NCBI GenBank assembly: GCA_038215405.1
Contig: JBBQQX010000002.1
Span: 22,094 to 86,093, forward strand
From: Burkholderiales bacterium
Lineage (GTDB): Bacteria > Pseudomonadota > Gammaproteobacteria > Burkholderiales > Burkholderiaceae_C
DNA: 64,000 nt
Reading direction: 5' to 3'
Positions within the stretch are counted from its first letter, which is position 1. The number at the start of each line of letters is the position of its first letter. Shown one piece after another: positions 1 to 64,000 of this stretch. A program made the translations under genes and the position numbers. The notes beneath the pieces are model-generated. The model did no database searches. It was not told the DNA's origin and saw only the letters and a program-made list of their open reading frames with translations.

Positions 1-225
1 GAAATCTCTTAAAACACTTCGAGCCCGCAACGCTAGTTTGGCACCGGCTTCGGTCGGACGCACCGTGCGCCCGGCGCGCATGACCAACTTGGCTCCCATC
101 TCCGCTTCCAGCGTCTGCAACCGTTGCGCCACGGCCCCTGGCGTGACGTTCATTTGACGCGCGGCGTCAACCAGCGTGCCACTGTGAACGACCGCAATCA
201 GGGTTTCAAGAAATAAGGTGTCCAT
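1..225 (-). CDS. LysR-family transcriptional regulator, N-terminal HTH portion only (rest lies outside the window)
   Basis: Reverse-strand translation from the ATG (complement at 223-225) reads MDTLFLETLIAVVHSGTLVDAARQMNVTPGAVAQRLQTLEAEMGAKLVMRAGRTVRPTEAG, a typical LysR winged HTH. It is divergent from the downstream catabolic cluster. Confidence 0.8.
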   Translation of the reverse strand, partial: MDTLFLETLIAVVHSGTLVDAARQMNVTPGAVAQRLQTLEAEMGAKLVMRAGRTVRPTEAGAKLALRARSVLRDF

Positions 226-370
226 AACGTAGAAAAAATGCTTCCTGAAAGGATGATAACGGTCTTTACCTATCTTTCTGAAACCCCCACACTCACGCTA
301 GCATTTTTGGCTTGAAGCAATTCCACCATTGAGGCGTCTTTCGCCGATGCAATCAACACGGAGACTGTTT

Positions 371-1156
371 ATGGATATGGGATTGGCAGCTAAGACTGCA
401 CTGGTGCTTGGCGCAGGTGGCGGATTGGGGTGTGCCATTGCAACATCCTTGGCACGCGAAGGGGCCAAAGTCGCGGTCGCCGATATCAATGAAGATGCGC
501 TCATGCGCACCGTTGAGTCTGTGCAAAAAGCGGGTGGCACCGCCCTCCCCCTGCTATGGGATATTGGCGACCTGTCGGTCGTGGATGCACGCATTCTGGA
601 AATTGAAAGCCGGTTTGGTGGCGTGGACGTACTGATCAACAATACCGGCGGCCCGCCGCCCACCACGGCCTTTGGCCAGGACGCAGCCCTGTGGACGCGC
701 AGTTTTCAGACGATGGTGTTGTCGGTGCTAGCCATCACGGATCGTGTGCTGCCGGGCATGCGGGTCAAGAAGTGGGGACGGATCATCACCAGCACCTCTT
801 CCGGCGTGGTGACCCCCATCCCGAATCTGGCGATCTCCAATGCGCTGCGCTTGTCCCTGGTCGGCTGGTCCAAGACGCTGGCACGCGAAGTGGCCCAGGA
901 CGGCATTACCTGCAACATCATCTTGCCCGGCAGAATTGCAACCGAGCGCATCAAGTTTCTCGATGAGGCCAAAGCGAAAAGAGAAGGACGGGACGTGTCG
1001 CAAGTCTGTACCGAAAGCACCAACACCATCCCCATGGGCCGCTACGGCAACCCGCAAGAATATGCCGATGTCGTGACCTTCCTAGCCAGCACGCGGTCAT
1101 CCTATATGACGGGGTCGATATTCCGAGTGGATGGTGGACTGATTTCCAGCATCTGA
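371..1156 (+). CDS. SDR-family oxidoreductase
   Basis: ORF 329..1156. Glycine-rich Rossmann motif [16 protein letters not shown] and the NNTGG motif are present. The ATG at 371 (MDMGLAAK...) is a better start than 329. Confidence 0.85.
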
Positions 1157-1185
1157 CACACAAACACTGTCAAACAAGGCGACCA

Positions 1186-1905
1186 ATGACTACAGAGACA
1201 CTTCCGCTGGACGCAAACCTCATCCGTACGCTGTCCAACGTCACAACAGCCACCCTGACGACGGTGCTCCTGAAAAAAGGCCTTCGTCATGTCTGGCTTA
1301 GGGGCACCATGCCGATCAAAGGCGATCAGCCGCGTCTCGTTGGGCGGGCCTTCACGTTGCGCTTCGTCCCTGCTCGCGAAGATCTGGCCACGCCGGAATC
1401 CTGGTCCTCGCCCATTTCGACGCGGGCGGCCATCGAAGCCATGCCCGCAGGCTGTATTGCCGTGGTCGATGCCATGGGCGTGACGGATGCCGGGATTTTC
1501 GGCGACATCTTGTGTACACGGATGAGTAAACGGGGCGTTGCAGGTCTTGTCACTGACGGCGTAGTGCGCGACTTGGCAGGCGTGCTCGCCAGTGGATTTC
1601 CGGTCTGGTGCGCCGGCACGGCGGCACCGCCGTCGGTGGCTGCCCTGACGTTCGTGAGTTGGCAGGAACCAATTGCCTGCGGTGGCGTCGCCTTTTTTCC
1701 TAATGATGTCATCGTGGTTGATTCAGATGGCGCAGTGCTCATTCCGGCGGCTCTACTGGAAGAGGTGGTGGCCTTGTCTGTCGAACAAGAACGCCTTGAA
1801 TCATGGATCATGAACGAGGTCGAAAATGGGGCCGCCTTGCCGGGACTCTACCCACCGAATGTCGCGGCAAAAGCCCGCTATGAAGCGTCAAAACTGAAAG
1901 CATGA
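1186..1905 (+). CDS. RraA-family protein (4-hydroxy-4-methyl-2-oxoglutarate aldolase / RNase E regulator-like)
   Basis: 239 aa. GIFGDILCTRMSKRGVAGLVTDGVVRD is characteristic of the RraA/HMG-aldolase fold. Confidence 0.75.
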   Translation: MTTETLPLDANLIRTLSNVTTATLTTVLLKKGLRHVWLRGTMPIKGDQPRLVGRAFTLRFVPAREDLATPESWSSPISTRAAIEAMPAGCIAVVDAMGVTDAGIFGDILCTRMSKRGVAGLVTDGVVRDLAGVLASGFPVWCAGTAAPPSVAALTFVSWQEPIACGGVAFFPNDVIVVDSDGAVLIPAALLEEVVALSVEQERLESWIMNEVENGAALPGLYPPNVAAKARYEASKLKA

Positions 1906-2852
1906 ATAAATTAACTGCAGGCGCCAAGGGCGCCTATTTGATTGCGATCACCCCGTTCGCAGAGAACGGTGCGCTCGACTTGGCAAGCACGGATCGGATG
2001 GTCGATTTCTATCTGGCCAAGGGCGCAGCGGGTCTAACCATCCTGGGCATTCTCGGAGAAGCGACCAAGTTAACCGCTGAAGAATCAAAGTTGTTCACCA
2101 AACGGGTGCTGCAGCGTGTGAATGGCCGTGTCCCGGTCGTGGTGGGCGCATCATCCGCAGGTTTTGCGCCCATGCGTGAACTGACGCAAAGCGTGATGGC
2201 GCTGGGGGCCTCGGGCGTCATGATTGCGCCCCCTGCTTCCGTGCGCACCGATGATCAAATCGTGGCCTACTTTGACATGGTCAACGAGACGCTTGGCAGC
2301 GACGTGCCCTGGGTGCTGCAGGACCATCCGGTCTCCACCGGCGTACAGATGTCAACCGGCGTGATTTTGCGCATCATCAAGAATTCACCCACCTGTGTGA
2401 TGCTCAAGCATGAAGATTGTCCTGGCCTGGCCAAGCTGTCGGCGATTCGTGCTGCAAGCGATCGGGGCGAGACAAGGCGGGTGTCTATCTTGACCGGCAA
2501 CGGCGGCGGTCTGTTTCTGCCGGAAGAGTTGACGCGCGGCGCCGACGGCGCCATGACCGGCTTTGCCTACCCAGAGATGATGGTCGATGTCATCACGGCC
2601 CATGCAGCCGGTGAGATTGACAAGGCACACGATATTTTCGACGCCTATCTGCCGCTGGCACGCTATGAGCAACAGCCCGGAATTGGCTTGGCGGTGAGAA
2701 AGCACATCATGGCCCAGCGCGGCGCCATTGCCTGCGCGGCGCTGCGAAAACCCGGGTTACGGCTGTCAAACTCCGACATGGCCGACATCGCCCGTCTGAC
2801 CGAACGGCAAACCAGACGCCTGCAAGAACTACCGTCAATTCAGACATCCTGA
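1902..2852 (+). CDS. Dihydrodipicolinate synthase (DapA)-family lyase
   Basis: 316 aa. GAAGLTILGILGEATKLTAEE and overall DHDPS/NAL-family similarity. There is a 4-nt overlap with the upstream gene. Confidence 0.85.
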   Translation: MNKLTAGAKGAYLIAITPFAENGALDLASTDRMVDFYLAKGAAGLTILGILGEATKLTAEESKLFTKRVLQRVNGRVPVVVGASSAGFAPMRELTQSVMALGASGVMIAPPASVRTDDQIVAYFDMVNETLGSDVPWVLQDHPVSTGVQMSTGVILRIIKNSPTCVMLKHEDCPGLAKLSAIRAASDRGETRRVSILTGNGGGLFLPEELTRGADGAMTGFAYPEMMVDVITAHAAGEIDKAHDIFDAYLPLARYEQQPGIGLAVRKHIMAQRGAIACAALRKPGLRLSNSDMADIARLTERQTRRLQELPSIQTS

Positions 2853-3017
2853 TTTCCGGCGTCGTCGTTGGCACGTCACACGCCCATCAGGGCACCAAGG
2901 GGCGGGAAAACCCCTAAGCATTGGGTATTCCCGGCTGACCGTTCAACCTCCATTTGTTGTATTCTGTAAGGCAGCCTGACAAAAACTCTTTACCCCTGAT
3001 CACAAGGAGACATTTCC

Positions 3018-3977
3018 ATGCGTTTTATCCACAAACTCGGTCTTGCCCTGGGCCTCGGTGCCGCCATCGCCAGCAGCGCTGGCCTGGCGCAGCAACCTCA
3101 ATTTATCAGCATTCTTACCGGCGGCACCAGCGGCGTGTACTACCCGCTCGGCGTCTCCCTGTCACAGATTTTCGGCAAGGCCATGCCAGGCGCAAAGTCT
3201 TCAGTACAGGCCACCAAAGCGTCCGCAGAAAACCTCAACCTGCTCCAGGCAGGCCGCGGCGAACTCGCCTTCACCCTGGGCGATGCCCTCTCCGACGCGT
3301 GGAAGGGCAACGAAGAAGTCGGTTTCAAGGTGCCGCTGAAAAAACTGCGCGGTGTCGCCGGTATCTATTCCAACTACATCCAGATCGTCGCCAGCGCCGA
3401 CTCGGGCATCACGACCCTGGCTGACCTGAAGGGCAAACGCCTGGCCGTCGGCGCGCCGAAGTCCGGCACCGAAATCAACGCCCGCGCCATCCTCAAGGGC
3501 GCCGGAATTAGCTACAAGGATTTAGGCAAGGTCGAATACCTGCCGTTCGGCGAATCGGTTGAACTGATGAAAAATCGCCAGATAGACGCGACCCTGATCT
3601 CGGCGGGCCTTGGCGTGTCAGCCTTGCGCGACCTGGCAACATCGATAAAGATGGTTGTCGTACCGATTCCTGCCGACGTGGTGACAAAAATCAATGACCC
3701 CGCCTACATTGCCGGAACCATCCCGGCCAATACCTACGAGGGGCAGACCGCAAGCGTGACCACCGTGGCGATTGAAAACTTTATCGTTACCCATGAAGGC
3801 GTACCGACTGACACGGTCTACAAGATGACCAAGGCCATGTACGAAAACCTCGATCAGATGGTCGCTGCCCATACCGCGGCAAAAGCCATCAAGCGCGACG
3901 ATGGCCCCTTGCATATGCCTCTGCCGCTGCACCCCGGCGCCGAGAAATATTACCGCGAAGTCGGCCTGATCAAGTAA
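3018..3977 (+). CDS. TAXI-family TRAP transporter solute-binding protein
   Basis: 319 aa with a signal peptide. The TGGTSGVYYPLGVSLSQIF motif is typical of TAXI receptors. SD AAGGAGA lies 7 nt upstream. Confidence 0.85.
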   Translation: MRFIHKLGLALGLGAAIASSAGLAQQPQFISILTGGTSGVYYPLGVSLSQIFGKAMPGAKSSVQATKASAENLNLLQAGRGELAFTLGDALSDAWKGNEEVGFKVPLKKLRGVAGIYSNYIQIVASADSGITTLADLKGKRLAVGAPKSGTEINARAILKGAGISYKDLGKVEYLPFGESVELMKNRQIDATLISAGLGVSALRDLATSIKMVVVPIPADVVTKINDPAYIAGTIPANTYEGQTASVTTVAIENFIVTHEGVPTDTVYKMTKAMYENLDQMVAAHTAAKAIKRDDGPLHMPLPLHPGAEKYYREVGLIK

Positions 3978-4036
3978 GCGATTGGCCGTGATCGTCTTCG
4001 AGCCGTTCTGGCCAATCGCCACAGCGGCCTTTTTTT
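3978..4036 (+). terminator. Intercistronic hairpin plus T-run after the TAXI receptor gene (attenuator or partial terminator)
   Basis: GCGATTGGCC (3978-3987) pairs with GGCCAATCGC (4010-4019). A run of 7 T follows at 4030-4036. Confidence 0.35.
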
Positions 4037-4114
4037 ATATCTTGTGGGACAGTCCGCAACTGCGCGTAGCGAGTCAACTCTGTCCCCAACACTTTAGATT
4101 TATTCTGGATCGCA

Positions 4115-6217
4115 ATGACTAACGCCGCGAATGACACGCCTCAGGGCCTGTTCGACCATCCTGCTCCGACCGAGGAATTTCAGGAGCACGGCCATACCCG
4201 CAATCTCGGCGGGTGGGCATTGAAGACAGTGGTTTTTGCCGCCATTGCCTTTTCCGCTTACCAGTTGATGGTGGCCGGTTTCTCACCGTTGTCCAGCCTC
4301 GTTACCCGGGCGTTCCACGTCGGCTTCCTGCTCCTGCTCGCTTTCCTGCTCTACCCAGCCAGGCAGCGCGCCAAGCCGCAAACCCGCATCCCGTGGATCG
4401 ACTGGATGCTGGCGCTGTCCGGTTTCGGCCTCGCCTTCTACCACTGGATTTTCGAGGCCGACCTGATCCAGCGCTCGGGCGATCCGACCATGACCGATCT
4501 CGTCGTCGGCGCCATTGTCGTTCTGCTGGTGTTCGAGGCAGCGCGGCGCATCCTCGGTTTGGCACTGCCCATCGTTTGTGGCCTGTTCTTGCTCTATGGC
4601 CTGTTCGGCCAATACCTGCCGGGCGATCTGGCCCATCGTGGCTATACCCTGGCGCAACTGGTGGACCAGCTTGGCTTCGGCACCGAAGGCATCTACGGCA
4701 TCCCGACGCTGGTCTCGGCCACCTACATCTTCCTGTTCATCCTGTTCGGCTCCTTCCTCGAACACGCCGGCATGATCCGGCTCTTCAACAGCGTGGCGCT
4801 GGGTTTCGTCGGCCACGCCCAGGGCGGACCGGCCAAGGTGGCGGTGATCTCCTCCGGCTTCATGGGCATGATCTCGGGCTCGGGCGTCGCCAACGTGCTC
4901 ACCATCGGGCAGTTCACCATTCCACTGATGAAGCGCTTCGGCTATTCGTCCGTCTTCGCCGGTGCCGTCGAGGCCACCTCATCGATGGGTGGCCAGATCA
5001 TGCCGCCGGTGATGGGCGCGGTCGCCTTCATCATGGCCGAAACGCTCAACGTGCCCTACGCCGACATCGTCAAGGCCGCAGTGATCCCGGCCTTCCTCTA
5101 TTACTTCACAGTATTCTTCATGGTGCATCTGGAGGCCGGACGCCTGAAGCTGCTTGGCATCCCCAAGGACCAGTGCCCGAATCCCTGGCTCGCCATCAAG
5201 GAAAACTGGTACCTGATCCTGCCGCTGGCGGCACTGGTAGTGATGCTGTTCGAGGGGTTCACGCCGATGTTCGCGGGCATGATGGGCCTGGCCCTGACGG
5301 CGATCCTGATTCTGGGCAGCGCCATTGCCGCGCGCATTTCGCAGACGGCCTTCCGCGTCGTCTTCTGGTTCGCGATGGGCCTGGGCGCAGCGTCTTTTGC
5401 CAAATGGGGCATACAGCCAGTGATGGCGGTGATCGCCGCGCTCGCTATCGGCAACCTGTTCGTCCATGGCGGCAAAAAGACCCTACACACCATGAAGATG
5501 AGCCTGGTCGATGGCGCCAGGCAGGCGCTGCCGGTGGGTATCGCCTGCGCCATCGTCGGCGTCATCATCGGCGTCTTGACCCTGACCGGGGCGGCCTCTA
5601 GCTTCGCCGGCTACATCCTGACCATTGGCCAAAAGAGCTTGTTCGCCTCGCTGTTCCTGACCATGATCGTCTGCCTGATCTTGGGCATGGGCATCCCGAC
5701 CATTCCCAATTACATCATCACGAGTTCGATTGCCGCCCCGGCCCTGCTCAAGCTCGGCGTGCCGCTGATCGTCTCGCACATGTTTGTTTTTTATTTCGGC
5801 ATCATGGCCGATCTGACGCCGCCGGTGGCGCTGGCCGCCTTCGCCGCCGCCTCGATCGCCAAGGCCTCACCAATGAGAATCGGTTTCAAGGCAACGCAGA
5901 TCGCCATCGCCGGTTTCGTCGTGCCTTACATGGCGGTCTACGACCCGGCGCTGATGCTGCAGGGGCAATGGACCACCCTCACCGTCGCCTATATCGCTTT
6001 TAAAGCCGTGCTCGCCGTCAGCCTTTGGGCCGTGATGACCATCGGCTACCTGTGGCAGCCGGTCGGCTTGCTCTGGCGCGTTTTTACCTTCGTCGCCGCC
6101 GCCCTGCTGGTCGCCGCCATGCCCTTTACCGACGAGATCGGCTTCGCCATGGCCGCCGTGTTCATCATTTGGCAGTGGTTCAGGAACCGCAAGATCCCGC
6201 AAGAAATGGTCGCATGA
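4115..6217 (+). CDS. TRAP transporter fused permease (TAXI-type DctQM fusion)
   Basis: 700 aa, highly hydrophobic polytopic protein directly downstream of the TAXI receptor. Confidence 0.9.
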   Translation: MTNAANDTPQGLFDHPAPTEEFQEHGHTRNLGGWALKTVVFAAIAFSAYQLMVAGFSPLSSLVTRAFHVGFLLLLAFLLYPARQRAKPQTRIPWIDWMLALSGFGLAFYHWIFEADLIQRSGDPTMTDLVVGAIVVLLVFEAARRILGLALPIVCGLFLLYGLFGQYLPGDLAHRGYTLAQLVDQLGFGTEGIYGIPTLVSATYIFLFILFGSFLEHAGMIRLFNSVALGFVGHAQGGPAKVAVISSGFMGMISGSGVANVLTIGQFTIPLMKRFGYSSVFAGAVEATSSMGGQIMPPVMGAVAFIMAETLNVPYADIVKAAVIPAFLYYFTVFFMVHLEAGRLKLLGIPKDQCPNPWLAIKENWYLILPLAALVVMLFEGFTPMFAGMMGLALTAILILGSAIAARISQTAFRVVFWFAMGLGAASFAKWGIQPVMAVIAALAIGNLFVHGGKKTLHTMKMSLVDGARQALPVGIACAIVGVIIGVLTLTGAASSFAGYILTIGQKSLFASLFLTMIVCLILGMGIPTIPNYIITSSIAAPALLKLGVPLIVSHMFVFYFGIMADLTPPVALAAFAAASIAKASPMRIGFKATQIAIAGFVVPYMAVYDPALMLQGQWTTLTVAYIAFKAVLAVSLWAVMTIGYLWQPVGLLWRVFTFVAAALLVAAMPFTDEIGFAMAAVFIIWQWFRNRKIPQEMVA

Positions 6218-6218
6218 G

Positions 6219-6686
6219 ATGAGCGGTATCTGCCTTGCCGCCGGAGTGATCGTCGCGGCTCTGCCACTCTCGGCCTTCACACTAGCATGGACGCATTCGA
6301 TCGAAAAAATCCGCTGGGAAGAGGATTACCGCATCCAGGGTAGCCGCCTGGTTCTCGAAGAAGCGCGCATCCGGGGCAGCGGCGCCGGCATGGAGCCGCC
6401 AGCCGACGCACAATTAAAAAACGGCGTCTGGCACTACCAGCCAACGATTGCGCCACTCGAACGGCTAAGGCTCACTCACTCCCCCTATACCGCTGGCTAC
6501 GAAATCTGCAGCGCCGACGGCTGCAAACCGCTGACCACCGTGCTCGCCGGCCTGCCCGATTTCGCGCTGGTTGAAGTCTCGGTTTGCCGCCCCGGTCCAT
6601 CAGGCCCAGGGCTCAGCCCCACAGGTCCAGCGGCGGGTCCGTCACCACCGCCCGCAAAATATCCGAGCGCGACACAAAGCCAATGA
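6219..6686 (+). CDS. DUF1850-like protein associated with TAXI-TRAP systems
   Basis: 155 aa with an N-terminal TM segment. It starts 1 nt after the permease stop. The Pro/Gly/Ser-rich C-terminal tail is antisense to the 3' end of the convergent CBS gene. Confidence 0.55.
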   Translation: MSGICLAAGVIVAALPLSAFTLAWTHSIEKIRWEEDYRIQGSRLVLEEARIRGSGAGMEPPADAQLKNGVWHYQPTIAPLERLRLTHSPYTAGYEICSADGCKPLTTVLAGLPDFALVEVSVCRPGPSGPGLSPTGPAAGPSPPPAKYPSATQSQ

Positions 6687-7293
6687 CCGCGCCTTGCTCG
6701 TCCACCACCGGCAACCCCGGCAGGCCAGTGTCAAGCAGCACACGCGCCACGCGGCGAATATCAATGTCTGGAGACACGCTGGGCACCGGCGTGCACATGA
6801 TGTCCTGCACACTTTGCGCCAGCAGCGCACGCCACACGAGGGCATGGCTGTCGGACGTGGGCAAGCGCTCAGGCCGCAGCAGATCAGCGCGCGACAACAA
6901 ACCCACCAGCGTCCCGGCAGCATTGAGGACTGGGGCCTGACCGACAGCCTGCTCGGCCAACAACTGCCAAGCCTCCTGCACGGTCGCGGTATCGAGCAAG
7001 CTGATCACGGTACGGCTCATCAAGGACTCGACCAACTTCAGGGGATGGCGCGGCTGCGGCACTGCCTTTTGACTCTCTGCGTAGGCCGCCAGCGCGCTGC
7101 GATGAGCCTCGTCACTCGGGGCGGCCGGCTGAGCCAACCCGGCGTAGGCGACATCTTCGGGCGGGTCGCGCCCGTCACGGCCCACGGCCTTGATCATATT
7201 GGAACGTGCCATGGCGCCAACGCCCTTGACTTGGCGCAGCTGTTCCATCGAGCCGCGAAACAACTGCCCTGCCACACCATAAATTGAAAACAT
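6613..7293 (-). CDS. CBS-domain pair protein
   Basis: 226 aa. Two CBS-like repeats (VISLLDTATVQEAWQLL...GLLSRADLL and VPSVSPDIDIRRVARVLLDTGLPGLPVVDEQGAVIGFVSRSDILRA). Confidence 0.75.
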   Translation of the reverse strand: MFSIYGVAGQLFRGSMEQLRQVKGVGAMARSNMIKAVGRDGRDPPEDVAYAGLAQPAAPSDEAHRSALAAYAESQKAVPQPRHPLKLVESLMSRTVISLLDTATVQEAWQLLAEQAVGQAPVLNAAGTLVGLLSRADLLRPERLPTSDSHALVWRALLAQSVQDIMCTPVPSVSPDIDIRRVARVLLDTGLPGLPVVDEQGAVIGFVSRSDILRAVVTDPPLDLWG

Positions 7294-7337
7294 GGTCTGC
7301 CCCTTGTGTTGTTCGGGCCGACTATAGCCTGCCGGGC

Positions 7338-8570
7338 TCAGGAATGCGGCGGCAGAAACAGCGACTGCAAGTCATTCAAAAAATCAAAACCTTGCACGGT
7401 GGGGGTCACGCGGGCCAGGTCGCGCACGATCAAACCCTGCGCTTGAGCCTGCTCCAGCGCGGCTTGAATGGCGGTGATGGCCAGACCGGTACGCTCCGAG
7501 AACAGTTGCAGGGCAAAACCATCCTTCAAACGCAAGGCATTCAACATGAACTCCAGGGGCAAGTTGGCGCGGCTGACTTCTTCGTCTTGCGCCAGACAGT
7601 GGCCCGCCAAAGCCTGTTCCATGTAGCGAGCGGGCTCCCGATAGCGCACCTGGCGCACCACACGGTGCGCAAAGCTGAGCTTGCTATGCGCCCCCGCGCC
7701 GATGCCTAGGTAATCGCCAAACCGCCAGTAATTAAGATTGTGAAAGCAGCGGTGGCCGGGCGCGGCATAGGCTGACACTTCGTAGCGATCCAGGCCCGCT
7801 GCGCCGGTCAGGTCGGTGATCAAGTCCAGCATGTCGTAGGCCGTGTCGTCCTCAGGCAGCGGCGGCGGAAATTTGGCAAAAAAGGTGTTGGGCTCGATGG
7901 TGAGCTGGTAGATCGAAATGTGCGGCGGCTTGAAGCTCAAGGCCAGCGCGATGTCTTGCTTGACATCCGCGAGCGTCTGCCCCGGCAACGCGTACATCAG
8001 GTCCAGGTTGAAGGTGTCAAAGGCCTGTGCCGCTTCTTCCACGGCGGCAAGCGCTTGTGCGCCGTCGTGCACCCGCCCCAGCGTCTTCAAAAAAGAGTCG
8101 TTAAAGCTCTGCACGCCGACCGACAAACGGGTGACACCAGCGCTGCGAAAAGCCCGAAACCGATCTTTCTCAAAGGTGCCCGGATTGGCCTCCAGGGTGA
8201 TTTCACACGCCGCCTCCAGGCGCAACCGCGCCCGGATGCCGCCGAGCAGGCGATCAATGCCCTCGGGCGAAAACAGACTGGGCGTGCCACCGCCAATAAA
8301 AATGCTGTGCACGGTGCGGCCCCAAATCAAGGGCAAGGCGGCCTCCAGATCGGCCATCAGGGCATCCAGGTAGCGCTGCTCGGGCAGCTCGGCGGCGCGC
8401 GTCTCATGCGAATTGAAGTCGCAATAAGGGCACTTCTTCAAGCACCAGGGCAAATGCACATAGAGCGACAGCGGCGGCAAGGCGGCCAGCTGCAGCATCC
8501 CCGGGCGCAGGTAGTGCTGGATGTCGCGCGGCGCTGACGCTGACTCGGTGGCCGCAATGACAGGAATCAT
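7338..8570 (-). CDS. hemW: Radical SAM heme chaperone HemW (HemN-like, coproporphyrinogen III oxidase family)
   Basis: 410 aa. Contains the YVHLPWCLKKCPYCDFNS CxxxCxxC radical-SAM motif. ATGA overlap with the rdgB stop. Confidence 0.9.
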   Translation of the reverse strand: MIPVIAATESASAPRDIQHYLRPGMLQLAALPPLSLYVHLPWCLKKCPYCDFNSHETRAAELPEQRYLDALMADLEAALPLIWGRTVHSIFIGGGTPSLFSPEGIDRLLGGIRARLRLEAACEITLEANPGTFEKDRFRAFRSAGVTRLSVGVQSFNDSFLKTLGRVHDGAQALAAVEEAAQAFDTFNLDLMYALPGQTLADVKQDIALALSFKPPHISIYQLTIEPNTFFAKFPPPLPEDDTAYDMLDLITDLTGAAGLDRYEVSAYAAPGHRCFHNLNYWRFGDYLGIGAGAHSKLSFAHRVVRQVRYREPARYMEQALAGHCLAQDEEVSRANLPLEFMLNALRLKDGFALQLFSERTGLAITAIQAALEQAQAQGLIVRDLARVTPTVQGFDFLNDLQSLFLPPHS

Positions 8571-9187
8571 GCGCCCTGAGCCCCGCCTGCGAGCCAGCGC
8601 TCGCGCATCAATGCCAGCATCGCGCGCACCGCCCGGCCGCGGTGGCTGTTGGCGTTCTTGACCGCGACCGGCAATTGGGCGAAGGTCTGGCCAAATTCGG
8701 GGATGAACATCACCGGGTCAAAACCAAAACCGTTGCGTCCCACCGGCGCGCGGGTAATCTCGCCTGCCACGCGGCCAACGGCAATCAAGGGTTCCGGGTC
8801 CTGTTCCGAACGCACCGCCACCAGCGTGCTCACCAACGCAGCGCCCCGGTCTTGCACGCCTCGCATTTGCTCCAACAAGGCGCGCACGTTGTTGTCGTCG
8901 CCCTTCTCATAGCCAAACTGGGTGGCGTAGAAGGCCGTTTGCACGCCCGGCAGGCCGCCAAAGGCATCGACACACAAACCGGCGTCGTCAGCCAGCGCAG
9001 CCAAGCCGCTATGGCTACTTGCATGGCGCGCCTTGGCCAGCGCGTTCTCGACAAAGGTGTGGTACGGCTCTGGCGCCTCGGCAATGCCGAGCTCGCCCTG
9101 GCTGATCAGCTCGACGCCGAGCGGCGCCAACATAGCGCGCAGCTCGACCAATTTACCGGGGTTGTTGGAAGCTAAGACAATTTTCAT
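8567..9187 (-). CDS. rdgB: Non-canonical purine NTP pyrophosphatase RdgB/HAM1
   Basis: 206 aa. N-terminus MKIVLASNNPGKLVELRAML, and FGYDP-type motif (NGFGFDPVF). Confidence 0.9.
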   Translation of the reverse strand: MKIVLASNNPGKLVELRAMLAPLGVELISQGELGIAEAPEPYHTFVENALAKARHASSHSGLAALADDAGLCVDAFGGLPGVQTAFYATQFGYEKGDDNNVRALLEQMRGVQDRGAALVSTLVAVRSEQDPEPLIAVGRVAGEITRAPVGRNGFGFDPVMFIPEFGQTFAQLPVAVKNANSHRGRAVRAMLALMRERWLAGGAQGA

Positions 9188-9236
9188 GAAATAGGGCCGT
9201 AGCCCCCGTGCAGCATGCCTGAGCAGCTATTTATTT
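9188..9236 (-). repeat. Element A copy (two-hairpin dispersed repeat), rdgB/rph junction
   Basis: Reverse complement: AAATAAATAGCTGCTCAGGCATGCTGCACGGGGGCTACGGCCCTATTTC. The TAG of TAGCTGC is the rph stop codon. The tail abuts the rdgB ATG. Confidence 0.7.
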
Positions 9237-9958
9237 AGTAATGATATTTTTTGCAGTTCAACCAGCTCGCTGATGCCTTGTTCGGCCAGCGCCAGCAAGG
9301 CATTCATTTCCTGGCGCGAAAATGCCGCTCCTTCGGCCGTGCCCTGCACCTCGACAAAGTGGCCAGCCCCGGTCATCACCACATTCATATCGGTGTCGCA
9401 TGCCGCGTCCTCTGTGTACGCCAAATCAAGCAGGGGCGTTCCCGCAACGATACCCACCGAGATCGCAGCCACATGCTCACGAATCGGCGACAGCCGCAGC
9501 TTGCCCTGCGCCAGTAACTGGGTCACCGCATCCTGTGCCGCCACAAAGGCGCCGGTGATGGCCGCGGTGCGCGTGCCGCCGTCAGCCTGCAGCACATCGC
9601 AATCCAGGTGAATGGTGCGTTCACCGAGCAGGCCCAGGTCAAATACCGAGCGCAGCGAGCGGCCAACCAAGCGCTGAATCTCCTGGGTGCGCCCGCTTTG
9701 CTTGCCGCGCGCAGCTTCGCGCTCGTTGCGGCTGTGGGTGGCGCGCGGCAGCATGCCGTATTCGGCCGTGACCCAGCCCTGGCCGCTACCTTTTTTGTGG
9801 CCCGGCACTTTCTCTTCGACCGAGGCCGTGCACAAGACCTTGGTGTTGCCAAACTCGATCAGCACTGAGCCCTCCGCGTGCATCGTGTAGCTGCGCGTTA
9901 TTTTGACCGCCCGCAGTTGGTTGGCAGCGCGCGCATCGAGTCTCAAAAATGGATGCAT
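9227..9958 (-). CDS. rph: Ribonuclease PH
   Basis: 243 aa. [38 protein letters not shown] is near-canonical RNase PH. Confidence 0.95.
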
Positions 9959-9997
9959 AAGGTCATGGTGAGCTTAGGGTTTTTCATGGCCAAGCCC

Positions 9998-10945
9998 TTA
10001 GCCGCTCTTCTTGAGCGCCGAGCGGCGAATGGCGTCGTTGATTTCAGCGATGGAACGCTCAATGGCAGCGTCATCAAGATCCTCCAGCGCGGCATCCAGC
10101 GTGTCGGCCTGAAAAGTCGAGGCGAAGAAACCCTCACTGAGCGTGTCGGTTGAAATGCTGCCCCTGGTTGATTCAAAGCCATCCGGCATTTCCCACTCGA
10201 TCGCGATACACGTCACGTTATCGCTCTTGTTGCCCGCCGTGCGCAGTGCGCTTTCCACCATATCCGGCACCGCCTCACTGACTGGCTTGTGCGCCAAGTG
10301 GTCGACAATGTCGGCGTCACTGAGCCGGTCCCACAAGCCGTCCGAGCACAGCATCAATTTGTCGCCCTGCTGCAATGCCAGCGGCCCGGCGATGTCAAAC
10401 ACCGGCTTGGTCGGAGAGCCCAGGCAGGTAAACAGCACATTGCGGTTGATTCGCTCCGTCGATCGCACATTGGGGTTGATCCGCTCCGTCGACGCCTTGC
10501 CGTCTGCAGCCGCTCGGTGCTGCTCCAGGAACGAGTGATCGCGCGTACGCGCCAGCAAGGCGCCCTGGCGCACCAGGTAGAGGCGGGAATCACCGCAATG
10601 AATCCAGTTCACAGCGCCGTCCTGCACCAGAGCCATGACCAGCGTGGTGCGCGGTGTATCGAGCATGCCACTCTGAATGGCGTGGTGCAATATCTGGCGA
10701 TGAGCCGTCAGCACCGCCGAGGTCAAAAACGCGGCAATGTCAGCGATTCTGGGCTGCGCCTCTTTTTGGTACATGGCGGCGATGGTCTGCAGGGCCAACT
10801 GCGCCGCAACCTCGCCTTGCGGGTGGCCACCCATGCCATCAGCGAGAAAAAAAATGCCCGATGCGCGCGTGTAGCAGTAGCCCATGCGGTCTTCATTTTT
10901 TTCCCGCGAGCCTTTGCGGCTGATCTGAAAAATGGAAAATTTCAT
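9998..10945 (-). CDS. PP2C-family Ser/Thr protein phosphatase
   Basis: 315 aa. NEDRMGY, LADGMGGH and LMLCSDGLWD metal-binding motifs. ATGA overlap with the kinase gene stop. Confidence 0.9.
   Translation of the reverse strand: MKFSIFQISRKGSREKNEDRMGYCYTRASGIFFLADGMGGHPQGEVAAQLALQTIAAMYQKEAQPRIADIAAFLTSAVLTAHRQILHHAIQSGMLDTPRTTLVMALVQDGAVNWIHCGDSRLYLVRQGALLARTRDHSFLEQHRAAADGKASTERINPNVRSTERINRNVLFTCLGSPTKPVFDIAGPLALQQGDKLMLCSDGLWDRLSDADIVDHLAHKPVSEAVPDMVESALRTAGNKSDNVTCIAIEWEMPDGFESTRGSISTDTLSEGFFASTFQADTLDAALEDLDDAAIERSIAEINDAIRRSALKKSG
10436..10495. repeat. In-frame 30-bp tandem duplication inside the PP2C phosphatase gene
   Basis: Two adjacent 30-nt units (10436-10465 and 10466-10495) with few differences. 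They encode STERINPNVR / STERINRNVL. Confidence 0.85.
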
Positions 10946-11949
10946 TTGAGTTTCGCGCCAAATCGGGTCGCATTTTGAACGGTCTTTTTCGTGTCTGACA
11001 CCATGGTGTCGAATTGAAGTCGCACTTTTTCAGTCACGCTGAGCTTGGTGTAACGCCTCTCGCCGGCGCGGCTCAGCTCCTTTTGCAGTGCGAACACCGA
11101 CTGCGGCCGCGACAGCGGATCGAGTGACATGCACCACTCCACCACCTCGATCAGGTTGTCAGAATAAACGCCGCGCAAACGCGTGAGCGCCATCGCAATA
11201 CGGTCTTTTTCAATGCGCTGGGGCGCCTCGTTGGGCGGGTAACCCAGCATGCAGGCGTAAATGCAGGCGCCAATGGCATAAATGTCGGTCCAAGGCCCCA
11301 TGGCGGCGTCGCGCCGGTACATCTCGGGCGCAGCAAAGCCGGGGGTGTACATGGGGCGGATGAAATTACCCTCCTTGCTCAGCACCTCACGCGCCGCACC
11401 AAAGTCAATCAGCACGGACTTGTTGTCATCGGTGACAAAAATATTGGCCGGTTTGATGTCCAGGTGCAGCATCTTGTGCTGATGAACAATGCGCAAACCG
11501 CGCAGAATTTCATCGAACAACGATCGGATGGTCGACTCCCGAAACACTTTGGCCTGCTTGAGGTCGCGCGCCGTGATGATGAAGTCCTGCAGGGACGCGC
11601 CCTCCAAGTAATTCATCACCATGTAAACGGTTTCGTTTTCCCGGAAGAAATTGAGCACACTGACCACGGAAGGGTGTGATATTTGCGCCAGCGAGCGGCC
11701 TTCTTCGAAGAAACTCTTGAGGCCAAGCCGGTACAGGGACAGCTTTTCTGGCTGCACCTGCGGCAGTAACTCGCCGACCGCGCGGCTGGCCAGCGCTGAA
11801 GGCAGATACTCCTTGATGGCCACCTGTTGCCCTTCACCATCTTCGGCCAGGTAGACCACGCCAAAACCACCGGCTGCCACTTTGCGGATGACGCGGTAAC
11901 CCCCGATCCGGGTGTTTGGCGCTAAGGGGGCTGGTCTGACCTTTGACAT
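10942..11949 (-). CDS. Ser/Thr protein kinase (Hanks type)
   Basis: 335 aa. GGFGVVYLA P-loop, VAIKEY lysine, HLDIKPANIF catalytic loop, DFG motif (IDFGAA). Confidence 0.9.
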   Translation of the reverse strand: MSKVRPAPLAPNTRIGGYRVIRKVAAGGFGVVYLAEDGEGQQVAIKEYLPSALASRAVGELLPQVQPEKLSLYRLGLKSFFEEGRSLAQISHPSVVSVLNFFRENETVYMVMNYLEGASLQDFIITARDLKQAKVFRESTIRSLFDEILRGLRIVHQHKMLHLDIKPANIFVTDDNKSVLIDFGAAREVLSKEGNFIRPMYTPGFAAPEMYRRDAAMGPWTDIYAIGACIYACMLGYPPNEAPQRIEKDRIAMALTRLRGVYSDNLIEVVEWCMSLDPLSRPQSVFALQKELSRAGERRYTKLSVTEKVRLQFDTMVSDTKKTVQNATRFGAKLK

Positions 11950-12026
11950 AATTATTGGGTGAACTTCTATAGAGCGGTTGGGAACCGGGTTATTCTCGAC
12001 CCCAATTCATTGATCAAAGAGTCTCT

Positions 12027-12944
12027 ATGTCAGTTTACAGCATGACTGGTTATGCCAGTGCCCAACACAGCAGCGCCCGCTCCAGTTCCGAGGCCGAATC
12101 CAAGAGCCCCCCGCCGAGTCATTTGGGGCTAGAAATCCGCTCCGTCAACAGCCGTTTCCTGGACCTGTCGTTCAAGTTGCCTGAAGAACTGCGGCCCTAT
12201 GAGCCGGCGCTGCGGGAACTGCTGGTCAGCCGCCTCAAGCGCGGCAAGGTCGAGGTGCGTGCCGCCATTGAAAGCAGCGCCCAGGGTAGCGTGGTGGACC
12301 CGACGCCGCGACTGATGCAGCGCCTTAACGCGGTGCAAGATAACGTCAAAGCCTGGCTGCCAGAGGCCGCCCCGCTGAGTGTGGCAGACGTCATCAGATT
12401 GGCCGCAGGTGAGCTGGGCGCCCACTGCGACTGGAGCGAAACCATTATGACCCTGGGCCGCCAGGCGCTGGAAGAACTGCTGGGCGCGCGCGAGCGTGAA
12501 GGCGCACGCCTGGCCACCATGTTGATTGAGCGCCTTGGCCAAATCCGGGCACTGGCCGCACTGGCGGTGCCGCTGGTGCCGCAATTGGTGGCGCAGCAAC
12601 GCCAGCGCTTTCTCGATCGCTGGCAGGAGGCCATGGCCTTGACCGATGGCAGCACGCTGCCGGAAGCGGCGCAGGACCGGGCACTGACCGAAGCCACCGC
12701 CTTTGCGATCCGCATTGACGTCGCTGAAGAAATTACCCGCATCCAGTCGCACCTGGATGAAATTGAACGCCTGATCAAAAAAGGTGGCGAGCTGGGCAAA
12801 CGCCTGGACTTCCTGATCCAGGAGTTGCACCGCGAAGCCAATACACTGGGCTCCAAATCGGCAGCGCTGGAGCTGACCCACATTTCAGTGGACATGAAGG
12901 TGCTGATCGAGCAAATGCGTGAGCAGGTGCAAAACATAGAATAG
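12027..12944 (+). CDS. yicC: YicC-family stress-induced protein
   Basis: 305 aa. SMTGYA start, IRSVNSRFLD, and C-terminal REANTLGSKS...QMREQVQNIE typical of YicC. Confidence 0.85.
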   Translation: MSVYSMTGYASAQHSSARSSSEAESKSPPPSHLGLEIRSVNSRFLDLSFKLPEELRPYEPALRELLVSRLKRGKVEVRAAIESSAQGSVVDPTPRLMQRLNAVQDNVKAWLPEAAPLSVADVIRLAAGELGAHCDWSETIMTLGRQALEELLGAREREGARLATMLIERLGQIRALAALAVPLVPQLVAQQRQRFLDRWQEAMALTDGSTLPEAAQDRALTEATAFAIRIDVAEEITRIQSHLDEIERLIKKGGELGKRLDFLIQELHREANTLGSKSAALELTHISVDMKVLIEQMREQVQNIE

Positions 12945-12995
12945 CGCAGTCAGCGCCGACCCCCTCAATCACAGTTATCTGCCAGGCTGACTCTT

Positions 12996-13616
12996 ATGGA
13001 CTACCCCGGAAATTTATTTGTCGTGGCCGCCCCCAGCGGGGCTGGAAAATCGAGCTTGGTAAGAGCATTGCTGGAGCTCGACTCGCACGTGCAACTCTCG
13101 GTCTCGCACACCACGCGGGCGCCGCGTGGGCAGGAGAAGCACGGACGCGAGTATTTTTTCGTCTCCGAGTCCGAATTCGATGCCATGGTGCAGGCCCATG
13201 CATTTGTGGAATGGGCCGCCGTGCACGAGTATCGCTATGGCACCTCCAAGAAAGCGATTGAGGAACGCATGATTGAGGGCGCCGATGTGGTGCTTGAAAT
13301 CGATTACCAAGGCGCGCTGCAGATCAAGAAGCTATTCGCCAATGCCATCAGCATCTTCATCCTTCCCCCGAGCTGGGAAGAATTGCGCGCACGCCTGGAG
13401 CGTCGCGGCGAAGACTCGACCGCGGTCATTGAATTGCGGCTCAAAAACGCCGCCATTGAAGTGGCGCAAGTGCACAAGTTCGACTTCGTTATAATCAATG
13501 AGTTGTTTGACCGTGCGCTTTTTGACCTCAAAGCGATCGTTCACGCCCAGCGACTCAAGTTCTCGGCACAGCGTCGCGCTCGGGCTGAAACATTCAAAGC
13601 ACTGCATATTTTCTAG
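12996..13616 (+). CDS. gmk: Guanylate kinase
   Basis: 206 aa. [11 protein letters not shown]-loop, [20 protein letters not shown]. Confidence 0.95.
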
Positions 13617-13645
13617 TGCACCCCCTTGGTCTTTCGGAGAATTTC

Positions 13646-13849
13646 ATGGCCCGTATTACTGTCGAAGACTGCCTAGAGCAGATCCCCAATCGTTTTCAGC
13701 TGGTGCTGGCAGCGACCTACCGTGCGCGCATGCTGAGCCAGGGCCATGCGCCCAAGGTGGACTGCAAGAACAAGCCCGCCGTCACTGCCCTGCGCGAGAT
13801 TGCCGCGGGCAAAATTGGCCTGGAGATGCTGAAAAAAGTGCCGCTCTGA
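13646..13849 (+). CDS. rpoZ: DNA-directed RNA polymerase subunit omega
   Basis: [37 protein letters not shown] lies 6 nt upstream of the ATG at 13646; the ORF-track start at 13616 is too early. Confidence 0.95.
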
Positions 13850-13867
13850 TTTTTTTGATGGCCCCAA

Positions 13868-13896
13868 TAAAAAGGCACCGCTTGCGGTGTTTTTTC
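13868..13896 (+). terminator. Rho-independent terminator-like hairpin after rpoZ
   Basis: A-run, then stem CACCG (13876-80) / CGGTG (13885-89) with loop CTTG, then TTTTTT (13890-95). Confidence 0.5.
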
Positions 13897-13897
13897 A

Positions 13898-16213
13898 TTG
13901 GGGCAGGGCAAAACGTTGCCGCCGCGCTATATTAACGGGGTGAGTACCGCCGCCAAACCCAAGTCCAGCAGGAAGCCTGCCGCCACAACCGCACTGGCCG
14001 TGGATGATTTGCCCAGCCCGGCGGCAGTCAACGCGGCAGCGGCCAGTTTTGCTGGTCTGACCGCCAAGCTCGACTACCTGTCCGCACCTGATCTGGAACA
14101 GGTGCGCCTGGCCTACCGCTACGCCGACCAAGCCCATTTGGGCCAATTGCGCAACAGTGGTGAGCCCTATATCACGCACCCGATCGCCGTCGCCGCCCAA
14201 TGTGCCGACTGGAAGCTCGATGCCCAGGCGCTGATGGCAGCCCTGCTGCATGATGCGCTGGAGGATTGCGGCGTCACCAAGATTGAATTGATCGAGCGCT
14301 TTGGCTCGCCCGTGGCGGATCTGGTGGACGGCCTGACCAAGCTCGACAAGCTGCATTTCAGTACCCGGGAAGAGGGCCAGGCCGAGTCCTTTCGCAAGAT
14401 GCTGCTGGCGATGGCGCGTGACGTGCGTGTCATCCTGATCAAGCTGGCTGATCGAACGCACAACATGCGCACGCTGTCGGACGCGCCGCGCGACAAATGG
14501 GCACGCATTGCGTCCGAGACCCTCGACGTGTACGCACCCATCGCGCACCGCTTGGGCCTAAACCAGACCTACCGCGAGCTCCAGAATCTCGCATTTCGGT
14601 ATTTACGGCCCTGGCGTTACGCCACATTGGCCAAGGCAGTAGCCAAGGCGCGCAGCCGTCGGCGCGATCTGATTCAGAACGTACAGGAGGAAGTGGACAG
14701 CGCGTTTGCCAACAGTGGCATGGACGTGCGCATCGCAGGTCGTGAGAAAACTCTCTACTCCATCTACAAGAAGATGGAAGAAAAACACCTCACATTTGCT
14801 CAGGTCACGGACATTTATGGTTTTCGGATTCTGGTGCCCAACGTGATTGACTGCTACACCGCCCTGGGCACCTTGCACCAACTCTACAAGCCGGTGCCGG
14901 GCAAGTTCAAGGACCACATTGCGATTGGCAAGCTCAACGGTTACCAGTCGCTGCACACCACGCTGGTTGGCCCGTCCGGCGTCAATGTGGAGTTTCAGAT
15001 GCGCACCGAGGCCATGCATCTGGTGGCCGAGTCGGGCGTCGCGGCGCATTGGCTGTACAAGGCCAACGGTCAGCAGGGCAACGGCGAGTGGCTGGGTTCC
15101 AAGTGGCTGCAGTCCTTGCTTGATATTGAGGATGAAACGCGCGATGCCGCCGAGTTTTGGGATCACGTCAAAGTGGACCTGTTCCCGGATGCGGTCTATG
15201 TTTTCACCCCCAAGAGCCAGATCATGGCACTGCCCAAAGGGGCCACGGTGGTCGACTTTGCCTATGCGATTCACAGCAATGTGGGCGACCGCACGCTAGC
15301 CGCGCGCATCAATGGTGAACAAGTGCCCTTGCGCACCGAGATCAAAAATGGCGACGTGATTGAAATCGTCACGGCCCCGGGCGCCGCCCCGAATCCGGCT
15401 TGGCTGGGTTTCGTGCGCACGGCACGCGCACGTTCAAAAATTCGTCAGCACCTCAAAACCCTGGCCCAAACCGAGTCGGAGGACCTGGGCGAGAAGATGC
15501 TGGCGCAGGCGCTTCGCGCCGAAGGCATTGACAAATTGCCAGACGATACTGGGCAAAATCGGCTGTTATGGGAGAAGTTGCTGCGTTTTACCGGCAACAA
15601 GAGCATGTCCGAGCTATTTTTGGACTTGGGCTTGGGCAAGCGCATTGCCGGCATCGTCGCCAAGCGCTTGCTGACCCTGCTGACTGACCGGGGCGAAAAA
15701 CCCGACGCCTTGTTGCTCACGCGTGAGCTCTACACCACCAACGAAGCAGTGGCACAAGGCGGTGTCGTGCTCGATGGCAGTGAAAACGCCTCGATCCGGT
15801 ACGCGACGTGCTGCGGACCGGTGCCGGGCGACGCCATTGTGGGTTACCTGGGGCGCGGCGAGGGCTTGCTGGTGCATGTAACGGATTGCCCCGTGGCCAA
15901 GAAGCTCAAGCTCAAGGACAGCGAACGCTTTGTTGACGTCCAGTGGTCGGACGACCCGGTGCGCCCGTTTGAAACCGAAGTGCGTGTCACCGTCGTCAAT
16001 GGCCGCGGCGTGCTGGCTCGGGTAGCGGCCTCCCTGGCAGCGGCCGAGGCCGACATCATTCACATCGACATGGAAGATGAAGCTGCGCAGGACGCCACTG
16101 ATTTGCGCTTTGTGATTGCCGTGCGCGACACCAAGCAACTCGAGGCCGCGTTGGGCAATCTTCGACGAACCCATTCCGTCATCAAGGCGCAGCGCGCCAA
16201 AGTCACTCAATAG
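13898..16213 (+). CDS. spoT: Bifunctional (p)ppGpp synthetase/hydrolase (RelA/SpoT homolog)
   Basis: 771 aa with HD hydrolase (HPIAVA...HDALED), synthetase, TGS and ACT regions. The true start may be the in-frame GTG at 13940, because 13898 abuts the terminator hairpin. Confidence 0.9.
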   Translation: MGQGKTLPPRYINGVSTAAKPKSSRKPAATTALAVDDLPSPAAVNAAAASFAGLTAKLDYLSAPDLEQVRLAYRYADQAHLGQLRNSGEPYITHPIAVAAQCADWKLDAQALMAALLHDALEDCGVTKIELIERFGSPVADLVDGLTKLDKLHFSTREEGQAESFRKMLLAMARDVRVILIKLADRTHNMRTLSDAPRDKWARIASETLDVYAPIAHRLGLNQTYRELQNLAFRYLRPWRYATLAKAVAKARSRRRDLIQNVQEEVDSAFANSGMDVRIAGREKTLYSIYKKMEEKHLTFAQVTDIYGFRILVPNVIDCYTALGTLHQLYKPVPGKFKDHIAIGKLNGYQSLHTTLVGPSGVNVEFQMRTEAMHLVAESGVAAHWLYKANGQQGNGEWLGSKWLQSLLDIEDETRDAAEFWDHVKVDLFPDAVYVFTPKSQIMALPKGATVVDFAYAIHSNVGDRTLAARINGEQVPLRTEIKNGDVIEIVTAPGAAPNPAWLGFVRTARARSKIRQHLKTLAQTESEDLGEKMLAQALRAEGIDKLPDDTGQNRLLWEKLLRFTGNKSMSELFLDLGLGKRIAGIVAKRLLTLLTDRGEKPDALLLTRELYTTNEAVAQGGVVLDGSENASIRYATCCGPVPGDAIVGYLGRGEGLLVHVTDCPVAKKLKLKDSERFVDVQWSDDPVRPFETEVRVTVVNGRGVLARVAASLAAAEADIIHIDMEDEAAQDATDLRFVIAVRDTKQLEAALGNLRRTHSVIKAQRAKVTQ

Positions 16214-16785
16214 CTTGTCCCAGACGGATCAGGCGCCGGATAGTCAACGCCAATCACCTCAATCTCAATCCGCCCGAGCGGCGTGAGCAATTGCAGTTCA
16301 TCGCCCACCCGCGCCTGCAGCAAGGTGCGGGCAATGGGCGAGACCCAGCTGACTTGGCCCAGGGCGCTGTCGGCCTCGTCGATGCCCAAAATCGTGACGC
16401 TGCGCGCTGTTCCGCCAGCATCGACATAGCGCACATTGGCGCCGAAAAATATCTGCTCACAGCCATGGTGCACCGCCGGGTCGCTGACCTGCGCGATTTC
16501 AAGGCGCTGAGTCAAGAAGCGGATGCGCCGGTCAATCTCGCGCAAGCGCTTTTTGCCATAGATGTAGTCGCCGTTCTCTGAGCGGTCGCCATTGCTGGCA
16601 GCCCAGTAGACCGCCTCCACCACCTGCGGCCGCTGGTTATCGATCAAGTCCAGCAGTTCGCCGCGCAGTCGGGCATAGCCGCGCGGCGTGATGTAGTTCT
16701 TGCCACCGACGGGCAGCGAGGGCACGCCAGGTGGCGCGTCGTCCTCGTCAGCGTCGTCGGTTTCTTTGGTGAAGGCTTTGTTCAT
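16207..16785 (-). CDS. greB: Transcription elongation factor GreB
   Basis: 192 aa. NYITPRGYARLRGELLDL...DRSENGDYIYGKKRLREIDRRIRFL. The 3' end overlaps spoT by 7 nt (convergent genes). Confidence 0.85.
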   Translation of the reverse strand: MNKAFTKETDDADEDDAPPGVPSLPVGGKNYITPRGYARLRGELLDLIDNQRPQVVEAVYWAASNGDRSENGDYIYGKKRLREIDRRIRFLTQRLEIAQVSDPAVHHGCEQIFFGANVRYVDAGGTARSVTILGIDEADSALGQVSWVSPIARTLLQARVGDELQLLTPLGRIEIEVIGVDYPAPDPSGTSY

Positions 16786-16832
16786 GACAAGACCACCGGC
16801 GAGCCCGACCGGCAGCTCAGATCAAAGCAACT

Positions 16833-17414
16833 TCAGGCGAAGTTGTTTTGGGCAAAATCCCAGTTCACGAGTTTGTCGAAGAAGGTTTCTACATACTTCT
16901 GACGCAGGTTGCGGTAGTCGATGTAATAGGCGTGCTCCCACACATCGACCGCCAGCAACGCTTTGTCAACGCTGGTGAGCGGCGTGCCGGCCGCGCCCAT
17001 GTTGACGATATCGACCGAGCCATCGGCTTTTTTCACCAGCCAGGTCCAGCCCGAGCCAAAGTTACCCACGGCCGACTTGATAAAAGCCTCCTTGAAGGCG
17101 GCGTAACTACCCCATTTGGCATGGATGGCAGCGGCAAGCGTGCCGCTGGGCTCACCGCCACCCTGGGGCTTCATGCCGTTCCAGAAAAACGTGTGGTTCC
17201 AGACTTGCGCGGCGTTGTTGTAGATGCCAGCACTGGCTTTTTTGACGATCTCTTCGAGCGTCATGCTCTCGAATTCGGTGCCTTTTTGCAGATTGTTCAG
17301 GTTCACGACGTAGGCGTTGTGGTGCTTGCCGTAGTGGTATTCCATGGTCTCTTTCGAGTAAGCGGGGGCCAGGGCGTCAATCGCATACGGCAGGGCGGGC
17401 AGTGTATGTTCCAT
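16833..17414 (-). CDS. sodB: Fe/Mn superoxide dismutase
   Basis: 193 aa. [13 protein letters not shown]...HYGKHH...DVWEHAYY metal-ligand motifs. Confidence 0.95.
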
Positions 17415-17469
17415 AGGATCCTCTTGAGTTTGTTGTTGGAAAGCGCAGATTGTAGAAACTTTGCTCCAT

Positions 17470-18810
17470 TTAGACAGTCACCGTCAAATCAACCGTGCCG
17501 TCGACAAGGGTGGCGCGCAGGGCCTGACCTGGCTGGGTTTGCTGCACGCGGCTGATGCCTGCGCCCGCTAGCGTGCTCAGCCAGGCGTAGCCGCGCTGAA
17601 GAACCAGATGCGGGTCGAGCAGGCCCAGCCGCAGCGCCGCGCGTTGCAGACGCTCGTCCTGGCGCTGCAGGCCGCGCTGCGCGGCAGCGGGGAAAACCAG
17701 CGCCAAGCGCTGCAGGGCTTGTTCCCTTTGCTGCACAAAGTGAGTCGAGGCCAATTGCAGCCGCTGCGCGCTGTTGGATAAGCGCAGGCGCTGACCACCG
17801 ACCAACGCTGACGGTCGCCCAAAACGCGATGCCGTCAGGTCAAGCCTTTGGTTTTGCTGATCCAGTCGCCGCGACACGCTGTGCTGCAGGCGCCGCGCCG
17901 CCGCATCAAGCGCACCCAGCCAGACCTGCTGAGGTTGCGCCACCAACTCGGCCGCCGCAGTGGGCGTGGGTGCGCGCAGATCCGCCACGAAATCCGCAAT
18001 GGTGAAGTCGGTCTCATGACCGACGCCGCAGATGACGGGCACCGGGCTGCGGGCCAGCGTCTGCGCCAGCTGCTCGTCATTGAAAGCCCATAGGTCCTCC
18101 ATCGAACCACCGCCACGCACCAGCAAGATGACGTCGATGCACGGCACAGCGGGTCCGCCCTTCTTTGTTATTTTTTTGGCAAAATCAGGCTCTAGCCCAC
18201 GTCCTGATTGCGTGAGTAGATATAATTTTGATAGCGCCTGAATCAGCTCGCCGGGAGCGCTGCTGCCTTGTACCGTGGCCGGGACAATGAACACCGGGAT
18301 GTGCGGCGCGCGCCGTTGCAGCGTCGTCACCACATCGTGCAGCGCAGCGGCACCGAGCGAGGTCACGACGCCAATGCCGCGCGGCAGCAGCGGCAATGGG
18401 CGCTTGCGCTCGGGCGCAAACAGTCCCTGGGCTTCAAGCTTGGCCTTGAGCTGGAGAAACTGCTCAAACAGCGCGCCCTGCCCGGCCCGGCTCATGCTCT
18501 CCACGATCAACTGCAGATCACCACGCGCCTCGTAGACCCCCAGGCGGCCACGCACTTCGACCAGCTCACCGTCGCGCGGCGAGAAGTCCATTGAGGTGGC
18601 GGCGCGGCGAAACATGGCGCAGCGAATCTGCCCGCTCTCATCCTTGAGGGAAAAGTAACAATGTCCGCTCGACGCGCGCGAGAAGCTTGAGAGCTCGCCG
18701 CGCACGACGACCGGATTGAAGCGGGCGTCAAGCGCATCAGCGATGGCGCGGCAGAGTGCGCCAATTTGCCAGATGCGCGGTGCAACTGTGCTGGATTTGG
18801 CCTCAAACAT
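17470..18810 (-). CDS. xseA: Exodeoxyribonuclease VII large subunit
   Basis: OB-fold N-terminus ([24 protein letters not shown]), [18 protein letters not shown] at 18810 (MFEAK...) is preferred over the TTG at 18834. Confidence 0.9.
18178..18232 (-). repeat. Element A copy inside xseA (in frame)
   Basis: Reverse complement: ATTATATCTACTCACGCAATCAGGACGTGGGCTAGAGCCTGATTTTGCC. Its 24-nt tail is identical to the copy at 52383-52440. Encodes ...[15 protein letters not shown]... Confidence 0.75.
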
Positions 18811-19157
18811 GATGGAAAGCCGGCTTGGAGCCAAGGCTTGAAAGAGGAATGCTCCACAGCGTCAGAATTGGTTCGTCGCCCCTTTGAACGCACCCTTGAA
18901 GCCCTGATAAAACGGTGCAAGTTATTGATTTCATTGTATTTTCAGCTGCCTAATTTGTCATCAATCTGTCACAAGCCCCGGCCCGTGCGGCTCGCCGGCA
19001 CGTCGACAGCCAGTTCTGCACAAAGTTATCCACAGTTTATGTGGGCGACTGGCGCATGGCAGGCGCGCGCGCCGTAAGACGCCACTGCCGCGGGCAGTCG
19101 GTGAAATTGAGACCTGCGCCATAATTGCGCGGCCTTTCATCTGCGCGGAGTCCCCAT

Positions 19158-19790
19158 TTGTTTTCAATCATACAAGCCGCAGGCTGGCCGATCTGGCCGC
19201 TGGTCGCCTGCTCCATCCTGGCACTGGCGCTCGTCATTGAGCGCTTTGTCAGCCTCAAGACCGACAAAATCGCACCACCCCAGTTGCTCGAGGAGGTGCT
19301 CAATGTCTCGCGCACAGCCGTGCCGACCCCCGATGTCGTGAACCAACTGGCGAAGAACTCGGCCTTGGGCGAAGTCTTGGCCAGCGGCTTGCGCGCGCTA
19401 AATACCCACCCGCGTTGCAGCGAAGAAGAGCTGCGCTCCACCATGGAAGGCACCGGTCGCCTGGTTGCGCACCGGCTGGAAAAATACCTGACCGCGCTCG
19501 CCACCATTGCCTCGGCGGCGCCGTTGATGGGCCTGTTTGGCACCGTGGTGGGCATGATCGAAATTTTTGGCTCGCAGTCGACGTCCGGCAGCGCCACCGG
19601 GGGCAACCCGGCGCAACTGGCGCATGGCATTTCGATTGCGCTCTACAACACGGCGTTTGGCCTGATCGTGGCGATTCCGTCGCTGATCTTCTGGCGCTAC
19701 TTTCGGGCCCGCGTTGACGAGTACCTGCTGACGCTGGAACTGGCCTCAGAGCGGCTGGCACGCCACCTCAACACGCTGCGCAAGCCATGA
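19158..19790 (+). CDS. exbB: MotA/TolQ/ExbB proton-channel protein
   Basis: FSIIQAAGWPIWPLVACSILALALVIERF... and the TolQ/ExbB C-terminal TM pair. TTG at 19158, with GGAG 8 nt upstream, is preferred over 19125. Confidence 0.85.
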   Translation: MFSIIQAAGWPIWPLVACSILALALVIERFVSLKTDKIAPPQLLEEVLNVSRTAVPTPDVVNQLAKNSALGEVLASGLRALNTHPRCSEEELRSTMEGTGRLVAHRLEKYLTALATIASAAPLMGLFGTVVGMIEIFGSQSTSGSATGGNPAQLAHGISIALYNTAFGLIVAIPSLIFWRYFRARVDEYLLTLELASERLARHLNTLRKP

Positions 19791-20215
19791 ACTTTCGCCC
19801 GCGTCAAAAGGAAGAGCCCGAGATCAACCTGATCCCGTTCATTGACGTGTTGCTGGTGGTGCTGATCTTTCTGATGCTATCAACCACCTACAGCAAATTC
19901 ACCGAACTGCAACTCAAGCTGCCCGTGGCTGACACTGAAGCCCAACGCGACTACCCCAAGGAGGTGCTGGTCAGCGTCAGCAGCGAAGGCGCTTACATTG
20001 TCAACAAGACGCCAGTCACAGGCCGCAGCGTGGACATCCTGGCCATGGCCTTGACTGAAGGCGCCAAAGCAGGCAAGGACTCGGTCGTCATCATCCATGC
20101 CGACGCCAGTGCCCGGCACCAGGACGTCATCACGGTGATGGAAGCGGCCCGGCGCGCCGGCTTGAGCCAGATCACCTTCGCCACCCAGTCGACGGCGCAT
20201 GCCAAGGGCAATTGA
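19787..20215 (+). CDS. exbD: ExbD/TolR biopolymer transport protein
   Basis: 142 aa. EPEINLIPFIDVLLVVLIFLM typical of ExbD. Overlaps the exbB stop by 4 nt. Confidence 0.85.
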   Translation: MNFRPRQKEEPEINLIPFIDVLLVVLIFLMLSTTYSKFTELQLKLPVADTEAQRDYPKEVLVSVSSEGAYIVNKTPVTGRSVDILAMALTEGAKAGKDSVVIIHADASARHQDVITVMEAARRAGLSQITFATQSTAHAKGN

Positions 20216-20370
20216 GCGACTCAGTGCGTGCAGACAATCCGTTGTCAACCCGGACTTGCGGCGCTAGCGCAGAACCGGATTCCTGCGGTGCAATGACAGT
20301 GAAAACATTTTTCAATTGTCTTGACTTGATTGGTGCTTTGAACGTTCTTTCCCCCACTCACGCCCCCCCG

Positions 20371-20402
20371 CCCCTCTCTCGCCCCGCTGGGCGAAAGAGG
20401 GG
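20371..20402. repeat. GC-rich REP-like hairpin (copy 1)
   Basis: CCCCTCTCTCGCC (20371-83), loop CCGCTG, GGCGAAAGAGGGG (20390-402). 12 of 13 positions are complementary. Confidence 0.7.
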
Positions 20403-20427
20403 GGCCTCATGTGGCCGCGTTTTTAAA

Positions 20428-20620
20428 GGTGGGAAATCTGAGCTCATCTTTGCGCTGACCTCAAAGTGGCAGTATCTTATGAACCAGTCGCTCGGGTCAA
20501 TCGCCAAGGCGCGCTCAAACCCGGACAGCAAAGCGCGCAGCCGACGCGTGGGTGATCAGTCTCGCGTTGCCATTGCGGCCACTTTGAGGCAGCGCACCAT
20601 CCAGAAACAGATTTCCCACC
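20428..20620. repeat. 193-nt long-stem inverted-repeat element (MITE-like or structured RNA)
   Basis: GGTGGGAAATCTG (20428-40) is perfectly complementary to CAGATTTCCCACC (20608-20). GCGCTGACCTCAAAGTGGC (20452-70) pairs with GCCACTTTGAGGCAGCGC (20578-95). An inner GCGCGCT/AGCGCGC stem is present. Confidence 0.6.
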
Positions 20621-20652
20621 ATCAAAGTGTTGGCCAAATGTGGCTGTTAGCT

Positions 20653-20684
20653 CCCCTTTCCGCCCCGGCGGGGGTGGAAAGGGG
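20653..20684. repeat. GC-rich REP-like hairpin (copy 2)
   Basis: CCCCTTTCCGCCCC, loop GGC, GGGGGTGGAAAGGGG. Same type as copy 1. Followed by GGGGGGGATAGGGGGGGATA. Confidence 0.7.
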
Positions 20685-20753
20685 CGGGGGGGATAGGGGG
20701 GGGATACCACGCAAAAAAAATACAACCGCTGCAGAAATCCGGGCGTCTAAATC

Positions 20754-21782
20754 ATGACCAGAGCAACGCACATAGCAACCTGGCAACAGCGCCTGACCCG
20801 CGCCTGGACACACCGCGGCCTGCTGGCCTGGCTGTTGTGGCCGATCTCGCTGCTGTATGGCGTGCTGGTCAAGTTACGGCGCAGTCTGTACCGGCTCGGC
20901 ATCTTCAAATCAGAAGGCGTTGCGGTCCCTGTGATCGTGGTCGGCAACGTGGTGGCGGGCGGCGCGGGCAAGACACCAGTGGTCATGCTGCTGGTGCGGC
21001 ACTTGCAAGCGCGTGGCCTGCAAGTGGGCGTGATCTCGCGCGGCTACGGTCGCCAGACCAACGACTGCCGCGAAGTGTGTGCTAACAGCGCCGTGGCCGA
21101 CGTCGGCGATGAACCGGCCCTGATCCGGCGCAGCACCGGTGCGCCGGTGTTTGTGGCGCGTTTGCGGGTAGACGCCGCCCGCGCGCTGCTGGCGCGCTAC
21201 CCGCAAACGCAAATCATCGTCTGCGACGACGGCCTGCAGCACCTGGGCTTGCAGCGTGACCTGGAAATTTGCGTTTTTGACAGGCGCGGCGTGGGCAACG
21301 GTTTTTTGCTGCCCGCCGGTCCCTTGCGCGAACCCTGGCCGCGCGCCGTGGACCTGGTGCTGCACACCGGCACGCCGCCCGCCTTTGCCGGTTTCTCGGC
21401 TCAGCGCACGCTCAGCCGCCATGCCTTGATGCAGGATGGCAGCCAGCGGCCACTCGGTGATCTGGCCGGCCCGGCCGGTCTGTGCCGAAAGCCGCTGCTG
21501 GCGCTGGCCGCCATTGCCAAGCCAGACGATTTTTTTGACATGCTGCGCGCCCAGGGCCTGAGCCTGGCACGCACCCTCGCGCTGCCAGATCACTACGACT
21601 TCAATAGCTGGTCGCGCAATGACTACGAGGGCTACACGCTGATTTGCACCGAAAAGGACGCGCTCAAGCTGTGGCCACTGGAACCTGATGCCTTAGCGGT
21701 GCCGCTGATCCTCACGCCAGAGCCGGCCTTTCTGACGCAGCTTGATGCCCGCCTCGACCGCTTGCTGGCGATCCACCCTTGA
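20754..21782 (+). CDS. lpxK: Tetraacyldisaccharide 4'-kinase
   Basis: 342 aa. [17 protein letters not shown]-loop, ISRGYGR, CDDGLQH, TEKDA motifs. Confidence 0.9.
21593..21648 (+). repeat. Element A-like copy inside lpxK (in frame)
   Basis: TTCAATAGCTGGTCGCGCAATGACTACGAGGGCTACACGCTGATTTGC. About 30 of 42 positions match the copy at 35322-35383. Confidence 0.5.
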
Positions 21783-21802
21783 GCCAACGCTATCATTGCC
21801 CC

Positions 21803-21985
21803 ATGGACACACGACTACTTGAATTACTGGTTTGCCCCGTCACCAAAGGGCCGCTTGAATACGACCGCGAGAAGCAGGAACTGACCTCCCGCAGCGCGCG
21901 CTTGGCCTACCCGGTGCGCGACGGCATTCCGATCCTGCTGGAGAGCGAAGCCCGCACACTGAGCGACGAGGAACTCGGTCTTTGA
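21803..21985 (+). CDS. Trm112/YcaR-family small protein (UPF0434)
   Basis: [20 protein letters not shown]...[18 protein letters not shown]. Conserved position between lpxK and kdsB. Confidence 0.8.
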
Positions 21986-22749
21986 CCTACACCGTCCTGA
22001 TCCCCGCGCGGCTGGCCTCGACCCGCCTGCCCAACAAACCCCTGGCTGACATCGGCGGCGCGCCGATGGTGGTGCGGGTGGCACAACGTGTGCTGTCCTG
22101 CGACAACCCAGCGGGACGGGTGCGTGTCGTGGTGGCCGGCGACAGCCCGCTGATCATCCAAGCCTGCCAGACGCACGGCATTGAAGCCGTGCTCACCCGC
22201 ACCGACCACCCCTCGGGGAGCGACCGGCTGGCCCAAGCCTGTGATCTGCTCGGTCTGGCCGACGATGGCATTGTGGTCAACGTGCAGGGCGATGAGCCCC
22301 TGATTGACCCGTCGCTGGTCGCCGCCGTTGCCAATTTGCTGCTCAATCAGCCGTTAGCCAGCATGAGCACTGCAGCTCACGCTATAAGTAGTGAAGCAGA
22401 GTTCAACAACCGCAACGTCGTGAAGGTGGTGCTCGACGCGCAGCAACTGGCGCTGTATTTCAGCCGGGCCCCGATTCCGTGCTGGCGCGACCAGCCCCTG
22501 GGCGACAACGCTGCCCTGCCCAGCCCGGCGCCGCTGCGCCACATTGGCCTCTATGCCTACCGGGTCGGCTTCTTGCGCCGCTTCCCGACGCTGACACAGG
22601 CGCCGCTCGAAATCACGGAATCGCTGGAGCAGTTGCGTGCCCTGTGGCACGGGCACCGGATTGCCGTCCATATCGCAACCCACGCGCCCGGCCCGGGCGT
22701 GGATACGCCCGAAGACCTGGAGCGCGTGCGGCGCTTGTTTGGCGCTTGA
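21982..22749 (+). CDS. kdsB: 3-deoxy-manno-octulosonate cytidylyltransferase
   Basis: 255 aa. [33 protein letters not shown] start overlaps the upstream stop. Confidence 0.9.
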
Positions 22750-22843
22750 TCGGCGTCAGTTTGAGCGCGCTTGACGCGTGCTATTCTTGAGCCCAAACGA
22801 GACAGCCCGGTTCACTAGAGAACCAACCGGGTTGATCAACTGA

Positions 22844-23524
<681 letters not shown>

Positions 23525-23548
23525 AACTGCTGCGGCGCACGGATAAGG

Positions 23549-23581
23549 CCTGATGCCCCAGGGGGTGTCGGGCTTTTTTTA
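23549..23581 (+). terminator. Terminator-like GC hairpin plus T-run after adk
   Basis: GATGCCCC / GGGGTGTC stem (with G-U pairs) followed by GGGC and TTTTTTT (23574-80). Sits between convergent genes. Confidence 0.45.
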
Positions 23582-23626
23582 TGGCTGGCGTGCAGGCGGC
23601 TCAAAGCAGATGCCTACCCCGGACCA

Positions 23627-24340
23627 TCAGATCGCTGAATGCAGGTAATTGACCATGGTAATGAAATCAAAGACCGGCAGACCGCATTGGCGTCGAATCG
23701 CTGCCGAATAAGGTGGCAGGTCCGTGCATTCAAGAACGAAGGCCCGAATGCCAGGATGCGCATCGAGCGCTTGAAGCGCCGTGCCCAAGACTTCCTGCTC
23801 GATCACAGCGAGATCGACGGCCTCATCGGGTTGGGCGAACATCCGGTTCCATTGGGTGCACTGCTCCAGGCCGATGATGTGCAAGCCATCCGAGCTGGCG
23901 ATGCCAACCGACTTCAGGTGCTCGGGACCAAGCGCGCTCGCGTTGGCCGTGATGATGCAGATTTCACTTCCCGGGCCGTGAATTTGCTGGACAAAAGGCA
24001 CTTGCAGAAGGCTGGACGTGAACACGGGCACGCCCACAGCACTGGCCAGTTCCCGCTGAAAGATGGCATTGAATCCGCAACTCGTCGTGATGGCCTTGGT
24101 GCCCTGCGACACCAGCACCCGGGCATCGGCGATCATCGTGCGCAGAACGGCTTGATCCGGCTTTTCAAGAATCGTGTGGGCGTTGGCGCCGGCCACGCGA
24201 TGGAACCTGACCTCGTAGTCATACGATGCTGGGTTGGTGCTGTTGCCAGGCAGGGTCTCCAGTTGCAGCAGGCCCTGAGGCACCTGCCCCGCTTCCCAGC
24301 ACAAGATCGCGATTTTTGCCGCTTCGGTTTCAACCGTCAT
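23627..24340 (-). CDS. Asp/Glu/hydantoin racemase-superfamily protein (two-Cys; maleate isomerase/arylmalonate decarboxylase-like)
   Basis: Candidate catalytic Cys motifs TTSCGF and LECTDLPPY. Start at MTVETE (24340) is preferred over 24367. Confidence 0.6.
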   Translation of the reverse strand: MTVETEAAKIAILCWEAGQVPQGLLQLETLPGNSTNPASYDYEVRFHRVAGANAHTILEKPDQAVLRTMIADARVLVSQGTKAITTSCGFNAIFQRELASAVGVPVFTSSLLQVPFVQQIHGPGSEICIITANASALGPEHLKSVGIASSDGLHIIGLEQCTQWNRMFAQPDEAVDLAVIEQEVLGTALQALDAHPGIRAFVLECTDLPPYSAAIRRQCGLPVFDFITMVNYLHSAI

Positions 24341-24370
24341 GATTTTCTCGCGCGCGTGTGCGTCCAACTT

Positions 24371-25648
24371 TTAGAACCTGGCGATTCGATAAGGCGACAG
24401 ATCGAATGGATCGGCATCACCATTGACCAGGCCGGCAATCAATTGGGCCGTGATCGCGGCCAGCGTCAGCCCCAGATGGCCATGGCCAAAAGCATAGAAC
24501 ACGTTCGGGCAGCGGGGTGAGCGCCCGATCACGGGCAAAGAGTCCGGCGTTGAGGGGCGATAGCCCATCCATTCACGCTGGATCGCCTGTTCGGCCAGAC
24601 CCGGCAACACGCTGCGGGCAAAGGGCGCCATGGCGCGAATACGTCGGTAGTCTGGCGGCGCGCTCAAACCCGCCAACTCATCGCCACTGACCAGAGAAAT
24701 ACCGTCGTGCATCGGCGACAACACACAATGCCTTTCAGGAAAGCCGACCGGGCGACGCAGCAACTCGCCCCCCGTTGACGCAAATGAAATATGGTAGCCA
24801 CGCTCGGTGTCAAGGCTGACCTTGTCGCCAATCTGCAATGCGAACTTTTTTGACCAGGCGCCCGCCGCGATCACCACAGCATCAAACTGCCGTGTGGCTT
24901 GATCCGTCCTGATCGAGACGCCCCCATTTTCGGTCGGCCTGACTTCCAGGACGCTCTCCTGAATGTACTGCGCCTGCCGTTGCCGCGCGCCCTCAAAGTA
25001 GGCTTGTGTCAACGCCGTGGGATAGTTGACGAAGCCGCTGTCGGGCTGGAACACGCCGCGCGTGTAGGCGTCCCGGTTGAGTTGCGGTTCAAGATCGGCC
25101 ACTTCAGCGGCGGTGAGGATCGAGAAATTGACACCATGGCGCGTCATCAATTCGCGCTCGAGTACGGTTTCTGCAAACCCGGCATCTGATTTGTACACTT
25201 TCAACCAGCCCACCGGCCGGATGAGCTCGCGGGCAGCACTCAGATCGGCCAAGGCAAGGTGCGCTTGCATGGATTTGGAGACAAGGGGATCAAGCGCCTG
25301 GGCGATGTTTGACACCCGCGCCGGGCGACCTGCTTCGATGAAGCGCAGCAGCCACGGAAGCACCTTAAGAAAATAGGCCGGGCGCAACACAGCTGCGCCA
25401 TTCGGGTCAAAAATATACGACGGAATGGACCGTAGCACCCCGGGCGTGGCCGTTGGCGTCACCGCGCCGGTGACAATGCCGCCGGCGTTGCCCGAACTCG
25501 TTCCAGCCCCGACTTCTCCATGGTCAATCACGGTAACCAGGTACCCCTGTGCGGCGAGTGCCAGGGCGGTCGCTGCGCCGACAACGCCGGCCCCGACGAT
25601 GGCCACGGTACGTGCGCTCGGTGTTTCATTTTTACTCACGCGGGTCAT
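24371..25648 (-). CDS. FAD-dependent oxidoreductase, D-amino-acid dehydrogenase (DadA/DAO)-like
   Basis: 425 aa. N-terminal VAIVGAGVVGAATALALA dinucleotide fold; GHGHLGLTLA near the C-terminus as in DadA. Confidence 0.8.
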   Translation of the reverse strand: MTRVSKNETPSARTVAIVGAGVVGAATALALAAQGYLVTVIDHGEVGAGTSSGNAGGIVTGAVTPTATPGVLRSIPSYIFDPNGAAVLRPAYFLKVLPWLLRFIEAGRPARVSNIAQALDPLVSKSMQAHLALADLSAARELIRPVGWLKVYKSDAGFAETVLERELMTRHGVNFSILTAAEVADLEPQLNRDAYTRGVFQPDSGFVNYPTALTQAYFEGARQRQAQYIQESVLEVRPTENGGVSIRTDQATRQFDAVVIAAGAWSKKFALQIGDKVSLDTERGYHISFASTGGELLRRPVGFPERHCVLSPMHDGISLVSGDELAGLSAPPDYRRIRAMAPFARSVLPGLAEQAIQREWMGYRPSTPDSLPVIGRSPRCPNVFYAFGHGHLGLTLAAITAQLIAGLVNGDADPFDLSPYRIARF

Positions 25649-25691
25649 GAAGAATCTTTCTATTAACTATGCAATGGGGCGAAACGGCCGG

Positions 25692-26417
25692 CTAGTGGTG
25701 AAGAATCTTCCCGAGGAATTCACGTGTTCGCTCATTCTTCGGCGCTGTAAAGAAGGTTTCAGGCGTCTCCACTTCAACAATGACCCCCTTGTCGATAAAC
25801 ACCACCCGATCGGCGACCTTGCGGGCAAAGCCCATTTCATGGGTCACCACAATCATCGTCATGCCGTCCTTGGCCAGAGACACCATCACATCCAAGACCT
25901 CGTTGATCATTTCGGGGTCCAGCGCAGAGGTCGGCTCATCAAACAGCATGACCTTGGGTTGCATGCACAGACTGCGGGCGATGGCAACACGCTGTTGCTG
26001 CCCGCCTGACAACTGTTGGGGGTAGGAATCAAATTTATCAGCCAAACCCACCTTTTCCAACATGGCCCGGCCCCGGCTGATGGCTTCTTTTTTTGGCAGC
26101 TTGCGCACATGAATCGGCGCCAGCGTGACGTTTTCAAGCGCCGTCTTGTGGGGGTACAGATTGAATTGCTGAAAGACGAAGCCAAGCTCCATCCGCAGTT
26201 GTCTGAGATTGGCCTCGACGGCGACCGGCAGGCCATCGACGATCAAAGTGCCGCTTTGAAACTTTTCAAGACCATTGACACAGCGGATCAGTGTGCTTTT
26301 GCCAGAGCCACTGGGCCCGCACACGACCACTACCTCTCCTTTGGCAATCTCAAGATTGATGTTTTGCAGCACATGATGCGTGCCATACCATTTGTTGAGC
26401 TCGTTGAATTTGATCAT
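25692..26417 (-). CDS. Polar amino-acid ABC transporter ATP-binding protein
   Basis: 241 aa. Walker [10 protein letters not shown], signature [13 protein letters not shown], Walker [12 protein letters not shown]. Confidence 0.9.
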
Positions 26418-26489
26418 TTGCGCTTGTTCCTCGTCATCTTCGCTGTCGCGGTCGCCGGGTCTTATGGGTCTTGAAGGGGTGCTGAAGGG

Positions 26490-27140
26490 TCAAGGCTTTT
26501 CCATTCGCCGCGACAAATGAAGCAGCGGATAACAGATCAGGAAATACCCAATGCCCACAACAGAGAAAACCAGCAGTCCATTCGGGACGCTTTGGACAAT
26601 GATCCAACCCGAGCGCGTCAGGTCGAGAAGCCCGATGGCTGACACCACCGAAGAATCTTTGACCAGCAGGACGAATTGCCCGACCAGAGAAGGAACAATC
26701 ATTCGGGTGGCTTGCGGCAGCACGACCAGCCTGAGCTGCTGCAAGCGCGTGAGGCCGGCTGACGCGGCGGCCTCGACCTGGCCGATGGGCACGGCCTTGA
26801 TCCCGGAGGCCACGATTTCGGAGATGAAGCAGGCCGCTATATTGGACAGCGCCAGGGCGCCGGCGGTGAATGAGTCAAGCTCGACACCCGCTTCAGGCAG
26901 TATGAAGAAGACGACAAAGACTTGAACCAGCACCGGTGTGCCGCGAAAGACATCGGTGTAGGCGCCGATGACAAGGGAGAGCATCTTGTTGGAACTGGCG
27001 CGTCCGATGCCCAGCACAAAGCCGACCATCGTCCCCGCGACAATGCCGATGACCGACAGTGCCAGGGTCACGCCAATGCCCTTCATCAGCACCGGATAGT
27101 ATTGGGCAATGCCTTGTATTTGCTCTAGGAACAGCGTCAT
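26490..27140 (-). CDS. Amino-acid ABC transporter permease
   Basis: Begins MTLFLEQIQGIAQYYPVLMKGIGVTL (ATG at 27140). The 96 codons upstream in ORF 26490..27428 overlap the neighbouring permease and are not coding. Confidence 0.85.
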   Translation of the reverse strand: MTLFLEQIQGIAQYYPVLMKGIGVTLALSVIGIVAGTMVGFVLGIGRASSNKMLSLVIGAYTDVFRGTPVLVQVFVVFFILPEAGVELDSFTAGALALSNIAACFISEIVASGIKAVPIGQVEAAASAGLTRLQQLRLVVLPQATRMIVPSLVGQFVLLVKDSSVVSAIGLLDLTRSGWIIVQSVPNGLLVFSVVGIGYFLICYPLLHLSRRMEKP

Positions 27141-27151
27141 GTCGTGGCCCT

Positions 27152-27820
27152 TCAGTGGCGTCCAGAGGGTTGATTGATGCGCATCCAGGCGGCTGCCATC
27201 AACTTCAATCCAAAGTAGATGATCAGGTAGCCCACCGCCGTGGTCGCCAAGCCTTCGACTGGCATGAAGCGGTCGTTGGCCAGGGTTTGCCCGGCACGCG
27301 TGAGTTCCAGGACCGAAATGAGCGACAGCAACGAGGAGTCCTTGACCAGCACAATGGCCTGCCCGATCAGCGGCGATACCATCGGGCGCAGCGCTTGCGG
27401 GAGAATGATGAGGCGCATTTGCTGCCAATAGTTCATGCCCGAACTGGCGCTCGCTTCAACCTGCCCCCGAGGAATCGACATGATTCCGGAGCGGATGATT
27501 TCGCTGACGTAGGCGCCGCTGTTGAGCGAAAGCGCGATGATGCCAATCACGGTTTCGGGCATGAGAAGGCCGAAACTTGGCAAGCCGAAATACAGAAAAT
27601 AGAGTTGGGCCAGCAAGGGTGTTGCCCGTATCACATCCACATACGCAACCGCTGGCGCCCGAAGCAGGCGGGACGGCTGGATGCTCATCGCACAAGCGAT
27701 GATGCCGATCACGAGGGCACCGGCAAACGCCGTCAATGAAATCGACAAGGTGGCCAGGAAACCCAGCCAAAAATCAGGAAGTGTTTCTCCAATGACCCGA
27801 AAATTCAAATTCAACAACAT
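27152..27820 (-). CDS. Amino-acid ABC transporter permease
   Basis: 222 aa, His/Glu/Gln/Arg-type permease fold (EAS-loop-like VEASASSGM). Confidence 0.85.
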   Translation of the reverse strand: MLLNLNFRVIGETLPDFWLGFLATLSISLTAFAGALVIGIIACAMSIQPSRLLRAPAVAYVDVIRATPLLAQLYFLYFGLPSFGLLMPETVIGIIALSLNSGAYVSEIIRSGIMSIPRGQVEASASSGMNYWQQMRLIILPQALRPMVSPLIGQAIVLVKDSSLLSLISVLELTRAGQTLANDRFMPVEGLATTAVGYLIIYFGLKLMAAAWMRINQPSGRH

Positions 27821-27854
27821 TCAGTGGCCAATGATTAAGGTAGGTGAGACTTGA

Positions 27855-27884
27855 GATTCGGCGCAGTGACAACAGCGCCGAATC
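27855..27884 (-). other. Perfect 10-bp intercistronic hairpin downstream of the binding-protein gene
   Basis: GATTCGGCGC (27855-64) / GCGCCGAATC (27875-84) with a 10-nt loop and no U-run. Probably an mRNA-stabilising or decoupling hairpin. Confidence 0.5.
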
Positions 27885-27902
27885 TACGCTCAGTTCAGAG
27901 GC

Positions 27903-28703
27903 TTAGTGCGCCTCTTTCCATTTCGCCGAGTTGACCCAGTAGTCAAGGTTCTGTTGAAGGCGACCGTCCAGCGTGGTCTGGTCGATGAACAAATTGATCC
28001 AGGTCAGCAGGTCGAGGGAGTCGTAACGGGTGGCATAAGCCAGAGCTTCCTTGGCCAGCAGTTCCGGCATGATTTTGAAGGTTCCCTTGGGATAGCCTGC
28101 CGATTGACCCGCCACGGCGGAGCTGTCGTTGAGCAGGCAGTCTGCTTGTCCATTTTTCACGGCGTCGAGCAGCAAAGTGCCACCGCCCTTGTAGCTCTTG
28201 ATTTCACCTTTTTCAAAGACGGTTTTTGCCAGCTTCTCGCCGGTACTGCCAAATAGAACCGCGATCTTTGTACCGGGCGCCTTGCAGGCTGCCGTGGAGG
28301 TGAATTTACTCCCCGCCTTGGCCGCCACGACCGGGCCGATGTAAATGAAAGGCTTGGTGAAAGCGACCTTGGTCGCACGCGCCAGAGTCGGCGTCATGTC
28401 AGCCGCGAGCAAGTCGGCCTTGCCGGAAATGAGGGCCGGCAACAGGCCATCCCAGTCGAGGTCCAGAAACACCGGCTTGACGCCCATCTCCTTGGCCATC
28501 AATTTGGCAAGCTCCACGGAACTGCCGGTGCGTTCTCCGTTCTTGTCGATCATGGAAAACGGAGGGCCCTGGGTTTGAACCGCGATCCTCAGTTCACCGC
28601 GCTTTTGAATATCCTCAAGGGTGGACGCGTGAGCCATGCTTGCGGCGGCGAAGTAGCCAATGCAGGACAGCAATATCGCGGGCAAAAAATTCAACTTCTT
28701 CAT
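27903..28703 (-). CDS. Amino-acid ABC transporter substrate-binding protein
   Basis: 266 aa with a signal peptide; family-3 SBP features (LRIAVQTQGPPFS, GLLPALISGKADLLAADMT). Confidence 0.85.
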   Translation of the reverse strand: MKKLNFLPAILLSCIGYFAAASMAHASTLEDIQKRGELRIAVQTQGPPFSMIDKNGERTGSSVELAKLMAKEMGVKPVFLDLDWDGLLPALISGKADLLAADMTPTLARATKVAFTKPFIYIGPVVAAKAGSKFTSTAACKAPGTKIAVLFGSTGEKLAKTVFEKGEIKSYKGGGTLLLDAVKNGQADCLLNDSSAVAGQSAGYPKGTFKIMPELLAKEALAYATRYDSLDLLTWINLFIDQTTLDGRLQQNLDYWVNSAKWKEAH

Positions 28704-28761
28704 TTACGTTCTCCTCTAACAATCTCCTTGGAAGACCATCTTCCAAGACAGAAACCAGTCT

Positions 28762-29298
28762 TCAAGCGGTCATCGGCTTAAGGGCGGCAACGCCAGCAGA
28801 GGTGGCGCCATCGACACCGTCCTCCCAGCAACCCCGCGGCAGGTTCACCCATTTGTCATGCGACTTCATCACCACGAACGCTTCGCTTCGGCTGATCACC
28901 CCAGGCGCGGCAACGCGGGGAAGAAGCTCGCTCGTAAAACGGTACAAATCCTGAACATCCCCCGCCACCAGCACCTCCACGATCAAGTCGAATCGACCGG
29001 TCACGATGCTGACGGAAGTCACAAATGGCAAATTGGCAATGTCTTTCATCAGTTCGTCAAGATGCCCCTGCGCGTTGGCATTGATACCCACAATCGCGGC
29101 AATGAGCTCTGGTCTCTCCGACAGGTTCAGCAGCCCGACGATTTTCAGAATGTTCTTGTCAATCAACGTCCGCAAGCGTGTCCGCACCGTGGGCGGGCTG
29201 AGCTGCAATTTCTCGGCCAGCTGATTCACACCGTCCTGCCCGTCACTGGAAAGCAACTTGGCCAGACGGCGATCAGTAGGATCAAGAAGTTCGCGCAT
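28762..29298 (-). CDS. Lrp/AsnC-family transcriptional regulator
   Basis: 178 aa. DPTDRRLAKLL...VNQLAEKLQLSPPTVRTRLRTL HTH, followed by an RAM/ACT-like domain. Confidence 0.85.
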   Translation of the reverse strand: MRELLDPTDRRLAKLLSSDGQDGVNQLAEKLQLSPPTVRTRLRTLIDKNILKIVGLLNLSERPELIAAIVGINANAQGHLDELMKDIANLPFVTSVSIVTGRFDLIVEVLVAGDVQDLYRFTSELLPRVAAPGVISRSEAFVVMKSHDKWVNLPRGCWEDGVDGATSAGVAALKPMTA

Positions 29299-29475
29299 GA
29301 CTTAATTGGAAAATATGTGTTCTATAAATTTTCTTAAATGAAAATAATCGGCGTCTAATAATTCTATCTAGAAATTAATAGCGGCCGCATCAGTGTTTAC
29401 ACCTACGTCAACCCGAAGCGTCGCCGAATCAACATGGCGGCCCATGCCGGCGTTCAATCAACAGTGAGCAGAACC

Positions 29476-29820
29476 TCAAGCAGCGGCAGTGACAACCATC
29501 TCAATTTTCCACCCGGGCTTAGCCAGCGCGGCCTGCACCGTGGCACGCGGTGGTGTCTGGCCGGGCGCGACCCAGGCATCCCAAACCAGGTTCATGCCGG
29601 CAAAGTCAGCCAGGTCGGCCAGAAATATCTGCGTCATCAAGATCCGGCTCTTGTCACTGCCGGCCCGGGCCAGCAAAGCGTCGACCGCGGCAAGAACCTG
29701 CGCCGTTTGACCTTGAATGTCCGCACTGGCGTCATTGGCCACCTGGCCGGCCAGGTAGACCGTGCCGTTGTGAATGGCGATTTCGGACATGCGCGTGCCG
29801 ATTTCCATGCGTTTGATCAT
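29476..29820 (-). CDS. RidA/YjgF-family protein (YoaB-like)
   Basis: MIKRMEIGTRMSEIAIHNGTVYLAGQV...IFLADLADFAGMNLVWDAWV aligns along its full length with E. coli YoaB as I remember it, which fixes the start at 29820. Confidence 0.8.
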   Translation of the reverse strand: MIKRMEIGTRMSEIAIHNGTVYLAGQVANDASADIQGQTAQVLAAVDALLARAGSDKSRILMTQIFLADLADFAGMNLVWDAWVAPGQTPPRATVQAALAKPGWKIEMVVTAAA

Positions 29821-29886
29821 TAATTTACTCCTATCGTTGGTAGCACCAGAACCCAGCGAGTCTATCAATCAGGTCCCGGCCGTCTG

Positions 29887-30909
29887 TCAATCCTGCATCA
29901 GGTCCAGCATCAGGGCAATTCGGGCTTTGACCGGCGACAGACCGTTGGAATGCGCAAATTCCGAACCTTCTGTTGCCAGCACTCGGCCGGTGGCGCAGCG
30001 GGTTGAGCGCACCACCTTCACGCCAGCGGTCTGCGCGCGGCGCAGCGCCGCCTCCATATCCTGATGAATCGTGCCGTTGCCGGTGCCGTCCACCACCAAG
30101 CCGCGCACCGGCGGCGCCGGCAGGCGAGGCCGCCCTCGCGGGCCTATCACGAGCAGCGGGGCCAGCAAGGCATCCACCAGCGCACCGCTGGCGCCCGCGT
30201 AGTTCATCACAATTTCCACGCGTGGCCAGTTGGCCAGCAGTGCTAGTTTTTCGATAGCTACTGGCGCTTTATCCACGAGGGCCAGAGGCCAATTTCGTAC
30301 CAGACGCACGGCCCCCTCCTCGACATAGGCCACGACACCGGCGTCGCCCGAACTGAAAGCGTCCAGGCGGTAGGTATCGACCTTTTGCACGTCCACCGCC
30401 GCGTGCACCTTGCCGGCACACACGGCGACCACGCCGCAGGCGCCCGCAGTCGTTGCCACGGCCACCGCATCCCGCAGATTCTGCGGCCCGTCCGGGGCCG
30501 CGCTGGACGCGGGTCGCATGGCGCAGGTTAGGACCACCGGCTTGGCTGCGAGTTGCTGCGCGGGCAGCACGGCATGCAGAAAATAAGCGGTTTCCTCCAG
30601 CGTATCGGTGCCGTGGGTAATCACGATGCCGGTGACATCGGCTTGCCCCAGATGGTGACTCACGCGCAATGCCAACTGCTGCCAGACCGCAAAGCTCATG
30701 TCCTTGCTGTCAATTTGCGCCACCTGCTCAGCGACCAGCGTGCGACCGGCCGACACCTGATCAAGCCCGGGCACGCTGTCCAACAATTGGCGCACACCAA
30801 CCTGGGCGGCGCTGTACCCAATGTTGTCGCTGGCACTGGTTGCGTTGCCGGCAATCGTGCCGCCCGTGGCCAAAACAACGACTTTTTGTATAAATTTCTC
30901 AGCCATCAC
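29887..30909 (-). CDS. L-asparaginase
   Basis: 340 aa. [12 protein letters not shown] and [15 protein letters not shown] catalytic threonine motifs; DGTGNG. Confidence 0.85.
30128..30172 (+). repeat. Possible older, GC-enriched Element A copy inside the asparaginase gene
   Basis: CCCTCGCGGGCCTATCACGAGCAGCGGGGCCAGCAAGGC resembles the CGCTTTATCCACGAGGGCCAGAGGCC core. Encodes part of a 20-aa insertion ([21 protein letters not shown]) absent from E. coli AnsB as I remember it. Confidence 0.35.
30241..30297 (+). repeat. Element A copy inside the asparaginase gene (antisense, in frame)
   Basis: GCTAGTTTTTCGATAGCTACTGGCGCTTTATCCACGAGGGCCAGAGGCCAATTTCG. Encodes [18 protein letters not shown] on the gene strand. 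Confidence 0.7.
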
Positions 30910-30943
30910 TTGCCAACTTTCAAAAACTGATTAAAAATACAGT

Positions 30944-30980
30944 TACTGAATACAACAACAGTGTGTATAAAGTAACAGCT
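30944..30980 (+). promoter_or_regulatory. Two tandem LexA (SOS) boxes in the lexA promoter
   Basis: CTGA-N8-ACAG at 30946-30961 and GTGT-N8-ACAG at 30963-30978. Each matches 7 of the 8 specified positions of CTGT-N8-ACAG. They lie 30-60 nt upstream of the lexA ATG. Confidence 0.7.
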
Positions 30981-31007
30981 AATCCACCGAACCGCCAAGG
31001 AGTCGCC

Positions 31008-31682
31008 ATGCTTGGAAGCCCAAAACTCACCGCCCGCCAGCAGCAGATTCTGGACCTCATCCAGAACGCCATTGCACGCACCGGTGCGCCACCAACCCGG
31101 GCCGAGATCGCCACCGAGCTCGGCTTCAAGTCTGCCAACGCCGCCGAAGAACACCTGCAGGCACTGGCGCGCAAGGGCGCCATCGAACTCGTCAGCGGCA
31201 CCTCGCGTGGTATTCGGCTCAAGAGCGAGACGATGCGCTCCATCAATGAATCTCGCAGCAAGGAATTTTCGCTGTCGCTGCCCGGTCTGTCGCAACTGAT
31301 GCTGCCCCTGATCGGCCGCGTGGCCGCAGGCTCGCCAATTCTCGCGCAGGAGCATATCGACCAAACCTACTACGTGGAAAACAGCCTGTTCCAGCGCAAG
31401 CCCGACTACCTGCTCAAGGTGCGCGGCATGTCGATGCGCGACGCCGGAATCATGGACGGCGACCTGCTGGCGGTGCAATCCACCAAGGATGCCAAAAATG
31501 GCCAGATTGTGGTGGCCCGCCTGGGCGATGAAGTGACCGTCAAGCGCTTTAGACGCACCAAGGACCTGATCGAACTGTGCCCAGAAAACCCCGACTACCA
31601 GATCATCGTGGTCGAGCCCGGCGAACCCTTCGAAATTGAAGGTCTGGCGGTTGGTCTGATCCGCAACACCATGCTGATGTAA
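31008..31682 (+). CDS. lexA: LexA repressor
   Basis: [35 protein letters not shown]..., Ala-Gly cleavage site (RVAAGSP), Ser/Lys dyad region (GMSMRDAGI...VKR). SD AAGGAG precedes the ATG at 31008. Confidence 0.95.
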
Positions 31683-31715
31683 GCGGCGCGCTGCTATTGC
31701 ATTGAAAGGTTCCCA

Positions 31716-32093
31716 ATGAGCTCTGCACTCCTGCCTATTCCCGTCATTCTGGCGCCGCTGCAAGTGCTGTGGCGCTGGCTCATGCCAGCACTGCCCGTCT
31801 TGTGCGATCTCCCCAGAGGGGCCACCGGCTTGCGTGGGCGCGTCAGACCATCGGGCCAGCCACTGCGTCACAGGCAGATGGCTTGGCGCCCCAGGGCCGA
31901 CCCGCGTCATGGCACGGCGGACCAACCGCCCATGTCGGCCGTTGCCCCGGCCCAGCGACCGCTGCGGGTGGTGCGCTTGATGGAAGCCGGCCAGGCCCCG
32001 GCTCAAGTCGGGCGCATGGTCATTTCTGGCCGCATGGCTGACGTCTGCGCCGAACTTGATCGCCTGGCGGCGTACGAAGCGGCGCTCTCCTAA
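31716..32093 (+). CDS. Hypothetical protein (Arg/Pro-rich N-terminal half, plausible folded C-terminal half)
   Basis: 125-aa ORF with high third-position GC in this frame. I recognise no family. Alternative frames are also open, as expected at this GC content. Confidence 0.3.
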   Translation: MSSALLPIPVILAPLQVLWRWLMPALPVLCDLPRGATGLRGRVRPSGQPLRHRQMAWRPRADPRHGTADQPPMSAVAPAQRPLRVVRLMEAGQAPAQVGRMVISGRMADVCAELDRLAAYEAALS

Positions 32094-32234
32094 AGACCGG
32101 CGTAGCAAAAGCCAAGGCACGGCTTGTTGCACACCGGGCTGAATTGACAAGCCGAGGCAAATCTTGCTTGCTTGTGCGTTTGAACAAAGGCCGCTGCCAA
32201 GTGCAAGGGCCGTGCCAAGGCACAATGACGGCCT

Positions 32235-33248
32235 ATGAACATCGTAATACTTGATGATTACCAGGACGCGGTTCGAAAACTGGAGTGCGCGGCCAAGCTG
32301 GCGCCCTACCCGGCTAAGGTCTACACGAACACGGTCAAGGGGCTGGGACAGCTGTCCTTGCGCCTCAAGGATGCCAATGTCATCGTCCTCATCCGTGAGC
32401 GCACGCACCTGTCGCGCGCATTGATCGAAAAACTGCCCAAGCTCAAGCTGGTGGTGCAGACCGGGCGAGTGGGCTCGCACATCGACCTGGACGCCTGCAC
32501 CGAGCTCGGGATTGCGGTCGCCGAGGGTTCCGGGTCGCCCGTGGCACCGGCCGAGCTCACCTGGGCGTTGATCCTGGCCGCCATGCGGCGCCTGCCCCAG
32601 TACATCGGCAATCTCAAGCACGGCGCGTGGCAACAATCGGGTTTAAAGACCGGCTCAATGCCCCCCAACTTCGGACTCGGGACGGTCCTGAAGGGCAAGA
32701 CGCTGGGCATCTGGGGCTATGGCAACGTCGGACGACTGGTGGCCGGCTACGGCCAGGCCTTCGGCATGAAGGTGCTGGTCTGGGGGCGCGCACCGGCGCG
32801 CGAGCGCGCGCTGCTGGACGGATTTGACGCGGCGCTCAGTCGTGATGATTTTTTTAGTCAATCCGATGTCCTTTCCTTGCATCTGCGGCTGGTGGATGAG
32901 ACGCAGGGCATCGTCAGACTCGATGATCTCGGGCGCATGAAGCCCACCGCCCTCCTGGTCAACACGGCGCGCGCCGAATTGATCGAGCCCGATGCCTTGA
33001 TCAGTGCCCTGAACCGCGGACGCCCCGGCCTGGCGGCGATCGATGTGTTCGAGACCGAGCCCATTTTGCAGGGCCACGCCCTGCTGCGGCTGGAGAATTG
33101 CATTTGCACGCCGCACATCGGCTATGTGGAGCAGAACAGTTATGAGATGTACTTTGGCGCCGCGTTTGACAACGTGATCAACTTCATCCAGGGCACGCCG
33201 ACCAACATCGTCAATCCAGGCGCCCTGCAAGTGCAGCGGCGACGCTAG
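32235..33248 (+). CDS. D-isomer-specific 2-hydroxyacid dehydrogenase family protein
   Basis: 337 aa. GIWGYGNVGRLVA NAD-binding motif; catalytic region LVNTARAELI ... TPHIGY. Confidence 0.85.
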   Translation: MNIVILDDYQDAVRKLECAAKLAPYPAKVYTNTVKGLGQLSLRLKDANVIVLIRERTHLSRALIEKLPKLKLVVQTGRVGSHIDLDACTELGIAVAEGSGSPVAPAELTWALILAAMRRLPQYIGNLKHGAWQQSGLKTGSMPPNFGLGTVLKGKTLGIWGYGNVGRLVAGYGQAFGMKVLVWGRAPARERALLDGFDAALSRDDFFSQSDVLSLHLRLVDETQGIVRLDDLGRMKPTALLVNTARAELIEPDALISALNRGRPGLAAIDVFETEPILQGHALLRLENCICTPHIGYVEQNSYEMYFGAAFDNVINFIQGTPTNIVNPGALQVQRRR

Positions 33249-33415
33249 CGTGGAGTGACTGTGCTCGATACCCGCGCAGTCAACCCGCCGCGCGCGTTGG
33301 GGGTCCAACTTCGCGAATGTCCCCCGGCTTGGGGCTCCGCCTTAGCCTCCTCCTTGACTTCGCTACGTCAGACTCCCAACGCACGCCGCTAGTCATTACC
33401 AAGTCAATTCATCGA

Positions 33416-34807
33416 TCAGGTTGGCGGTTGACTATGGAAGTTAACGTGAAGTGACTTTTTTGTTATCGGGTGGTCGGCCAACAACTGCGCCACGGCCTGC
33501 GTCAAGCGCGCGCTGGCCCCGCGATGGCTGCGGGCAAAGGCGTCGGCCGCTTGCCGAGCGACGGACAGCGCGTTGGCATCGCCAGCCAGGGTGGCGGCCG
33601 CTTGCAACCCTTCGCTCATATCTACCACGCGCCGCGCGGCACCCGCCGCCCGCGCCTGCTCGGCCGCGTCAGCGAAGTTGAACGTGTGCGGGCCCATCAC
33701 CACCGGACAGCCACAGGCCGCCGCTTCAATCAGGTTTTGCCCGCCAAGCGGCTCGAAGCTGCCGCCCAACAGCGCCACATCGGCCAGGCCGTAGTACAGC
33801 GCCATCTCTCCCAGCGAGTCACCGAGCCAGACCGTGGGCCGGGTCGATGGCGCCTCAGCCGGTGCCAGGCGAGGCAGCGGCCCATCAAGCCAGTTGCTGC
33901 GACGCGACAACGAAAAACCTTGCTGTTCGATCAACGCCGCCACCGTCTCGAAGCGCTGCGGGTGCCGTGGCACGATCAACCATTGGACTTCATGAGCTAC
34001 TGAAATAGTAGCGGTATGTGAAGTATCCACGCGGGCCAGAAGCCAAAATGATGCCAAGACTTGCAGCAACGCCGCCTCTTCACCTTCGCGCGAACTGGCC
34101 AGCATCACCACGGGCCGACCATTTTGGTGGCGCCAGCGCTGGCCCAGCGCCAGTTGCTGCGCGTCGGGCGTGGCGTCGAACTTGAGGTTCCCGAAAACGC
34201 CTTGCACCGGCGCCCCAAGACTTGCCAGGCGCGCGCAATCGTCTTGCGTCTGCGCCCACACCGCCGTCAAGGCGCGGTAGGCCGGCCGCGCCAGCCAGGC
34301 CAGCTTGAGCGTCTTGCGTTGTGATTGTTCACTCAGTCGCGCATTGGCCAGCACCAGCGGCACGCCGCGCTTCGCACACCCTGCCACCAGATTGGGCCAG
34401 ATTTCGGTTTCCATCAGGATGCCGATGCGCGGCTGAAAGTGCGCCAGAAAGCGTTGTACGGCGCCCGGCGTGTCCCAGGGCTGCCAAGCCTGCAGGTCAC
34501 CCGACAGCAGCAACTGCAGGCCCTCGGCTCGGCCCGTCGCGGTGCCGTGCGTGAGCAGCAAGCGCATGCCGGGAAGGCGCGCGCGCAGGCTGGCCACCAG
34601 CACAGCGGCGGCGCGGGTTTCGCCCAGCGACACCGCGTGCACCCAGACCGTGTTGCCATCAAACGGTGGCGCAGCCGACGCGTAATGCCCAAAGTGCTCG
34701 TCCATGGCCAGCAGGTAACCCGGCTCCTGCGCACCGCGACGACGCAGCTTAAGGCGCAACAAGGGCTGCGCCAGCCACATCAGCAGGCTGTACAACAGGC
34801 GTGTCAC
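33416..34807 (-). CDS. waaA: 3-deoxy-D-manno-octulosonic acid (Kdo) transferase
   Basis: 463 aa. VWVHAVSLGETRAA, PRHPQRF, GGSFEPLGGQNLIEAAACGCPV. Confidence 0.9.
   Translation of the reverse strand: MTRLLYSLLMWLAQPLLRLKLRRRGAQEPGYLLAMDEHFGHYASAAPPFDGNTVWVHAVSLGETRAAAVLVASLRARLPGMRLLLTHGTATGRAEGLQLLLSGDLQAWQPWDTPGAVQRFLAHFQPRIGILMETEIWPNLVAGCAKRGVPLVLANARLSEQSQRKTLKLAWLARPAYRALTAVWAQTQDDCARLASLGAPVQGVFGNLKFDATPDAQQLALGQRWRHQNGRPVVMLASSREGEEAALLQVLASFWLLARVDTSHTATISVAHEVQWLIVPRHPQRFETVAALIEQQGFSLSRRSNWLDGPLPRLAPAEAPSTRPTVWLGDSLGEMALYYGLADVALLGGSFEPLGGQNLIEAAACGCPVVMGPHTFNFADAAEQARAAGAARRVVDMSEGLQAAATLAGDANALSVARQAADAFARSHRGASARLTQAVAQLLADHPITKKSLHVNFHSQPPT
33995..34050 (+). repeat. Element A copy inside waaA (antisense, in frame)
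   Basis: GAGCTACTGAAATAGTAGCGGTATGTGAAGTATCCACGCGGGCCAGAAGCCAAAATG. Head hairpin GCTACT/AGTAGC carries compensatory changes. Encodes LLARVDTSHTATISVAH. Confidence 0.7.
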
Positions 34808-35880
34808 CTGTCGGCCCCGGGGTCGCCCATGGGCATGGCGCGCGGCACCGGGACCAATGCGGGACCGGCGCCAGCTGAAGCTGCAGCCCTGACGGCCAGC
34901 CAGGCGGCCCAGACCGCATCCACCGCGGGCGTTGGCTGGGTGAACACGCTGCGCTGGTGCGTCCGCCCGAGTGGCCCGGTGCGCCAGGCGGTGTCAAAGT
35001 TGTAGATCTGCACATGCGGCAAGTCCAGCGCCACGGCGATGTGGCTCAAACCGCTGTCCACGCCCACCACGCCGGCACACCTGGCGAGCGCGTCGCTCAA
35101 GGCGTCCAGCCCGAGCCGGGGCCAGACCACGGCATGTGCCAGGGCCTGTGCAATCTGCTCTGCCGTTTTCTGCTCGGCGTCACTGCCGTGCGGCAAGGCC
35201 ACGGCGTAGCCACTGGCATTGAGACGCTGGCCCAAATTGCGCCAGTGATCGAGCGGCCACTGCTTATCCAAGCGCGAAGTCCCGTGCACCAAGGCGACTG
35301 TGCCGTTCGAACAAGCGGCATCAACTGCTTCAATATCTATAGCTGCTTGCGCAATGGGGACGGGGGCTAGAAGCCCAAAAGACATAGAAGTTGGCAGCGC
35401 GTAGCCCAGCGCCTGGGCGCACACCGCGCGCGCGCGCACCACTGCGTGGCAGTGCGGCTCAACCGTCACTGCCACGTCGGCCACCCAGCGCGCGGGCGCC
35501 TCATAGCTGGAGCCTTCTGTCTGGTTCGCCAGACCGAAGCGTTTGCCGCCGGGCGCCAGGCGCGCCAGCCAAGAGATCAGCGCCGACTTGCTCAAGCCCT
35601 GCAGGTCGATCACGGCGTCATAGCGTTCGCGCTGCAACTCGGCTTTGAAAGCGCGCCAGGCCTGACGCGTCTGCCCCGAGAGGGGTGCCTTGCGCCAGCG
35701 CCGCAGTTCGCACTCAATCACCCGGTTCAGCCCGGCACAACGCTTGAGCAAGGGCGCAAAGCTGCGCTCCACCACCCAGTCAATCTGCGCCTCGGGCCAG
35801 GCGCGCCGGATGTCCTGCACCGCCGGCATGACGTGCACCACATCGCCAAGCGAAGACAGCTTGACGATCAAGACCTTCAA
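34804..35880 (-). CDS. waaC: Lipopolysaccharide heptosyltransferase I
   Basis: 358 aa. MKVLIVKLSSLGDVVHVMPAVQDI, GVDSGLSHIAVAL. 4-nt overlaps with both neighbouring genes. Confidence 0.85.
   Translation of the reverse strand: MKVLIVKLSSLGDVVHVMPAVQDIRRAWPEAQIDWVVERSFAPLLKRCAGLNRVIECELRRWRKAPLSGQTRQAWRAFKAELQRERYDAVIDLQGLSKSALISWLARLAPGGKRFGLANQTEGSSYEAPARWVADVAVTVEPHCHAVVRARAVCAQALGYALPTSMSFGLLAPVPIAQAAIDIEAVDAACSNGTVALVHGTSRLDKQWPLDHWRNLGQRLNASGYAVALPHGSDAEQKTAEQIAQALAHAVVWPRLGLDALSDALARCAGVVGVDSGLSHIAVALDLPHVQIYNFDTAWRTGPLGRTHQRSVFTQPTPAVDAVWAAWLAVRAAASAGAGPALVPVPRAMPMGDPGADR
35322..35383 (+). repeat. Element A copy inside waaC (antisense, in frame)
   Basis: TCTATAGCTGCTTGCGCAATGGGGACGGGGGCTAGAAGCCCAAAAGAC. 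Encodes LLAPVPIAQAAIDIE. Confidence 0.7.
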
Positions 35881-37304
35881 TGCGCGGCCTGGTCCAGCAC
35901 TGCGCCGGGTTTGACCTCGCGCAACAGCTTCAGCATCGTGCCTTCAATGCGGTGCAAGGCCGCGGGCGTCTGCCCTTCAAAGCGCAGCACCAACACCGGC
36001 GTGGTGTTGGACGCACGAATCAGGCCAAAGCCATCGGGCCAGTCGACGCGCAGGCCGTCAATAGTGGAGACCTTGGCACCGGCCTTGACCGCCTCCATCA
36101 GGGTGCCGGTGCCCGTATTGGCCACGAAGGCCGCGGCGGCCGCGGCCAGCAGTTGCGCCACCAGCGTGTGCTGCTCGCCCTCGGCGCACTTAACGTTCAG
36201 CTCGGGCGTGGAAAAACTGCTGGGCAATGCGTCCAGCACGGCACTGGCATCAAGTGAGCGGCTCAATATTTCCAGCAGGCGGCAGCCTGCGTAGGTGCCA
36301 TCGTCAAAGCCGTACCAGCGTTCCTTGAAGAAGACGTGGCCGCTCATCTCACCGCCCAGCGGCGAGTTGACTTCTTTCATCTTGGCCTTGATCAGCGAGT
36401 GGCCGGTCTTGAACATCAAGGGCACACCGCCCGCGGCTTCAATCGCCGGGGCCAGGCGCTGCGAGCATTTCACGTCGAACAGGATCGTGCCGCCCGGCAC
36501 ACGGGTCAGCACATCCTGCGCAAACAGCATCAATTGCCGATCCGGGAAGATGTTGTTGCCCTCTTTGGTCACGATGCCCAGTCGGTCGCCGTCGCCGTCA
36601 AAAGCCAGGCCCAGTTCGGCATCGCTGTTTTTGAGCGCGGCCATGAGGTCGCGCAGGTTCTCCGGCTTGCTGGGGTCGGGGTGGTGATTCGGGAAGTTGC
36701 CGTCGACCTCGCTGAACAGTTCGATCACCTCGCAACCAATCGCCCGCAGGATGGCAGGTGCGCTGGCGCCAGCAATGCCATTGCCGGAGTCAACCACGAT
36801 CTTCATCGGGCGCGCCAGCTTGATGTCACCCACGATGCGCGCCTGGTAGGCGGCCAGCACGTCCACCGAGCGCAGTTTGCCACCCGCCTGCAACTCCCAG
36901 GACTCGTCTTCCATCATGCGATGCAGCGCCTGGATTTCTTCGCCGTAAATGGCGCGCCCGGCCAGCACCATCTTGAAGCCGTTGTGGTCTTTAGGGTTGT
37001 GGCTGCCGGTGACCTGAATGCCGCTGGTGCATAGCGTGTTGGCGGCAAAGTACAGCATCGGTGTCGTCACCATGCCAATATCGATGACCTCGACGCCAGC
37101 GGCCACCAGACCGCGCATCAAAGCCGCGCTCAACTCCGCGCCAGTGAGGCGACCGTCGCGCCCCACCGCCACAGTCAACTCGCCCTCACGCCGCGCCGCG
37201 GTGCCAAAGGCCCGGCCGAGCGCTTCTGCCTGAGCCTCGTTGATCGTGCTCGGCACGACGCCGCGAATGTCATAGGCCTTGAAAATGGATGCTGAAAACT
37301 GCAT
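35877..37304 (-). CDS. Phosphomannomutase/phosphoglucomutase
   Basis: 475 aa. TGSHNP phosphoserine loop, FDGDGDR Mg site, GGEMSGH sugar-binding loop. Confidence 0.9.
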   Translation of the reverse strand: MQFSASIFKAYDIRGVVPSTINEAQAEALGRAFGTAARREGELTVAVGRDGRLTGAELSAALMRGLVAAGVEVIDIGMVTTPMLYFAANTLCTSGIQVTGSHNPKDHNGFKMVLAGRAIYGEEIQALHRMMEDESWELQAGGKLRSVDVLAAYQARIVGDIKLARPMKIVVDSGNGIAGASAPAILRAIGCEVIELFSEVDGNFPNHHPDPSKPENLRDLMAALKNSDAELGLAFDGDGDRLGIVTKEGNNIFPDRQLMLFAQDVLTRVPGGTILFDVKCSQRLAPAIEAAGGVPLMFKTGHSLIKAKMKEVNSPLGGEMSGHVFFKERWYGFDDGTYAGCRLLEILSRSLDASAVLDALPSSFSTPELNVKCAEGEQHTLVAQLLAAAAAAFVANTGTGTLMEAVKAGAKVSTIDGLRVDWPDGFGLIRASNTTPVLVLRFEGQTPAALHRIEGTMLKLLREVKPGAVLDQAAH

Positions 37305-37429
37305 GACGTGGTTCCTGACAAAAGGGTTGGTATCGATCGGTTCAACAGATTGTAGATAGGGGCCGGCCAGCCCAGAGACAGGTCCGAAAACGGCTGGTCT
37401 GGCGCCAGCGCCCGCTTATCATCGTTGCC

Positions 37430-39007
37430 ATGACACCCGTTAGCGCCACTGCCATCGATGACGCCCGCTACCTCGCCCTCAAGGCCAAGGACGCGCGCTT
37501 TGACGGCTGTTTTTTCACCGGCGTCACTTCCACCGGTATTTATTGCCGCCCGGTCTGCCGCGTGCGCACGCCCAAGCGCGAGAACTGCCGGTTCTTTAGC
37601 CACGCTGCGCAAGCCGAACGCGCGGGCTTTCGGCCCTGCCTGCGCTGCCGCCCGGAACTCGCACCGCGCGCGCCCGCCCCCGCCCTGGCGCCCGAGGCGC
37701 GCGCGTGGTCGATGCAGGACGCCTGCAGCATTCTGGCCGCACAGGCGGCGCGCCTGCTCGATACCCCCGAGGCTTGGGCGCAAGGCCCGCCCAGCGTCGC
37801 TCAACTCGCGCTGCGACTGGGCGTGAGCGAGCGCCACCTGCGCCGCATTTTTGCGGCGGCCCTGGGTGTCTCGCCGCTGCAATACCTGCAAACGCGGCGC
37901 CTGCTGTCGGCCAAGCAGCTGCTGACCGACACGGCGCTGCCCGTCACCGAAGTCGCGCACCTCAGTGGTTTCGCCAGCGTGCGACGCTTCAATGCCGCGT
38001 TTGCCGAGCATTACGCCCTCAACCCCAGCCAGCTGCGCCGCGGCGGCGCGCGCGGCGCTCAGGGCGCTCAGGGCGGCGCCCTGGCGGGCCTTCAGGTCCG
38101 ACTGGCGTATCGCCCGCCCTACGACGCCCGCGCCATGCTGACGTTCTTTGCCACGCGGCAAGTCACCGGCATCGAAGACGTCACGCTGAGCGCGGACCAC
38201 TTGAGCCTGCGCAAGACCGTCGCCGTCTCAGCCTTTGACAAGCGCTACACCGGCTGGATCGAGGCGCGCTTCGATGACGCGCAGCACCGTGTCGATCTGC
38301 GCCTGAGCGATTCCCTGCTGGGTGTGCTGCCCGGGGTGATGGCGCGCGTGCGCGCCCTGTTCGACCTGGACGCCGATCCCGGCGCCATCAACAGCGTGCT
38401 GCAGGCCCGCTTCCCCCTGGGCAACGGTTTGCGTGTGCCGGGCGCGCTCGACGGCTTCGAGCTCGCCGTGCGCACCGTCCTGGGCCAGCAGATCACGGTG
38501 GCCGCGGCGCGCACGCTTGCAACCCGGCTGGTGGCGCGCTGGGGTGAGCCGGTCGATACGCCGTTTGCCGGTCTGAACCGGCTCTTTCCGACGCCCGCCG
38601 CACTGGCTGGCGCCAGAGCCGATTCGCTCGGCGCGTTGGGCATCGTCAAACAGCGCCAGGGCGCGATCCAGGCGATCGCCAGCGCCGTGTTGACGCAGCG
38701 CCTGCAACTGCACGCGGGTGCCGACGTGGCGGCCACCGTGGCTGCGCTGAAGGCGCTGCCCGGGGTGGGCGACTGGACCGCCCAGTACATCGCGATGCGG
38801 GCGCTGCGCTGGCCCGATGCCTTTCCGGCCGGCGATGTTGCGCTGCACCGGGCGCTGGGCGTGCAAGATGCAAAAAACCCGGCGCTAGAGGCGCAGAGCG
38901 CGTCGCGGGCCTGGCAGCCGTGGCGCAGCTACGCCGTGATCCGGGCTTGGTCGACCCTGGCGCCGACCGTGGGCCGGCCCCCAGTCAGCTCAATTGCTAT
39001 TGAATAA
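37430..39007 (+). CDS. Ada N-terminal (Zn methylphosphotriester sensor)-AraC HTH-AlkA DNA glycosylase fusion protein
   Basis: 525 aa. Cys cluster CRPVCRVRTP...RPCLRCRP, AraC-type HTH, then HhH-GPD glycosylase region (GVGDWTAQYIAMRAL...PAGD). Confidence 0.85.
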   Translation: MTPVSATAIDDARYLALKAKDARFDGCFFTGVTSTGIYCRPVCRVRTPKRENCRFFSHAAQAERAGFRPCLRCRPELAPRAPAPALAPEARAWSMQDACSILAAQAARLLDTPEAWAQGPPSVAQLALRLGVSERHLRRIFAAALGVSPLQYLQTRRLLSAKQLLTDTALPVTEVAHLSGFASVRRFNAAFAEHYALNPSQLRRGGARGAQGAQGGALAGLQVRLAYRPPYDARAMLTFFATRQVTGIEDVTLSADHLSLRKTVAVSAFDKRYTGWIEARFDDAQHRVDLRLSDSLLGVLPGVMARVRALFDLDADPGAINSVLQARFPLGNGLRVPGALDGFELAVRTVLGQQITVAAARTLATRLVARWGEPVDTPFAGLNRLFPTPAALAGARADSLGALGIVKQRQGAIQAIASAVLTQRLQLHAGADVAATVAALKALPGVGDWTAQYIAMRALRWPDAFPAGDVALHRALGVQDAKNPALEAQSASRAWQPWRSYAVIRAWSTLAPTVGRPPVSSIAIE

Positions 39008-39052
39008 ATAGCTGATGACGCCTATTCAACGAGGGCCGCAAGGCGAAATGAC
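38993..39052 (+). repeat. Element A copy forming the ada-alkA / ogt junction
   Basis: TTGCTATTGAATAAATAGCTGATGACGCCTATTCAACGAGGGCCGCAAGGCGAAATGAC. The alkA-fusion stop TAA (39005-07) lies in the AT-rich loop. The ogt ATG follows the tail immediately. Confidence 0.7.
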
Positions 39053-39595
39053 ATGAAATATTCAGCAGACACCGTGCAGACGAGCTACGCCAGCCCGCTG
39101 GGGCGCATCATCCTGGCCGCCAGCGACGGCAAATTGCTGGGCGCCTGGTTTGAGGGCCAAAGCCACCAGCCCGACACCGCACGCTGGCCCGAGGCACACG
39201 ATGGCGCCATCTTCGACCTGGCCAAGGCGCAATTGAAGGACTATTTTGCGGGCCGGCGCGAGTCCTTCGATCTGCCCCTGGACTTGAGCGGCGGCACTGA
39301 TTTTCAGCAGTCGGTCTGGCGCGCCCTACTGAATATCCCGCGTGGCAGCACCTGCAGCTATGGCGATATCAGTGTGGCCATCGGCAAACCCGCTGACCTT
39401 TACGCAAGGGCCGTGGGCGGCGCGATCGGACGCAACCCCTTGAGTATCATCGTGCCTTGTCACCGCGTGCTCGGCACCAAAGGCGCTCTCACCGGCTACG
39501 CCGGCGGGATCGAGCGTAAACGCGCGCTGCTGATGCTCGAAGGCGCGGCGTTCCAGCCCTCGACCCAGGCCGGCCCAACCCAAGGAACACGTTGA
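39053..39595 (+). CDS. ogt: Methylated-DNA--protein-cysteine methyltransferase
   Basis: 180 aa. Active-site IIVPCHRVLG. Confidence 0.9.
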   Translation: MKYSADTVQTSYASPLGRIILAASDGKLLGAWFEGQSHQPDTARWPEAHDGAIFDLAKAQLKDYFAGRRESFDLPLDLSGGTDFQQSVWRALLNIPRGSTCSYGDISVAIGKPADLYARAVGGAIGRNPLSIIVPCHRVLGTKGALTGYAGGIERKRALLMLEGAAFQPSTQAGPTQGTR

Positions 39596-40488
39596 ATTCA
39601 CTACCGCCCGCCCAGCCCTGGCGCACCGAGTTTGTGCTGCTCGCCGCAATCTGGGGCTCGTCCTTCATGTTCATGCGCCTGGGTGCGCAGGAATTCGGCG
39701 CCATCCCGACAGCCGGCCTGCGGGTGGCGATTGCTGCCCTGTTCTTGGGGCCATTGCTGTTGTGGCGCGGTCTGGGGCCGCAACTGGTGCAGCATTGGAA
39801 GGCGGTTTTCTTCGTCGGCCTGTTCAACTCCGCCATCCCTTTTGCCTGCTTTTCGTTTGCGCTTCTCTCCATCAGCAGCGGCTTGTCCGCCATCTTGAAC
39901 GCGACCACACCTTTGTTTGGCGCCGTGGTCGCCTGGGCTTGGCTTAAGGACCGGCCGCACGGTCTGCGCATTCTGGGTTTGCTGATCGGCTTTGCTGGCG
40001 TGGCGCTGCTGGCCTGGGACAAAGCCAGCTTCAAGCCCGGCGCCTCTGGCCTGGCAACCGGCTGGGCCGTGCTGGCGGTTTTGACGGCTTGCCTGTGCTA
40101 CGGCATCTCGGCCAGTTACACCAAGCGCTACCTGAGCGGCCTGCCCTCGCTGGTCACTGCCGCGGGCAGCCAGTTCGGCGCCACGCTGGGGCTTGCCTTG
40201 CCCACACTATGGCTGTGGCCGCAGCAGATGCCCAGCCCAACGGCCTGGCTGGCACTTCTGGCCGTAGGCGTGCTGTGCACCGGCGTCGCCTACATCTTGT
40301 ACTTCCGGCTGATTGAGAACGTGGGGCCAGCGCGCGCGCTGACCGTGACCTTTGTGATCCCCGTGTTTGCCGTGATTTACGGCGTGATCCTTTTGGGTGA
40401 GGTGGTGTCGCTGTGGATGCTGCTGTGCGCTGCCGTCATCGTCTTCGGCACCGCGCTGTCGGCGGGCCTGGTGCAACTGCGGCGCTGA
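39592..40488 (+). CDS. DMT-superfamily (EamA) transporter
   Basis: 298 aa, about 10 TM segments, two EamA repeats. Confidence 0.8.
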   Translation: MNSLPPAQPWRTEFVLLAAIWGSSFMFMRLGAQEFGAIPTAGLRVAIAALFLGPLLLWRGLGPQLVQHWKAVFFVGLFNSAIPFACFSFALLSISSGLSAILNATTPLFGAVVAWAWLKDRPHGLRILGLLIGFAGVALLAWDKASFKPGASGLATGWAVLAVLTACLCYGISASYTKRYLSGLPSLVTAAGSQFGATLGLALPTLWLWPQQMPSPTAWLALLAVGVLCTGVAYILYFRLIENVGPARALTVTFVIPVFAVIYGVILLGEVVSLWMLLCAAVIVFGTALSAGLVQLRR

Positions 40489-40516
40489 TGCATCCAGCGC
40501 CCATGCGCGCGCGGCT

Positions 40517-40669
40517 CTATACCAGCCACCAAAGCACCAGCGCCGAAATGACCACCGGTAGCGACAACACCAGGAACATCAGGGCGGTCTCAAAAAAAGC
40601 CACCAGATCGCTGAGCCAAAGCTTGAGCAGATCGATCAGATCGACGGTCCAGATACTTTGCTTTTTCAT
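40517..40669 (-). CDS. Small (50 aa) hydrophobic membrane protein, hypothetical
   Basis: Not in the ORF track (<60 aa). Reads MKKQSIWTVDLIDLLKLWLSDLVAFFETALMFLVLSLPVVISALVLWWLV. GGAG lies about 12 nt upstream of the ATG. Confidence 0.35.
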   Translation of the reverse strand: MKKQSIWTVDLIDLLKLWLSDLVAFFETALMFLVLSLPVVISALVLWWLV

Positions 40670-40810
40670 CCCGCGACGATACTCCGGCGCACCTTGGCTG
40701 TAAAGACGCGTTAGCGCCTGATTTCGGCCCCTTCATTGTGTTTAGGGCCATCCACCCGCACCCGGCGCAAGGCGGCCTGGCGGCGCGTCAAAGGCGTGCA
40801 CTCAAGGCGC

Positions 40811-40824
40811 TTGCGTTTTCTCAA
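40811..40824. promoter_or_regulatory. Crp/Fnr/FixK-type palindrome upstream of hsp20-lon
   Basis: TTGCG-TTTT-CTCAA, 80-110 nt upstream of the hsp20 leader and start. Confidence 0.45.
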
Positions 40825-40927
40825 GCAGCCAATCGGACAGCGCTCTTACGCTTGATTGAGCTTGATCGATCGGGCGCCAGCCCAAGTACAAGGAGACCAG
40901 GCAATGAAGACGGGACAGGGCTAATCC

Positions 40928-41332
40928 ATGCGGCATCATGATCCCAGGGCTTGGATGCTGACGCAAGCGATTGACCTGCTGCACAGTGCCGACCGCTTGC
41001 AGCGCCAGTTGTTCCATATTGGCCACCTTGACGACGCGCCTTGCTGGCAACCCCCGGTCGACATGGTTGCGAACGAACATGAACTCGGCCTGCTGATCGC
41101 ACTGCCCGGGGTAGCCCCGGAGCACCTGTCGGTGAGTCTGGAGTCGCAGTGCATTGTGGTGCGCGGTAAACGCATGTTTGGCGCTAACCTGGGCACAGGC
41201 GCCATTGTCCGGCTGGAAATTCCTTATGGTCGTTTTGAGCGCCGCATTGGCTTGCCTGCCGCGACCTATCGCCTCGCTGACATGCAGTTCGAGCACGGCT
41301 GCCTGCGGCTTCATCTGGAGCAACACCCATGA
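40928..41332 (+). CDS. Hsp20/alpha-crystallin-family small heat-shock protein
   Basis: 134 aa. WQPPVDMVANEHELGLLIALPGVAPEHLSVSLESQCIVVRGKR is an ACD-like core. 4-nt overlap with lon. Confidence 0.7.
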   Translation: MRHHDPRAWMLTQAIDLLHSADRLQRQLFHIGHLDDAPCWQPPVDMVANEHELGLLIALPGVAPEHLSVSLESQCIVVRGKRMFGANLGTGAIVRLEIPYGRFERRIGLPAATYRLADMQFEHGCLRLHLEQHP

Positions 41333-43722
41333 GTCAAGTCATCCACTTACCCGACAAAAGCGACCGTCCGGCTGAGGCAGACGCATTGCCGGCGTTGCCC
41401 AGCGACGCCCTGGTCATCGTGCCGGTGCGCAACATGGTGTTGTTTCCTGGTATGGTGGTGCCGATCTCGATCGGACGCGAGAGCTCGATTGCCGCCGCCC
41501 AGTACGCGGTCAAGACCGATCAGGCCGTGGGCATCCTGATGCAGAAAAGCCCGGAGGTGGAAACACCCGGTCCCGACGATTTATCGGGTGTTGGCACCAT
41601 CGCCGCCATCCTGCGCTACGTCACCACGCCGGACGGCACCCATCACATCGTGTGCCAGGGGCAGCAACGCTTTCGCGTCACCGGCTACGTGACTGGTTTC
41701 CCTTTCACCGTGGCGCGGATCGAACGCATTGACGAGATGGTCGTGCTGGATGACCGCGAAATCGAGGCGCGCTTCATGCGGCTCAAGGAGCGCGCCGTTG
41801 AGGTGCTGCAAATGATGCCGCAGGTGCCCGCCGAGATGGTGCACGCGGTACAAAGCATCGACACCCCGGCGATGCTGGCCGACCTGGTGGCGGGCTACGT
41901 GGACATCAAGGCGCCGGAGAAGCAGGAGATTCTGGAAGAAGTTGATCTGCGCCGCCGCCTGGATCGGGTGCTGGAGATGCTGGTTCACCGCATGGATGTG
42001 CTGAAACTCTCGCGTGACATTGACAGACGTACCAAGACCAGTCTGGGCCAACGTGAGCGCGAGTTTTTGTTGCGTGAGCAGTTGAAGTCAATCCAGAAAG
42101 AACTTGGCGAAGAAGGCGCCGGCAACGCCGCTGAAATCGACGACCTGCGCAAATTGATAGCGGACGCCAACATGCCCGAAGAGGTCGCCAAGCAGGCGAC
42201 CAAGGAGCTCAAGCGGCTCGAGCGCATGGCGGACGGCTCGTCCGAATACTCGATGGTGCGCACCTACCTCGATTGGCTGGTCGAACTGCCCTGGAAAGCG
42301 CCGGAGCCCGACACGATTGACGTGGCGCAGGCGCGCCAGGTGTTAGACGCCGATCATTTTGATCTGGAAAAAGTTAAAAAGCGCATTGTCGAATTTTTGG
42401 CCGTGCGCAAGCTCAAGCCCGGCGGCCACGGCCCGATCCTGTGCCTGGTCGGGCCGCCCGGCGTCGGCAAGACCTCGCTCGGGCAATCGATCGCGCGCGC
42501 GATGGGGCGCAAATTTGTGCGGGTGTCGCTCGGCGGCGTGCATGACGAGGCCGAAATCCGCGGCCACCGGCGCACCTACATCGGCGCCCTTCCCGGCAAC
42601 ATCATCCAGGCAATAAAGAAGGCTGGCACCCGCGGCTGCGTCATGATGCTGGACGAGATTGACAAGCTCGGCGGCGGCATCCAGGGCGACCCGTCGGCGG
42701 CGCTGCTGGAGGTCCTGGACCCCGAGCAAAACAACACCTTTCGCGACAATTACCTGGCCGTGCCTTATGACCTGTCCCAGGTGCTATTCATCACCACCGC
42801 CAATGTGCTCGACCCGATTCCCGGTCCGCTGCGTGACCGCATGGAGGTCTTGCACCTGTCGGGCTACACGCAAGAAGAAAAGCACGAAATCGCCCGGCGC
42901 TACCTGGTGGCGCGCCAGTTGGAAGACACCGGTCTCAAGCCCGAGCAGTTGGAGATCACCGACGCGGCACTCGCAAGCATCATCCGCGATTACACGCGCG
43001 AAGCCGGCGTGCGCAACCTGGAACGCCAGATTGGCGCAGTCTGCCGGCGCGTGGCCGTGCGCATCGCTGGAGGGGAAATAGACAGCGCACGTGTTGACGC
43101 GCCCGATCTGGATGAGGTGTTGGGCCCGGCCAAGTTCGAGAATGAAGTCGCGTTGCGCGCCGGCCTGCCGGGTGTGGCGACCGGGCTGGCCTGGACACCG
43201 GTGGGCGGGGACATTTTATTCATCGAAGCCAGCCGCATGGCGGGCACCGGGCGCCTGATCCTGACTGGGCAACTGGGCGACGTGATGAAGGAGTCGGCCC
43301 AGGCCGCGCTGACGCTGGTGAAATCACGCTCGGCCAGCTTCGGGCTTGACGCGGCCATGATGGAAAAGACCGATGTGCACATCCATGTGCCCGCGGGTGC
43401 CATCCCGAAGGACGGCCCCAGCGCGGGGGTGGCCATGTTCATTGCCCTGGCGTCCCTGTTCATGGACCGGCCGGTGCGCAGCGATGTGGCCATGACCGGC
43501 GAGATTAGCCTTCGCGGCCTGGTGTTGCCGGTCGGCGGCATCAAAGAGAAGATGTTGGCAGCGCTGGGCGCCGGCATCAAGAAGGTCTTGTTGCCCTCGC
43601 GCAATCGCAAGGACCTGGAGGAAGTGCCACTGCAGGCCCGGGAGCAACTCGAATTTGTTTATCTTGACGACATCGGGCAGGCGGTCAAGGCGGCCATTGA
43701 GGTCGCCGATCCGTCAATTTGA
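41329..43722 (+). CDS. lon: ATP-dependent Lon protease
   Basis: 797 aa. LON N-domain, Walker A GPPGVGKTS, catalytic PKDGPSAGVAM. Confidence 0.95.
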   Translation: MSQVIHLPDKSDRPAEADALPALPSDALVIVPVRNMVLFPGMVVPISIGRESSIAAAQYAVKTDQAVGILMQKSPEVETPGPDDLSGVGTIAAILRYVTTPDGTHHIVCQGQQRFRVTGYVTGFPFTVARIERIDEMVVLDDREIEARFMRLKERAVEVLQMMPQVPAEMVHAVQSIDTPAMLADLVAGYVDIKAPEKQEILEEVDLRRRLDRVLEMLVHRMDVLKLSRDIDRRTKTSLGQREREFLLREQLKSIQKELGEEGAGNAAEIDDLRKLIADANMPEEVAKQATKELKRLERMADGSSEYSMVRTYLDWLVELPWKAPEPDTIDVAQARQVLDADHFDLEKVKKRIVEFLAVRKLKPGGHGPILCLVGPPGVGKTSLGQSIARAMGRKFVRVSLGGVHDEAEIRGHRRTYIGALPGNIIQAIKKAGTRGCVMMLDEIDKLGGGIQGDPSAALLEVLDPEQNNTFRDNYLAVPYDLSQVLFITTANVLDPIPGPLRDRMEVLHLSGYTQEEKHEIARRYLVARQLEDTGLKPEQLEITDAALASIIRDYTREAGVRNLERQIGAVCRRVAVRIAGGEIDSARVDAPDLDEVLGPAKFENEVALRAGLPGVATGLAWTPVGGDILFIEASRMAGTGRLILTGQLGDVMKESAQAALTLVKSRSASFGLDAAMMEKTDVHIHVPAGAIPKDGPSAGVAMFIALASLFMDRPVRSDVAMTGEISLRGLVLPVGGIKEKMLAALGAGIKKVLLPSRNRKDLEEVPLQAREQLEFVYLDDIGQAVKAAIEVADPSI

Positions 43723-43732
43723 GAATGCGCAA
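43719..43732. promoter_or_regulatory. Crp/Fnr/FixK-type palindrome upstream of the 64-aa ORF
   Basis: TTGAG-AATG-CGCAA. Overlaps the lon stop codon. Centre lies 64 nt upstream of the ATG at 43790. Confidence 0.45.
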
Positions 43733-43789
43733 GCGCCATCAGCTTGAGCGCGCTAGAGTGGACCCAAGTCACACATCAGGAGAGTCGCA

Positions 43790-43984
43790 ATGGAAAACTC
43801 ACCCTTGGGCGCCAAGTCAGACGCCGCGCTCCAGGATATCGGGGCGGCGTTGTATGAGTTGCGCGATGCGCTGATCGAGTTGTCGCTGTCGATGCGCGAC
43901 CTGCAGTTTGAAACCGACGTCGAACGGCGCCAAGCCACCGAAGCCACGGTACAGCAATTGCTGCAAAAGATCTCTTCGAACTAA
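43790..43984 (+). CDS. Small hypothetical protein (64 aa, predicted helical/coiled)
   Basis: Strong SD AGGAGA 7 nt upstream. No family recognised. Confidence 0.45.
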   Translation: MENSPLGAKSDAALQDIGAALYELRDALIELSLSMRDLQFETDVERRQATEATVQQLLQKISSN

Positions 43985-44003
43985 AGGCCCGATTGGGACC
44001 AGC

Positions 44004-44246
44004 TCAGTGGTAATGCCTCTTGCCCGCCATTTGGCCGGGCTTGAGACTGATCGCCAGACTGCGAATACCAGGCACGCGGCGCGCAGTGCGCTCGACCTGA
44101 AAACGCGTTTGCTGCGTATCAACGCTGCCACTCAAAGTCACGACGCCAGCATCCACATCCACCTCGATATCAGAGGCATTGACAGCGGGAATCGCATCAA
44201 GCAACTCCATCACGTCGGCTTTCAGTTCGGCATCGGTTCTCATCAT
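44004..44246 (-). CDS. BON-domain protein
   Basis: MMRTDAELKADVMELLDAIPAVNASDIEVDVDAGVVTLSGSVDTQQTRFQVERTARRVPGIRSL is a BON (OsmY-like) domain. ATG at 44246 is preferred over the GTG at 44285. Confidence 0.7.
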   Translation of the reverse strand: MMRTDAELKADVMELLDAIPAVNASDIEVDVDAGVVTLSGSVDTQQTRFQVERTARRVPGIRSLAISLKPGQMAGKRHYH

Positions 44247-44335
44247 GAGCTCCAGCAGTAGGCATCTTGGTTGATCGGGCGCCACGCTCTAGGGTGGTGC
44301 GCGCTTAACTTTAGACAAGGTGACGCGGTATTGAA

Positions 44336-44349
44336 TTGAGATTTCTCAA
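44336..44349. promoter_or_regulatory. Crp/Fnr/FixK-type palindrome in the divergent BON / GroEL-remnant promoter region
   Basis: Perfect palindrome TTGAG-ATTT-CTCAA. Confidence 0.45.
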
Positions 44350-44488
44350 AGCTGACGCCGCGCAGGCAGTGACGCCGACGGCGCCTGTGTACCCGGCGCC
44401 AACTGCTGCTGGTGCTTGCGATTTGTCAAGCGCCTTCTAGGCTCTGGCTTCTAGGATGGCTCGCAGGTCTTGCTAACGGGGGCTTACT

Positions 44489-45073
44489 TTGACGGCCAAG
44501 CAACTTCTTTTTCATGACGACGCCCGCGACAAGATCCGCCGCGGCGTCGAGATCGCCATCGACACCGTGGTGGCACAACTCAAACCAATGGCCAAGCCCT
44601 GTGTCAACTCGCAGGAGATTGCGCATGTGGCGTCGCTCTCGGCCAACAACGATCGCTCCATTAGCGAACTGCTCGCCAGCGCAATCGACAAGCTCGGGCG
44701 CGAGGCCGCGGTGCTTGAAGGCGCGGCGATTCTGTTGTGCGAGGGCCGCCTGAGCTCGCTCAAGGACTTGCTGCCCCTGTTAGACGAGATCGTGAAGGAA
44801 GGTAGACCCCTGTTGGTGATTGCCGAGGACCTGGACAGCGATTCGCTCGCGGCGCTGGTAATCAACACGATTCGCGGCACCCTGAAAACCCGCGCTGTCG
44901 AGGAGGGCATCGTGCCTGGCGGCGGTGTGGCACTGTTGCGCGCGCGGCGCGCCTTGCTCACGTTGACTGGCAGCACGCTCGATGAGACATCGGGCATACG
45001 CCTGATGGCGCTGGGCCCAGTGGCGGCGCAGCGCCCATGTTTTAACAACCACGCCACACGAGAACCATCATGA
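44489..45073 (+). CDS. GroEL-derived 194-aa ORF with three large in-frame internal deletions (remnant chaperonin; possibly a pseudogene)
   Basis: Segments align to E. coli GroEL as I remember it. MTAKQLLFHDDARDKIRRGVE matches about residues 1-21. IAIDTVVAQLKPMAKPCVNSQEIAHVASLSANNDRSISELLASAIDKLGREAAV matches about 118-175. LEGAAILLCEGRLSSLKDLLPLLDEIVKEGRPLLVIAEDLDSDSLAALVINTIRGTLKT matches about 214-273. RAVEEGIVPGGGVALLRA matches about 404-421. The nucleotide-binding DGTTT segment is absent. TTG start. Confidence 0.7.
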   Translation: MTAKQLLFHDDARDKIRRGVEIAIDTVVAQLKPMAKPCVNSQEIAHVASLSANNDRSISELLASAIDKLGREAAVLEGAAILLCEGRLSSLKDLLPLLDEIVKEGRPLLVIAEDLDSDSLAALVINTIRGTLKTRAVEEGIVPGGGVALLRARRALLTLTGSTLDETSGIRLMALGPVAAQRPCFNNHATREPS

Positions 45074-45528
45074 AAAAAACCTGGATTTTGATCGCCAATG
45101 CCACCCGCGCACGGGTCTTTGAGCGCCGCGCCACTGATCGCGCGCTGGTAGAGCTGGCTGATTTTGTCTATCCCGTCAAGAATCTGGTTGACGAGGCGGC
45201 GGGCGGCGACCTGACCGGTGCAGCGGGCAAGGGCCACGGCCGCACCGGCCATGCGGGCACGCAGTTTGAGCCCACCACCGAGGTCAAAGACAAAGCGCGG
45301 CTGAACTTTGCCCGCCAGTTGGCCGACTACCTCAACCAGGGCGTGAGCGAGCAGCGATGCCAGGTCTTGATGCTGATCGCCAGCAGCCCGATGCTGGGAG
45401 ACCTCAAGCCCTTGTTGAGCAGCGCTGCTGCGGGCATGCTGCAGCAAGCCGTTGCGAGCGACCTGACGCGCTACCAGCATGCCGACTTGCAGGAGCGCGT
45501 CGAGCGGGCGCTGCAACTCCCGGTCTGA
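45070..45528 (+). CDS. Host-attachment-protein-family protein
   Basis: 152 aa. MKKTWILIANATRARVFER... is the typical N-terminus of this family. ATGA overlap with the preceding ORF. Confidence 0.75.
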   Translation: MKKTWILIANATRARVFERRATDRALVELADFVYPVKNLVDEAAGGDLTGAAGKGHGRTGHAGTQFEPTTEVKDKARLNFARQLADYLNQGVSEQRCQVLMLIASSPMLGDLKPLLSSAAAGMLQQAVASDLTRYQHADLQERVERALQLPV

Positions 45529-45530
45529 TA

Positions 45531-45590
45531 GATGCTATATAAAACGTAGCTGCTAACGCTTTATACACGAGGGCTACGGGCCGGTTTGTT
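45531..45590 (+). repeat. Element A copy, intergenic (host-attachment gene / nrdJ 3' ends)
   Basis: GATGCTATATAAAACGTAGCTGCTAACGCTTTATACACGAGGGCTACGGGCCGGTTTG. Confidence 0.75.
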
Positions 45591-45596
45591 ATAAAT

Positions 45597-45614
45597 TCTC
45601 TGGCAACACCAGAG
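45597..45614 (-). terminator. Hairpin downstream of the class II RNR gene
   Basis: CTCTGG / CCAGAG perfect 6-bp stem with a 5-nt loop. An A/T-rich run follows on the minus strand. Confidence 0.35.
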
Positions 45615-45649
45615 AGGCCCGGTTGCAGCCACCCAATCAACCCATCAAG

Positions 45650-47413
45650 TCAGAGCGGGCCCAGGTGTCCCTCGCGCTCAATGGCACAGCCTTTGAGCCC
45701 CAGTTCCCATGCCTGCTGCAACACCAGGCCCACGTCCTGCTCGCTGGCACTCTTGGGAAGGTAAACGGTTGTGGCAATAGCGCCGTCCACACAGGACTGC
45801 ACCGCGGCCATCAGGTTCAACTGCTCTTCAGCGATCACGTCGGCAGCCTGCACAAAATGCTTTGGCCACGGCGCATCGGGGCCATGCAGTGCTTGGTAAT
45901 GACGGCAAGCGGCGTCCTCGACATCAAAGAATACCGCCTGCCCGTCGACGCCGCGTACCCGGCGCATGGCCCTGAAGGCACGCATCGGTTCAATGCCATT
46001 CGACACATTGTTGGCCAGCAAACTGATGGACTCTGTCGGCGCCACCGCCAGCAGGTGGCTGTTGCGAATGCCATGCTGCGCGATGGCGCCTTGCAGCGTT
46101 CGGTCAAGATCCAGCACAAAGGGGCTGGCGCCGTATTTGAGCTTGTCACACGCAGGGAAGGCGCCCTTTTCCTGCGCCAGCTCGACCGAGGTGCGGTAGG
46201 CGACGTCGCGGATGGCAACCATGATTTCGCGCGTCAGGTCGATGCTCGCCGCGCAGCCGTATCGCAGGCCCAGCATCGCCAGCATGTCGGCCAGCCCGGT
46301 CACACCCAAGCCAAGGCGCCGGGTGGCGAGGGGGCTTTTTTGCTGCGCCTTGAGCGGGAGCAGGGAGATGTCATGCACATCATCCAGAAAACGCGTGGCC
46401 ACCGCCGCCACAGCGCGCAGTCCCGCAAAGTCGACACTCGGGTGTTCACCAAAAGGCTGGTTGACGAAGCGACTCAGGTTGATCGAGCCCAGGTTGCATG
46501 CGCCCCAGGGTGGCAGTGGCACTGCCCCGTCGGGGCTGGTCACGGCCAGATGTTCGTCATACCAGAGGTTGTTGGCCCGGTTGATGCGGTCGATGAACAG
46601 CACGCCCGGATCAAAGCTGGTGTGCTGGGCCTGCAGCAGTTTTTGCCACAAGGCGCGCGCCGGCACGCGCCGGCGTACCAGGCACAACTGCGGCAGGCCG
46701 CCCGGCCACCAGACGCGCTCGCACACCTCGGCGCCGACCGGAATCGGGTGCTCGCCCAGAGGAAATACCAACGGCCACGGGCCGTCGTCTTGCAGCACCT
46801 GCATGAAGTCGTCGCTCAGCAACACCGACAGCCTGAAGTGCGACAAAGCACCCGCCTCAAGCTTGGCGTCGATGAAGGCTTCAATATCCGGGTGGTCACA
46901 GCGCAGCGTCGCCAGCATGGCGCTGCGGCGCCGGTTGCCTGACGCCAACACCGCATTGGCCGCCTGCCAGACCTCCATGAACGAAACTGGCCCGCTTGCG
47001 ACTTCGCCGCTGGCCCGTGCGGGCTCAAGCGCGGGACGCAGCGTGGAAAAGTCGATGCCGAGGGCGCCCCCGGCTTGCACACACAACATGGACTCGCGCA
47101 GTGCGTTGAAGATGCCCTGCACCGAATCCTCGATGGGCCCCAAGGCCAGGCAATTGAACAGGGTGGCCCGGCGCGACGTGCCCGCGCCTGCCAAAGTGCG
47201 CCCGCCCGGCAGAAAGCGCCAGTCACTGAGCATCGCGTAAAAACGCTCACGCCAGTCGTTCTGGTGGTGCGGCTCGGCGCCCGCCACCGCCAGCGCCACA
47301 CGCTCCCAGGTCGCCTCAACGGACGGCTCTGGCACGCTGCCCGGCTCGGCCCAAAGGTACTGCGTACGCCAGACATGCGCTGAAGCTTCGCTTTCAAAAG
47401 GGGGCCTTTGCAT
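45650..47413 (-). CDS. nrdJ: Adenosylcobalamin-dependent (class II) ribonucleotide reductase
   Basis: 587 aa. RFLPGGRTLAGAG, ATLFNCLAL (active-site Cys), GGALGIDFSTLRP. General class II RNR architecture. Confidence 0.8.
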   Translation of the reverse strand: MQRPPFESEASAHVWRTQYLWAEPGSVPEPSVEATWERVALAVAGAEPHHQNDWRERFYAMLSDWRFLPGGRTLAGAGTSRRATLFNCLALGPIEDSVQGIFNALRESMLCVQAGGALGIDFSTLRPALEPARASGEVASGPVSFMEVWQAANAVLASGNRRRSAMLATLRCDHPDIEAFIDAKLEAGALSHFRLSVLLSDDFMQVLQDDGPWPLVFPLGEHPIPVGAEVCERVWWPGGLPQLCLVRRRVPARALWQKLLQAQHTSFDPGVLFIDRINRANNLWYDEHLAVTSPDGAVPLPPWGACNLGSINLSRFVNQPFGEHPSVDFAGLRAVAAVATRFLDDVHDISLLPLKAQQKSPLATRRLGLGVTGLADMLAMLGLRYGCAASIDLTREIMVAIRDVAYRTSVELAQEKGAFPACDKLKYGASPFVLDLDRTLQGAIAQHGIRNSHLLAVAPTESISLLANNVSNGIEPMRAFRAMRRVRGVDGQAVFFDVEDAACRHYQALHGPDAPWPKHFVQAADVIAEEQLNLMAAVQSCVDGAIATTVYLPKSASEQDVGLVLQQAWELGLKGCAIEREGHLGPL

Positions 47414-47471
47414 GACGGCTCATCCTGACACTCAGATGGATTCAGAGTAGCCAAGCGCCAGCCACGGGCGC

Positions 47472-47485
47472 TTGATGATTCGCAA
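47472..47485. promoter_or_regulatory. Crp/Fnr/FixK-type palindrome upstream of nrdJ
   Basis: TTGAT-GATT-CGCAA. Centre lies 65 nt upstream of the nrdJ ATG (47413). Confidence 0.45.
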
Positions 47486-47529
47486 GCCTTTTGGCTGAGC
47501 TGTGGCGCCGGGCCCCTTAACGCGAAATA

Positions 47530-47582
47530 CCGTTCATGGTGAGCTTGTCGAACCACCCCCTCGACCGGCTCAGGGCGAACGG
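47530..47582. repeat. REP-type extended hairpin
   Basis: CCGTTC..GTGAGC..GTCGA...TCGAC..GCTCA..GAACGG nested complementarity. Its translations (LSNHPLDRLRANG / PEPVEGVVRQAHHERYF) look like a REP family common in Burkholderiales intergenic DNA, by recollection. Confidence 0.6.
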
Positions 47583-47617
47583 CTTCATCATTCGGGACAC
47601 TCGCCAAGCCATGACAG

Positions 47618-49486
47618 TTAGACCAATGCGGGCGGCGGCTGCGCGCCCATTTCAAGCCGGTCGCGCCCCGCTTCCTTGGCCCGGTACAGGGCCGCGTCTG
47701 CCAAGCCCAGCAGTTCGGCAAAGGAATGCTCACCCGCTAAACAGCCGGCGCCGATACTCACTGTGTAAACAATGGTTTTCCCATTCACATGCACCGCATT
47801 CGCGCGCACGATTTCCACAATGCGCTGTGCCAGTGCCCGCCCGCCTTCCAACGGGGTATTGGGAAGCAGAACGGCAAATTCCTCGCCGCCAATGCGCCCG
47901 ATCAGATCGGCCCCGCGCAACACCGAGGTCACGGTCTGCACGCATTTTTGCAACACAACATCGCCCGCGGCATGGCCGTGCTGGTCATTGATGGTCTTGA
48001 AATGATCCAGGTCCAGCATCAGCACCATCAGCGGCAAGGCATAGCGAATCGATCGCGCCACCTCCTGCTCGGCCAGATTGAAGAAGTTGCGCCGGCTCAG
48101 GGCGCCGGTCAGGGTGTCAATATTGGCCAGCGTCAAGCTGGTGAGTTCGGCGGTCTTGAGTTGGGTCACGTCTTCGTGGCTGATCACCAGCCGCTGCACG
48201 CGGTCGTGCACCGGCGTGACTTTCATGCTGAACCAGCGCTTGTCCAGCGGGGTGAAAAATGGCTGGTCCAGCTGGAAAAAAGGCAAGTCGCCGGCCAGGA
48301 CTGCCGTGATGCCAGCCTCGGCGGCCTGAACCGTTAGCGCATCATGCTCGGTCAGGCAAGCGAGGATTCTCAGGTAGCTGGCGCTCTGGCAGCAGGGCTG
48401 CGCTGAAAACCCGCTGTCAATCAAATATTGCCGCCACGCCACATTGGTCTGCAGCACTGTGCTGGTGTGATCGAGCACCGCGACCTGGGCCACCAGGGAA
48501 TCAAACACCGCCTGCTGGAACCGACTCACAACCAGCAGGGCGTCTTCAGTCACTTTTTGTTTGCTGATGTCGACGTGTGTGCCGACCATACGCAAGGCCT
48601 TGCCGTCGCTGCTGCGGCTGACGACGGCGCCGCGGGAAAGCACCCACTTCCAGCTGCCGTCCTTGCATCGGCCCCGGAATTCAATGAAGGTGCTGGCGGC
48701 CTTGCCGCTCAGGCACGCTTGATGCTCGCTGATCACGCGCGTCCTATCGTCGGGATGGATGCGTGACACCCAGTCATCGAGGTGGCGCCCGTATTCATTT
48801 TCAGAAAAACCATAAAGTTGCTCGAAGCGTTTGGAAAAGACCTGTTCACCGGTCACCACGTTCCAGTCCCAGACACCGTCACCAGCCGCCTCCAACGCCA
48901 GCTTCCAGCGTTCCTCGCTGGCGCGCAACTGCTCCTGTGCCAGCCTGCGCTCGGTGATATCCAGCAGAATGACCTGCCAGCCCAGGCTCGGCCCCAGCGC
49001 GGCCACCTTCATTTGCACATGCGAGACCAGCGGCCCCTTGTTGGCAAACGTCAACTCGCTGCTCTGCACGTCGCCGGTGCTGGTGGCTTGTTCCAGCAAG
49101 GCATTGAACTGGGGGCGATCGGCGTCAGCCACAAAAAGCCCCAGGCGGCTTCCCAGCAGGCGGACACGTTCGCGACCGAGCAAGCTGGCTCCCGCGAGAT
49201 TCAACTTGGCGATCGCCCCGGCGCCGTCGAGCGAAAAAATGCCCACAGGCGCAAAGTCGTTGAACTGGTTGCTCTGGTTCAGCGATGATTCCAGTTGCAG
49301 GCGTGCCGTGTTCAGGTGCTCGTTCTGCAACTCCAGTTCAATTTGATGGATTTCGAGTTCTTCAAACAAATGCTGGGCCTCGGCCACGCTCAAGGCCTGC
49401 GCCGAACTGGCGGAGCGCCCCAGAAAACGCTTGCGCGCGAGTTCGCGCAACTCATCGAGGCTGAGCGGGTTTCTACGAAAGGCCAT
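47618..49486 (-). CDS. PAS/PAC sensor diguanylate cyclase (GGDEF)
   Basis: 622 aa. N-terminal coiled coil, several PAS modules, GGDEF domain with RIGGEEFAVLL. Confidence 0.9.
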   Translation of the reverse strand: MAFRRNPLSLDELRELARKRFLGRSASSAQALSVAEAQHLFEELEIHQIELELQNEHLNTARLQLESSLNQSNQFNDFAPVGIFSLDGAGAIAKLNLAGASLLGRERVRLLGSRLGLFVADADRPQFNALLEQATSTGDVQSSELTFANKGPLVSHVQMKVAALGPSLGWQVILLDITERRLAQEQLRASEERWKLALEAAGDGVWDWNVVTGEQVFSKRFEQLYGFSENEYGRHLDDWVSRIHPDDRTRVISEHQACLSGKAASTFIEFRGRCKDGSWKWVLSRGAVVSRSSDGKALRMVGTHVDISKQKVTEDALLVVSRFQQAVFDSLVAQVAVLDHTSTVLQTNVAWRQYLIDSGFSAQPCCQSASYLRILACLTEHDALTVQAAEAGITAVLAGDLPFFQLDQPFFTPLDKRWFSMKVTPVHDRVQRLVISHEDVTQLKTAELTSLTLANIDTLTGALSRRNFFNLAEQEVARSIRYALPLMVLMLDLDHFKTINDQHGHAAGDVVLQKCVQTVTSVLRGADLIGRIGGEEFAVLLPNTPLEGGRALAQRIVEIVRANAVHVNGKTIVYTVSIGAGCLAGEHSFAELLGLADAALYRAKEAGRDRLEMGAQPPPALV

Positions 49487-52103
49487 GGCCGTCCCCTGCG
49501 GGTTTAGAGCTCTCAGACAGCCCCGCCAGCCGGGCTTGCGCAGCGCGCAACTCGGCTTCGATCTTCTTTCTCCTGGAAATGTCCGAAAAGGTGATCACCA
49601 GACCGTCAATACGGTTCTCCTGCGTGCGGTAGGGCATGGTGCGCACGCTGAACCAGCGCTCATCCGATGTGGGCACGTCCCTTTCACGAAACACCAGCGT
49701 GCGCAGCACTTCGCGCGCATCAGCCATCAGCTCGGGATACGCCAGATCAGAGACGATGTCGGTAATGGGCCGGCCCGTGTCGCCAGGAATGAGCTTGATA
49801 ATGCGGGTGGTCTGGGGTGTGAAGCGTCGCACATGGAGCGTTTCATCAAGAAACAGCGTGGCGATCTCGGTGCTATCAAGCAGGTTCTTCATGTCGTTGC
49901 TGGCGCGCGCCAGGTCGGTCACCTTGGCCTGCAATTCATGGTTAAGGGTCTGCAGCTCTTCGTTCATCGACTGCATTTCTTCTTTGGAGGTGAGCAGCTC
50001 CTCGTTGGTCGATTGGAGCTCTTCATTCATCGATTGCAGTTCTTCGTTGCTCGATTTGAGCTCTTCCTGCGCGGTCTGCATCTCTTCACGCACGGACCTG
50101 GCTTCCTCGCGCGATTGTTGCAGGTCCTGCATCAGCGCTTCCATTCGATTGCCATCAGCAGCCGCACCCGAAGCGCGCGCGCTGCGTCGATGTGGCCTGG
50201 CCACATCATAAAAAACCACCAGCGCCAGGCCGCGCAGGGCCGAAGGCTCCAGCAGCGGCTGCACGACGATGTCAACATGGGGTGCGGCGCTCTCGCTGTT
50301 GACTTTCACATCTTTCAGCGTAACTGGCGCCTTGTCGCGCAGCGCGCGGTGGAAGGCTTCCTTCAAAACCTGGTTAAGGCCGCTGCGCGCCATTAAAAAC
50401 AAATTCAGGCTGGGCTTGCCGGCAGCGGGCTCCAGGTATTTGCCGGTTCTGCCGCTGAAATAGAGCACCTCAGCCTGTTCGGTGACCAGCACCGCCGCCG
50501 GTGCGTAGCGCTGCAGCAGCAAGGTTTCCACCATTTTCATTAGGCTTGGCACCGCCGCCAGGGCTTCGCTCACCTGCGTGGCGGCGCCCGCCCGCAACTT
50601 GCCATGGGCCTGCACAAACGCGGCCGGAAAGCCCGCCGGCAGCATCCGATCGAGCGCGTCCAAACGCCGGTACAACCGTGTTTTGCCCGCCAAGGGCGCA
50701 AACAACTCGGTGGCCGCGCCAACCGACTCGGCACTACCGAGCAGCAAGAAGCCACCGGGCGCCAGACTGAAATGAAACAGCTCCATCAGCTTCACCTGCA
50801 ACTCGGCTTCGAGGTAAATCAGCAGATTGCGGCAGCTCAAAAAGTCGAGCTTGGTAAAAGGCGGGTCGGCAATCAGGTTGTGCTCGGCAAAGATCACCAT
50901 CTCGCGAATTTCATTGCTGACACGGTGGCCGGCTGCGTCATCCACAAAGAAGCGCTCCAGGCGTTGCTCGGACACATCGGCTGCAATGTGGCGCGGGTAG
51001 ACGCCGGCGCGGGCCACGGCAATGGCATCGCGGTCCAGGTCCGAGGCAAAAATTTGCAGCGTAAAGTGCGCTTGCGGCTTGGCCAGCGCCAGAGCCTCCC
51101 GAAAGACTATCGCCAGCGAATACGCCTCTTCACCAGTCGAGCAGCCGGGCACCCAGGCGCGCAGAACGCCACCGTCCGGACATTTGGCGAGCAGCGCCGG
51201 CACGACTTCGTTCCTGATCTGGTCCCAAACAGCGGGATCGCGAAAGAAGTTGGTCACGCCAATCAGCAGCTCGTTGAACAGCAGTTCGGACTCATACGAG
51301 TTTTCGCGCAGGTAGCGCAGGTAATCGGCCACATGGGCCAGTTGATGCAGGCCCATGCGCCTTTCAACCCGGCGCGAAATGGTGGATTTTTTGTAAAAGG
51401 AAAAGTCGTGCCCGGTCTGGTTGCGCAGCAGCACGATCACCTTGTCCAGAAAGCCGGCGTCTTGCTGCGCTGCTTTCAGTCGGGCATCAACGTCGATGGC
51501 GAGCTGACTGCGCCCGACGTAGGCCATGATCTTGACTGGTAATTCGTCAGCCAGGGCCACCACATCGGCCACACCGGCCTCCAGCGCACTGCGCGGCATG
51601 CTGTCAAACTGGGCGGTCGCGGGGGTTTGCACAAAACAGGCGCCAGCAGCCTGGCGGATCGCGCGCAAGCCCTGCGTGCCGTCCGAGCCCATGCCCGAAA
51701 GAATGACGCCGATGCTGTTTTCCTGCTGGTCATCGGCCAGCGACTTGAGAAAGAAATCAATCGGCAGGCGCAGACCACGCAGTTCGGGTAGCACCAGCAA
51801 GTGCAGCACGCCTTTGAGCAAAGACAGGTCGCGCCCCGGCGGAATCACGTAGACATGGTTGGACTCGACCAGCGTCTGGTCTCGCACCTCGGCCACCGGC
51901 ATCGGCGTATGGCGCTGCAACAATTCCACCAACATGCCTTCACGCTTGGGGTCCAGATGCTGCACGATCACATAGGCCAAGCCGCTGTTGACCGGCACAT
52001 GGGCAAAAAACTGCTCCAGCGCGACCAGCCCGCCGGCGGACGCGCCAATGCCGACGATGGAAAAAGGTCGCTGTGTGGGCGGTGACTTCTCTTCTTTCTT
52101 CAA
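49473..52103 (-). CDS. CheB methylesterase-CheR methyltransferase-PAS fusion protein
   Basis: 876 aa. CheB catalytic domain (IVGIGASAGG...), CheR SAM-dependent domain (RAWVPGCSTGEEAYS), NEELQS-type coiled coil, C-terminal PAS. The 3' end overlaps the GGDEF gene start by 14 nt. Confidence 0.9.
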   Translation of the reverse strand: MKKEEKSPPTQRPFSIVGIGASAGGLVALEQFFAHVPVNSGLAYVIVQHLDPKREGMLVELLQRHTPMPVAEVRDQTLVESNHVYVIPPGRDLSLLKGVLHLLVLPELRGLRLPIDFFLKSLADDQQENSIGVILSGMGSDGTQGLRAIRQAAGACFVQTPATAQFDSMPRSALEAGVADVVALADELPVKIMAYVGRSQLAIDVDARLKAAQQDAGFLDKVIVLLRNQTGHDFSFYKKSTISRRVERRMGLHQLAHVADYLRYLRENSYESELLFNELLIGVTNFFRDPAVWDQIRNEVVPALLAKCPDGGVLRAWVPGCSTGEEAYSLAIVFREALALAKPQAHFTLQIFASDLDRDAIAVARAGVYPRHIAADVSEQRLERFFVDDAAGHRVSNEIREMVIFAEHNLIADPPFTKLDFLSCRNLLIYLEAELQVKLMELFHFSLAPGGFLLLGSAESVGAATELFAPLAGKTRLYRRLDALDRMLPAGFPAAFVQAHGKLRAGAATQVSEALAAVPSLMKMVETLLLQRYAPAAVLVTEQAEVLYFSGRTGKYLEPAAGKPSLNLFLMARSGLNQVLKEAFHRALRDKAPVTLKDVKVNSESAAPHVDIVVQPLLEPSALRGLALVVFYDVARPHRRSARASGAAADGNRMEALMQDLQQSREEARSVREEMQTAQEELKSSNEELQSMNEELQSTNEELLTSKEEMQSMNEELQTLNHELQAKVTDLARASNDMKNLLDSTEIATLFLDETLHVRRFTPQTTRIIKLIPGDTGRPITDIVSDLAYPELMADAREVLRTLVFRERDVPTSDERWFSVRTMPYRTQENRIDGLVITFSDISRRKKIEAELRAAQARLAGLSESSKPAGDGHGLS

Positions 52104-52382
52104 TCATCCTCCGGTAAGCTTCACTGTTTTTTGCCGCATCTTACAGTTCCGATATTTACATAGCTTTACAACAACCGCAAGGCAACTGGGGTGATTCGCC
52201 ATGGTCCTTGATCGCGCCCTTCATGCCAATGGCGTCATGGCCCAAGTCTGATGAACGAGCCGCAACAAGAGGAAGTCTGGCTCGGCAGTTCAATTTATTT
52301 GGACGCCTTCGGGACTGCGGGTTTGTTAAATGTCAAACCGTTGAGCGTCCTTCGGGATGGCATGATGTCTGTTGCTGGCAGA

Positions 52383-52440
52383 CGCTACTTTATAGATAGC
52401 TGTATAAGCATTAGGGACGTGGGCTAGAGCCTGATTTTAT
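52383..52440 (+). repeat. Element A copy, intergenic (upstream of the CheB/CheR gene)
   Basis: CGCTACTTTATAGATAGCTGTATAAGCATTAGGGACGTGGGCTAGAGCCTGATTTTATC. Confidence 0.75.
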
Positions 52441-52456
52441 CTAAAAACAAAGCGAT

Positions 52457-52960
52457 TTACTCACTCACCAGCTCACGCAGCCAGTCTGGCAAGGCCGTGG
52501 CCTTTTGCTTTGGGAAGTCAACCCAGATGGTGGTGGCGCCACCGGCGGCGTAGATCACACCGGGTTGGTCAGCGCGCTCCATCGTGGCCCAGCTCTCAAA
52601 AGTGGTGCGCCCGGGGTCGCTGACATACATTTTCATCAGCACGTCACCGGGGTATTCAAGCTGCTTGTAGAAGTTGCAGAACGCGTTGACGATCACGGGG
52701 CCTTGGGTATTGGGGTCAGACGCCAATTTCGCAGCGACGCCTGGCGTCGCCCCCGAAGGGCCAGCCATTTGGCTGGGCGAATTTGGACTCTGACCCCAAA
52801 AACCAAGGCCGGCGGCGCGCATCCAGTCGATGCGGCAGGTCTCCAGGTAACGGAAATAAGTGGTGTTGTTGACGTGGTTCATGGCGTCCATGTCACCCCA
52901 GCGAATCGGGATGATCATCTGGTAGACCAGTTTTTTCTGCTGCGGAAGCTCGAATTTCAT
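52457..52960 (-). CDS. Acyl-CoA thioesterase, 4HBT/YbgC family, carrying an internal low-complexity insertion
   Basis: MKFELPQQKKLVYQMIIPIRWGDMDAMNHVNNTTYFRYLE hot-dog-fold N-terminus. ATG at 52960. The longer ORF 52457..53395 is an artefact. Confidence 0.8.
   Translation of the reverse strand: MKFELPQQKKLVYQMIIPIRWGDMDAMNHVNNTTYFRYLETCRIDWMRAAGLGFWGQSPNSPSQMAGPSGATPGVAAKLASDPNTQGPVIVNAFCNFYKQLEYPGDVLMKMYVSDPGRTTFESWATMERADQPGVIYAAGGATTIWVDFPKQKATALPDWLRELVSE
52712..52797. repeat. 86-nt nested palindromic element lying in frame inside the thioesterase gene
   Basis: GGGGTCAGACGCCAATTTCGC (52712-32) pairs with GCGAATTTGGACTCTGACCCC (52777-97), 18 of 21 complementary. Inner palindrome GCGACGCC-T-GGCGTCGC and hairpin CCAGCC-ATTT-GGCTGG. 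Confidence 0.75.
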
Positions 52961-53550
52961 GCTTTGATCCTTGGTAAAACGGTCGCCCCACGGTGCCCCT
53001 TGCTGCTTGGCCAGCCCCAGGGCGCCTGCGCTGCGGCAAACACCTCCATCACCAGCAGCGGCGCCCCGCCGCGCGCGAAGACCGAGCGACGCGCTGGCAG
53101 GGTGCGGCTGGCCAAGGCCGCGCCGGTAGCGCCCTGCCACGCGCGCGCGACGTGACGATGCAAGGGGCTGGCGCTTTGCAGGCTGGCAAATTGCAGCGGT
53201 GAGCGTGTGATGGCGTGCTGGCGGAACAGCACATCGGCCAGCGGCCGCGTGCCCAGGCCCCGGATGGCGCGCCACGGGCCTTGGGAGTGTGGGTGCGCGG
53301 TGACGCTGCGGGCAAAGACCACGGCGAGCCCGTCCACGCGCAGCAACACCTCGCGTACATAGCCCGAGCGGCCTCGGTTCAAACCCAAGGCGCACGCCTC
53401 ATCGGGGTGCAGCGGCTGCAGGCCTTGATTCAACACCTGCACACTGAAGCGCTGCCCCGCACCTGCCAACCGCGCACTGAGCGAGCCAGCGGCGCCGACC
53501 CAGCGTTTGCGGTTGCCGCGCTGCACATTGATATTGCTCCATGCCTTCAT
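52957..53550 (-). CDS. ubiC: Chorismate pyruvate-lyase (UbiC family)
   Basis: 197 aa from the ATG at 53550. GSLSARLAGAGQRFSVQVL...YVREVLLRVDGLAVVFARSV...GLGTRPLADVLF matches the UbiC pattern. 4-nt overlaps on both sides. Confidence 0.7.
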   Translation of the reverse strand: MKAWSNINVQRGNRKRWVGAAGSLSARLAGAGQRFSVQVLNQGLQPLHPDEACALGLNRGRSGYVREVLLRVDGLAVVFARSVTAHPHSQGPWRAIRGLGTRPLADVLFRQHAITRSPLQFASLQSASPLHRHVARAWQGATGAALASRTLPARRSVFARGGAPLLVMEVFAAAQAPWGWPSSKGHRGATVLPRIKA

Positions 53551-54458
53551 CGATGCGCCCGGATACTGGCCAGAATACCCAGCGTGAACAACAGGGCGGC
53601 AGCCCACTGCAGCGCGCCCGGCCACGCGCCGTCCCACACAAACGAGTACAGCAGGGCAAACAAGGTCTCGCTCACGATCAGTTGACCGCACAAGCTGACG
53701 CTCAAGCGCTGGCTGGCGATGTTCCACAAAATGCTTGCGGCCCAGGCGGAGCCCACCCCGGTTGCTATGCAAATAATAGCTGCCTGCGCAGGCTGTTCGA
53801 GGGCTAGCAGCACTTTTTGCTCTGAACCCGCGACCAGCCAGAGCAGCGCCGCGCTTGCGCCGGTGGCAATGCCGAGCCAGTTGGTCCATTCGGTGGCGCT
53901 GACCTGTGGGTGGCGCTTGAGCCAGGCCGCATTCAGGATGGCAAACGCTGTCCAGCACAACATCGCCGCCGTGGCCAGGGCCACGCCTGACCAGAACTGC
54001 GGGGCCTGCGGCACCTTCGCCAAAGCCTCCAGGGGCGCCGCTGTGAGCGTGGCGTTCATCATCAACGCCAGACCGGTGGCGGTGAGCAGCAGGCCAGGCA
54101 TCAGGGCCGACCATTTCAAGCCCAGTGGTTTGCCCAGCAGCATGACCCACAGCGGAATCGTGCCAATGATCAGCGTGGGCACCTCGGTGCCGGCGCGCTC
54201 AATCGCCAGCGCAAGCAGCAGGTAGTAGCCGGTGGCGCCGATCAGGCTCATGCCGATCGCCGTGACGGCTTGGCGCGCTGTCGGTAATTTGTGACTCGCC
54301 CAGGTGAAGGCCATCGACAGCGCCGACATGACGCCAAAGCTGACAAAACGCCCGGCGGTGAGGTCAACCGATGACAGCCCTGACGTGATGCGCGGCACCA
54401 CAAACACCATGCCCCACAAGGCGCCCGCCGCCAGCCCGGCCAGAATGCCTTTCAGCAT
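53547..54458 (-). CDS. DMT-superfamily (EamA) transporter
   Basis: 303 aa, polytopic, two EamA repeats. Confidence 0.8.
   Translation of the reverse strand: MLKGILAGLAAGALWGMVFVVPRITSGLSSVDLTAGRFVSFGVMSALSMAFTWASHKLPTARQAVTAIGMSLIGATGYYLLLALAIERAGTEVPTLIIGTIPLWVMLLGKPLGLKWSALMPGLLLTATGLALMMNATLTAAPLEALAKVPQAPQFWSGVALATAAMLCWTAFAILNAAWLKRHPQVSATEWTNWLGIATGASAALLWLVAGSEQKVLLALEQPAQAAIICIATGVGSAWAASILWNIASQRLSVSLCGQLIVSETLFALLYSFVWDGAWPGALQWAAALLFTLGILASIRAHR
53762..53818 (+). repeat. Element A copy inside the EamA transporter gene (antisense, in frame)
   Basis: TTGCTATGCAAATAATAGCTGCCTGCGCAGGCTGTTCGAGGGCTAGCAGCACTTTTTGC. Encodes LLALEQPAQAAIICIA. Confidence 0.7.
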
Positions 54459-54473
54459 TCACAATTTTCCGAC

Positions 54474-54716
54474 GGGCCGCCCCAAGGGACAGTCACCCCC
54501 TCGGGGGGCAGCGCAGCACACGAAGTGACAAGCGTGGGGGCCACATTTCCCGCCGGGCCGCCCCAAGGGACATTCACCCCCTCTGGGGGCAGCGCAGCAC
54601 ACGAAGTGACAAGCGTGGGGGCCACATTCCCCGCCGGGCCGCCCCAAGGGAAATTCACCCCCTCGGGGGGCAGCGCAGCACACGAAGTGACAAGCGTGGG
54701 GGCCATATTCCTAGAC
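54474..54716. repeat. Tandem repeat, 81 bp x 3
   Basis: Units start at 54474, 54555 and 54636. Unit: GGGCCGCCCCAAGGGACAKTCACCCCCTCKGGGGGCAGCGCAGCACACGAAGTGACAAGCGTGGGGGCCACATTYCCCGCC. Only a few substitutions separate the copies. Confidence 0.9.
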
Positions 54717-55493
54717 ACCAAAACCATCGTCCGCCGAGATCACCGCGCCGTTGATGAAATGGCTTTGGTCCGAGCACAGCATCACCAGCACGGCGTCAAG
54801 GTCTTTGGCTTGCCCGACGCGTTTGCGCGGCAGCATTTGCACCAGCTTTTGCCCCTGCTCGGTGCTCCAGTGATGGTGGTTGATTTCGGTGTCAATGTAG
54901 CCCGGGCAAATAGCGTTGACGTTGATGCCAAACTTGCCCCATTCCAGCGCCATGGCACGCGTCATTTGCACCACCGCCGCCTTGCTCATGCAATACACCC
55001 CGATTTGTGGCAGCACGCGCAAGCCCGCCATCGAGGCAATGTTGACGATGCGCCCCCCGGTGTAGGTGCCGGGCGCCGAGCCTTTGGCGCGCGCGAGCAT
55101 GCGCTTGCCGACCTCTTGCGCCACAAAGAAGGCACCTTTGACGTTGGTGTCGAACATGAAGTCATAGTCCGCGGGGGACACGTCTTGCAGGCGCTGCGTG
55201 GTGCTGACGCCCGAGTTGTTGACCAGGATGTCAATCGAGCCGACTTCAGTCTCGGCATGCGCCACGGCCGACTTGATGGAGCCGAAGTCGGTGACATCGA
55301 GTTCCAGCACATGGGCGTCGCCCCCCTGCCCTTCGATTTCGGCGCGCAAGTCTTTGAGCTTGTCAACTCGGCGACTCGCCAGCACGACGGCGGCCCCGGC
55401 ACTGGCCAGGGTCTTGGCAAACTGGGCACCGAGCCCACTGGAGGCGCCGGATATAAAAGCCACACGGCCGGAAAGATCAATGCTGTAAGCCAT
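54711..55493 (-). CDS. SDR-family oxidoreductase
   Basis: 260 aa. GASSGLGAQFA, NNSG, and YCMSK (YxxxK) catalytic motif. Confidence 0.9.
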   Translation of the reverse strand: MAYSIDLSGRVAFISGASSGLGAQFAKTLASAGAAVVLASRRVDKLKDLRAEIEGQGGDAHVLELDVTDFGSIKSAVAHAETEVGSIDILVNNSGVSTTQRLQDVSPADYDFMFDTNVKGAFFVAQEVGKRMLARAKGSAPGTYTGGRIVNIASMAGLRVLPQIGVYCMSKAAVVQMTRAMALEWGKFGINVNAICPGYIDTEINHHHWSTEQGQKLVQMLPRKRVGQAKDLDAVLVMLCSDQSHFINGAVISADDGFGV

Positions 55494-55519
55494 TTAGAGA
55501 GTCTCCATCCATAACAAAA

Positions 55520-55571
55520 AGAACGATCGTTCTATTTTTCAAATTGAACGCCTAAAATCATTTTTGCGTTC
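55520..55571. promoter_or_regulatory. Candidate operator: four GAACG/CGTTC half-sites in the divergent SDR / ETF-QO promoter
   Basis: Perfect 14-bp palindrome AGAACGATCGTTCT (55520-33), plus GAACGC (55546-51) and GCGTTC (55566-71). Confidence 0.4.
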
Positions 55572-55630
55572 GACAATCACGGGTCGCGGTCCATTTCCGG
55601 ACCAAGCCCCATTATCAAGCGAGATAACTT

Positions 55631-57322
55631 ATGACAAATCAGGAAATCCTGGCCCAGTTCGGCCCCAGAGAGGCGATGGAATACGACGTGGTGGTGGTTG
55701 GCGGCGGCGTCGCTGGTCTGGCCACCGCCATACGTCTGAAGCAACTTGCGACGGAAAAAGGCAAGGAGCTGTCGGTGGTGGTGCTGGAAAAAGGCGCCGA
55801 GCCAGGCGCCCACATTCTCTCGGGCGCCATCATGGACCCGATTGCCATGAACGAGCTGTTCCCCGACTGGAAGGCGATGGGCGCGCCCCTGAACCAGCCC
55901 GTGACGGACGACGCGATGATGTTCCTGAGTGAGAAATCAGGCTACCGCACCCCCAACTTTTTGCTGCCCAAATGCAGCCATAACCACGGCAATTACATCA
56001 TCAGCCTGGGCGAACTCACGCGCTGGCTGGGCACCCAGGCTGAAAACATGGGGGTGGAGATATTCCCCGGTTTTGCCGCCGCTGAAGTGCTGTACACCGA
56101 GCAGGGCGCTGTCAGAGGCGTGGCCACGGGCAACATGGGCGTCAACAAGGAAGGCGAGCCCGGCGAGAATTTCCAGATCGGCATGGAGCTCTTGGCCAAG
56201 TACACGATTTTTGCCGAAGGCTCGCGCGGGCACCTCGGGCGCCAGCTGATTGCCAAGTACAAACTCGACGAGGGCTGCGACCCGCAAGGCTACGGTTTGG
56301 GCATCAAGGAGTTGTGGGAGGTGGACCCCTCGCGCCACCAGCCCGGCTTTGCCATGCACACGGCCGGCTGGCCCTTGGACAACAGCACCTACGGCGGCTC
56401 CTTCATGTACCACATGCCGGACAACAAGATCGCCTTGGGCTTCATCACCGGGCTGAATTACCAGAATCCCTACCTGAGTCCGTTCGAGGAGTTCCAGCGC
56501 TGGAAAACGCACCCCAATGTGCGCTGGTATTTTGAAAACGCACAAGGCGAGGTGACCGCCAAGCGGCTGGCCTACGGCGCACGCACCATCACTGCCGGTG
56601 GTTTGCTGGCACTGCCCAAGACGGTATTCCCGGGCGGCGCCATGGTCGGCTGCGAAGCCGGCTTCATGAACGTGAGCCGCATCAAGGGCAGCCACACCGC
56701 CATCAAGACCGGCATGCTGGCAGCCGAGGCGGCCTTTGACGCCGTCATGGCCGGTCGCCAGCATGATGAACTGGCCGCGTACCCCGAGGCTTTTGCGAAC
56801 AGTTGGGTTTTCACCGAACTCAACAAATCGCGCAACTTCAAGTCCTGGTTCAAGTACGGCTTGCGCATCAGCACGCTGATGAATGGCATGGAGCAGTTCG
56901 GTCTGGGCGGCAACATGCCCTGGACCGTTCACCGCGACAAGCCGGATCACGCGTACCTGAAACCCGCTGCCGAGTGCCAGCCGATTGTTTATCCCAAGCC
57001 CGACGGCAAGCTCACCTTTGACCGCTTGAGCAGCGTCTTCATCGGCAACGTCAGCCATGAAGAAAATCAACCCGCGCACCTGACGCTGAAAGATGCCAGC
57101 GTGCCGGTCGCCATCAACCTGGCCAAATTTGCGGGACCCGAGGCGCGCTACTGCCCGGCCGGGGTCTATGAGTTCGTCAAGAACGATGACGGCACCGATC
57201 GCCTGCAGATCAACGCCTCCAACTGCGTGCACTGCAAGACCTGCGACATCAAGGACCCAACGCAAAACATCGTCTGGGTCACGCCCGAAGGCGGCGGCGG
57301 GCCGAATTACGCGGGAATGTAG
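55631..57322 (+). CDS. Electron-transfer flavoprotein-ubiquinone oxidoreductase
   Basis: 563 aa. YDVVVVGGGVAGLATA FAD fold. C-terminal 4Fe-4S motif CPAGVYEF...NCVHCKTCDIKDP. Confidence 0.95.
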   Translation: MTNQEILAQFGPREAMEYDVVVVGGGVAGLATAIRLKQLATEKGKELSVVVLEKGAEPGAHILSGAIMDPIAMNELFPDWKAMGAPLNQPVTDDAMMFLSEKSGYRTPNFLLPKCSHNHGNYIISLGELTRWLGTQAENMGVEIFPGFAAAEVLYTEQGAVRGVATGNMGVNKEGEPGENFQIGMELLAKYTIFAEGSRGHLGRQLIAKYKLDEGCDPQGYGLGIKELWEVDPSRHQPGFAMHTAGWPLDNSTYGGSFMYHMPDNKIALGFITGLNYQNPYLSPFEEFQRWKTHPNVRWYFENAQGEVTAKRLAYGARTITAGGLLALPKTVFPGGAMVGCEAGFMNVSRIKGSHTAIKTGMLAAEAAFDAVMAGRQHDELAAYPEAFANSWVFTELNKSRNFKSWFKYGLRISTLMNGMEQFGLGGNMPWTVHRDKPDHAYLKPAAECQPIVYPKPDGKLTFDRLSSVFIGNVSHEENQPAHLTLKDASVPVAINLAKFAGPEARYCPAGVYEFVKNDDGTDRLQINASNCVHCKTCDIKDPTQNIVWVTPEGGGGPNYAGM

Positions 57323-57334
57323 TTGTAAAATCCG

Positions 57335-57590
57335 CCGGGTCAGGAGAGAGCCAGCCCCGTGAGGTGGCCGCCGAAGGCGCAGAGTTGCTGATCGCAGCAG
57401 TTTGAACGCTCAGGCAAAAGGACTGACAAACACTTCAAAGGTCGCAAGACCTTGGCGTGATTCCCCACTGGAGAGAGGTCACCGCTGGCGCTAGGGCGCC
57501 AGGGCGATCCACCGAAGGAGCAACCCGAAGCCAACACCGCAGGCGTGTCTGGAGGCGGCGAATCTCTCAGGTAAAGCGGACAGCGGCGGC
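57335..57590 (+). promoter_or_regulatory. Tandem glycine riboswitch (two aptamers) in the gcvT leader
   Basis: Aptamer 1: GGAGAGAG...CCGAAGGCGCA...CTCAGGCAAAAGGAC. Aptamer 2: CTGGAGAGAG...CACCGAAGGAGCAA...CTCAGGTAAAGCGGAC. Both match the conserved glycine-aptamer core. Confidence 0.85.
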
Positions 57591-57662
57591 AGCCCATGGC
57601 TTTCGACATTGGTCGAGGCCGTGGTATTTGACTTGCCCCTTTTCCTTTGCAGGAGTTCGCTG

Positions 57663-58808
57663 ATGACGACCACGTCCGACAACCTCTCTAAAACCCCGCT
57701 CAACGACCTGCATGTGTCGCTCGGTGCCCGCATGGTGCCCTTCGCCGGCTATTGCATGCCGGTGCAGTACCCGGCCGGCCTGATGTTTGAACACAAACAC
57801 ACACGCACCGCTGCCGGCCTGTTTGACGTATCCCACATGGGCCAGTTGCGCTTGGTCGGGCCCGAAGCTGGCGCCGCGTTGGAGAGCCTGATTCCGGTCG
57901 ATGTGATCGATTTGCCGGTAGGCAAACAGCGCTACGGCCTGCTGCTCAATGAAGCGGGCGGCATTATCGACGACCTGATGTTCGTCAACCGGGGCGCAGA
58001 TATTTTTGTCATCGTCAACGGCGCCTGCAAGGCGGGTGACATCGCGCACATTCAGGCCAAGATCGGCAGTCGCTGTCAGGTCATCCCCATGCCGGAGCGT
58101 GCCTTACTGGCACTGCAGGGGCCGCTTGCCGTAACCGCCTTGTCGCGTCTGGCGCCGGGCGTGGAGAAGTTGGTGTTCATGACCGGAGGTAATTTCACCA
58201 TTCAAACGGGCGAACAAGGCATTGACGTCTTCCTGACCCGTAGCGGCTACACCGGCGAAGACGGCTTTGAGATTTCAGTGCTCGACTCCCAGGCGCAAGC
58301 GCTGGCGCAAGCGCTGCTGGCGCAACCTGAAGTCAAACCGATTGGGCTGGGCGCACGCAACTCACTGCGACTGGAAGCCGGTCTGCCGCTGTATGGCAAC
58401 GACATTGACAGCACGACCACACCGGTTGAAGCCAGTCTGCAATGGGCCATGCAGAAGGTGCGCCGCAGCGGTGGCACGCGCGCCGGTGGTTTTCCGGGTG
58501 CTGCAAAAATACTAGCGCAACTCGCAGGTGGGACGGGGGCTGCAACCCGAAAACGTGTTGGACTTTTGGCACTGGAGCGGATTCCGGTGCGTGAGCCTAC
58601 AGAACTGCAGAACTTGCAGGGTCAGCGCATTGGCGAAGTCACCAGCGGCTTGCTCGGCCCAACCATCGACCAGCCCATCGCCATGGGCTATGTACCGCCT
58701 GAGCTCGCCACCTTGGGCACGCGCGTCAACGCCATGGTGCGCGGCAAGCCGGTGCCCATGGAGGTGGTGGCGATGCCGTTTGTGCCAACCAACTACTTCC
58801 GTGGTTAG
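57663..58808 (+). CDS. gcvT: Glycine cleavage system aminomethyltransferase T
   Basis: TPLNDLHVSLGARMVPFAGYCMPVQY...FDVSHMGQ. SD GCAGGAG precedes the ATG at 57663. Confidence 0.95.
   Translation: MTTTSDNLSKTPLNDLHVSLGARMVPFAGYCMPVQYPAGLMFEHKHTRTAAGLFDVSHMGQLRLVGPEAGAALESLIPVDVIDLPVGKQRYGLLLNEAGGIIDDLMFVNRGADIFVIVNGACKAGDIAHIQAKIGSRCQVIPMPERALLALQGPLAVTALSRLAPGVEKLVFMTGGNFTIQTGEQGIDVFLTRSGYTGEDGFEISVLDSQAQALAQALLAQPEVKPIGLGARNSLRLEAGLPLYGNDIDSTTTPVEASLQWAMQKVRRSGGTRAGGFPGAAKILAQLAGGTGAATRKRVGLLALERIPVREPTELQNLQGQRIGEVTSGLLGPTIDQPIAMGYVPPELATLGTRVNAMVRGKPVPMEVVAMPFVPTNYFRG
58498..58556 (+). repeat. Element A copy inside gcvT (sense, in frame)
   Basis: GTGCTGCAAAAATACTAGCGCAACTCGCAGGTGGGACGGGGGCTGCAACCCGAAAACG. 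Encodes AKILAQLAGGTGAATRKR. Confidence 0.6.
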
Positions 58809-58896
58809 GCCCGTCCCCGCCCGCTCTTTCGTCATTCGCAATCTGCAATTCGCCAAACCCCTTGTCCCTTTCAACTTCTAGCTCAAGAGAACGCTC

Positions 58897-59271
58897 ATGA
58901 CCATCAAATACACCCCCGACCACGAATGGATCAACATTGACGGCAACCTCGGTACCGTCGGCATCACCCAGCACGCGCAAGACGCCTTGGGCGACGTGGT
59001 GTTTGTCGACCTGCCCGAAGTCGGCAAGACCTACGCGCAAAAAGCCGCCGTCGCCGTGGTCGAATCGGTCAAGGCCGCCGCTGACATTTACATGCCCGCC
59101 AACGGCGAAGTCGTGGAAGTCAATGAAGCCCTGCGCGCCGATCCCTCATTGGCCAACAGCGACCCGCTCGCCGCGGGCTGGTTCTTCAAGGTCAAACTGG
59201 CCAATCCGGCCGACCTGGACACGCTGATGGACGAAACCAGCTACGCCAGCTACGCCGCCGACGCGCACTGA
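58897..59271 (+). CDS. gcvH: Glycine cleavage system H protein
   Basis: 124 aa. Lipoyl-lysine motif VESVKAA. Confidence 0.95.
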   Translation: MTIKYTPDHEWINIDGNLGTVGITQHAQDALGDVVFVDLPEVGKTYAQKAAVAVVESVKAAADIYMPANGEVVEVNEALRADPSLANSDPLAAGWFFKVKLANPADLDTLMDETSYASYAADAH

Positions 59272-59286
59272 CCCGGACCGACCACC

Positions 59287-62169
<2,883 letters not shown>

Positions 62170-62233
62170 GTCAAGGCCCACAAGGCATTGACTGAATGAG
62201 AAAAGACGGTCACACCCTGACCGCACGGGGGCG

Positions 62234-63847
62234 CTAGCGCAAACGCAAGCTGGCTTGGCTGTTGCCGTTGCCAGCGTGCTGCTCCAGCTTGAACGAGGCG
62301 GCCAACACCGCCAGTTCGCGCGCCTGCTCCTGCAAGGCGTTGGACGCCGCCGAGGTCTGCTCGACCAGCGCGGCGTTTTGCTGCGTCACACCGTCCAGAT
62401 GCGTGACGGCCTGGTTGATCTGGGCAATGCCGGCGGACTGCTCGCGGCTGGCCAGGGCAATTTCCCCCACGATACCTGCCACGCGCTGGATGCCGGTGAC
62501 GATCTCCTGCATGGTGGCGCCAGCTTCGGCCACCTGGGCCGTGCCGACGCCCACCTTTTGCACCGAATCTGAAATCAAGGTCTTGATCTCCTTGGCCGCT
62601 TCGGCACTGCGTTGCGCCAGGCTGCGCACTTCAGCGGCCACCACGGCAAAACCGCGGCCCTGCTCACCGGCACGGGCTGCCTCCACAGCGGCGTTGAGCG
62701 CCAGGATATTGGTCTGGAAAGCGATGCCGTCGATCACGGCAATGATGTCCACAATCTTGCGCGATGAAGTGTTGATGGCTTCCATGGTGTCGACCACTTG
62801 CGCCACCACGGCGCCGCCGCGACTGGCCACGCTTGATGCGGATGCTGCGAGCTGGTTCGCCTGGGCGGCATTGTCGGCATTGTTCTGCACCGTGCTGGTC
62901 AATTCCTCAGAGGCGGAGGCGGTTTTCTCGAGCGAGCTGGCTTGTTCCTCGGTGCGTCTGGACAAATCCAGCGTGCCGGTCGCGACCTCACTGGCGGCGC
63001 TGGCGATGGAATCAGAGCCTTCGCGCACTTGGCCGATGACGTGCTGCAGTTTGCCGCGCATGGTTTCCATGTGAAACAGCAGCTTGCCGATCTCGTCTCG
63101 ACCGGTGTGCGGCACGACATGGGTCAAATCACCCCCGGCAATGGCGGTCGCCGTTTCGTTGGCCAATTTGAACCCCAGGCGCATGCGTTTGAGCAGCGTG
63201 AGGGTCAGCCATGTTGCTGGCGTGGCAGCGATGAAAATAACAAATCCGAACAAGATCAGCGCTCTGCTAAAGCGATTCTGAGCAGTCGCATAGGCCTCGC
63301 TGGCCTGTGTCACCTGGTAGTCGCGGTAAACCCCTAAGGCCTTGACTGCGGCTTCACCTTCTTCGCGGCCAGCCTTGAGGAACGCTGCCATGATCGCCGG
63401 GCTGAAGTCGCCCGAATTGATGGCGCTGACCACCTGGTCCAGCTTGACGCGCCAGGCGAGGCAGCTCACCTTGGCGGCCTCAAATATCGCTTTTTCTTCA
63501 GAGCTGGCCACCGTGGATTCCATCAACTGAAAAACCCGGTCAGCTTCAGCGCGATTGGCGGCAATAGTGTCGGTATGAAGGCGGGTCGGATGCTCATGGA
63601 CAGAGACTAGCGGCCCGTCGGGTGCATGCTGAAATGCAAACAACACCTGGACGCGGTTTTGCACGAGCCTGTCTATCGACTGATCCGCTAGCAGCGCTGG
63701 CTGCATCGCGTCGTCGTGCAAGGTCTTGATGCTGTCCCGGGCCGACACCTGGCCCCAGTAACTGACACCTATCACGGCCCACATGGCGGCCGAAAAAATG
63801 ACGACGACCGCGATAAAACGGTGCGTGATGCGAATATTTGCAAACAT
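62234..63847 (-). CDS. Methyl-accepting chemotaxis protein
   Basis: N-terminal TM plus 4HB-like sensor, HAMP, and the conserved signalling hairpin (IAFQTNILALNAAVEAARAGEQGRGFAVVA). ATG at 63847 with SD AGGAG is preferred over 63925. Confidence 0.9.
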   Translation of the reverse strand: MFANIRITHRFIAVVVIFSAAMWAVIGVSYWGQVSARDSIKTLHDDAMQPALLADQSIDRLVQNRVQVLFAFQHAPDGPLVSVHEHPTRLHTDTIAANRAEADRVFQLMESTVASSEEKAIFEAAKVSCLAWRVKLDQVVSAINSGDFSPAIMAAFLKAGREEGEAAVKALGVYRDYQVTQASEAYATAQNRFSRALILFGFVIFIAATPATWLTLTLLKRMRLGFKLANETATAIAGGDLTHVVPHTGRDEIGKLLFHMETMRGKLQHVIGQVREGSDSIASAASEVATGTLDLSRRTEEQASSLEKTASASEELTSTVQNNADNAAQANQLAASASSVASRGGAVVAQVVDTMEAINTSSRKIVDIIAVIDGIAFQTNILALNAAVEAARAGEQGRGFAVVAAEVRSLAQRSAEAAKEIKTLISDSVQKVGVGTAQVAEAGATMQEIVTGIQRVAGIVGEIALASREQSAGIAQINQAVTHLDGVTQQNAALVEQTSAASNALQEQARELAVLAASFKLEQHAGNGNSQASLRLR

Positions 63848-64000
63848 AGAGACTCCTGAGCGCATGGATGGTAATCGATTCATTGCGCTGTATTGGCCTC
63901 TGCTTGAACAAACACGGCTGAGCAAAATCTGCGATTGGCGTGCCCGGTGGCGTTCACTGCAAGGCCAGCCACCGGTCGATGTCAGCGGGCTCGCTGAGCG

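Follow-up and report, generated by a model that had tools for sequence, protein, structure and literature searches.

Five FNR/FixK-type promoter boxes in a stress-gene cluster of a Rhodoferax-like bacterium: a probable low-oxygen survival regulon

A cluster of stress genes in a Rhodoferax-like bacterium carries five copies of a short inverted repeat, one upstream of each of five transcription units, and the five-unit set is probably a regulon for survival at low oxygen, one more member of a type described in Burkholderia and Pseudomonas. The cluster lies in a 64-kb stretch of DNA, the whole of which was analysed (the window). The repeats are quite likely to be operators of a dimeric activator of the FNR/Anr/FixK type that would bind in the class II position and turn on the five units together, with oxygen limitation as the likeliest signal. 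A regulon of the Crp/Fnr/FixK type had been proposed in a preliminary description of this DNA, and the proposal is supported by the type of the dyad, its fixed spacing without a -35 element, its conservation, a position weight matrix (PWM) built from sites outside the window, a regulator found in relatives and the parallel with the lxa locus of Burkholderia cenocepacia.

All five sites fit the pattern TTG(A/C)(G/T)-N4-N(T/G)CAA, a 14-bp dyad with half-site centres 10 bp apart. Judged by its letters, the dyad is of the FNR/FixK type (TTG..CAA, with TTGA or TTGC half-sites) and not of the CRP type. Box 1 (TTGCGTTTTCTCAA, 40811-40824, plus strand) is assigned to the hsp20-lon operon and has a score of 20.8 bits under the PWM built outside the window. 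Box 2 (TTGAGAATGCGCAA, 43719-43732, plus strand) overlaps the lon stop codon and is assigned to a 64-aa ORF, orf64. Box 3 (TTGAGATTTCTCAA, 44336-44349, read on the minus strand as TTGAGAAATCTCAA) faces the BON gene, and box 4 (TTGATGATTCGCAA, 47472-47485, read on the minus strand as TTGCGAATCATCAA) faces nrdJ. These four 14-mers had been described before, and each was found again at exactly the position given, although four is not the full number. Box 5 (TTGCGATTTGTCAA, 44416-44429, plus strand, 22.6 bits), which is assigned to the GroEL-fragment/host-attachment operon, had been overlooked: the degenerate pattern used at the time does not admit its right half, GTCAA. Each of the two promoters in the divergent region between the BON gene and the GroEL fragment therefore has its own box, and the region holds two rather than the exactly one that had been claimed for every intergenic region. 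The box at 44336 had been described as lying between the two divergent units; it is assigned to the BON gene only, and the operon is faced by the box at 44416. Two boxes had also been said to lie at the same distance from the start codon, and their centres are indeed 64.5 nt (orf64) and 65.5 nt (nrdJ) away, with the -64/-65 position kept in the orthologues.

A hexamer of the form TAnnnT is found 21-22 nt downstream of all five boxes, pointing at the adjacent gene. These -10-like hexamers are TACGCT on the plus strand (40847-40852, 22 nt past box 1, with a predicted transcription start near 40859), TAGAGT on the plus strand (43754-43759, 21 nt past box 2), TAAAGT on the minus strand (44308-44313, 22 nt past box 3), TAGGAT on the plus strand (44452-44457, 22 nt past box 5) and TACTCT on the minus strand (47444-47449, 22 nt past box 4). 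The other predicted starts are near 43766 for orf64, 44464 for the GroEL fragment and, on the minus strand, 44301 for the BON gene and 47437 for nrdJ. No sigma-70 consensus promoter or -35 hexamer was called at the five box promoters. A box-to--10 spacing of 21-22 nt would correspond to class II activator geometry, with the box at about -41.5 as placed by the -10-like hexamer. Among the relatives, about 70 sites from many gene families keep this spacing to within 1 bp.

The gene names given previously (Hsp20, Lon, BON, GroEL fragment, Host_attach/baeRF12 and NrdJ) are borne out by Pfam and NCBIfam. The hsp20 (40928-41332) and lon (41329-43722) genes are on the plus strand and share an ATGA overlap; they match Pfam HSP20 and Pfam Lon_C, LON_substr_bdg and AAA, and lon matches the NCBIfam lon equivalog with 937 bits. 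An antisense ORF at 40802-41326, considered as the gene in place of hsp20, was ruled out by Pfam. The orf64 gene (43790-43984, plus strand) encodes a conserved 64-aa protein with orthologues of 41-70% identity at 12 loci; the family has no Pfam or NCBIfam match, and gene calls on independent contigs also include orf64. On the minus strand, 44004-44243 encodes a 79-aa BON-domain protein (Pfam BON, 52.8 bits), and the gene call on Logan contigs likewise gives 79 aa. The GroEL fragment (194 aa, 44489-45073) and the Host_attach/baeRF12 gene (45070-45528; Pfam Host_attach, 103 bits) are on the plus strand and again share an ATGA overlap. The fragment matches NCBIfam GroEL in three stretches with 134 bits, below the cut-off, and keeps residues 1-39, 116-282 and 406-463 of the GroEL of the closest fully syntenic relative (locus L002). 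The nrdJ gene (45650-47413, minus strand) encodes an adenosylcobalamin-dependent (class II) ribonucleotide reductase (RNR) by Pfam, and its match to the NCBIfam NrdJ_Z equivalog, at 451.6 bits, is above the cut-off. No USP gene was found among the window ORFs scanned. Rfam detected no RNA thermometer or B12 riboswitch in the leaders, and its only hit was a glycine riboswitch elsewhere in the window.

Both the box and its spacing are kept upstream of orthologous genes in Rhodoferax and Polaromonas, where the proteins are only 41-89% identical and the flanking DNA has diverged. With the window counted, the box is present before hsp20 at 13 of 13 loci, followed in the orthologues by a conserved TAC(G/C)CT after 21-22 nt, and before orf64 at -64/-65 in 10 of 13 regions. 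The groEL upstream regions of 12 loci have the same box and spacing as box 5, and the groEL gene of the relatives is full length where checked, in L002. The BON promoters contain an invariant TTG.GA..TCTCAA in 10 of 10 cases, followed by a -10 element, TA.AGT, that is invariant across the 10-species alignment. Before nrdJ, the box and -10 element match exactly in 12 of 21 cases and, with one mismatch allowed, in all 18 aligned promoters; the box reads (A/G)TGCGATTTATCAA in six of these 18, and the -10 element TA..CT is invariant across the 18-species alignment. The alignments were made with MAFFT from promoters chosen by protein homology. Invariant columns in those of nrdJ and BON are confined almost entirely to the box, the -10 element and the start codon with its Shine-Dalgarno sequence, at a mean column identity of 52-53%. 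Because related species are not independent samples, all these counts exaggerate how many events were truly independent. The clade consensus from 70 sites is TTG(C/A)G-A(T/A)TT-N-TCAA. The same promoter type precedes USP, nitroreductase, FtsH and DUF883 genes in relatives, and a Variovorax megaplasmid island with Hsp20, USP, BON and Host_attach genes has 11 boxes in 18 kb. No composite sites (box plus -10 hexamer) occur at a megaplasmid locus of Paraburkholderia that has a distant homologue of Host_attach, and the association between Host_attach and the box is therefore not universal.

The tests of site excess and of promoter concentration cover the 64 kb of the window and 1.1 Mb of loci. The degenerate pattern of the preliminary description matches eight times in the window, where 1.86 ± 1.40 matches would be expected; none of 100 dinucleotide shuffles reached eight. 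The excess is real, although the chance expectation, first put at less than one, had been set too low. The composite pattern has five matches against 0.30 expected, a number reached by none of 300 shuffles, and all five fall inside 6.7 kb. In the relatives' loci there are 101 composite matches in 1.11 Mb, compared with about five expected at the window-shuffle rate, and about 70 of them precede the same families. When scored with the PWM from non-window sites only, the five boxes take the top five scores in the window, and all are intergenic or at a gene edge. Other candidates fared less well: the pattern matches at 2367, 38201, 44109 and 50827 lie inside coding ORFs, have no -10-like hexamer at the right spacing and score lower with the PWM, while 52323 (TTGTTAAATGTCAA, 17.2 bits), an intergenic candidate before a CheB-CheR gene, lacks a -10 element 20-23 nt away, is without a counterpart in the six relatives whose upstream sequence was long enough, L002 included, and is left out of the count. 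Such look-alikes are what might be expected if the five boxes had arisen by chance, as a degenerate palindrome may where intergenic DNA is richer in A+T, and the bare TTG-N8-CAA core is indeed common, with 37 matches against about 22 expected. However, this origin was tested and is rejected on the composite count, the positional conservation across species and the independent PWM ranking, which leave it a negligible probability.

Two further readings accept the dyads or the genes as they stand but assign the control differently. A repressor, whether of the Crp/Fnr type or from some other family, could use the dyads as its operators and block the -35 region. Repression is known from some FNR sites, and the dyads overlap the expected -35 position. 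On the other hand, the five promoters would be weak without an activator because they have no -35-like hexamer; a -10 spacing fixed within 1 bp at some 70 sites is a hallmark of class II activation, and the homologous systems are activated, all of which makes repression highly improbable. The names Hsp20, Lon and GroEL, taken alone, would suggest instead that hsp20, lon and groEL are ordinary heat-shock genes under sigma-32 or HrcA/CIRCE control, to which the dyads are incidental. This is more improbable still, since nrdJ, the BON gene and orf64 have the same promoter type, and no sigma-32-like or CIRCE-like element was detected in 30 hsp20, groEL and lon upstream regions or within 40400-47700 of the window. 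The search used CTTGAAA-N12-17-CCCCATnT for sigma-32, with one mismatch per element, and TTAGCACTC-N9-GAGTGCTAA for CIRCE. A weak CTTGATC-N13-CCCAAGTA seen by eye in the hsp20 leader falls short of this search pattern, and nothing evidently comparable is present in the L001 and L002 leaders.

The window itself contains no Crp/Fnr gene, as had been stated earlier; tblastn with FNR, Anr and CRP and a six-frame HMM search found none. Nor is there one within the 20 kb examined in L002. In eight relatives, an FNR-clade regulator gene adjoins the cluster. Its product, of 252 aa, has cNMP_binding and HTH_Crp_2 domains and an E-xx-SR recognition helix that reads ETVSR; it is nearest to FNR (E = 5e-24), then to FixK2 (1e-14) and Dnr (1e-4), and it scores 115 bits with NCBIfam Fnr against a cut-off of 228. 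The 55-aa N-terminal extension contains no cysteine, and hence no Cys-x2-Cys-x5-Cys cluster; the alignment with FNR starts at residue 48-51 of the latter and places no cysteine opposite C122. Because the FNR cysteine cluster is absent, direct oxygen sensing through a [4Fe-4S] cluster by this protein is unlikely. No convincing box that might indicate autoregulation was found upstream of its gene in five relatives. Assignment of the acting regulator to the Fnr, FixK or Dnr subtype should be taken as putative.

The same sites, again with activation, might answer to a Dnr/NnrR-type or other sensor of something other than oxygen (NO, redox state or another ligand), and the cue would then be nitrosative stress, denitrification or something else. 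The missing cysteine cluster of the neighbouring regulator would suit such a sensor, TTGCG half-sites are common among B. diazoefficiens NnrR and FixK2 targets, and induction of nrdJ in Pseudomonas aeruginosa needs dnr as well as anr. Nevertheless, the neighbouring regulator is far nearer to FNR and FixK2 than to Dnr, the gene content agrees with the low-oxygen lxa set, and none of the 101 composite matches was seen before nir, nor or nos, most singleton families being unannotated; a non-oxygen cue is accordingly judged unlikely. A bolder proposal, offered tentatively and with some doubt, is that the regulon is run by a dedicated FNR-clade paralogue, the protein encoded next to the cluster in the eight relatives, which would have lost the Fe-S cysteines and acquired a 55-residue N-terminal extension, and not by the global oxygen-sensing Fnr. 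The clade operator, with its TTGCG left half-site and AT-rich GATTT centre, would keep the stress genes insulated from the Fnr regulon of respiration, and the paralogue would sense something other than oxygen through [4Fe-4S] and control a distinct dormancy proteostasis unit. If true, this unit would comprise the sHsp-Lon pair, a GroES-less GroEL paralogue cotranscribed with the release-factor-like baeRF12, the BON protein and orf64.

According to the preferred reading, that of joint activation by an FNR/Anr/FixK-type protein under oxygen limitation, a dimeric Crp/Fnr-family activator would sit on the five operators, one per transcription unit, with each predicted start about 41.5 bp downstream of its box centre (40.5 bp for one of them). 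Overlapping the -35 position, the regulator would recruit RNA polymerase by class II activation, and hsp20-lon, orf64, BON, the GroEL-fragment/host-attachment operon and nrdJ would be switched on together. Oxygen limitation is suggested as the signal by analogy with B. cenocepacia lxa and the P. aeruginosa Anr/Dnr regulon. The products would form a survival set. Protein quality control would fall to the sHsp, to Lon and, at first, to a GroES-less GroEL paralogue; alongside these the set would supply a BON protein, a protein resembling release factors and a ribonucleotide reductase that works without oxygen.

Rhodoferax and Polaromonas are widespread freshwater, sediment and subsurface bacteria, for which the five units provide a testable promoter map of a probable hypoxia/dormancy regulon. 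A regulatory context is also given to three proteins of unknown role, namely orf64, Host_attach/baeRF12 and the GroES-less GroEL paralogue. No new mechanism is revealed; rather, the lxa/Anr-type “survive without oxygen” programme would be extended from Burkholderia and Pseudomonas to the Comamonadaceae.

Several known systems resemble this one to different degrees. The DosR dormancy regulon of Mycobacterium tuberculosis, with its hypoxia-induced alpha-crystallin, class II RNR, USPs and nitroreductases (a parallel drawn in PMC3721108), is a functional analogue only, since its regulator, a LuxR-type response regulator, and its DNA motif are unrelated. The FixK2 box of B. diazoefficiens, given as TTGA/C-N6-T/GCAA by Bonnet et al. 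2013 (as cited in PMC6710368), has the same relaxed consensus, TTGC half-sites included, and FixK2, like the relatives' neighbouring regulator, has no Fe-S cluster. However, FixK2 acts in the FixLJ-FixK2 cascade of an alphaproteobacterium, and its targets serve respiration and denitrification; FixLJ was not found here, and the neighbouring regulator is nearer to FNR than to FixK2. The class II RNR gene of P. aeruginosa is preceded by a box of the form TTGA(T/C)-N4-(A/G)TCAA, and mutation of this Anr/Dnr box in the nrdJ promoter abolishes anaerobic induction (Crespo et al. 2016, PMC4860495). The Pseudomonas box centre is 84 bp from the start codon, compared with 64-65 bp here, where the half-site is mostly TTGCG; the P. 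aeruginosa regulators, Anr (Fe-S) and Dnr, are identified, whereas the regulator here is a candidate.

The closest precedent is the lxa low-oxygen locus of B. cenocepacia J2315, whose induction by low oxygen was shown experimentally (Sass et al. 2013, PMC3721108). This locus comprises about 50 genes with 17 Anr-like motifs, six USPs and its own Anr-like regulators (PMC3721108). The window differs in that it has five units and yielded no USP from the ORFs sampled; it also lacks a regulator gene, although one adjoins the cluster in the eight relatives. Its protease is Lon and that of lxa a Zn protease; it adds a GroEL paralogue (now decayed), the Host_attach/baeRF12 gene and orf64, and its box is clade-specific, with the AT-rich GATTT centre. 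Both systems are from Burkholderiales, and in both an Anr/Fnr-like inverted repeat with a TGA-N6-TCA core recurs at many intergenic points of one locus, with five boxes in 6.7 kb here and 17 motifs in about 50 genes in lxa. From the lxa gene content (an sHsp, a BON/phospholipid-binding protein, a class II RNR, an ATP-dependent protease, USPs and a nitroreductase), the window shares the sHsp, BON, NrdJ and Lon.

The cluster comprises hsp20 (40928-41332), lon (41329-43722), a gene for a 64-aa protein without a family (orf64, 43790-43984), a BON gene on the minus strand (44004-44243), a GroEL fragment (44489-45073), a Host_attach/baeRF12 gene, here called host-attachment (45070-45528), and nrdJ, again on the minus strand (45650-47413). 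Pfam and NCBIfam bore out the gene names, and the gene map matches the calls on two independent metagenome contigs bearing an identical host-attachment protein.

The promoter regions of these genes hold five 14-bp Fnr/FixK-type dyads (boxes) that are likely functional Crp/Fnr-type activator sites. The preliminary description had proposed a Crp/Fnr/FixK-type regulon based on four boxes of the form TTGMK-N4-MKCAA. All four 14-mers are exactly where it placed them, at 40811, 43719, 44336 and 47472, and the regulon itself is supported, but the number of boxes and their assignment to genes in the divergent region had to be revised. A fifth intergenic box, TTGCGATTTGTCAA (44416-44429), was found with the core relaxed to TTG-N8-CAA; it had been missed because the original pattern does not allow GTCAA as the right half. 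The divergent region between BON and the GroEL fragment thus contains two boxes, 80 bp apart, and not one, as had been claimed for every intergenic region. The relaxed FixK-type consensus quoted with the original claim, TTGA/C-N6-T/GCAA, matches the published form (PMC6710368).

Each of the five boxes is followed by a -10-like TAnnnT hexamer, 22, 21, 22, 22 and 22 nt away, respectively, and always towards the adjacent gene. The plus-strand boxes at 40811, 43719 and 44416 are paired with TACGCT, TAGAGT and TAGGAT and precede hsp20-lon, orf64 and the GroEL fragment/host-attachment unit, while those on the minus strand at 44336 and 47472 are paired with TAAAGT and TACTCT and precede BON and nrdJ. 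With a 22-nt spacer, the box centre is 29.5 bp 5' of the first -10 base and hence at about -41.5 from the predicted transcription start, where class II activators of the FNR type classically bind. No sigma-70 consensus promoter was called at any of the five sites, as fits activator-dependent promoters that lack a -35 element.

The TTGMK-N4-MKCAA pattern occurs eight times in the 64-kb window against 1.86 ± 1.40 expected, a number reached in none of 100 dinucleotide-preserving shuffles. The earlier estimate of less than one chance occurrence was too low, though the excess is real. The other four matches (2367, 38201, 44109 and 50827) all fall within coding ORFs, and the 45 nt flanking each of them on both sides contain no TAnnnT hexamer. 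The composite pattern of box, 21-22 nt spacer and hexamer is found five times, all inside 6.7 kb, compared to 0.30 ± 0.54 in shuffles (maximum 3; 0 of 300 reach 5). With a weight matrix built only from 38 unique boxes from outside the window, the top five scores in the window (18.7-23.9 bits) all belong to the cluster boxes. An intergenic look-alike at 52323-52336, TTGTTAAATGTCAA (17.2 bits), 5' of a CheB-CheR-PAS gene, lacks a -10 at 20-23 nt, is without a counterpart in six relatives and is probably non-functional.

Other readings of the region were considered. Heat-shock control of the cluster genes is not supported: sigma-32-like or CIRCE-like elements were present in none of 30 hsp20, groEL and lon upstream regions, nor in the window between 40400 and 47700. 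A search for known RNA elements in the cluster leaders also found none. The dyads could instead be repressor operators, which is unlikely, since -35 elements are missing and the spacing from box to -10 is fixed within 1 bp.

When a genome collection was scanned for relatives of the host-attachment protein, 69 loci were recovered, one genome per species, nearly all from Rhodoferax, Polaromonas and other Comamonadaceae. The closest homologues are 86% (locus L001) and 82% (L002) identical, and synteny is mostly or fully common to L002, L007, L013, L017, L041, L042 and L060. When upstream regions were picked by protein homology only, TTG-N8-CAA with a -10 at 21-22 nt was found 5' of hsp20 in 13 of 13 regions, of BON in 10 of 10, of orf64 in 10 of 13 (always at -64/-65) and of nrdJ in 12 of 21 (at -64/-65). 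In a MAFFT alignment of 18 nrdJ promoters, where column identity averages 53%, the invariant positions are essentially TGCG..T..CAA, TA..CT, the start codon and one more column; the six loci seemingly without a box have a one-mismatch form, (A/G)TGCGATTTATCAA. Those in 10 BON promoters are TTG.GA..TCTCAA, TA.AGT, the Shine-Dalgarno GGAG and one more column. The corresponding proteins in these species are just 41-89% identical, so this non-coding conservation is selective.

The window and 1.11 Mb of loci together contain 101 composite matches, against about 5 predicted from the window shuffle rate. About 70 of them lie 5' of recurring families: hsp20 (15), groEL (13), nrdJ (13), BON (8), orf64 (8, and in addition the one in the window), a directly preceded host-attachment gene (5), a coiled-coil lipoprotein-like family of 161 aa (4), USP (2) and lon (2). 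Singletons include a nitroreductase, an FtsH-type Zn protease, a DUF883 protein and a CNNM/CorC protein. The consensus of 70 unique sites is TTG(C>A)G-A(T/A)TT-N-TCAA, with information content close to zero in the flanks and spacer.

The association of boxes with this gene set extends beyond the clade. A stress island on a Variovorax boronicumulans megaplasmid (NZ_CP138497.1, 518412-536834), annotated with three Hsp20, two USPs, BON and a host attachment protein, spans 18 kb and contains 11 TTG-N8-CAA boxes, of which five are followed by a -10 at 21-22 nt. Its boxes have GC-rich centres (e.g., TTGATC-N2-GCGCAA). It appears to follow the same regulon logic with a different operator flavour, and the AT-rich centre seems to be particular to the clade. 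In Paraburkholderia, a locus with a distant homologue has no composite site.

As originally stated, the window encodes no Crp/Fnr-family regulator. With FNR of E. coli, Anr of P. aeruginosa and CRP as queries, tblastn gave no match at E ≤ 0.01, an HMM from FNR/Anr/CRP and the relatives' regulators gave nothing beyond noise (E > 2) in any of the six frames, and Pfam placed plausible 200-270-aa ORFs in unrelated families. Eight relatives do have such a gene beside the cluster (252-254 aa in the complete ORFs), either just 5' of the CheB-CheR gene (L007, L013, L017, L036, L039 and L060) or adjoining host-attachment (L010 and L014). The protein has cNMP_binding and HTH_Crp_2 domains and a recognition helix, TLETVSR, with the E-xx-SR motif that reads TTGA-type half-sites in FNR. 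In sequence, FNR is its nearest match (E = 5e-24), followed by FixK2 (1e-14), whereas Dnr is distant (1e-4). The N-terminal cysteine cluster is replaced by a 55-residue extension, and the NCBIfam Fnr score of 115 bits is below the cut-off of 228. The gene has no convincing box of its own. By association, it is a plausible cognate regulator. It is absent from the CheB-CheR-adjacent position in the window and L002, both of which retain intact boxes, so the regulator is either encoded elsewhere in those genomes or another paralogue binds.

At that position, the window has a lower-GC stretch (52104-53546, 55%) with thioesterase-like and chorismate-lyase-like ORFs. The neighbouring CheB-CheR-PAS fusion (876 aa) and PAS-GGDEF diguanylate cyclase (622 aa) genes (47618-52103, 14-nt overlap) are conserved beside nrdJ in syntenic relatives and lie directly 3' of the Fnr-like regulator gene in six. 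The pair has no box in the window; a single composite match precedes CheB-CheR in L017.

The GroEL fragment (44489-45073) is the decayed remnant of a GroES-less groEL paralogue that is intact in L002 (8339-9976) and apparently full length in most relatives. It retains L002 residues 1-39, 116-282 and 406-463 in a single open frame, and its ATGA overlap with the start codon of host-attachment persists. Internal deletions differ in the closest relative, L001 (3850-4530), so decay looks independent in the two lineages; in both, the promoter is kept and the downstream gene remains coupled. In the hsp20 leader (40891-40930), an insertion in the window, L001 and L002 brings a short uORF (40905-40925; MKTGQG* in the window, MKTGQRTINA... 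and MKSGQRTINA... in the relatives) directly after a strong Shine-Dalgarno, AAGGAGA. The hsp20 ATG is 4 nt past the uORF stop without its own Shine-Dalgarno, which in more distant relatives is immediately 5' of hsp20. The uORF may provide translational coupling or a leader peptide. A GC-rich hairpin, GGCCCGATTGGGACC (43986-44000), fills the 19-nt gap between the convergent orf64 and BON stops and may be a bidirectional terminator.

Just 5' of the cluster is an adaptive-response pair (37430-39595): an Ada-AlkA fusion (Ada Zn-binding, AraC HTH, AlkA_N and HhH-GPD), within which the match at 38201 falls, then an O6-methylguanine methyltransferase. A tandem glycine riboswitch (57331-57593; two aptamers, 48.7 and 47.6 bits) precedes gcvT (57609-58808), an ordinary, well-known arrangement; presumed gcvH (58897-59271) and gcvP (59287-62169) follow.

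The regulon is solid, well conserved and of an already known type; what we infer is that low oxygen is the signal, and which regulator acts. The nearest precedent is the low-oxygen-activated (lxa) locus of Burkholderia cenocepacia, whose two “phospholipid-binding” proteins we take to be BON-type. In lxa, an Anr/Fnr-like motif occurs at 17 intergenic points, low oxygen induces a small heat-shock protein 240-fold and the “phospholipid-binding” proteins 221- and 89-fold, and a class II ribonucleotide reductase, an ATP-dependent Zn protease, USPs, a nitroreductase and Anr-like regulators are also encoded (PMC3721108). In the P. aeruginosa nrdJ promoter, mutation of the Anr/Dnr box abolishes anaerobic induction (PMC4860495). 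The window cluster would work like these systems and is best filed as a Comamonadaceae case of the same kind. It differs from lxa in having Lon instead of the Zn protease and no regulator gene within the locus, and from the known systems in its GroES-less GroEL paralogue, now decayed, its baeRF12/Host_attach gene and orf64, and its AT-rich operator centre.

Follow-up and report, generated by a model that had tools for sequence, protein, structure and literature searches.

The 194-codon open reading frame (ORF) that lies upstream of a Host_attach/baeRF family 12 gene in the window (the whole 64,000-nt stretch of Burkholderiales DNA analyzed here) is best explained, with a probability of roughly 65%, as a recent remnant, or pseudogene, of an Fnr/Anr-regulated, low-oxygen orphan groEL paralog, which survives as a leader that carries the promoter of the next gene. 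The ancestral arrangement, in Rhodoferax and Polaromonas, would have been a two-gene operon in which groEL was followed, 24 nt on, by Host_attach/baeRF-12. Four deletions, which may have arisen at short or imperfect direct repeats through replication slippage or microhomology-mediated repair, would then have reduced the first gene to what is now in effect a 580-nt 5' leader, presumably co-transcribed with the gene that follows. The remnant would persist mainly since the promoter and start signals of the intact downstream gene lie in it, and three of the four deletions would be in frame mainly because repeats within GC3-rich coding sequence are mostly in codon phase.

Structure of the remnant and its deletion junctions

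An earlier note, made from the sequence alone, had described an ORF with a TTG start whose stop overlaps the ATG of the next gene at 45070, and computed coordinates and translation agree with it (Table 1). To map the deletions, we used as a reference the best full-length proxy, a groEL from a Rhodoferax ferrireducens MAG (L004), against which blastn resolves five collinear pieces separated by four deletions (D1–D4). The four GroEL segments that the earlier note had recognized were recovered as four separate blocks (phmmer against PDB, E = 3e-42), except that homology ends at about residue 444–446 and not at 460. Likewise, D1–D3 are in frame, as had been stated, but the note had missed a fourth junction, which is out of frame; alignment, the check it had proposed for hidden frameshifts, thus turned one up at junction 4.

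Table 1. Positions of the features discussed in the text, counted from the first nucleotide of the window.
Feature	Position	Strand	Details
Fnr/Anr-type box TTGAGATTTCTCAA	44336..44349	.	Exact TTGA-N6-TCAA match; conserved in L003 and L004
Fnr/Anr-type box TTGCGATTTGTCAA, groEL'-host_attach promoter	44416..44429	+	Aligns with relatives
-10-like element CTAGGAT	44451..44457	+	Conserved in relatives as CTAG(T/C/G)AT, ~21 nt 3' of the box
Remnant ORF, 194 codons	44489..45073	+	TTG start; TGA stop inside ATGA; coordinates and translation computed
Segment 1, GroEL codons 1-19	44489..44545	+	ORF aa 1-19; 15/19 residues identical to L004; blastn offset -44488
Junction 1 (D1)	44539..44547	+	300 nt, 100 codons, in frame; GroEL 20-119 removed
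Segment 2, GroEL codons 120-170	44546..44700	+	ORF aa 20-70; 38/51 residues identical to L004; 87% nucleotide identity
Junction 2 (D2)	44697..44706	+	117 nt, 39 codons, in frame; GroEL ~172-210 removed
Segment 3, GroEL codons 211-275 (part of apical domain)	44701..44896	+	ORF aa 72-136; 56/65 residues identical to L004
Junction 3 (D3)	44888..44903	+	387-390 nt, in frame; GroEL ~276-406 removed
Segment 4, GroEL codons 407-444	44897..45011	+	ORF aa 137-174; 36/38 residues identical to L004; 93% nucleotide identity to L072
Junction 4 (D4)	45011..45017	+	271 nt against both L004 and L072, out of frame; GroEL ~446-536 removed
Last nine native groEL codons and native stop TAA (45043-45045)	45016..45045	+	Read in the wrong frame
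groEL/host_attach spacer, 24 nt	45046..45069	+	Conserved, with SD-like GAGAA; 24-nt gap in most full-length loci
Host_attach/baeRF family 12 gene, intact, 152 aa	45070..45528	+	PF10116 full length, E = 1.9e-29; PF18856, E = 7.7e-21

The junctions were also inspected for microhomology, as the earlier note had suggested, and D1–D3 were found to lie at short or imperfect direct repeats, with no clear repeat at D4. The D1 crossover is within CG(Y)GGC(R)T(Y)GA, an imperfect repeat whose two copies encode RGV(D/E) and RGIE. At D2, the left flank agrees with the right one at 11/20 positions. At D3 the repeat is ACC(Y)GCGCGG, with the peptide T(C/R)A(A)V (T(C/R)AV versus TRAAV), and one Ala codon has been lost as well. 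These microhomology lengths are approximate, since the proxies for the ancestral sequence are diverged.

Because D4 is out of frame, the ORF overruns the native groEL stop and continues to the TGA within the ATGA of the next gene. Its last 20 residues (aa 175-194, LGPVAAQRPCFNNHATREPS) are the native C-terminal codons in the wrong frame, the old stop and the 24-nt spacer; in the native frame, 45016-45045 would read PSGGAAPMF and stop, compared to DPGGGAAPMF and stop in L004. The tetranucleotide ATGA itself is present in every homologue whose second codon starts in A, and relatives have the 24-nt spacer where the window has an overlap. The stop/start overlap that had been taken as a sign of translational coupling is therefore, as judged from these alignments, a by-product of the frameshifting D4.

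In total, 358 of 545 codons have been lost, or ~66% of the protein. The DGTTT loop (residues ~87-91), which binds the nucleotide (ATP), is gone with the 300-nt deletion of 20-119, which also breaks up the N-terminal equatorial segment; of the apical domain (~191-376) only 211-275 is left, two thirds being missing; most of the intermediate domain, including the catalytic Asp398 region, went with the deletion of 276-406; and the C-terminal equatorial half (~447-525, which includes ring contacts) was removed by the 271-nt out-of-frame deletion. This residue map against L004 bears out the absences that had been listed from the sequence (DGTTT, the bulk of the apical domain, the C-terminus). Given these losses, we infer that the remnant cannot act as a chaperonin. 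Whole-protein scores place it outside the functional GroEL/Cpn60 family: it reaches 130 bits with TIGR02348 (cut-off 582.1), compared to 769 bits for the full-length L004 paralog, and 20.6 with PF00118 (cut-off 34.3). Its descent from GroEL is nonetheless evident, both from the four-block homology and from synteny with full-length orthologues. The GC-rich third codon positions that had been pointed out (GC3 of 0.76, versus 0.79 in the intact gene) are high because the parent groEL gene already had them.

The TTG start is found in the window only, as all relatives have ATG at this position in an alignment of the upstream regions; a G-run 8 nt 5' of the TTG is a possible start signal of the remnant ORF. 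Scans of the surrounding sequence returned little else. No full-length groEL was found elsewhere in the 64,000-nt window, and two 563-aa ORFs considered for this role were rejected, as they are ETF-QO and an MCP. A 334-aa antisense ORF (44512-45516, minus strand) had no Pfam hit and was taken as a shadow ORF of the kind seen in high-GC sequence. An Rfam scan of 43700-45700 gave zero families, a terminator scan gave no terminator-like sites on the + strand inside the remnant, and the sole sigma-70-like match (45042-45071) was set aside because it overlaps the ATG.

Ancestral state of the locus in relatives

We used the downstream protein to search species-representative genomes (69 loci) and a metagenome collection (80 loci); nearly all of the loci found were from Rhodoferax, Polaromonas or other Comamonadaceae. 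In about half of the Rhodoferax/Polaromonas relatives sampled (~33/69 genome loci, and many metagenome loci), the Host_attach gene is preceded, at a distance of 24 nt, by a groEL paralog of full length (545 aa). In these relatives, groES is not adjacent to the full-length groEL paralog. The window, with its four deletions (one of them frameshifting) and the change from ATG to TTG, thus has an intact syntenic orthologue in relatives, as would be seen for a pseudogene.

The closest relative found (L072, with a downstream protein 90% identical) dates part of this loss. As it retains groEL codons 337-545 intact, D3 and D4 are younger than its split from the window's lineage. In addition, a metagenome that contains the identical remnant also holds a more abundant, ~90%-identical relative, whose contigs carry on into the stretches deleted here (after 44903, for instance, with "...APGFGERRK"). 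From these comparisons the deletions are recent. An unusually young set of deletions was one of the two explanations offered in the earlier note, and both the intact codons of L072 and the full-length paralogs of other relatives agree with it.

As the source is a metagenome-type assembly, and as groEL paralogs can confuse assemblers, the collage might instead be an artefact of assembly or binning. We consider this extremely improbable. All sequencing runs in which the sequence turned up are DNA metagenomes. Two separate Logan assemblies (L001 and L002) contain it unchanged at even depth, contigs with zero differences occur in a third metagenome (2019, from another study), and the junction microhomologies, at 0-9 nt, are far below assembler k-mers. 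Furthermore, a collage from another lineage (L003, described below) was likewise recovered independently (as L073).

Constraint on the retained codons

Across the 157 retained codons compared, the window and L004 differ by 34.5 synonymous and 25.5 nonsynonymous changes (dS 0.35, dN 0.077, omega 0.22). Pairs of intact orthologues with the same dS show, over the same codons, only 2-4 nonsynonymous changes (omega 0.02-0.04), so nonsynonymous change in the window is raised 6-13 fold. When changes were polarised with 15 other full-length orthologues, the ratio of nonsynonymous to synonymous changes was 21:14 on the window branch and 5:13 on the L004 branch (Fisher p = 0.04), and omega on the window branch was ~0.5. 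In addition, the window has changes at 11 positions where 16 intact orthologues do not vary, 3 of the 11 at junctions. An omega of ~0.5 is as expected if constraint was lost part-way along the window branch; being short of 1, it is compatible with a young pseudogene and also with weak residual constraint. Purifying selection on the remnant has been relaxed, as in a pseudogene. A full-length groEL at this position in relatives, together with an elevated dN/dS in this copy, had been named in the earlier note as the pattern of a simple recent pseudogene, and both are seen here.

Independent remnants in other lineages

We then looked for remnants by anchoring on the downstream gene, which makes the search independent of ORF calling. 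In five further lineages, an intact downstream gene is preceded by a skeleton that arose independently (L003/L073, L069, L087/L086, L120 and L153). In three of these the frame runs from the native ATG to the native stop: L003, which is the same as L073 and 97% identical to the intact L074, has deletions of 285, 741 and 120 nt, all in frame; L069 has deletions of 192 and 1059 nt; and L120 has deletions of 21 and 1164 nt. L087 (the same as L086) has deletions of 168 and 123 nt and a 2-nt indel near the end, and is open to 70 nt before the downstream ATG. L153, identified by a protein search, has six deletions, including a compensating out-of-frame pair of 32 and 238 nt. Junction microhomology in these other lineages ranges from none to ~9 nt. 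By blastn, deletion 1 at first seemed common to L003 and the window, but finer mapping places the breakpoints at codons 48/141 in L003 and 19/120 in the window, making the two events independent.

Other loci are further decayed or differently placed. L070 has a deletion of 1293 nt, an early nonsense codon and frameshifts, leaving a broken ORF, and its downstream gene is broken too. In L008 and L078, the last 16-35 codons are all that remains. L152, from Hydrogenophaga sp. BPS33 and also identified by protein search, has one 636-nt in-frame deletion and no Host_attach gene downstream. When genomes were scanned with the GroEL N-terminus, nearly everything recovered was a full-length paralog, and no further remnant next to the downstream gene came up; two frameshifted groEL copies that lack this gene (L181 and L185) were among the matches.

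The internal GroEL segments that are retained differ lineage by lineage. All that the promoter-keeping remnants share is the 5' end, with the promoter and the first codons, and the 3' end, with the last codons and the spacer. Such variation speaks against a conserved mini-protein and favours the view that what has been kept are the signals for expressing the downstream gene.

A selected mini-protein or a leader ORF had been the other explanation put forward in the earlier note. As a mini-protein, the 194-aa product could in principle serve as a GroEL-derived mini-chaperone or work together with the downstream protein. In favour of this, the frame is open, a start is possible at the TTG with its upstream G-run, the apical helices within GroEL residues 211-275 are kept, and the identical sequence is present in three metagenomes. 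We nevertheless think a selected product very unlikely. Beyond the first ~19 codons the independent skeletons have no retained domain in common, each lineage having kept different segments, and in the window the 11 replaced invariant positions and the 6-13 fold rise in dN point away from selection on the product, whose last 20 residues are moreover frameshift and spacer read-through. The GroEL apical fragment 191-345 folds as a minichaperone; the piece kept here, 211-275, is incomplete relative to that range and does not form a contiguous apical domain. Finally, among 5.8 billion proteins there was no homologue of the same architecture besides the window's own sequence.

Codon phase of the deletions and the open frame

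The earlier note had set the preserved frame against the frameshifts or stops that a decaying pseudogene would be expected to accumulate. We asked how often short repeats in such genes lie in phase. Exact repeats of 5-10 nt were counted in 17 intact paralog genes (GC3 ~0.79) at spacings of 90-1200 nt, and 61-88% of them are in phase, the fraction being 61% for k = 5, 74% for k = 7, 79% for k = 8 and 88% for k = 10. Both a phase bias of short repeats and the excess of deletions of 3n length that results from it have been described in bacterial pseudogenes (Danneels et al, 2018; PMC6054270). Given this bias, three in-frame deletions out of four in the window are unremarkable, and the argument from in-frame junctions to selection is weak. 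A naive null of one third in phase (P ~0.001 for 8/9 deletions) was dropped in light of the k-mer result.

A rival account is that the chaperonin is dead while its frame is kept open by selection, since a translated leader could avert Rho-dependent polarity or deliver ribosomes to the downstream gene. Alleles with early stops would be purged, and the survivors would carry in-frame deletions, compensated pairs or frameshifts at the 3' end. A dispensable Fnr-regulated groEL paralog would thus have been repeatedly whittled to an in-frame skeleton, kept translatable for the expression of baeRF-12/Host_attach. We regard this as possible, though clearly the less probable account. Counting all events, 17/21 are in phase (81%), which is inside the k-mer expectation; these 21 comprise the 18 junctions tested and three more read from alignments. 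When the null was conditioned on the similarity of the 20 nt to the left and right of each junction, 10.4/18 were expected in phase (~58%) and 16/18 were observed (P = 0.003), and for the junctions found through the downstream gene, 7.7/13 were expected and 12/13 observed (P = 0.006). However, diverged proxies underestimate the junction similarity, and hence the expected phase bias, in both of these comparisons.

A second line of evidence concerns the continuity of the frame. In all six remnants that stand ahead of an intact downstream gene (the window, L003, L069, L087, L120 and L153), the ORF reaches -70 to +19 nt of its ATG, and L153 stays open through its two compensating out-of-frame deletions. 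The one locus with early nonsense and frameshifts, L070, is also the one in which the downstream gene is broken as well. In the window, reading on in the wrong phase from D1, D2 or D3 would meet a stop 87-408 nt before the ATG, while after D4 all three frames stop within 67 nt. We simulated ORF continuity with deletion positions fixed and phases redrawn, taking as the criterion a frame open to within 100 nt of the ATG. Under this mutational model, six of six open remnants has P = 0.002, 0.026 or 0.12 at an in-phase probability of 0.58, 0.75 or 0.85, respectively. The result therefore hinges strongly on the phase bias assumed, which the diverged proxies underestimate. The sample is also limited to six lineages, and the protein database that yielded L153 is biased towards long ORFs. 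Only the window has the ATGA overlap, and in the leader C exceeds G only slightly (C/G of 1.2-1.3 in the first 230 nt), which is uninformative as to Rho sites. Overall, selection against polar, early-terminating alleles is suggested but not proven, and mutational bias may not be the full explanation. The leader ORF that the earlier note had suggested stays a minority possibility; its stop/start overlap is not conserved in relatives. A recent groEL remnant whose deletions were channelled into codon phase by short repeats, and which was kept for the signals it carries, remains our preferred reading.

Upstream boxes and gene neighbourhood

The Fnr-type box that had been noticed upstream of the ORF (TTGCGATTTGTCAA) is conserved. 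A box of the form TTG(C/A)G(A/T)TTT(G/C)TCA is shared by most of 23 relatives' upstream regions, including those of the remnants L003, L069 and L070, and in the alignment of relatives the ATG follows ~33 nt beyond the -10-like CTAG(T/C/G)AT. If transcription starts ~7 nt past CTAGGAT, the centre of the box would lie near -41.5, a class II geometry. The second box (TTGAGATTTCTCAA) probably serves the divergent BON-domain gene (44004-44285, minus strand), as judged by its position.

The remnant and its downstream gene belong to a cluster of stress genes with similar boxes. These include an Hsp20/alpha-crystallin gene overlapping Lon (box at 40811-40824), a class II ribonucleotide reductase gene (box at 47472-47485), the BON-domain gene and groEL'-Host_attach itself. 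Single-domain baeRF-1 families, which include the downstream protein, have been predicted to act on the ribosome during translational shutdown (PMC6514570).

Implications for annotation

We recommend annotating the ORF as a groEL pseudogene or remnant rather than as a chaperonin or a new small protein. Similar remnants are at present named as chaperonins; for example, the 332-aa "TCP-1/cpn60 chaperonin family protein" of Hydrogenophaga sp. BPS33 is without the whole apical domain. More generally, that an ORF is open, in frame and GC3-rich does not testify to selection when the genome is high in GC, because 60-90% of microhomology deletions in such genes preserve codon phase. The signal that is left, six open frames out of six, offers a cheap and testable model of anti-polarity selection acting on a dead gene. 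If that reading were true, the locus would be a natural and recurrent case of a dead gene conserved solely as a reading frame.

Comparison with known systems

The cluster resembles the low-oxygen-activated lxa locus of Burkholderia cenocepacia (PMC3721108), which likewise combines a TGA-N6-TCA motif with alpha-crystallin and class II RNR genes. However, the organism and gene order differ, the regulation proposed for the window is predicted from motifs, and the groEL/Host_attach pair is not described in the lxa paper. Clustered stress genes preceded by boxes are also a feature of Anr/Fnr/FixK regulons, and in Bradyrhizobium the microoxia regulon induces host attachment proteins and a groEL paralog (PMC6515984).

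The ancestral gene of the locus is a bona fide full-length paralog, of the same family as the orphan groEL paralogs that lack an adjacent groES. The remnant departs from these in scoring below the family cut-offs and in its frameshifted C-terminal tail. The locus also looks like ATGA-coupled genes and anti-polarity translated leaders, in which an upstream stop overlaps the next start and an ORF spans the leader. In contrast to coupled genes, its overlap stems from a frameshifting deletion and is not conserved, and the likeness is one of sequence.

A further parallel is with the bacterial pseudogenes analyzed by Danneels et al (2018; PMC6054270), in which deletions are flanked by short or imperfect repeats, show an excess of 3n sizes and have in-phase microhomologies, all as seen here. 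That work dealt mainly with small indels in reductive symbionts, whereas the deletions described here are of 21-1293 nt, number two to six per gene and occur in free-living Comamonadaceae. The remnants here, moreover, are recurrent and independent, and are flanked by a promoter and a downstream gene that have both been kept.

Independent groEL remnants upstream of the Host_attach gene

The 194-codon groEL remnant of the window is not the only one of its kind, as other Comamonadaceae carry independent in-frame skeletons of the same groEL paralog, each located 5' of an intact Host_attach gene (see table). One of these, L003, already has three large deletions despite being 97% identical to its intact relative L074, which indicates that these deletions pile up fast or in bursts. 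For a second remnant, L069 (2212-2300), comparison with the closest intact gene (L017) gave dS values of 0.02, 1.8 and 0.24 across the three retained segments. Such unevenness may be a trace of exchange with a further copy of groEL, by recombination or gene conversion, or of a mosaic origin. Separately, three contigs with Comamonadaceae-type groEL or Host_attach genes (L052, L160, L222) are filed under public MAGs that bear the names Akkermansia muciniphila, Chitinophaga pinensis and Bifidobacterium breve, probably reflecting binning contamination of these MAGs.

A shortened GroEL was also found in the complete genome of Hydrogenophaga sp. BPS33 (CP044549.1; L152 3001-3999), where a single in-frame deletion of 636 nt (codons about 171-379) leaves a 332-aa protein missing the entire apical domain. 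Its neighbours are BON, CBS, Hsp20 and Usp genes. Labelled as an ordinary TCP-1/cpn60 family protein, it is probably a remnant wrongly annotated as functional.

Coordinates of groEL skeletons, stress genes, boxes and additional ORFs
Feature	Location	Strand	Remark
groEL skeleton	L003 3858-4499 (= L073)		upstream of intact Host_attach
groEL skeleton	L069 2025-2411		upstream of intact Host_attach
groEL skeleton	L120 27-476		upstream of intact Host_attach
groEL skeleton	L087 1635-2933		upstream of intact Host_attach
groEL skeleton	L153 401-1084		upstream of intact Host_attach
TTGA-N6-TCAA-type box	window 40811-40824		ahead of Hsp20
Hsp20 gene	window 40928-41332		ATGA overlap with Lon
Lon gene	window 41329-43722		start overlaps Hsp20 end (ATGA)
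64-aa ORF	window 43790-43984	+	between Lon and BON gene
TTGA-N6-TCAA-type boxes, two	window 44336-44349, 44416-44429		between BON gene and groEL remnant
334-aa antisense ORF	window 44512-45516	minus	covers remnant and Host_attach gene
class II RNR gene	window 45650-47413	minus
TTGA-N6-TCAA-type box	window 47472-47485		ahead of class II RNR

Host_attach protein and additional ORFs

The "host attachment" protein (window 45070-45528) matches two families, PF10116 and baeRF family 12, the latter being related to archaeo-eukaryotic release factor 1 and having a single domain. The chaperonin paralog is the ancestral operon partner of its gene, with a predicted low-oxygen promoter for both. Taken together, the family match, the chaperonin partner and the predicted shared promoter suggest that the protein functions in translational shutdown or rescue and not in attachment.

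The 64-aa ORF returned zero matches in a Pfam search and is a gene call in both independent Logan contigs carrying the identical remnant (L001 515-709, L002 510-704). The 334-aa antisense ORF, with zero matches in a family search, is best read as the shadow ORF of a high-GC region.

Stress gene cluster

Stress genes are clustered at 40811-47485 of the window, with TTGA-N6-TCAA-type boxes ahead of them. Allowing one mismatch, this motif occurs 50 times in the whole window, compared to 16.6 expected. In its gene content and boxes, the cluster resembles a low-oxygen island, similar to the low-oxygen-activated (lxa) locus of Burkholderia cenocepacia.
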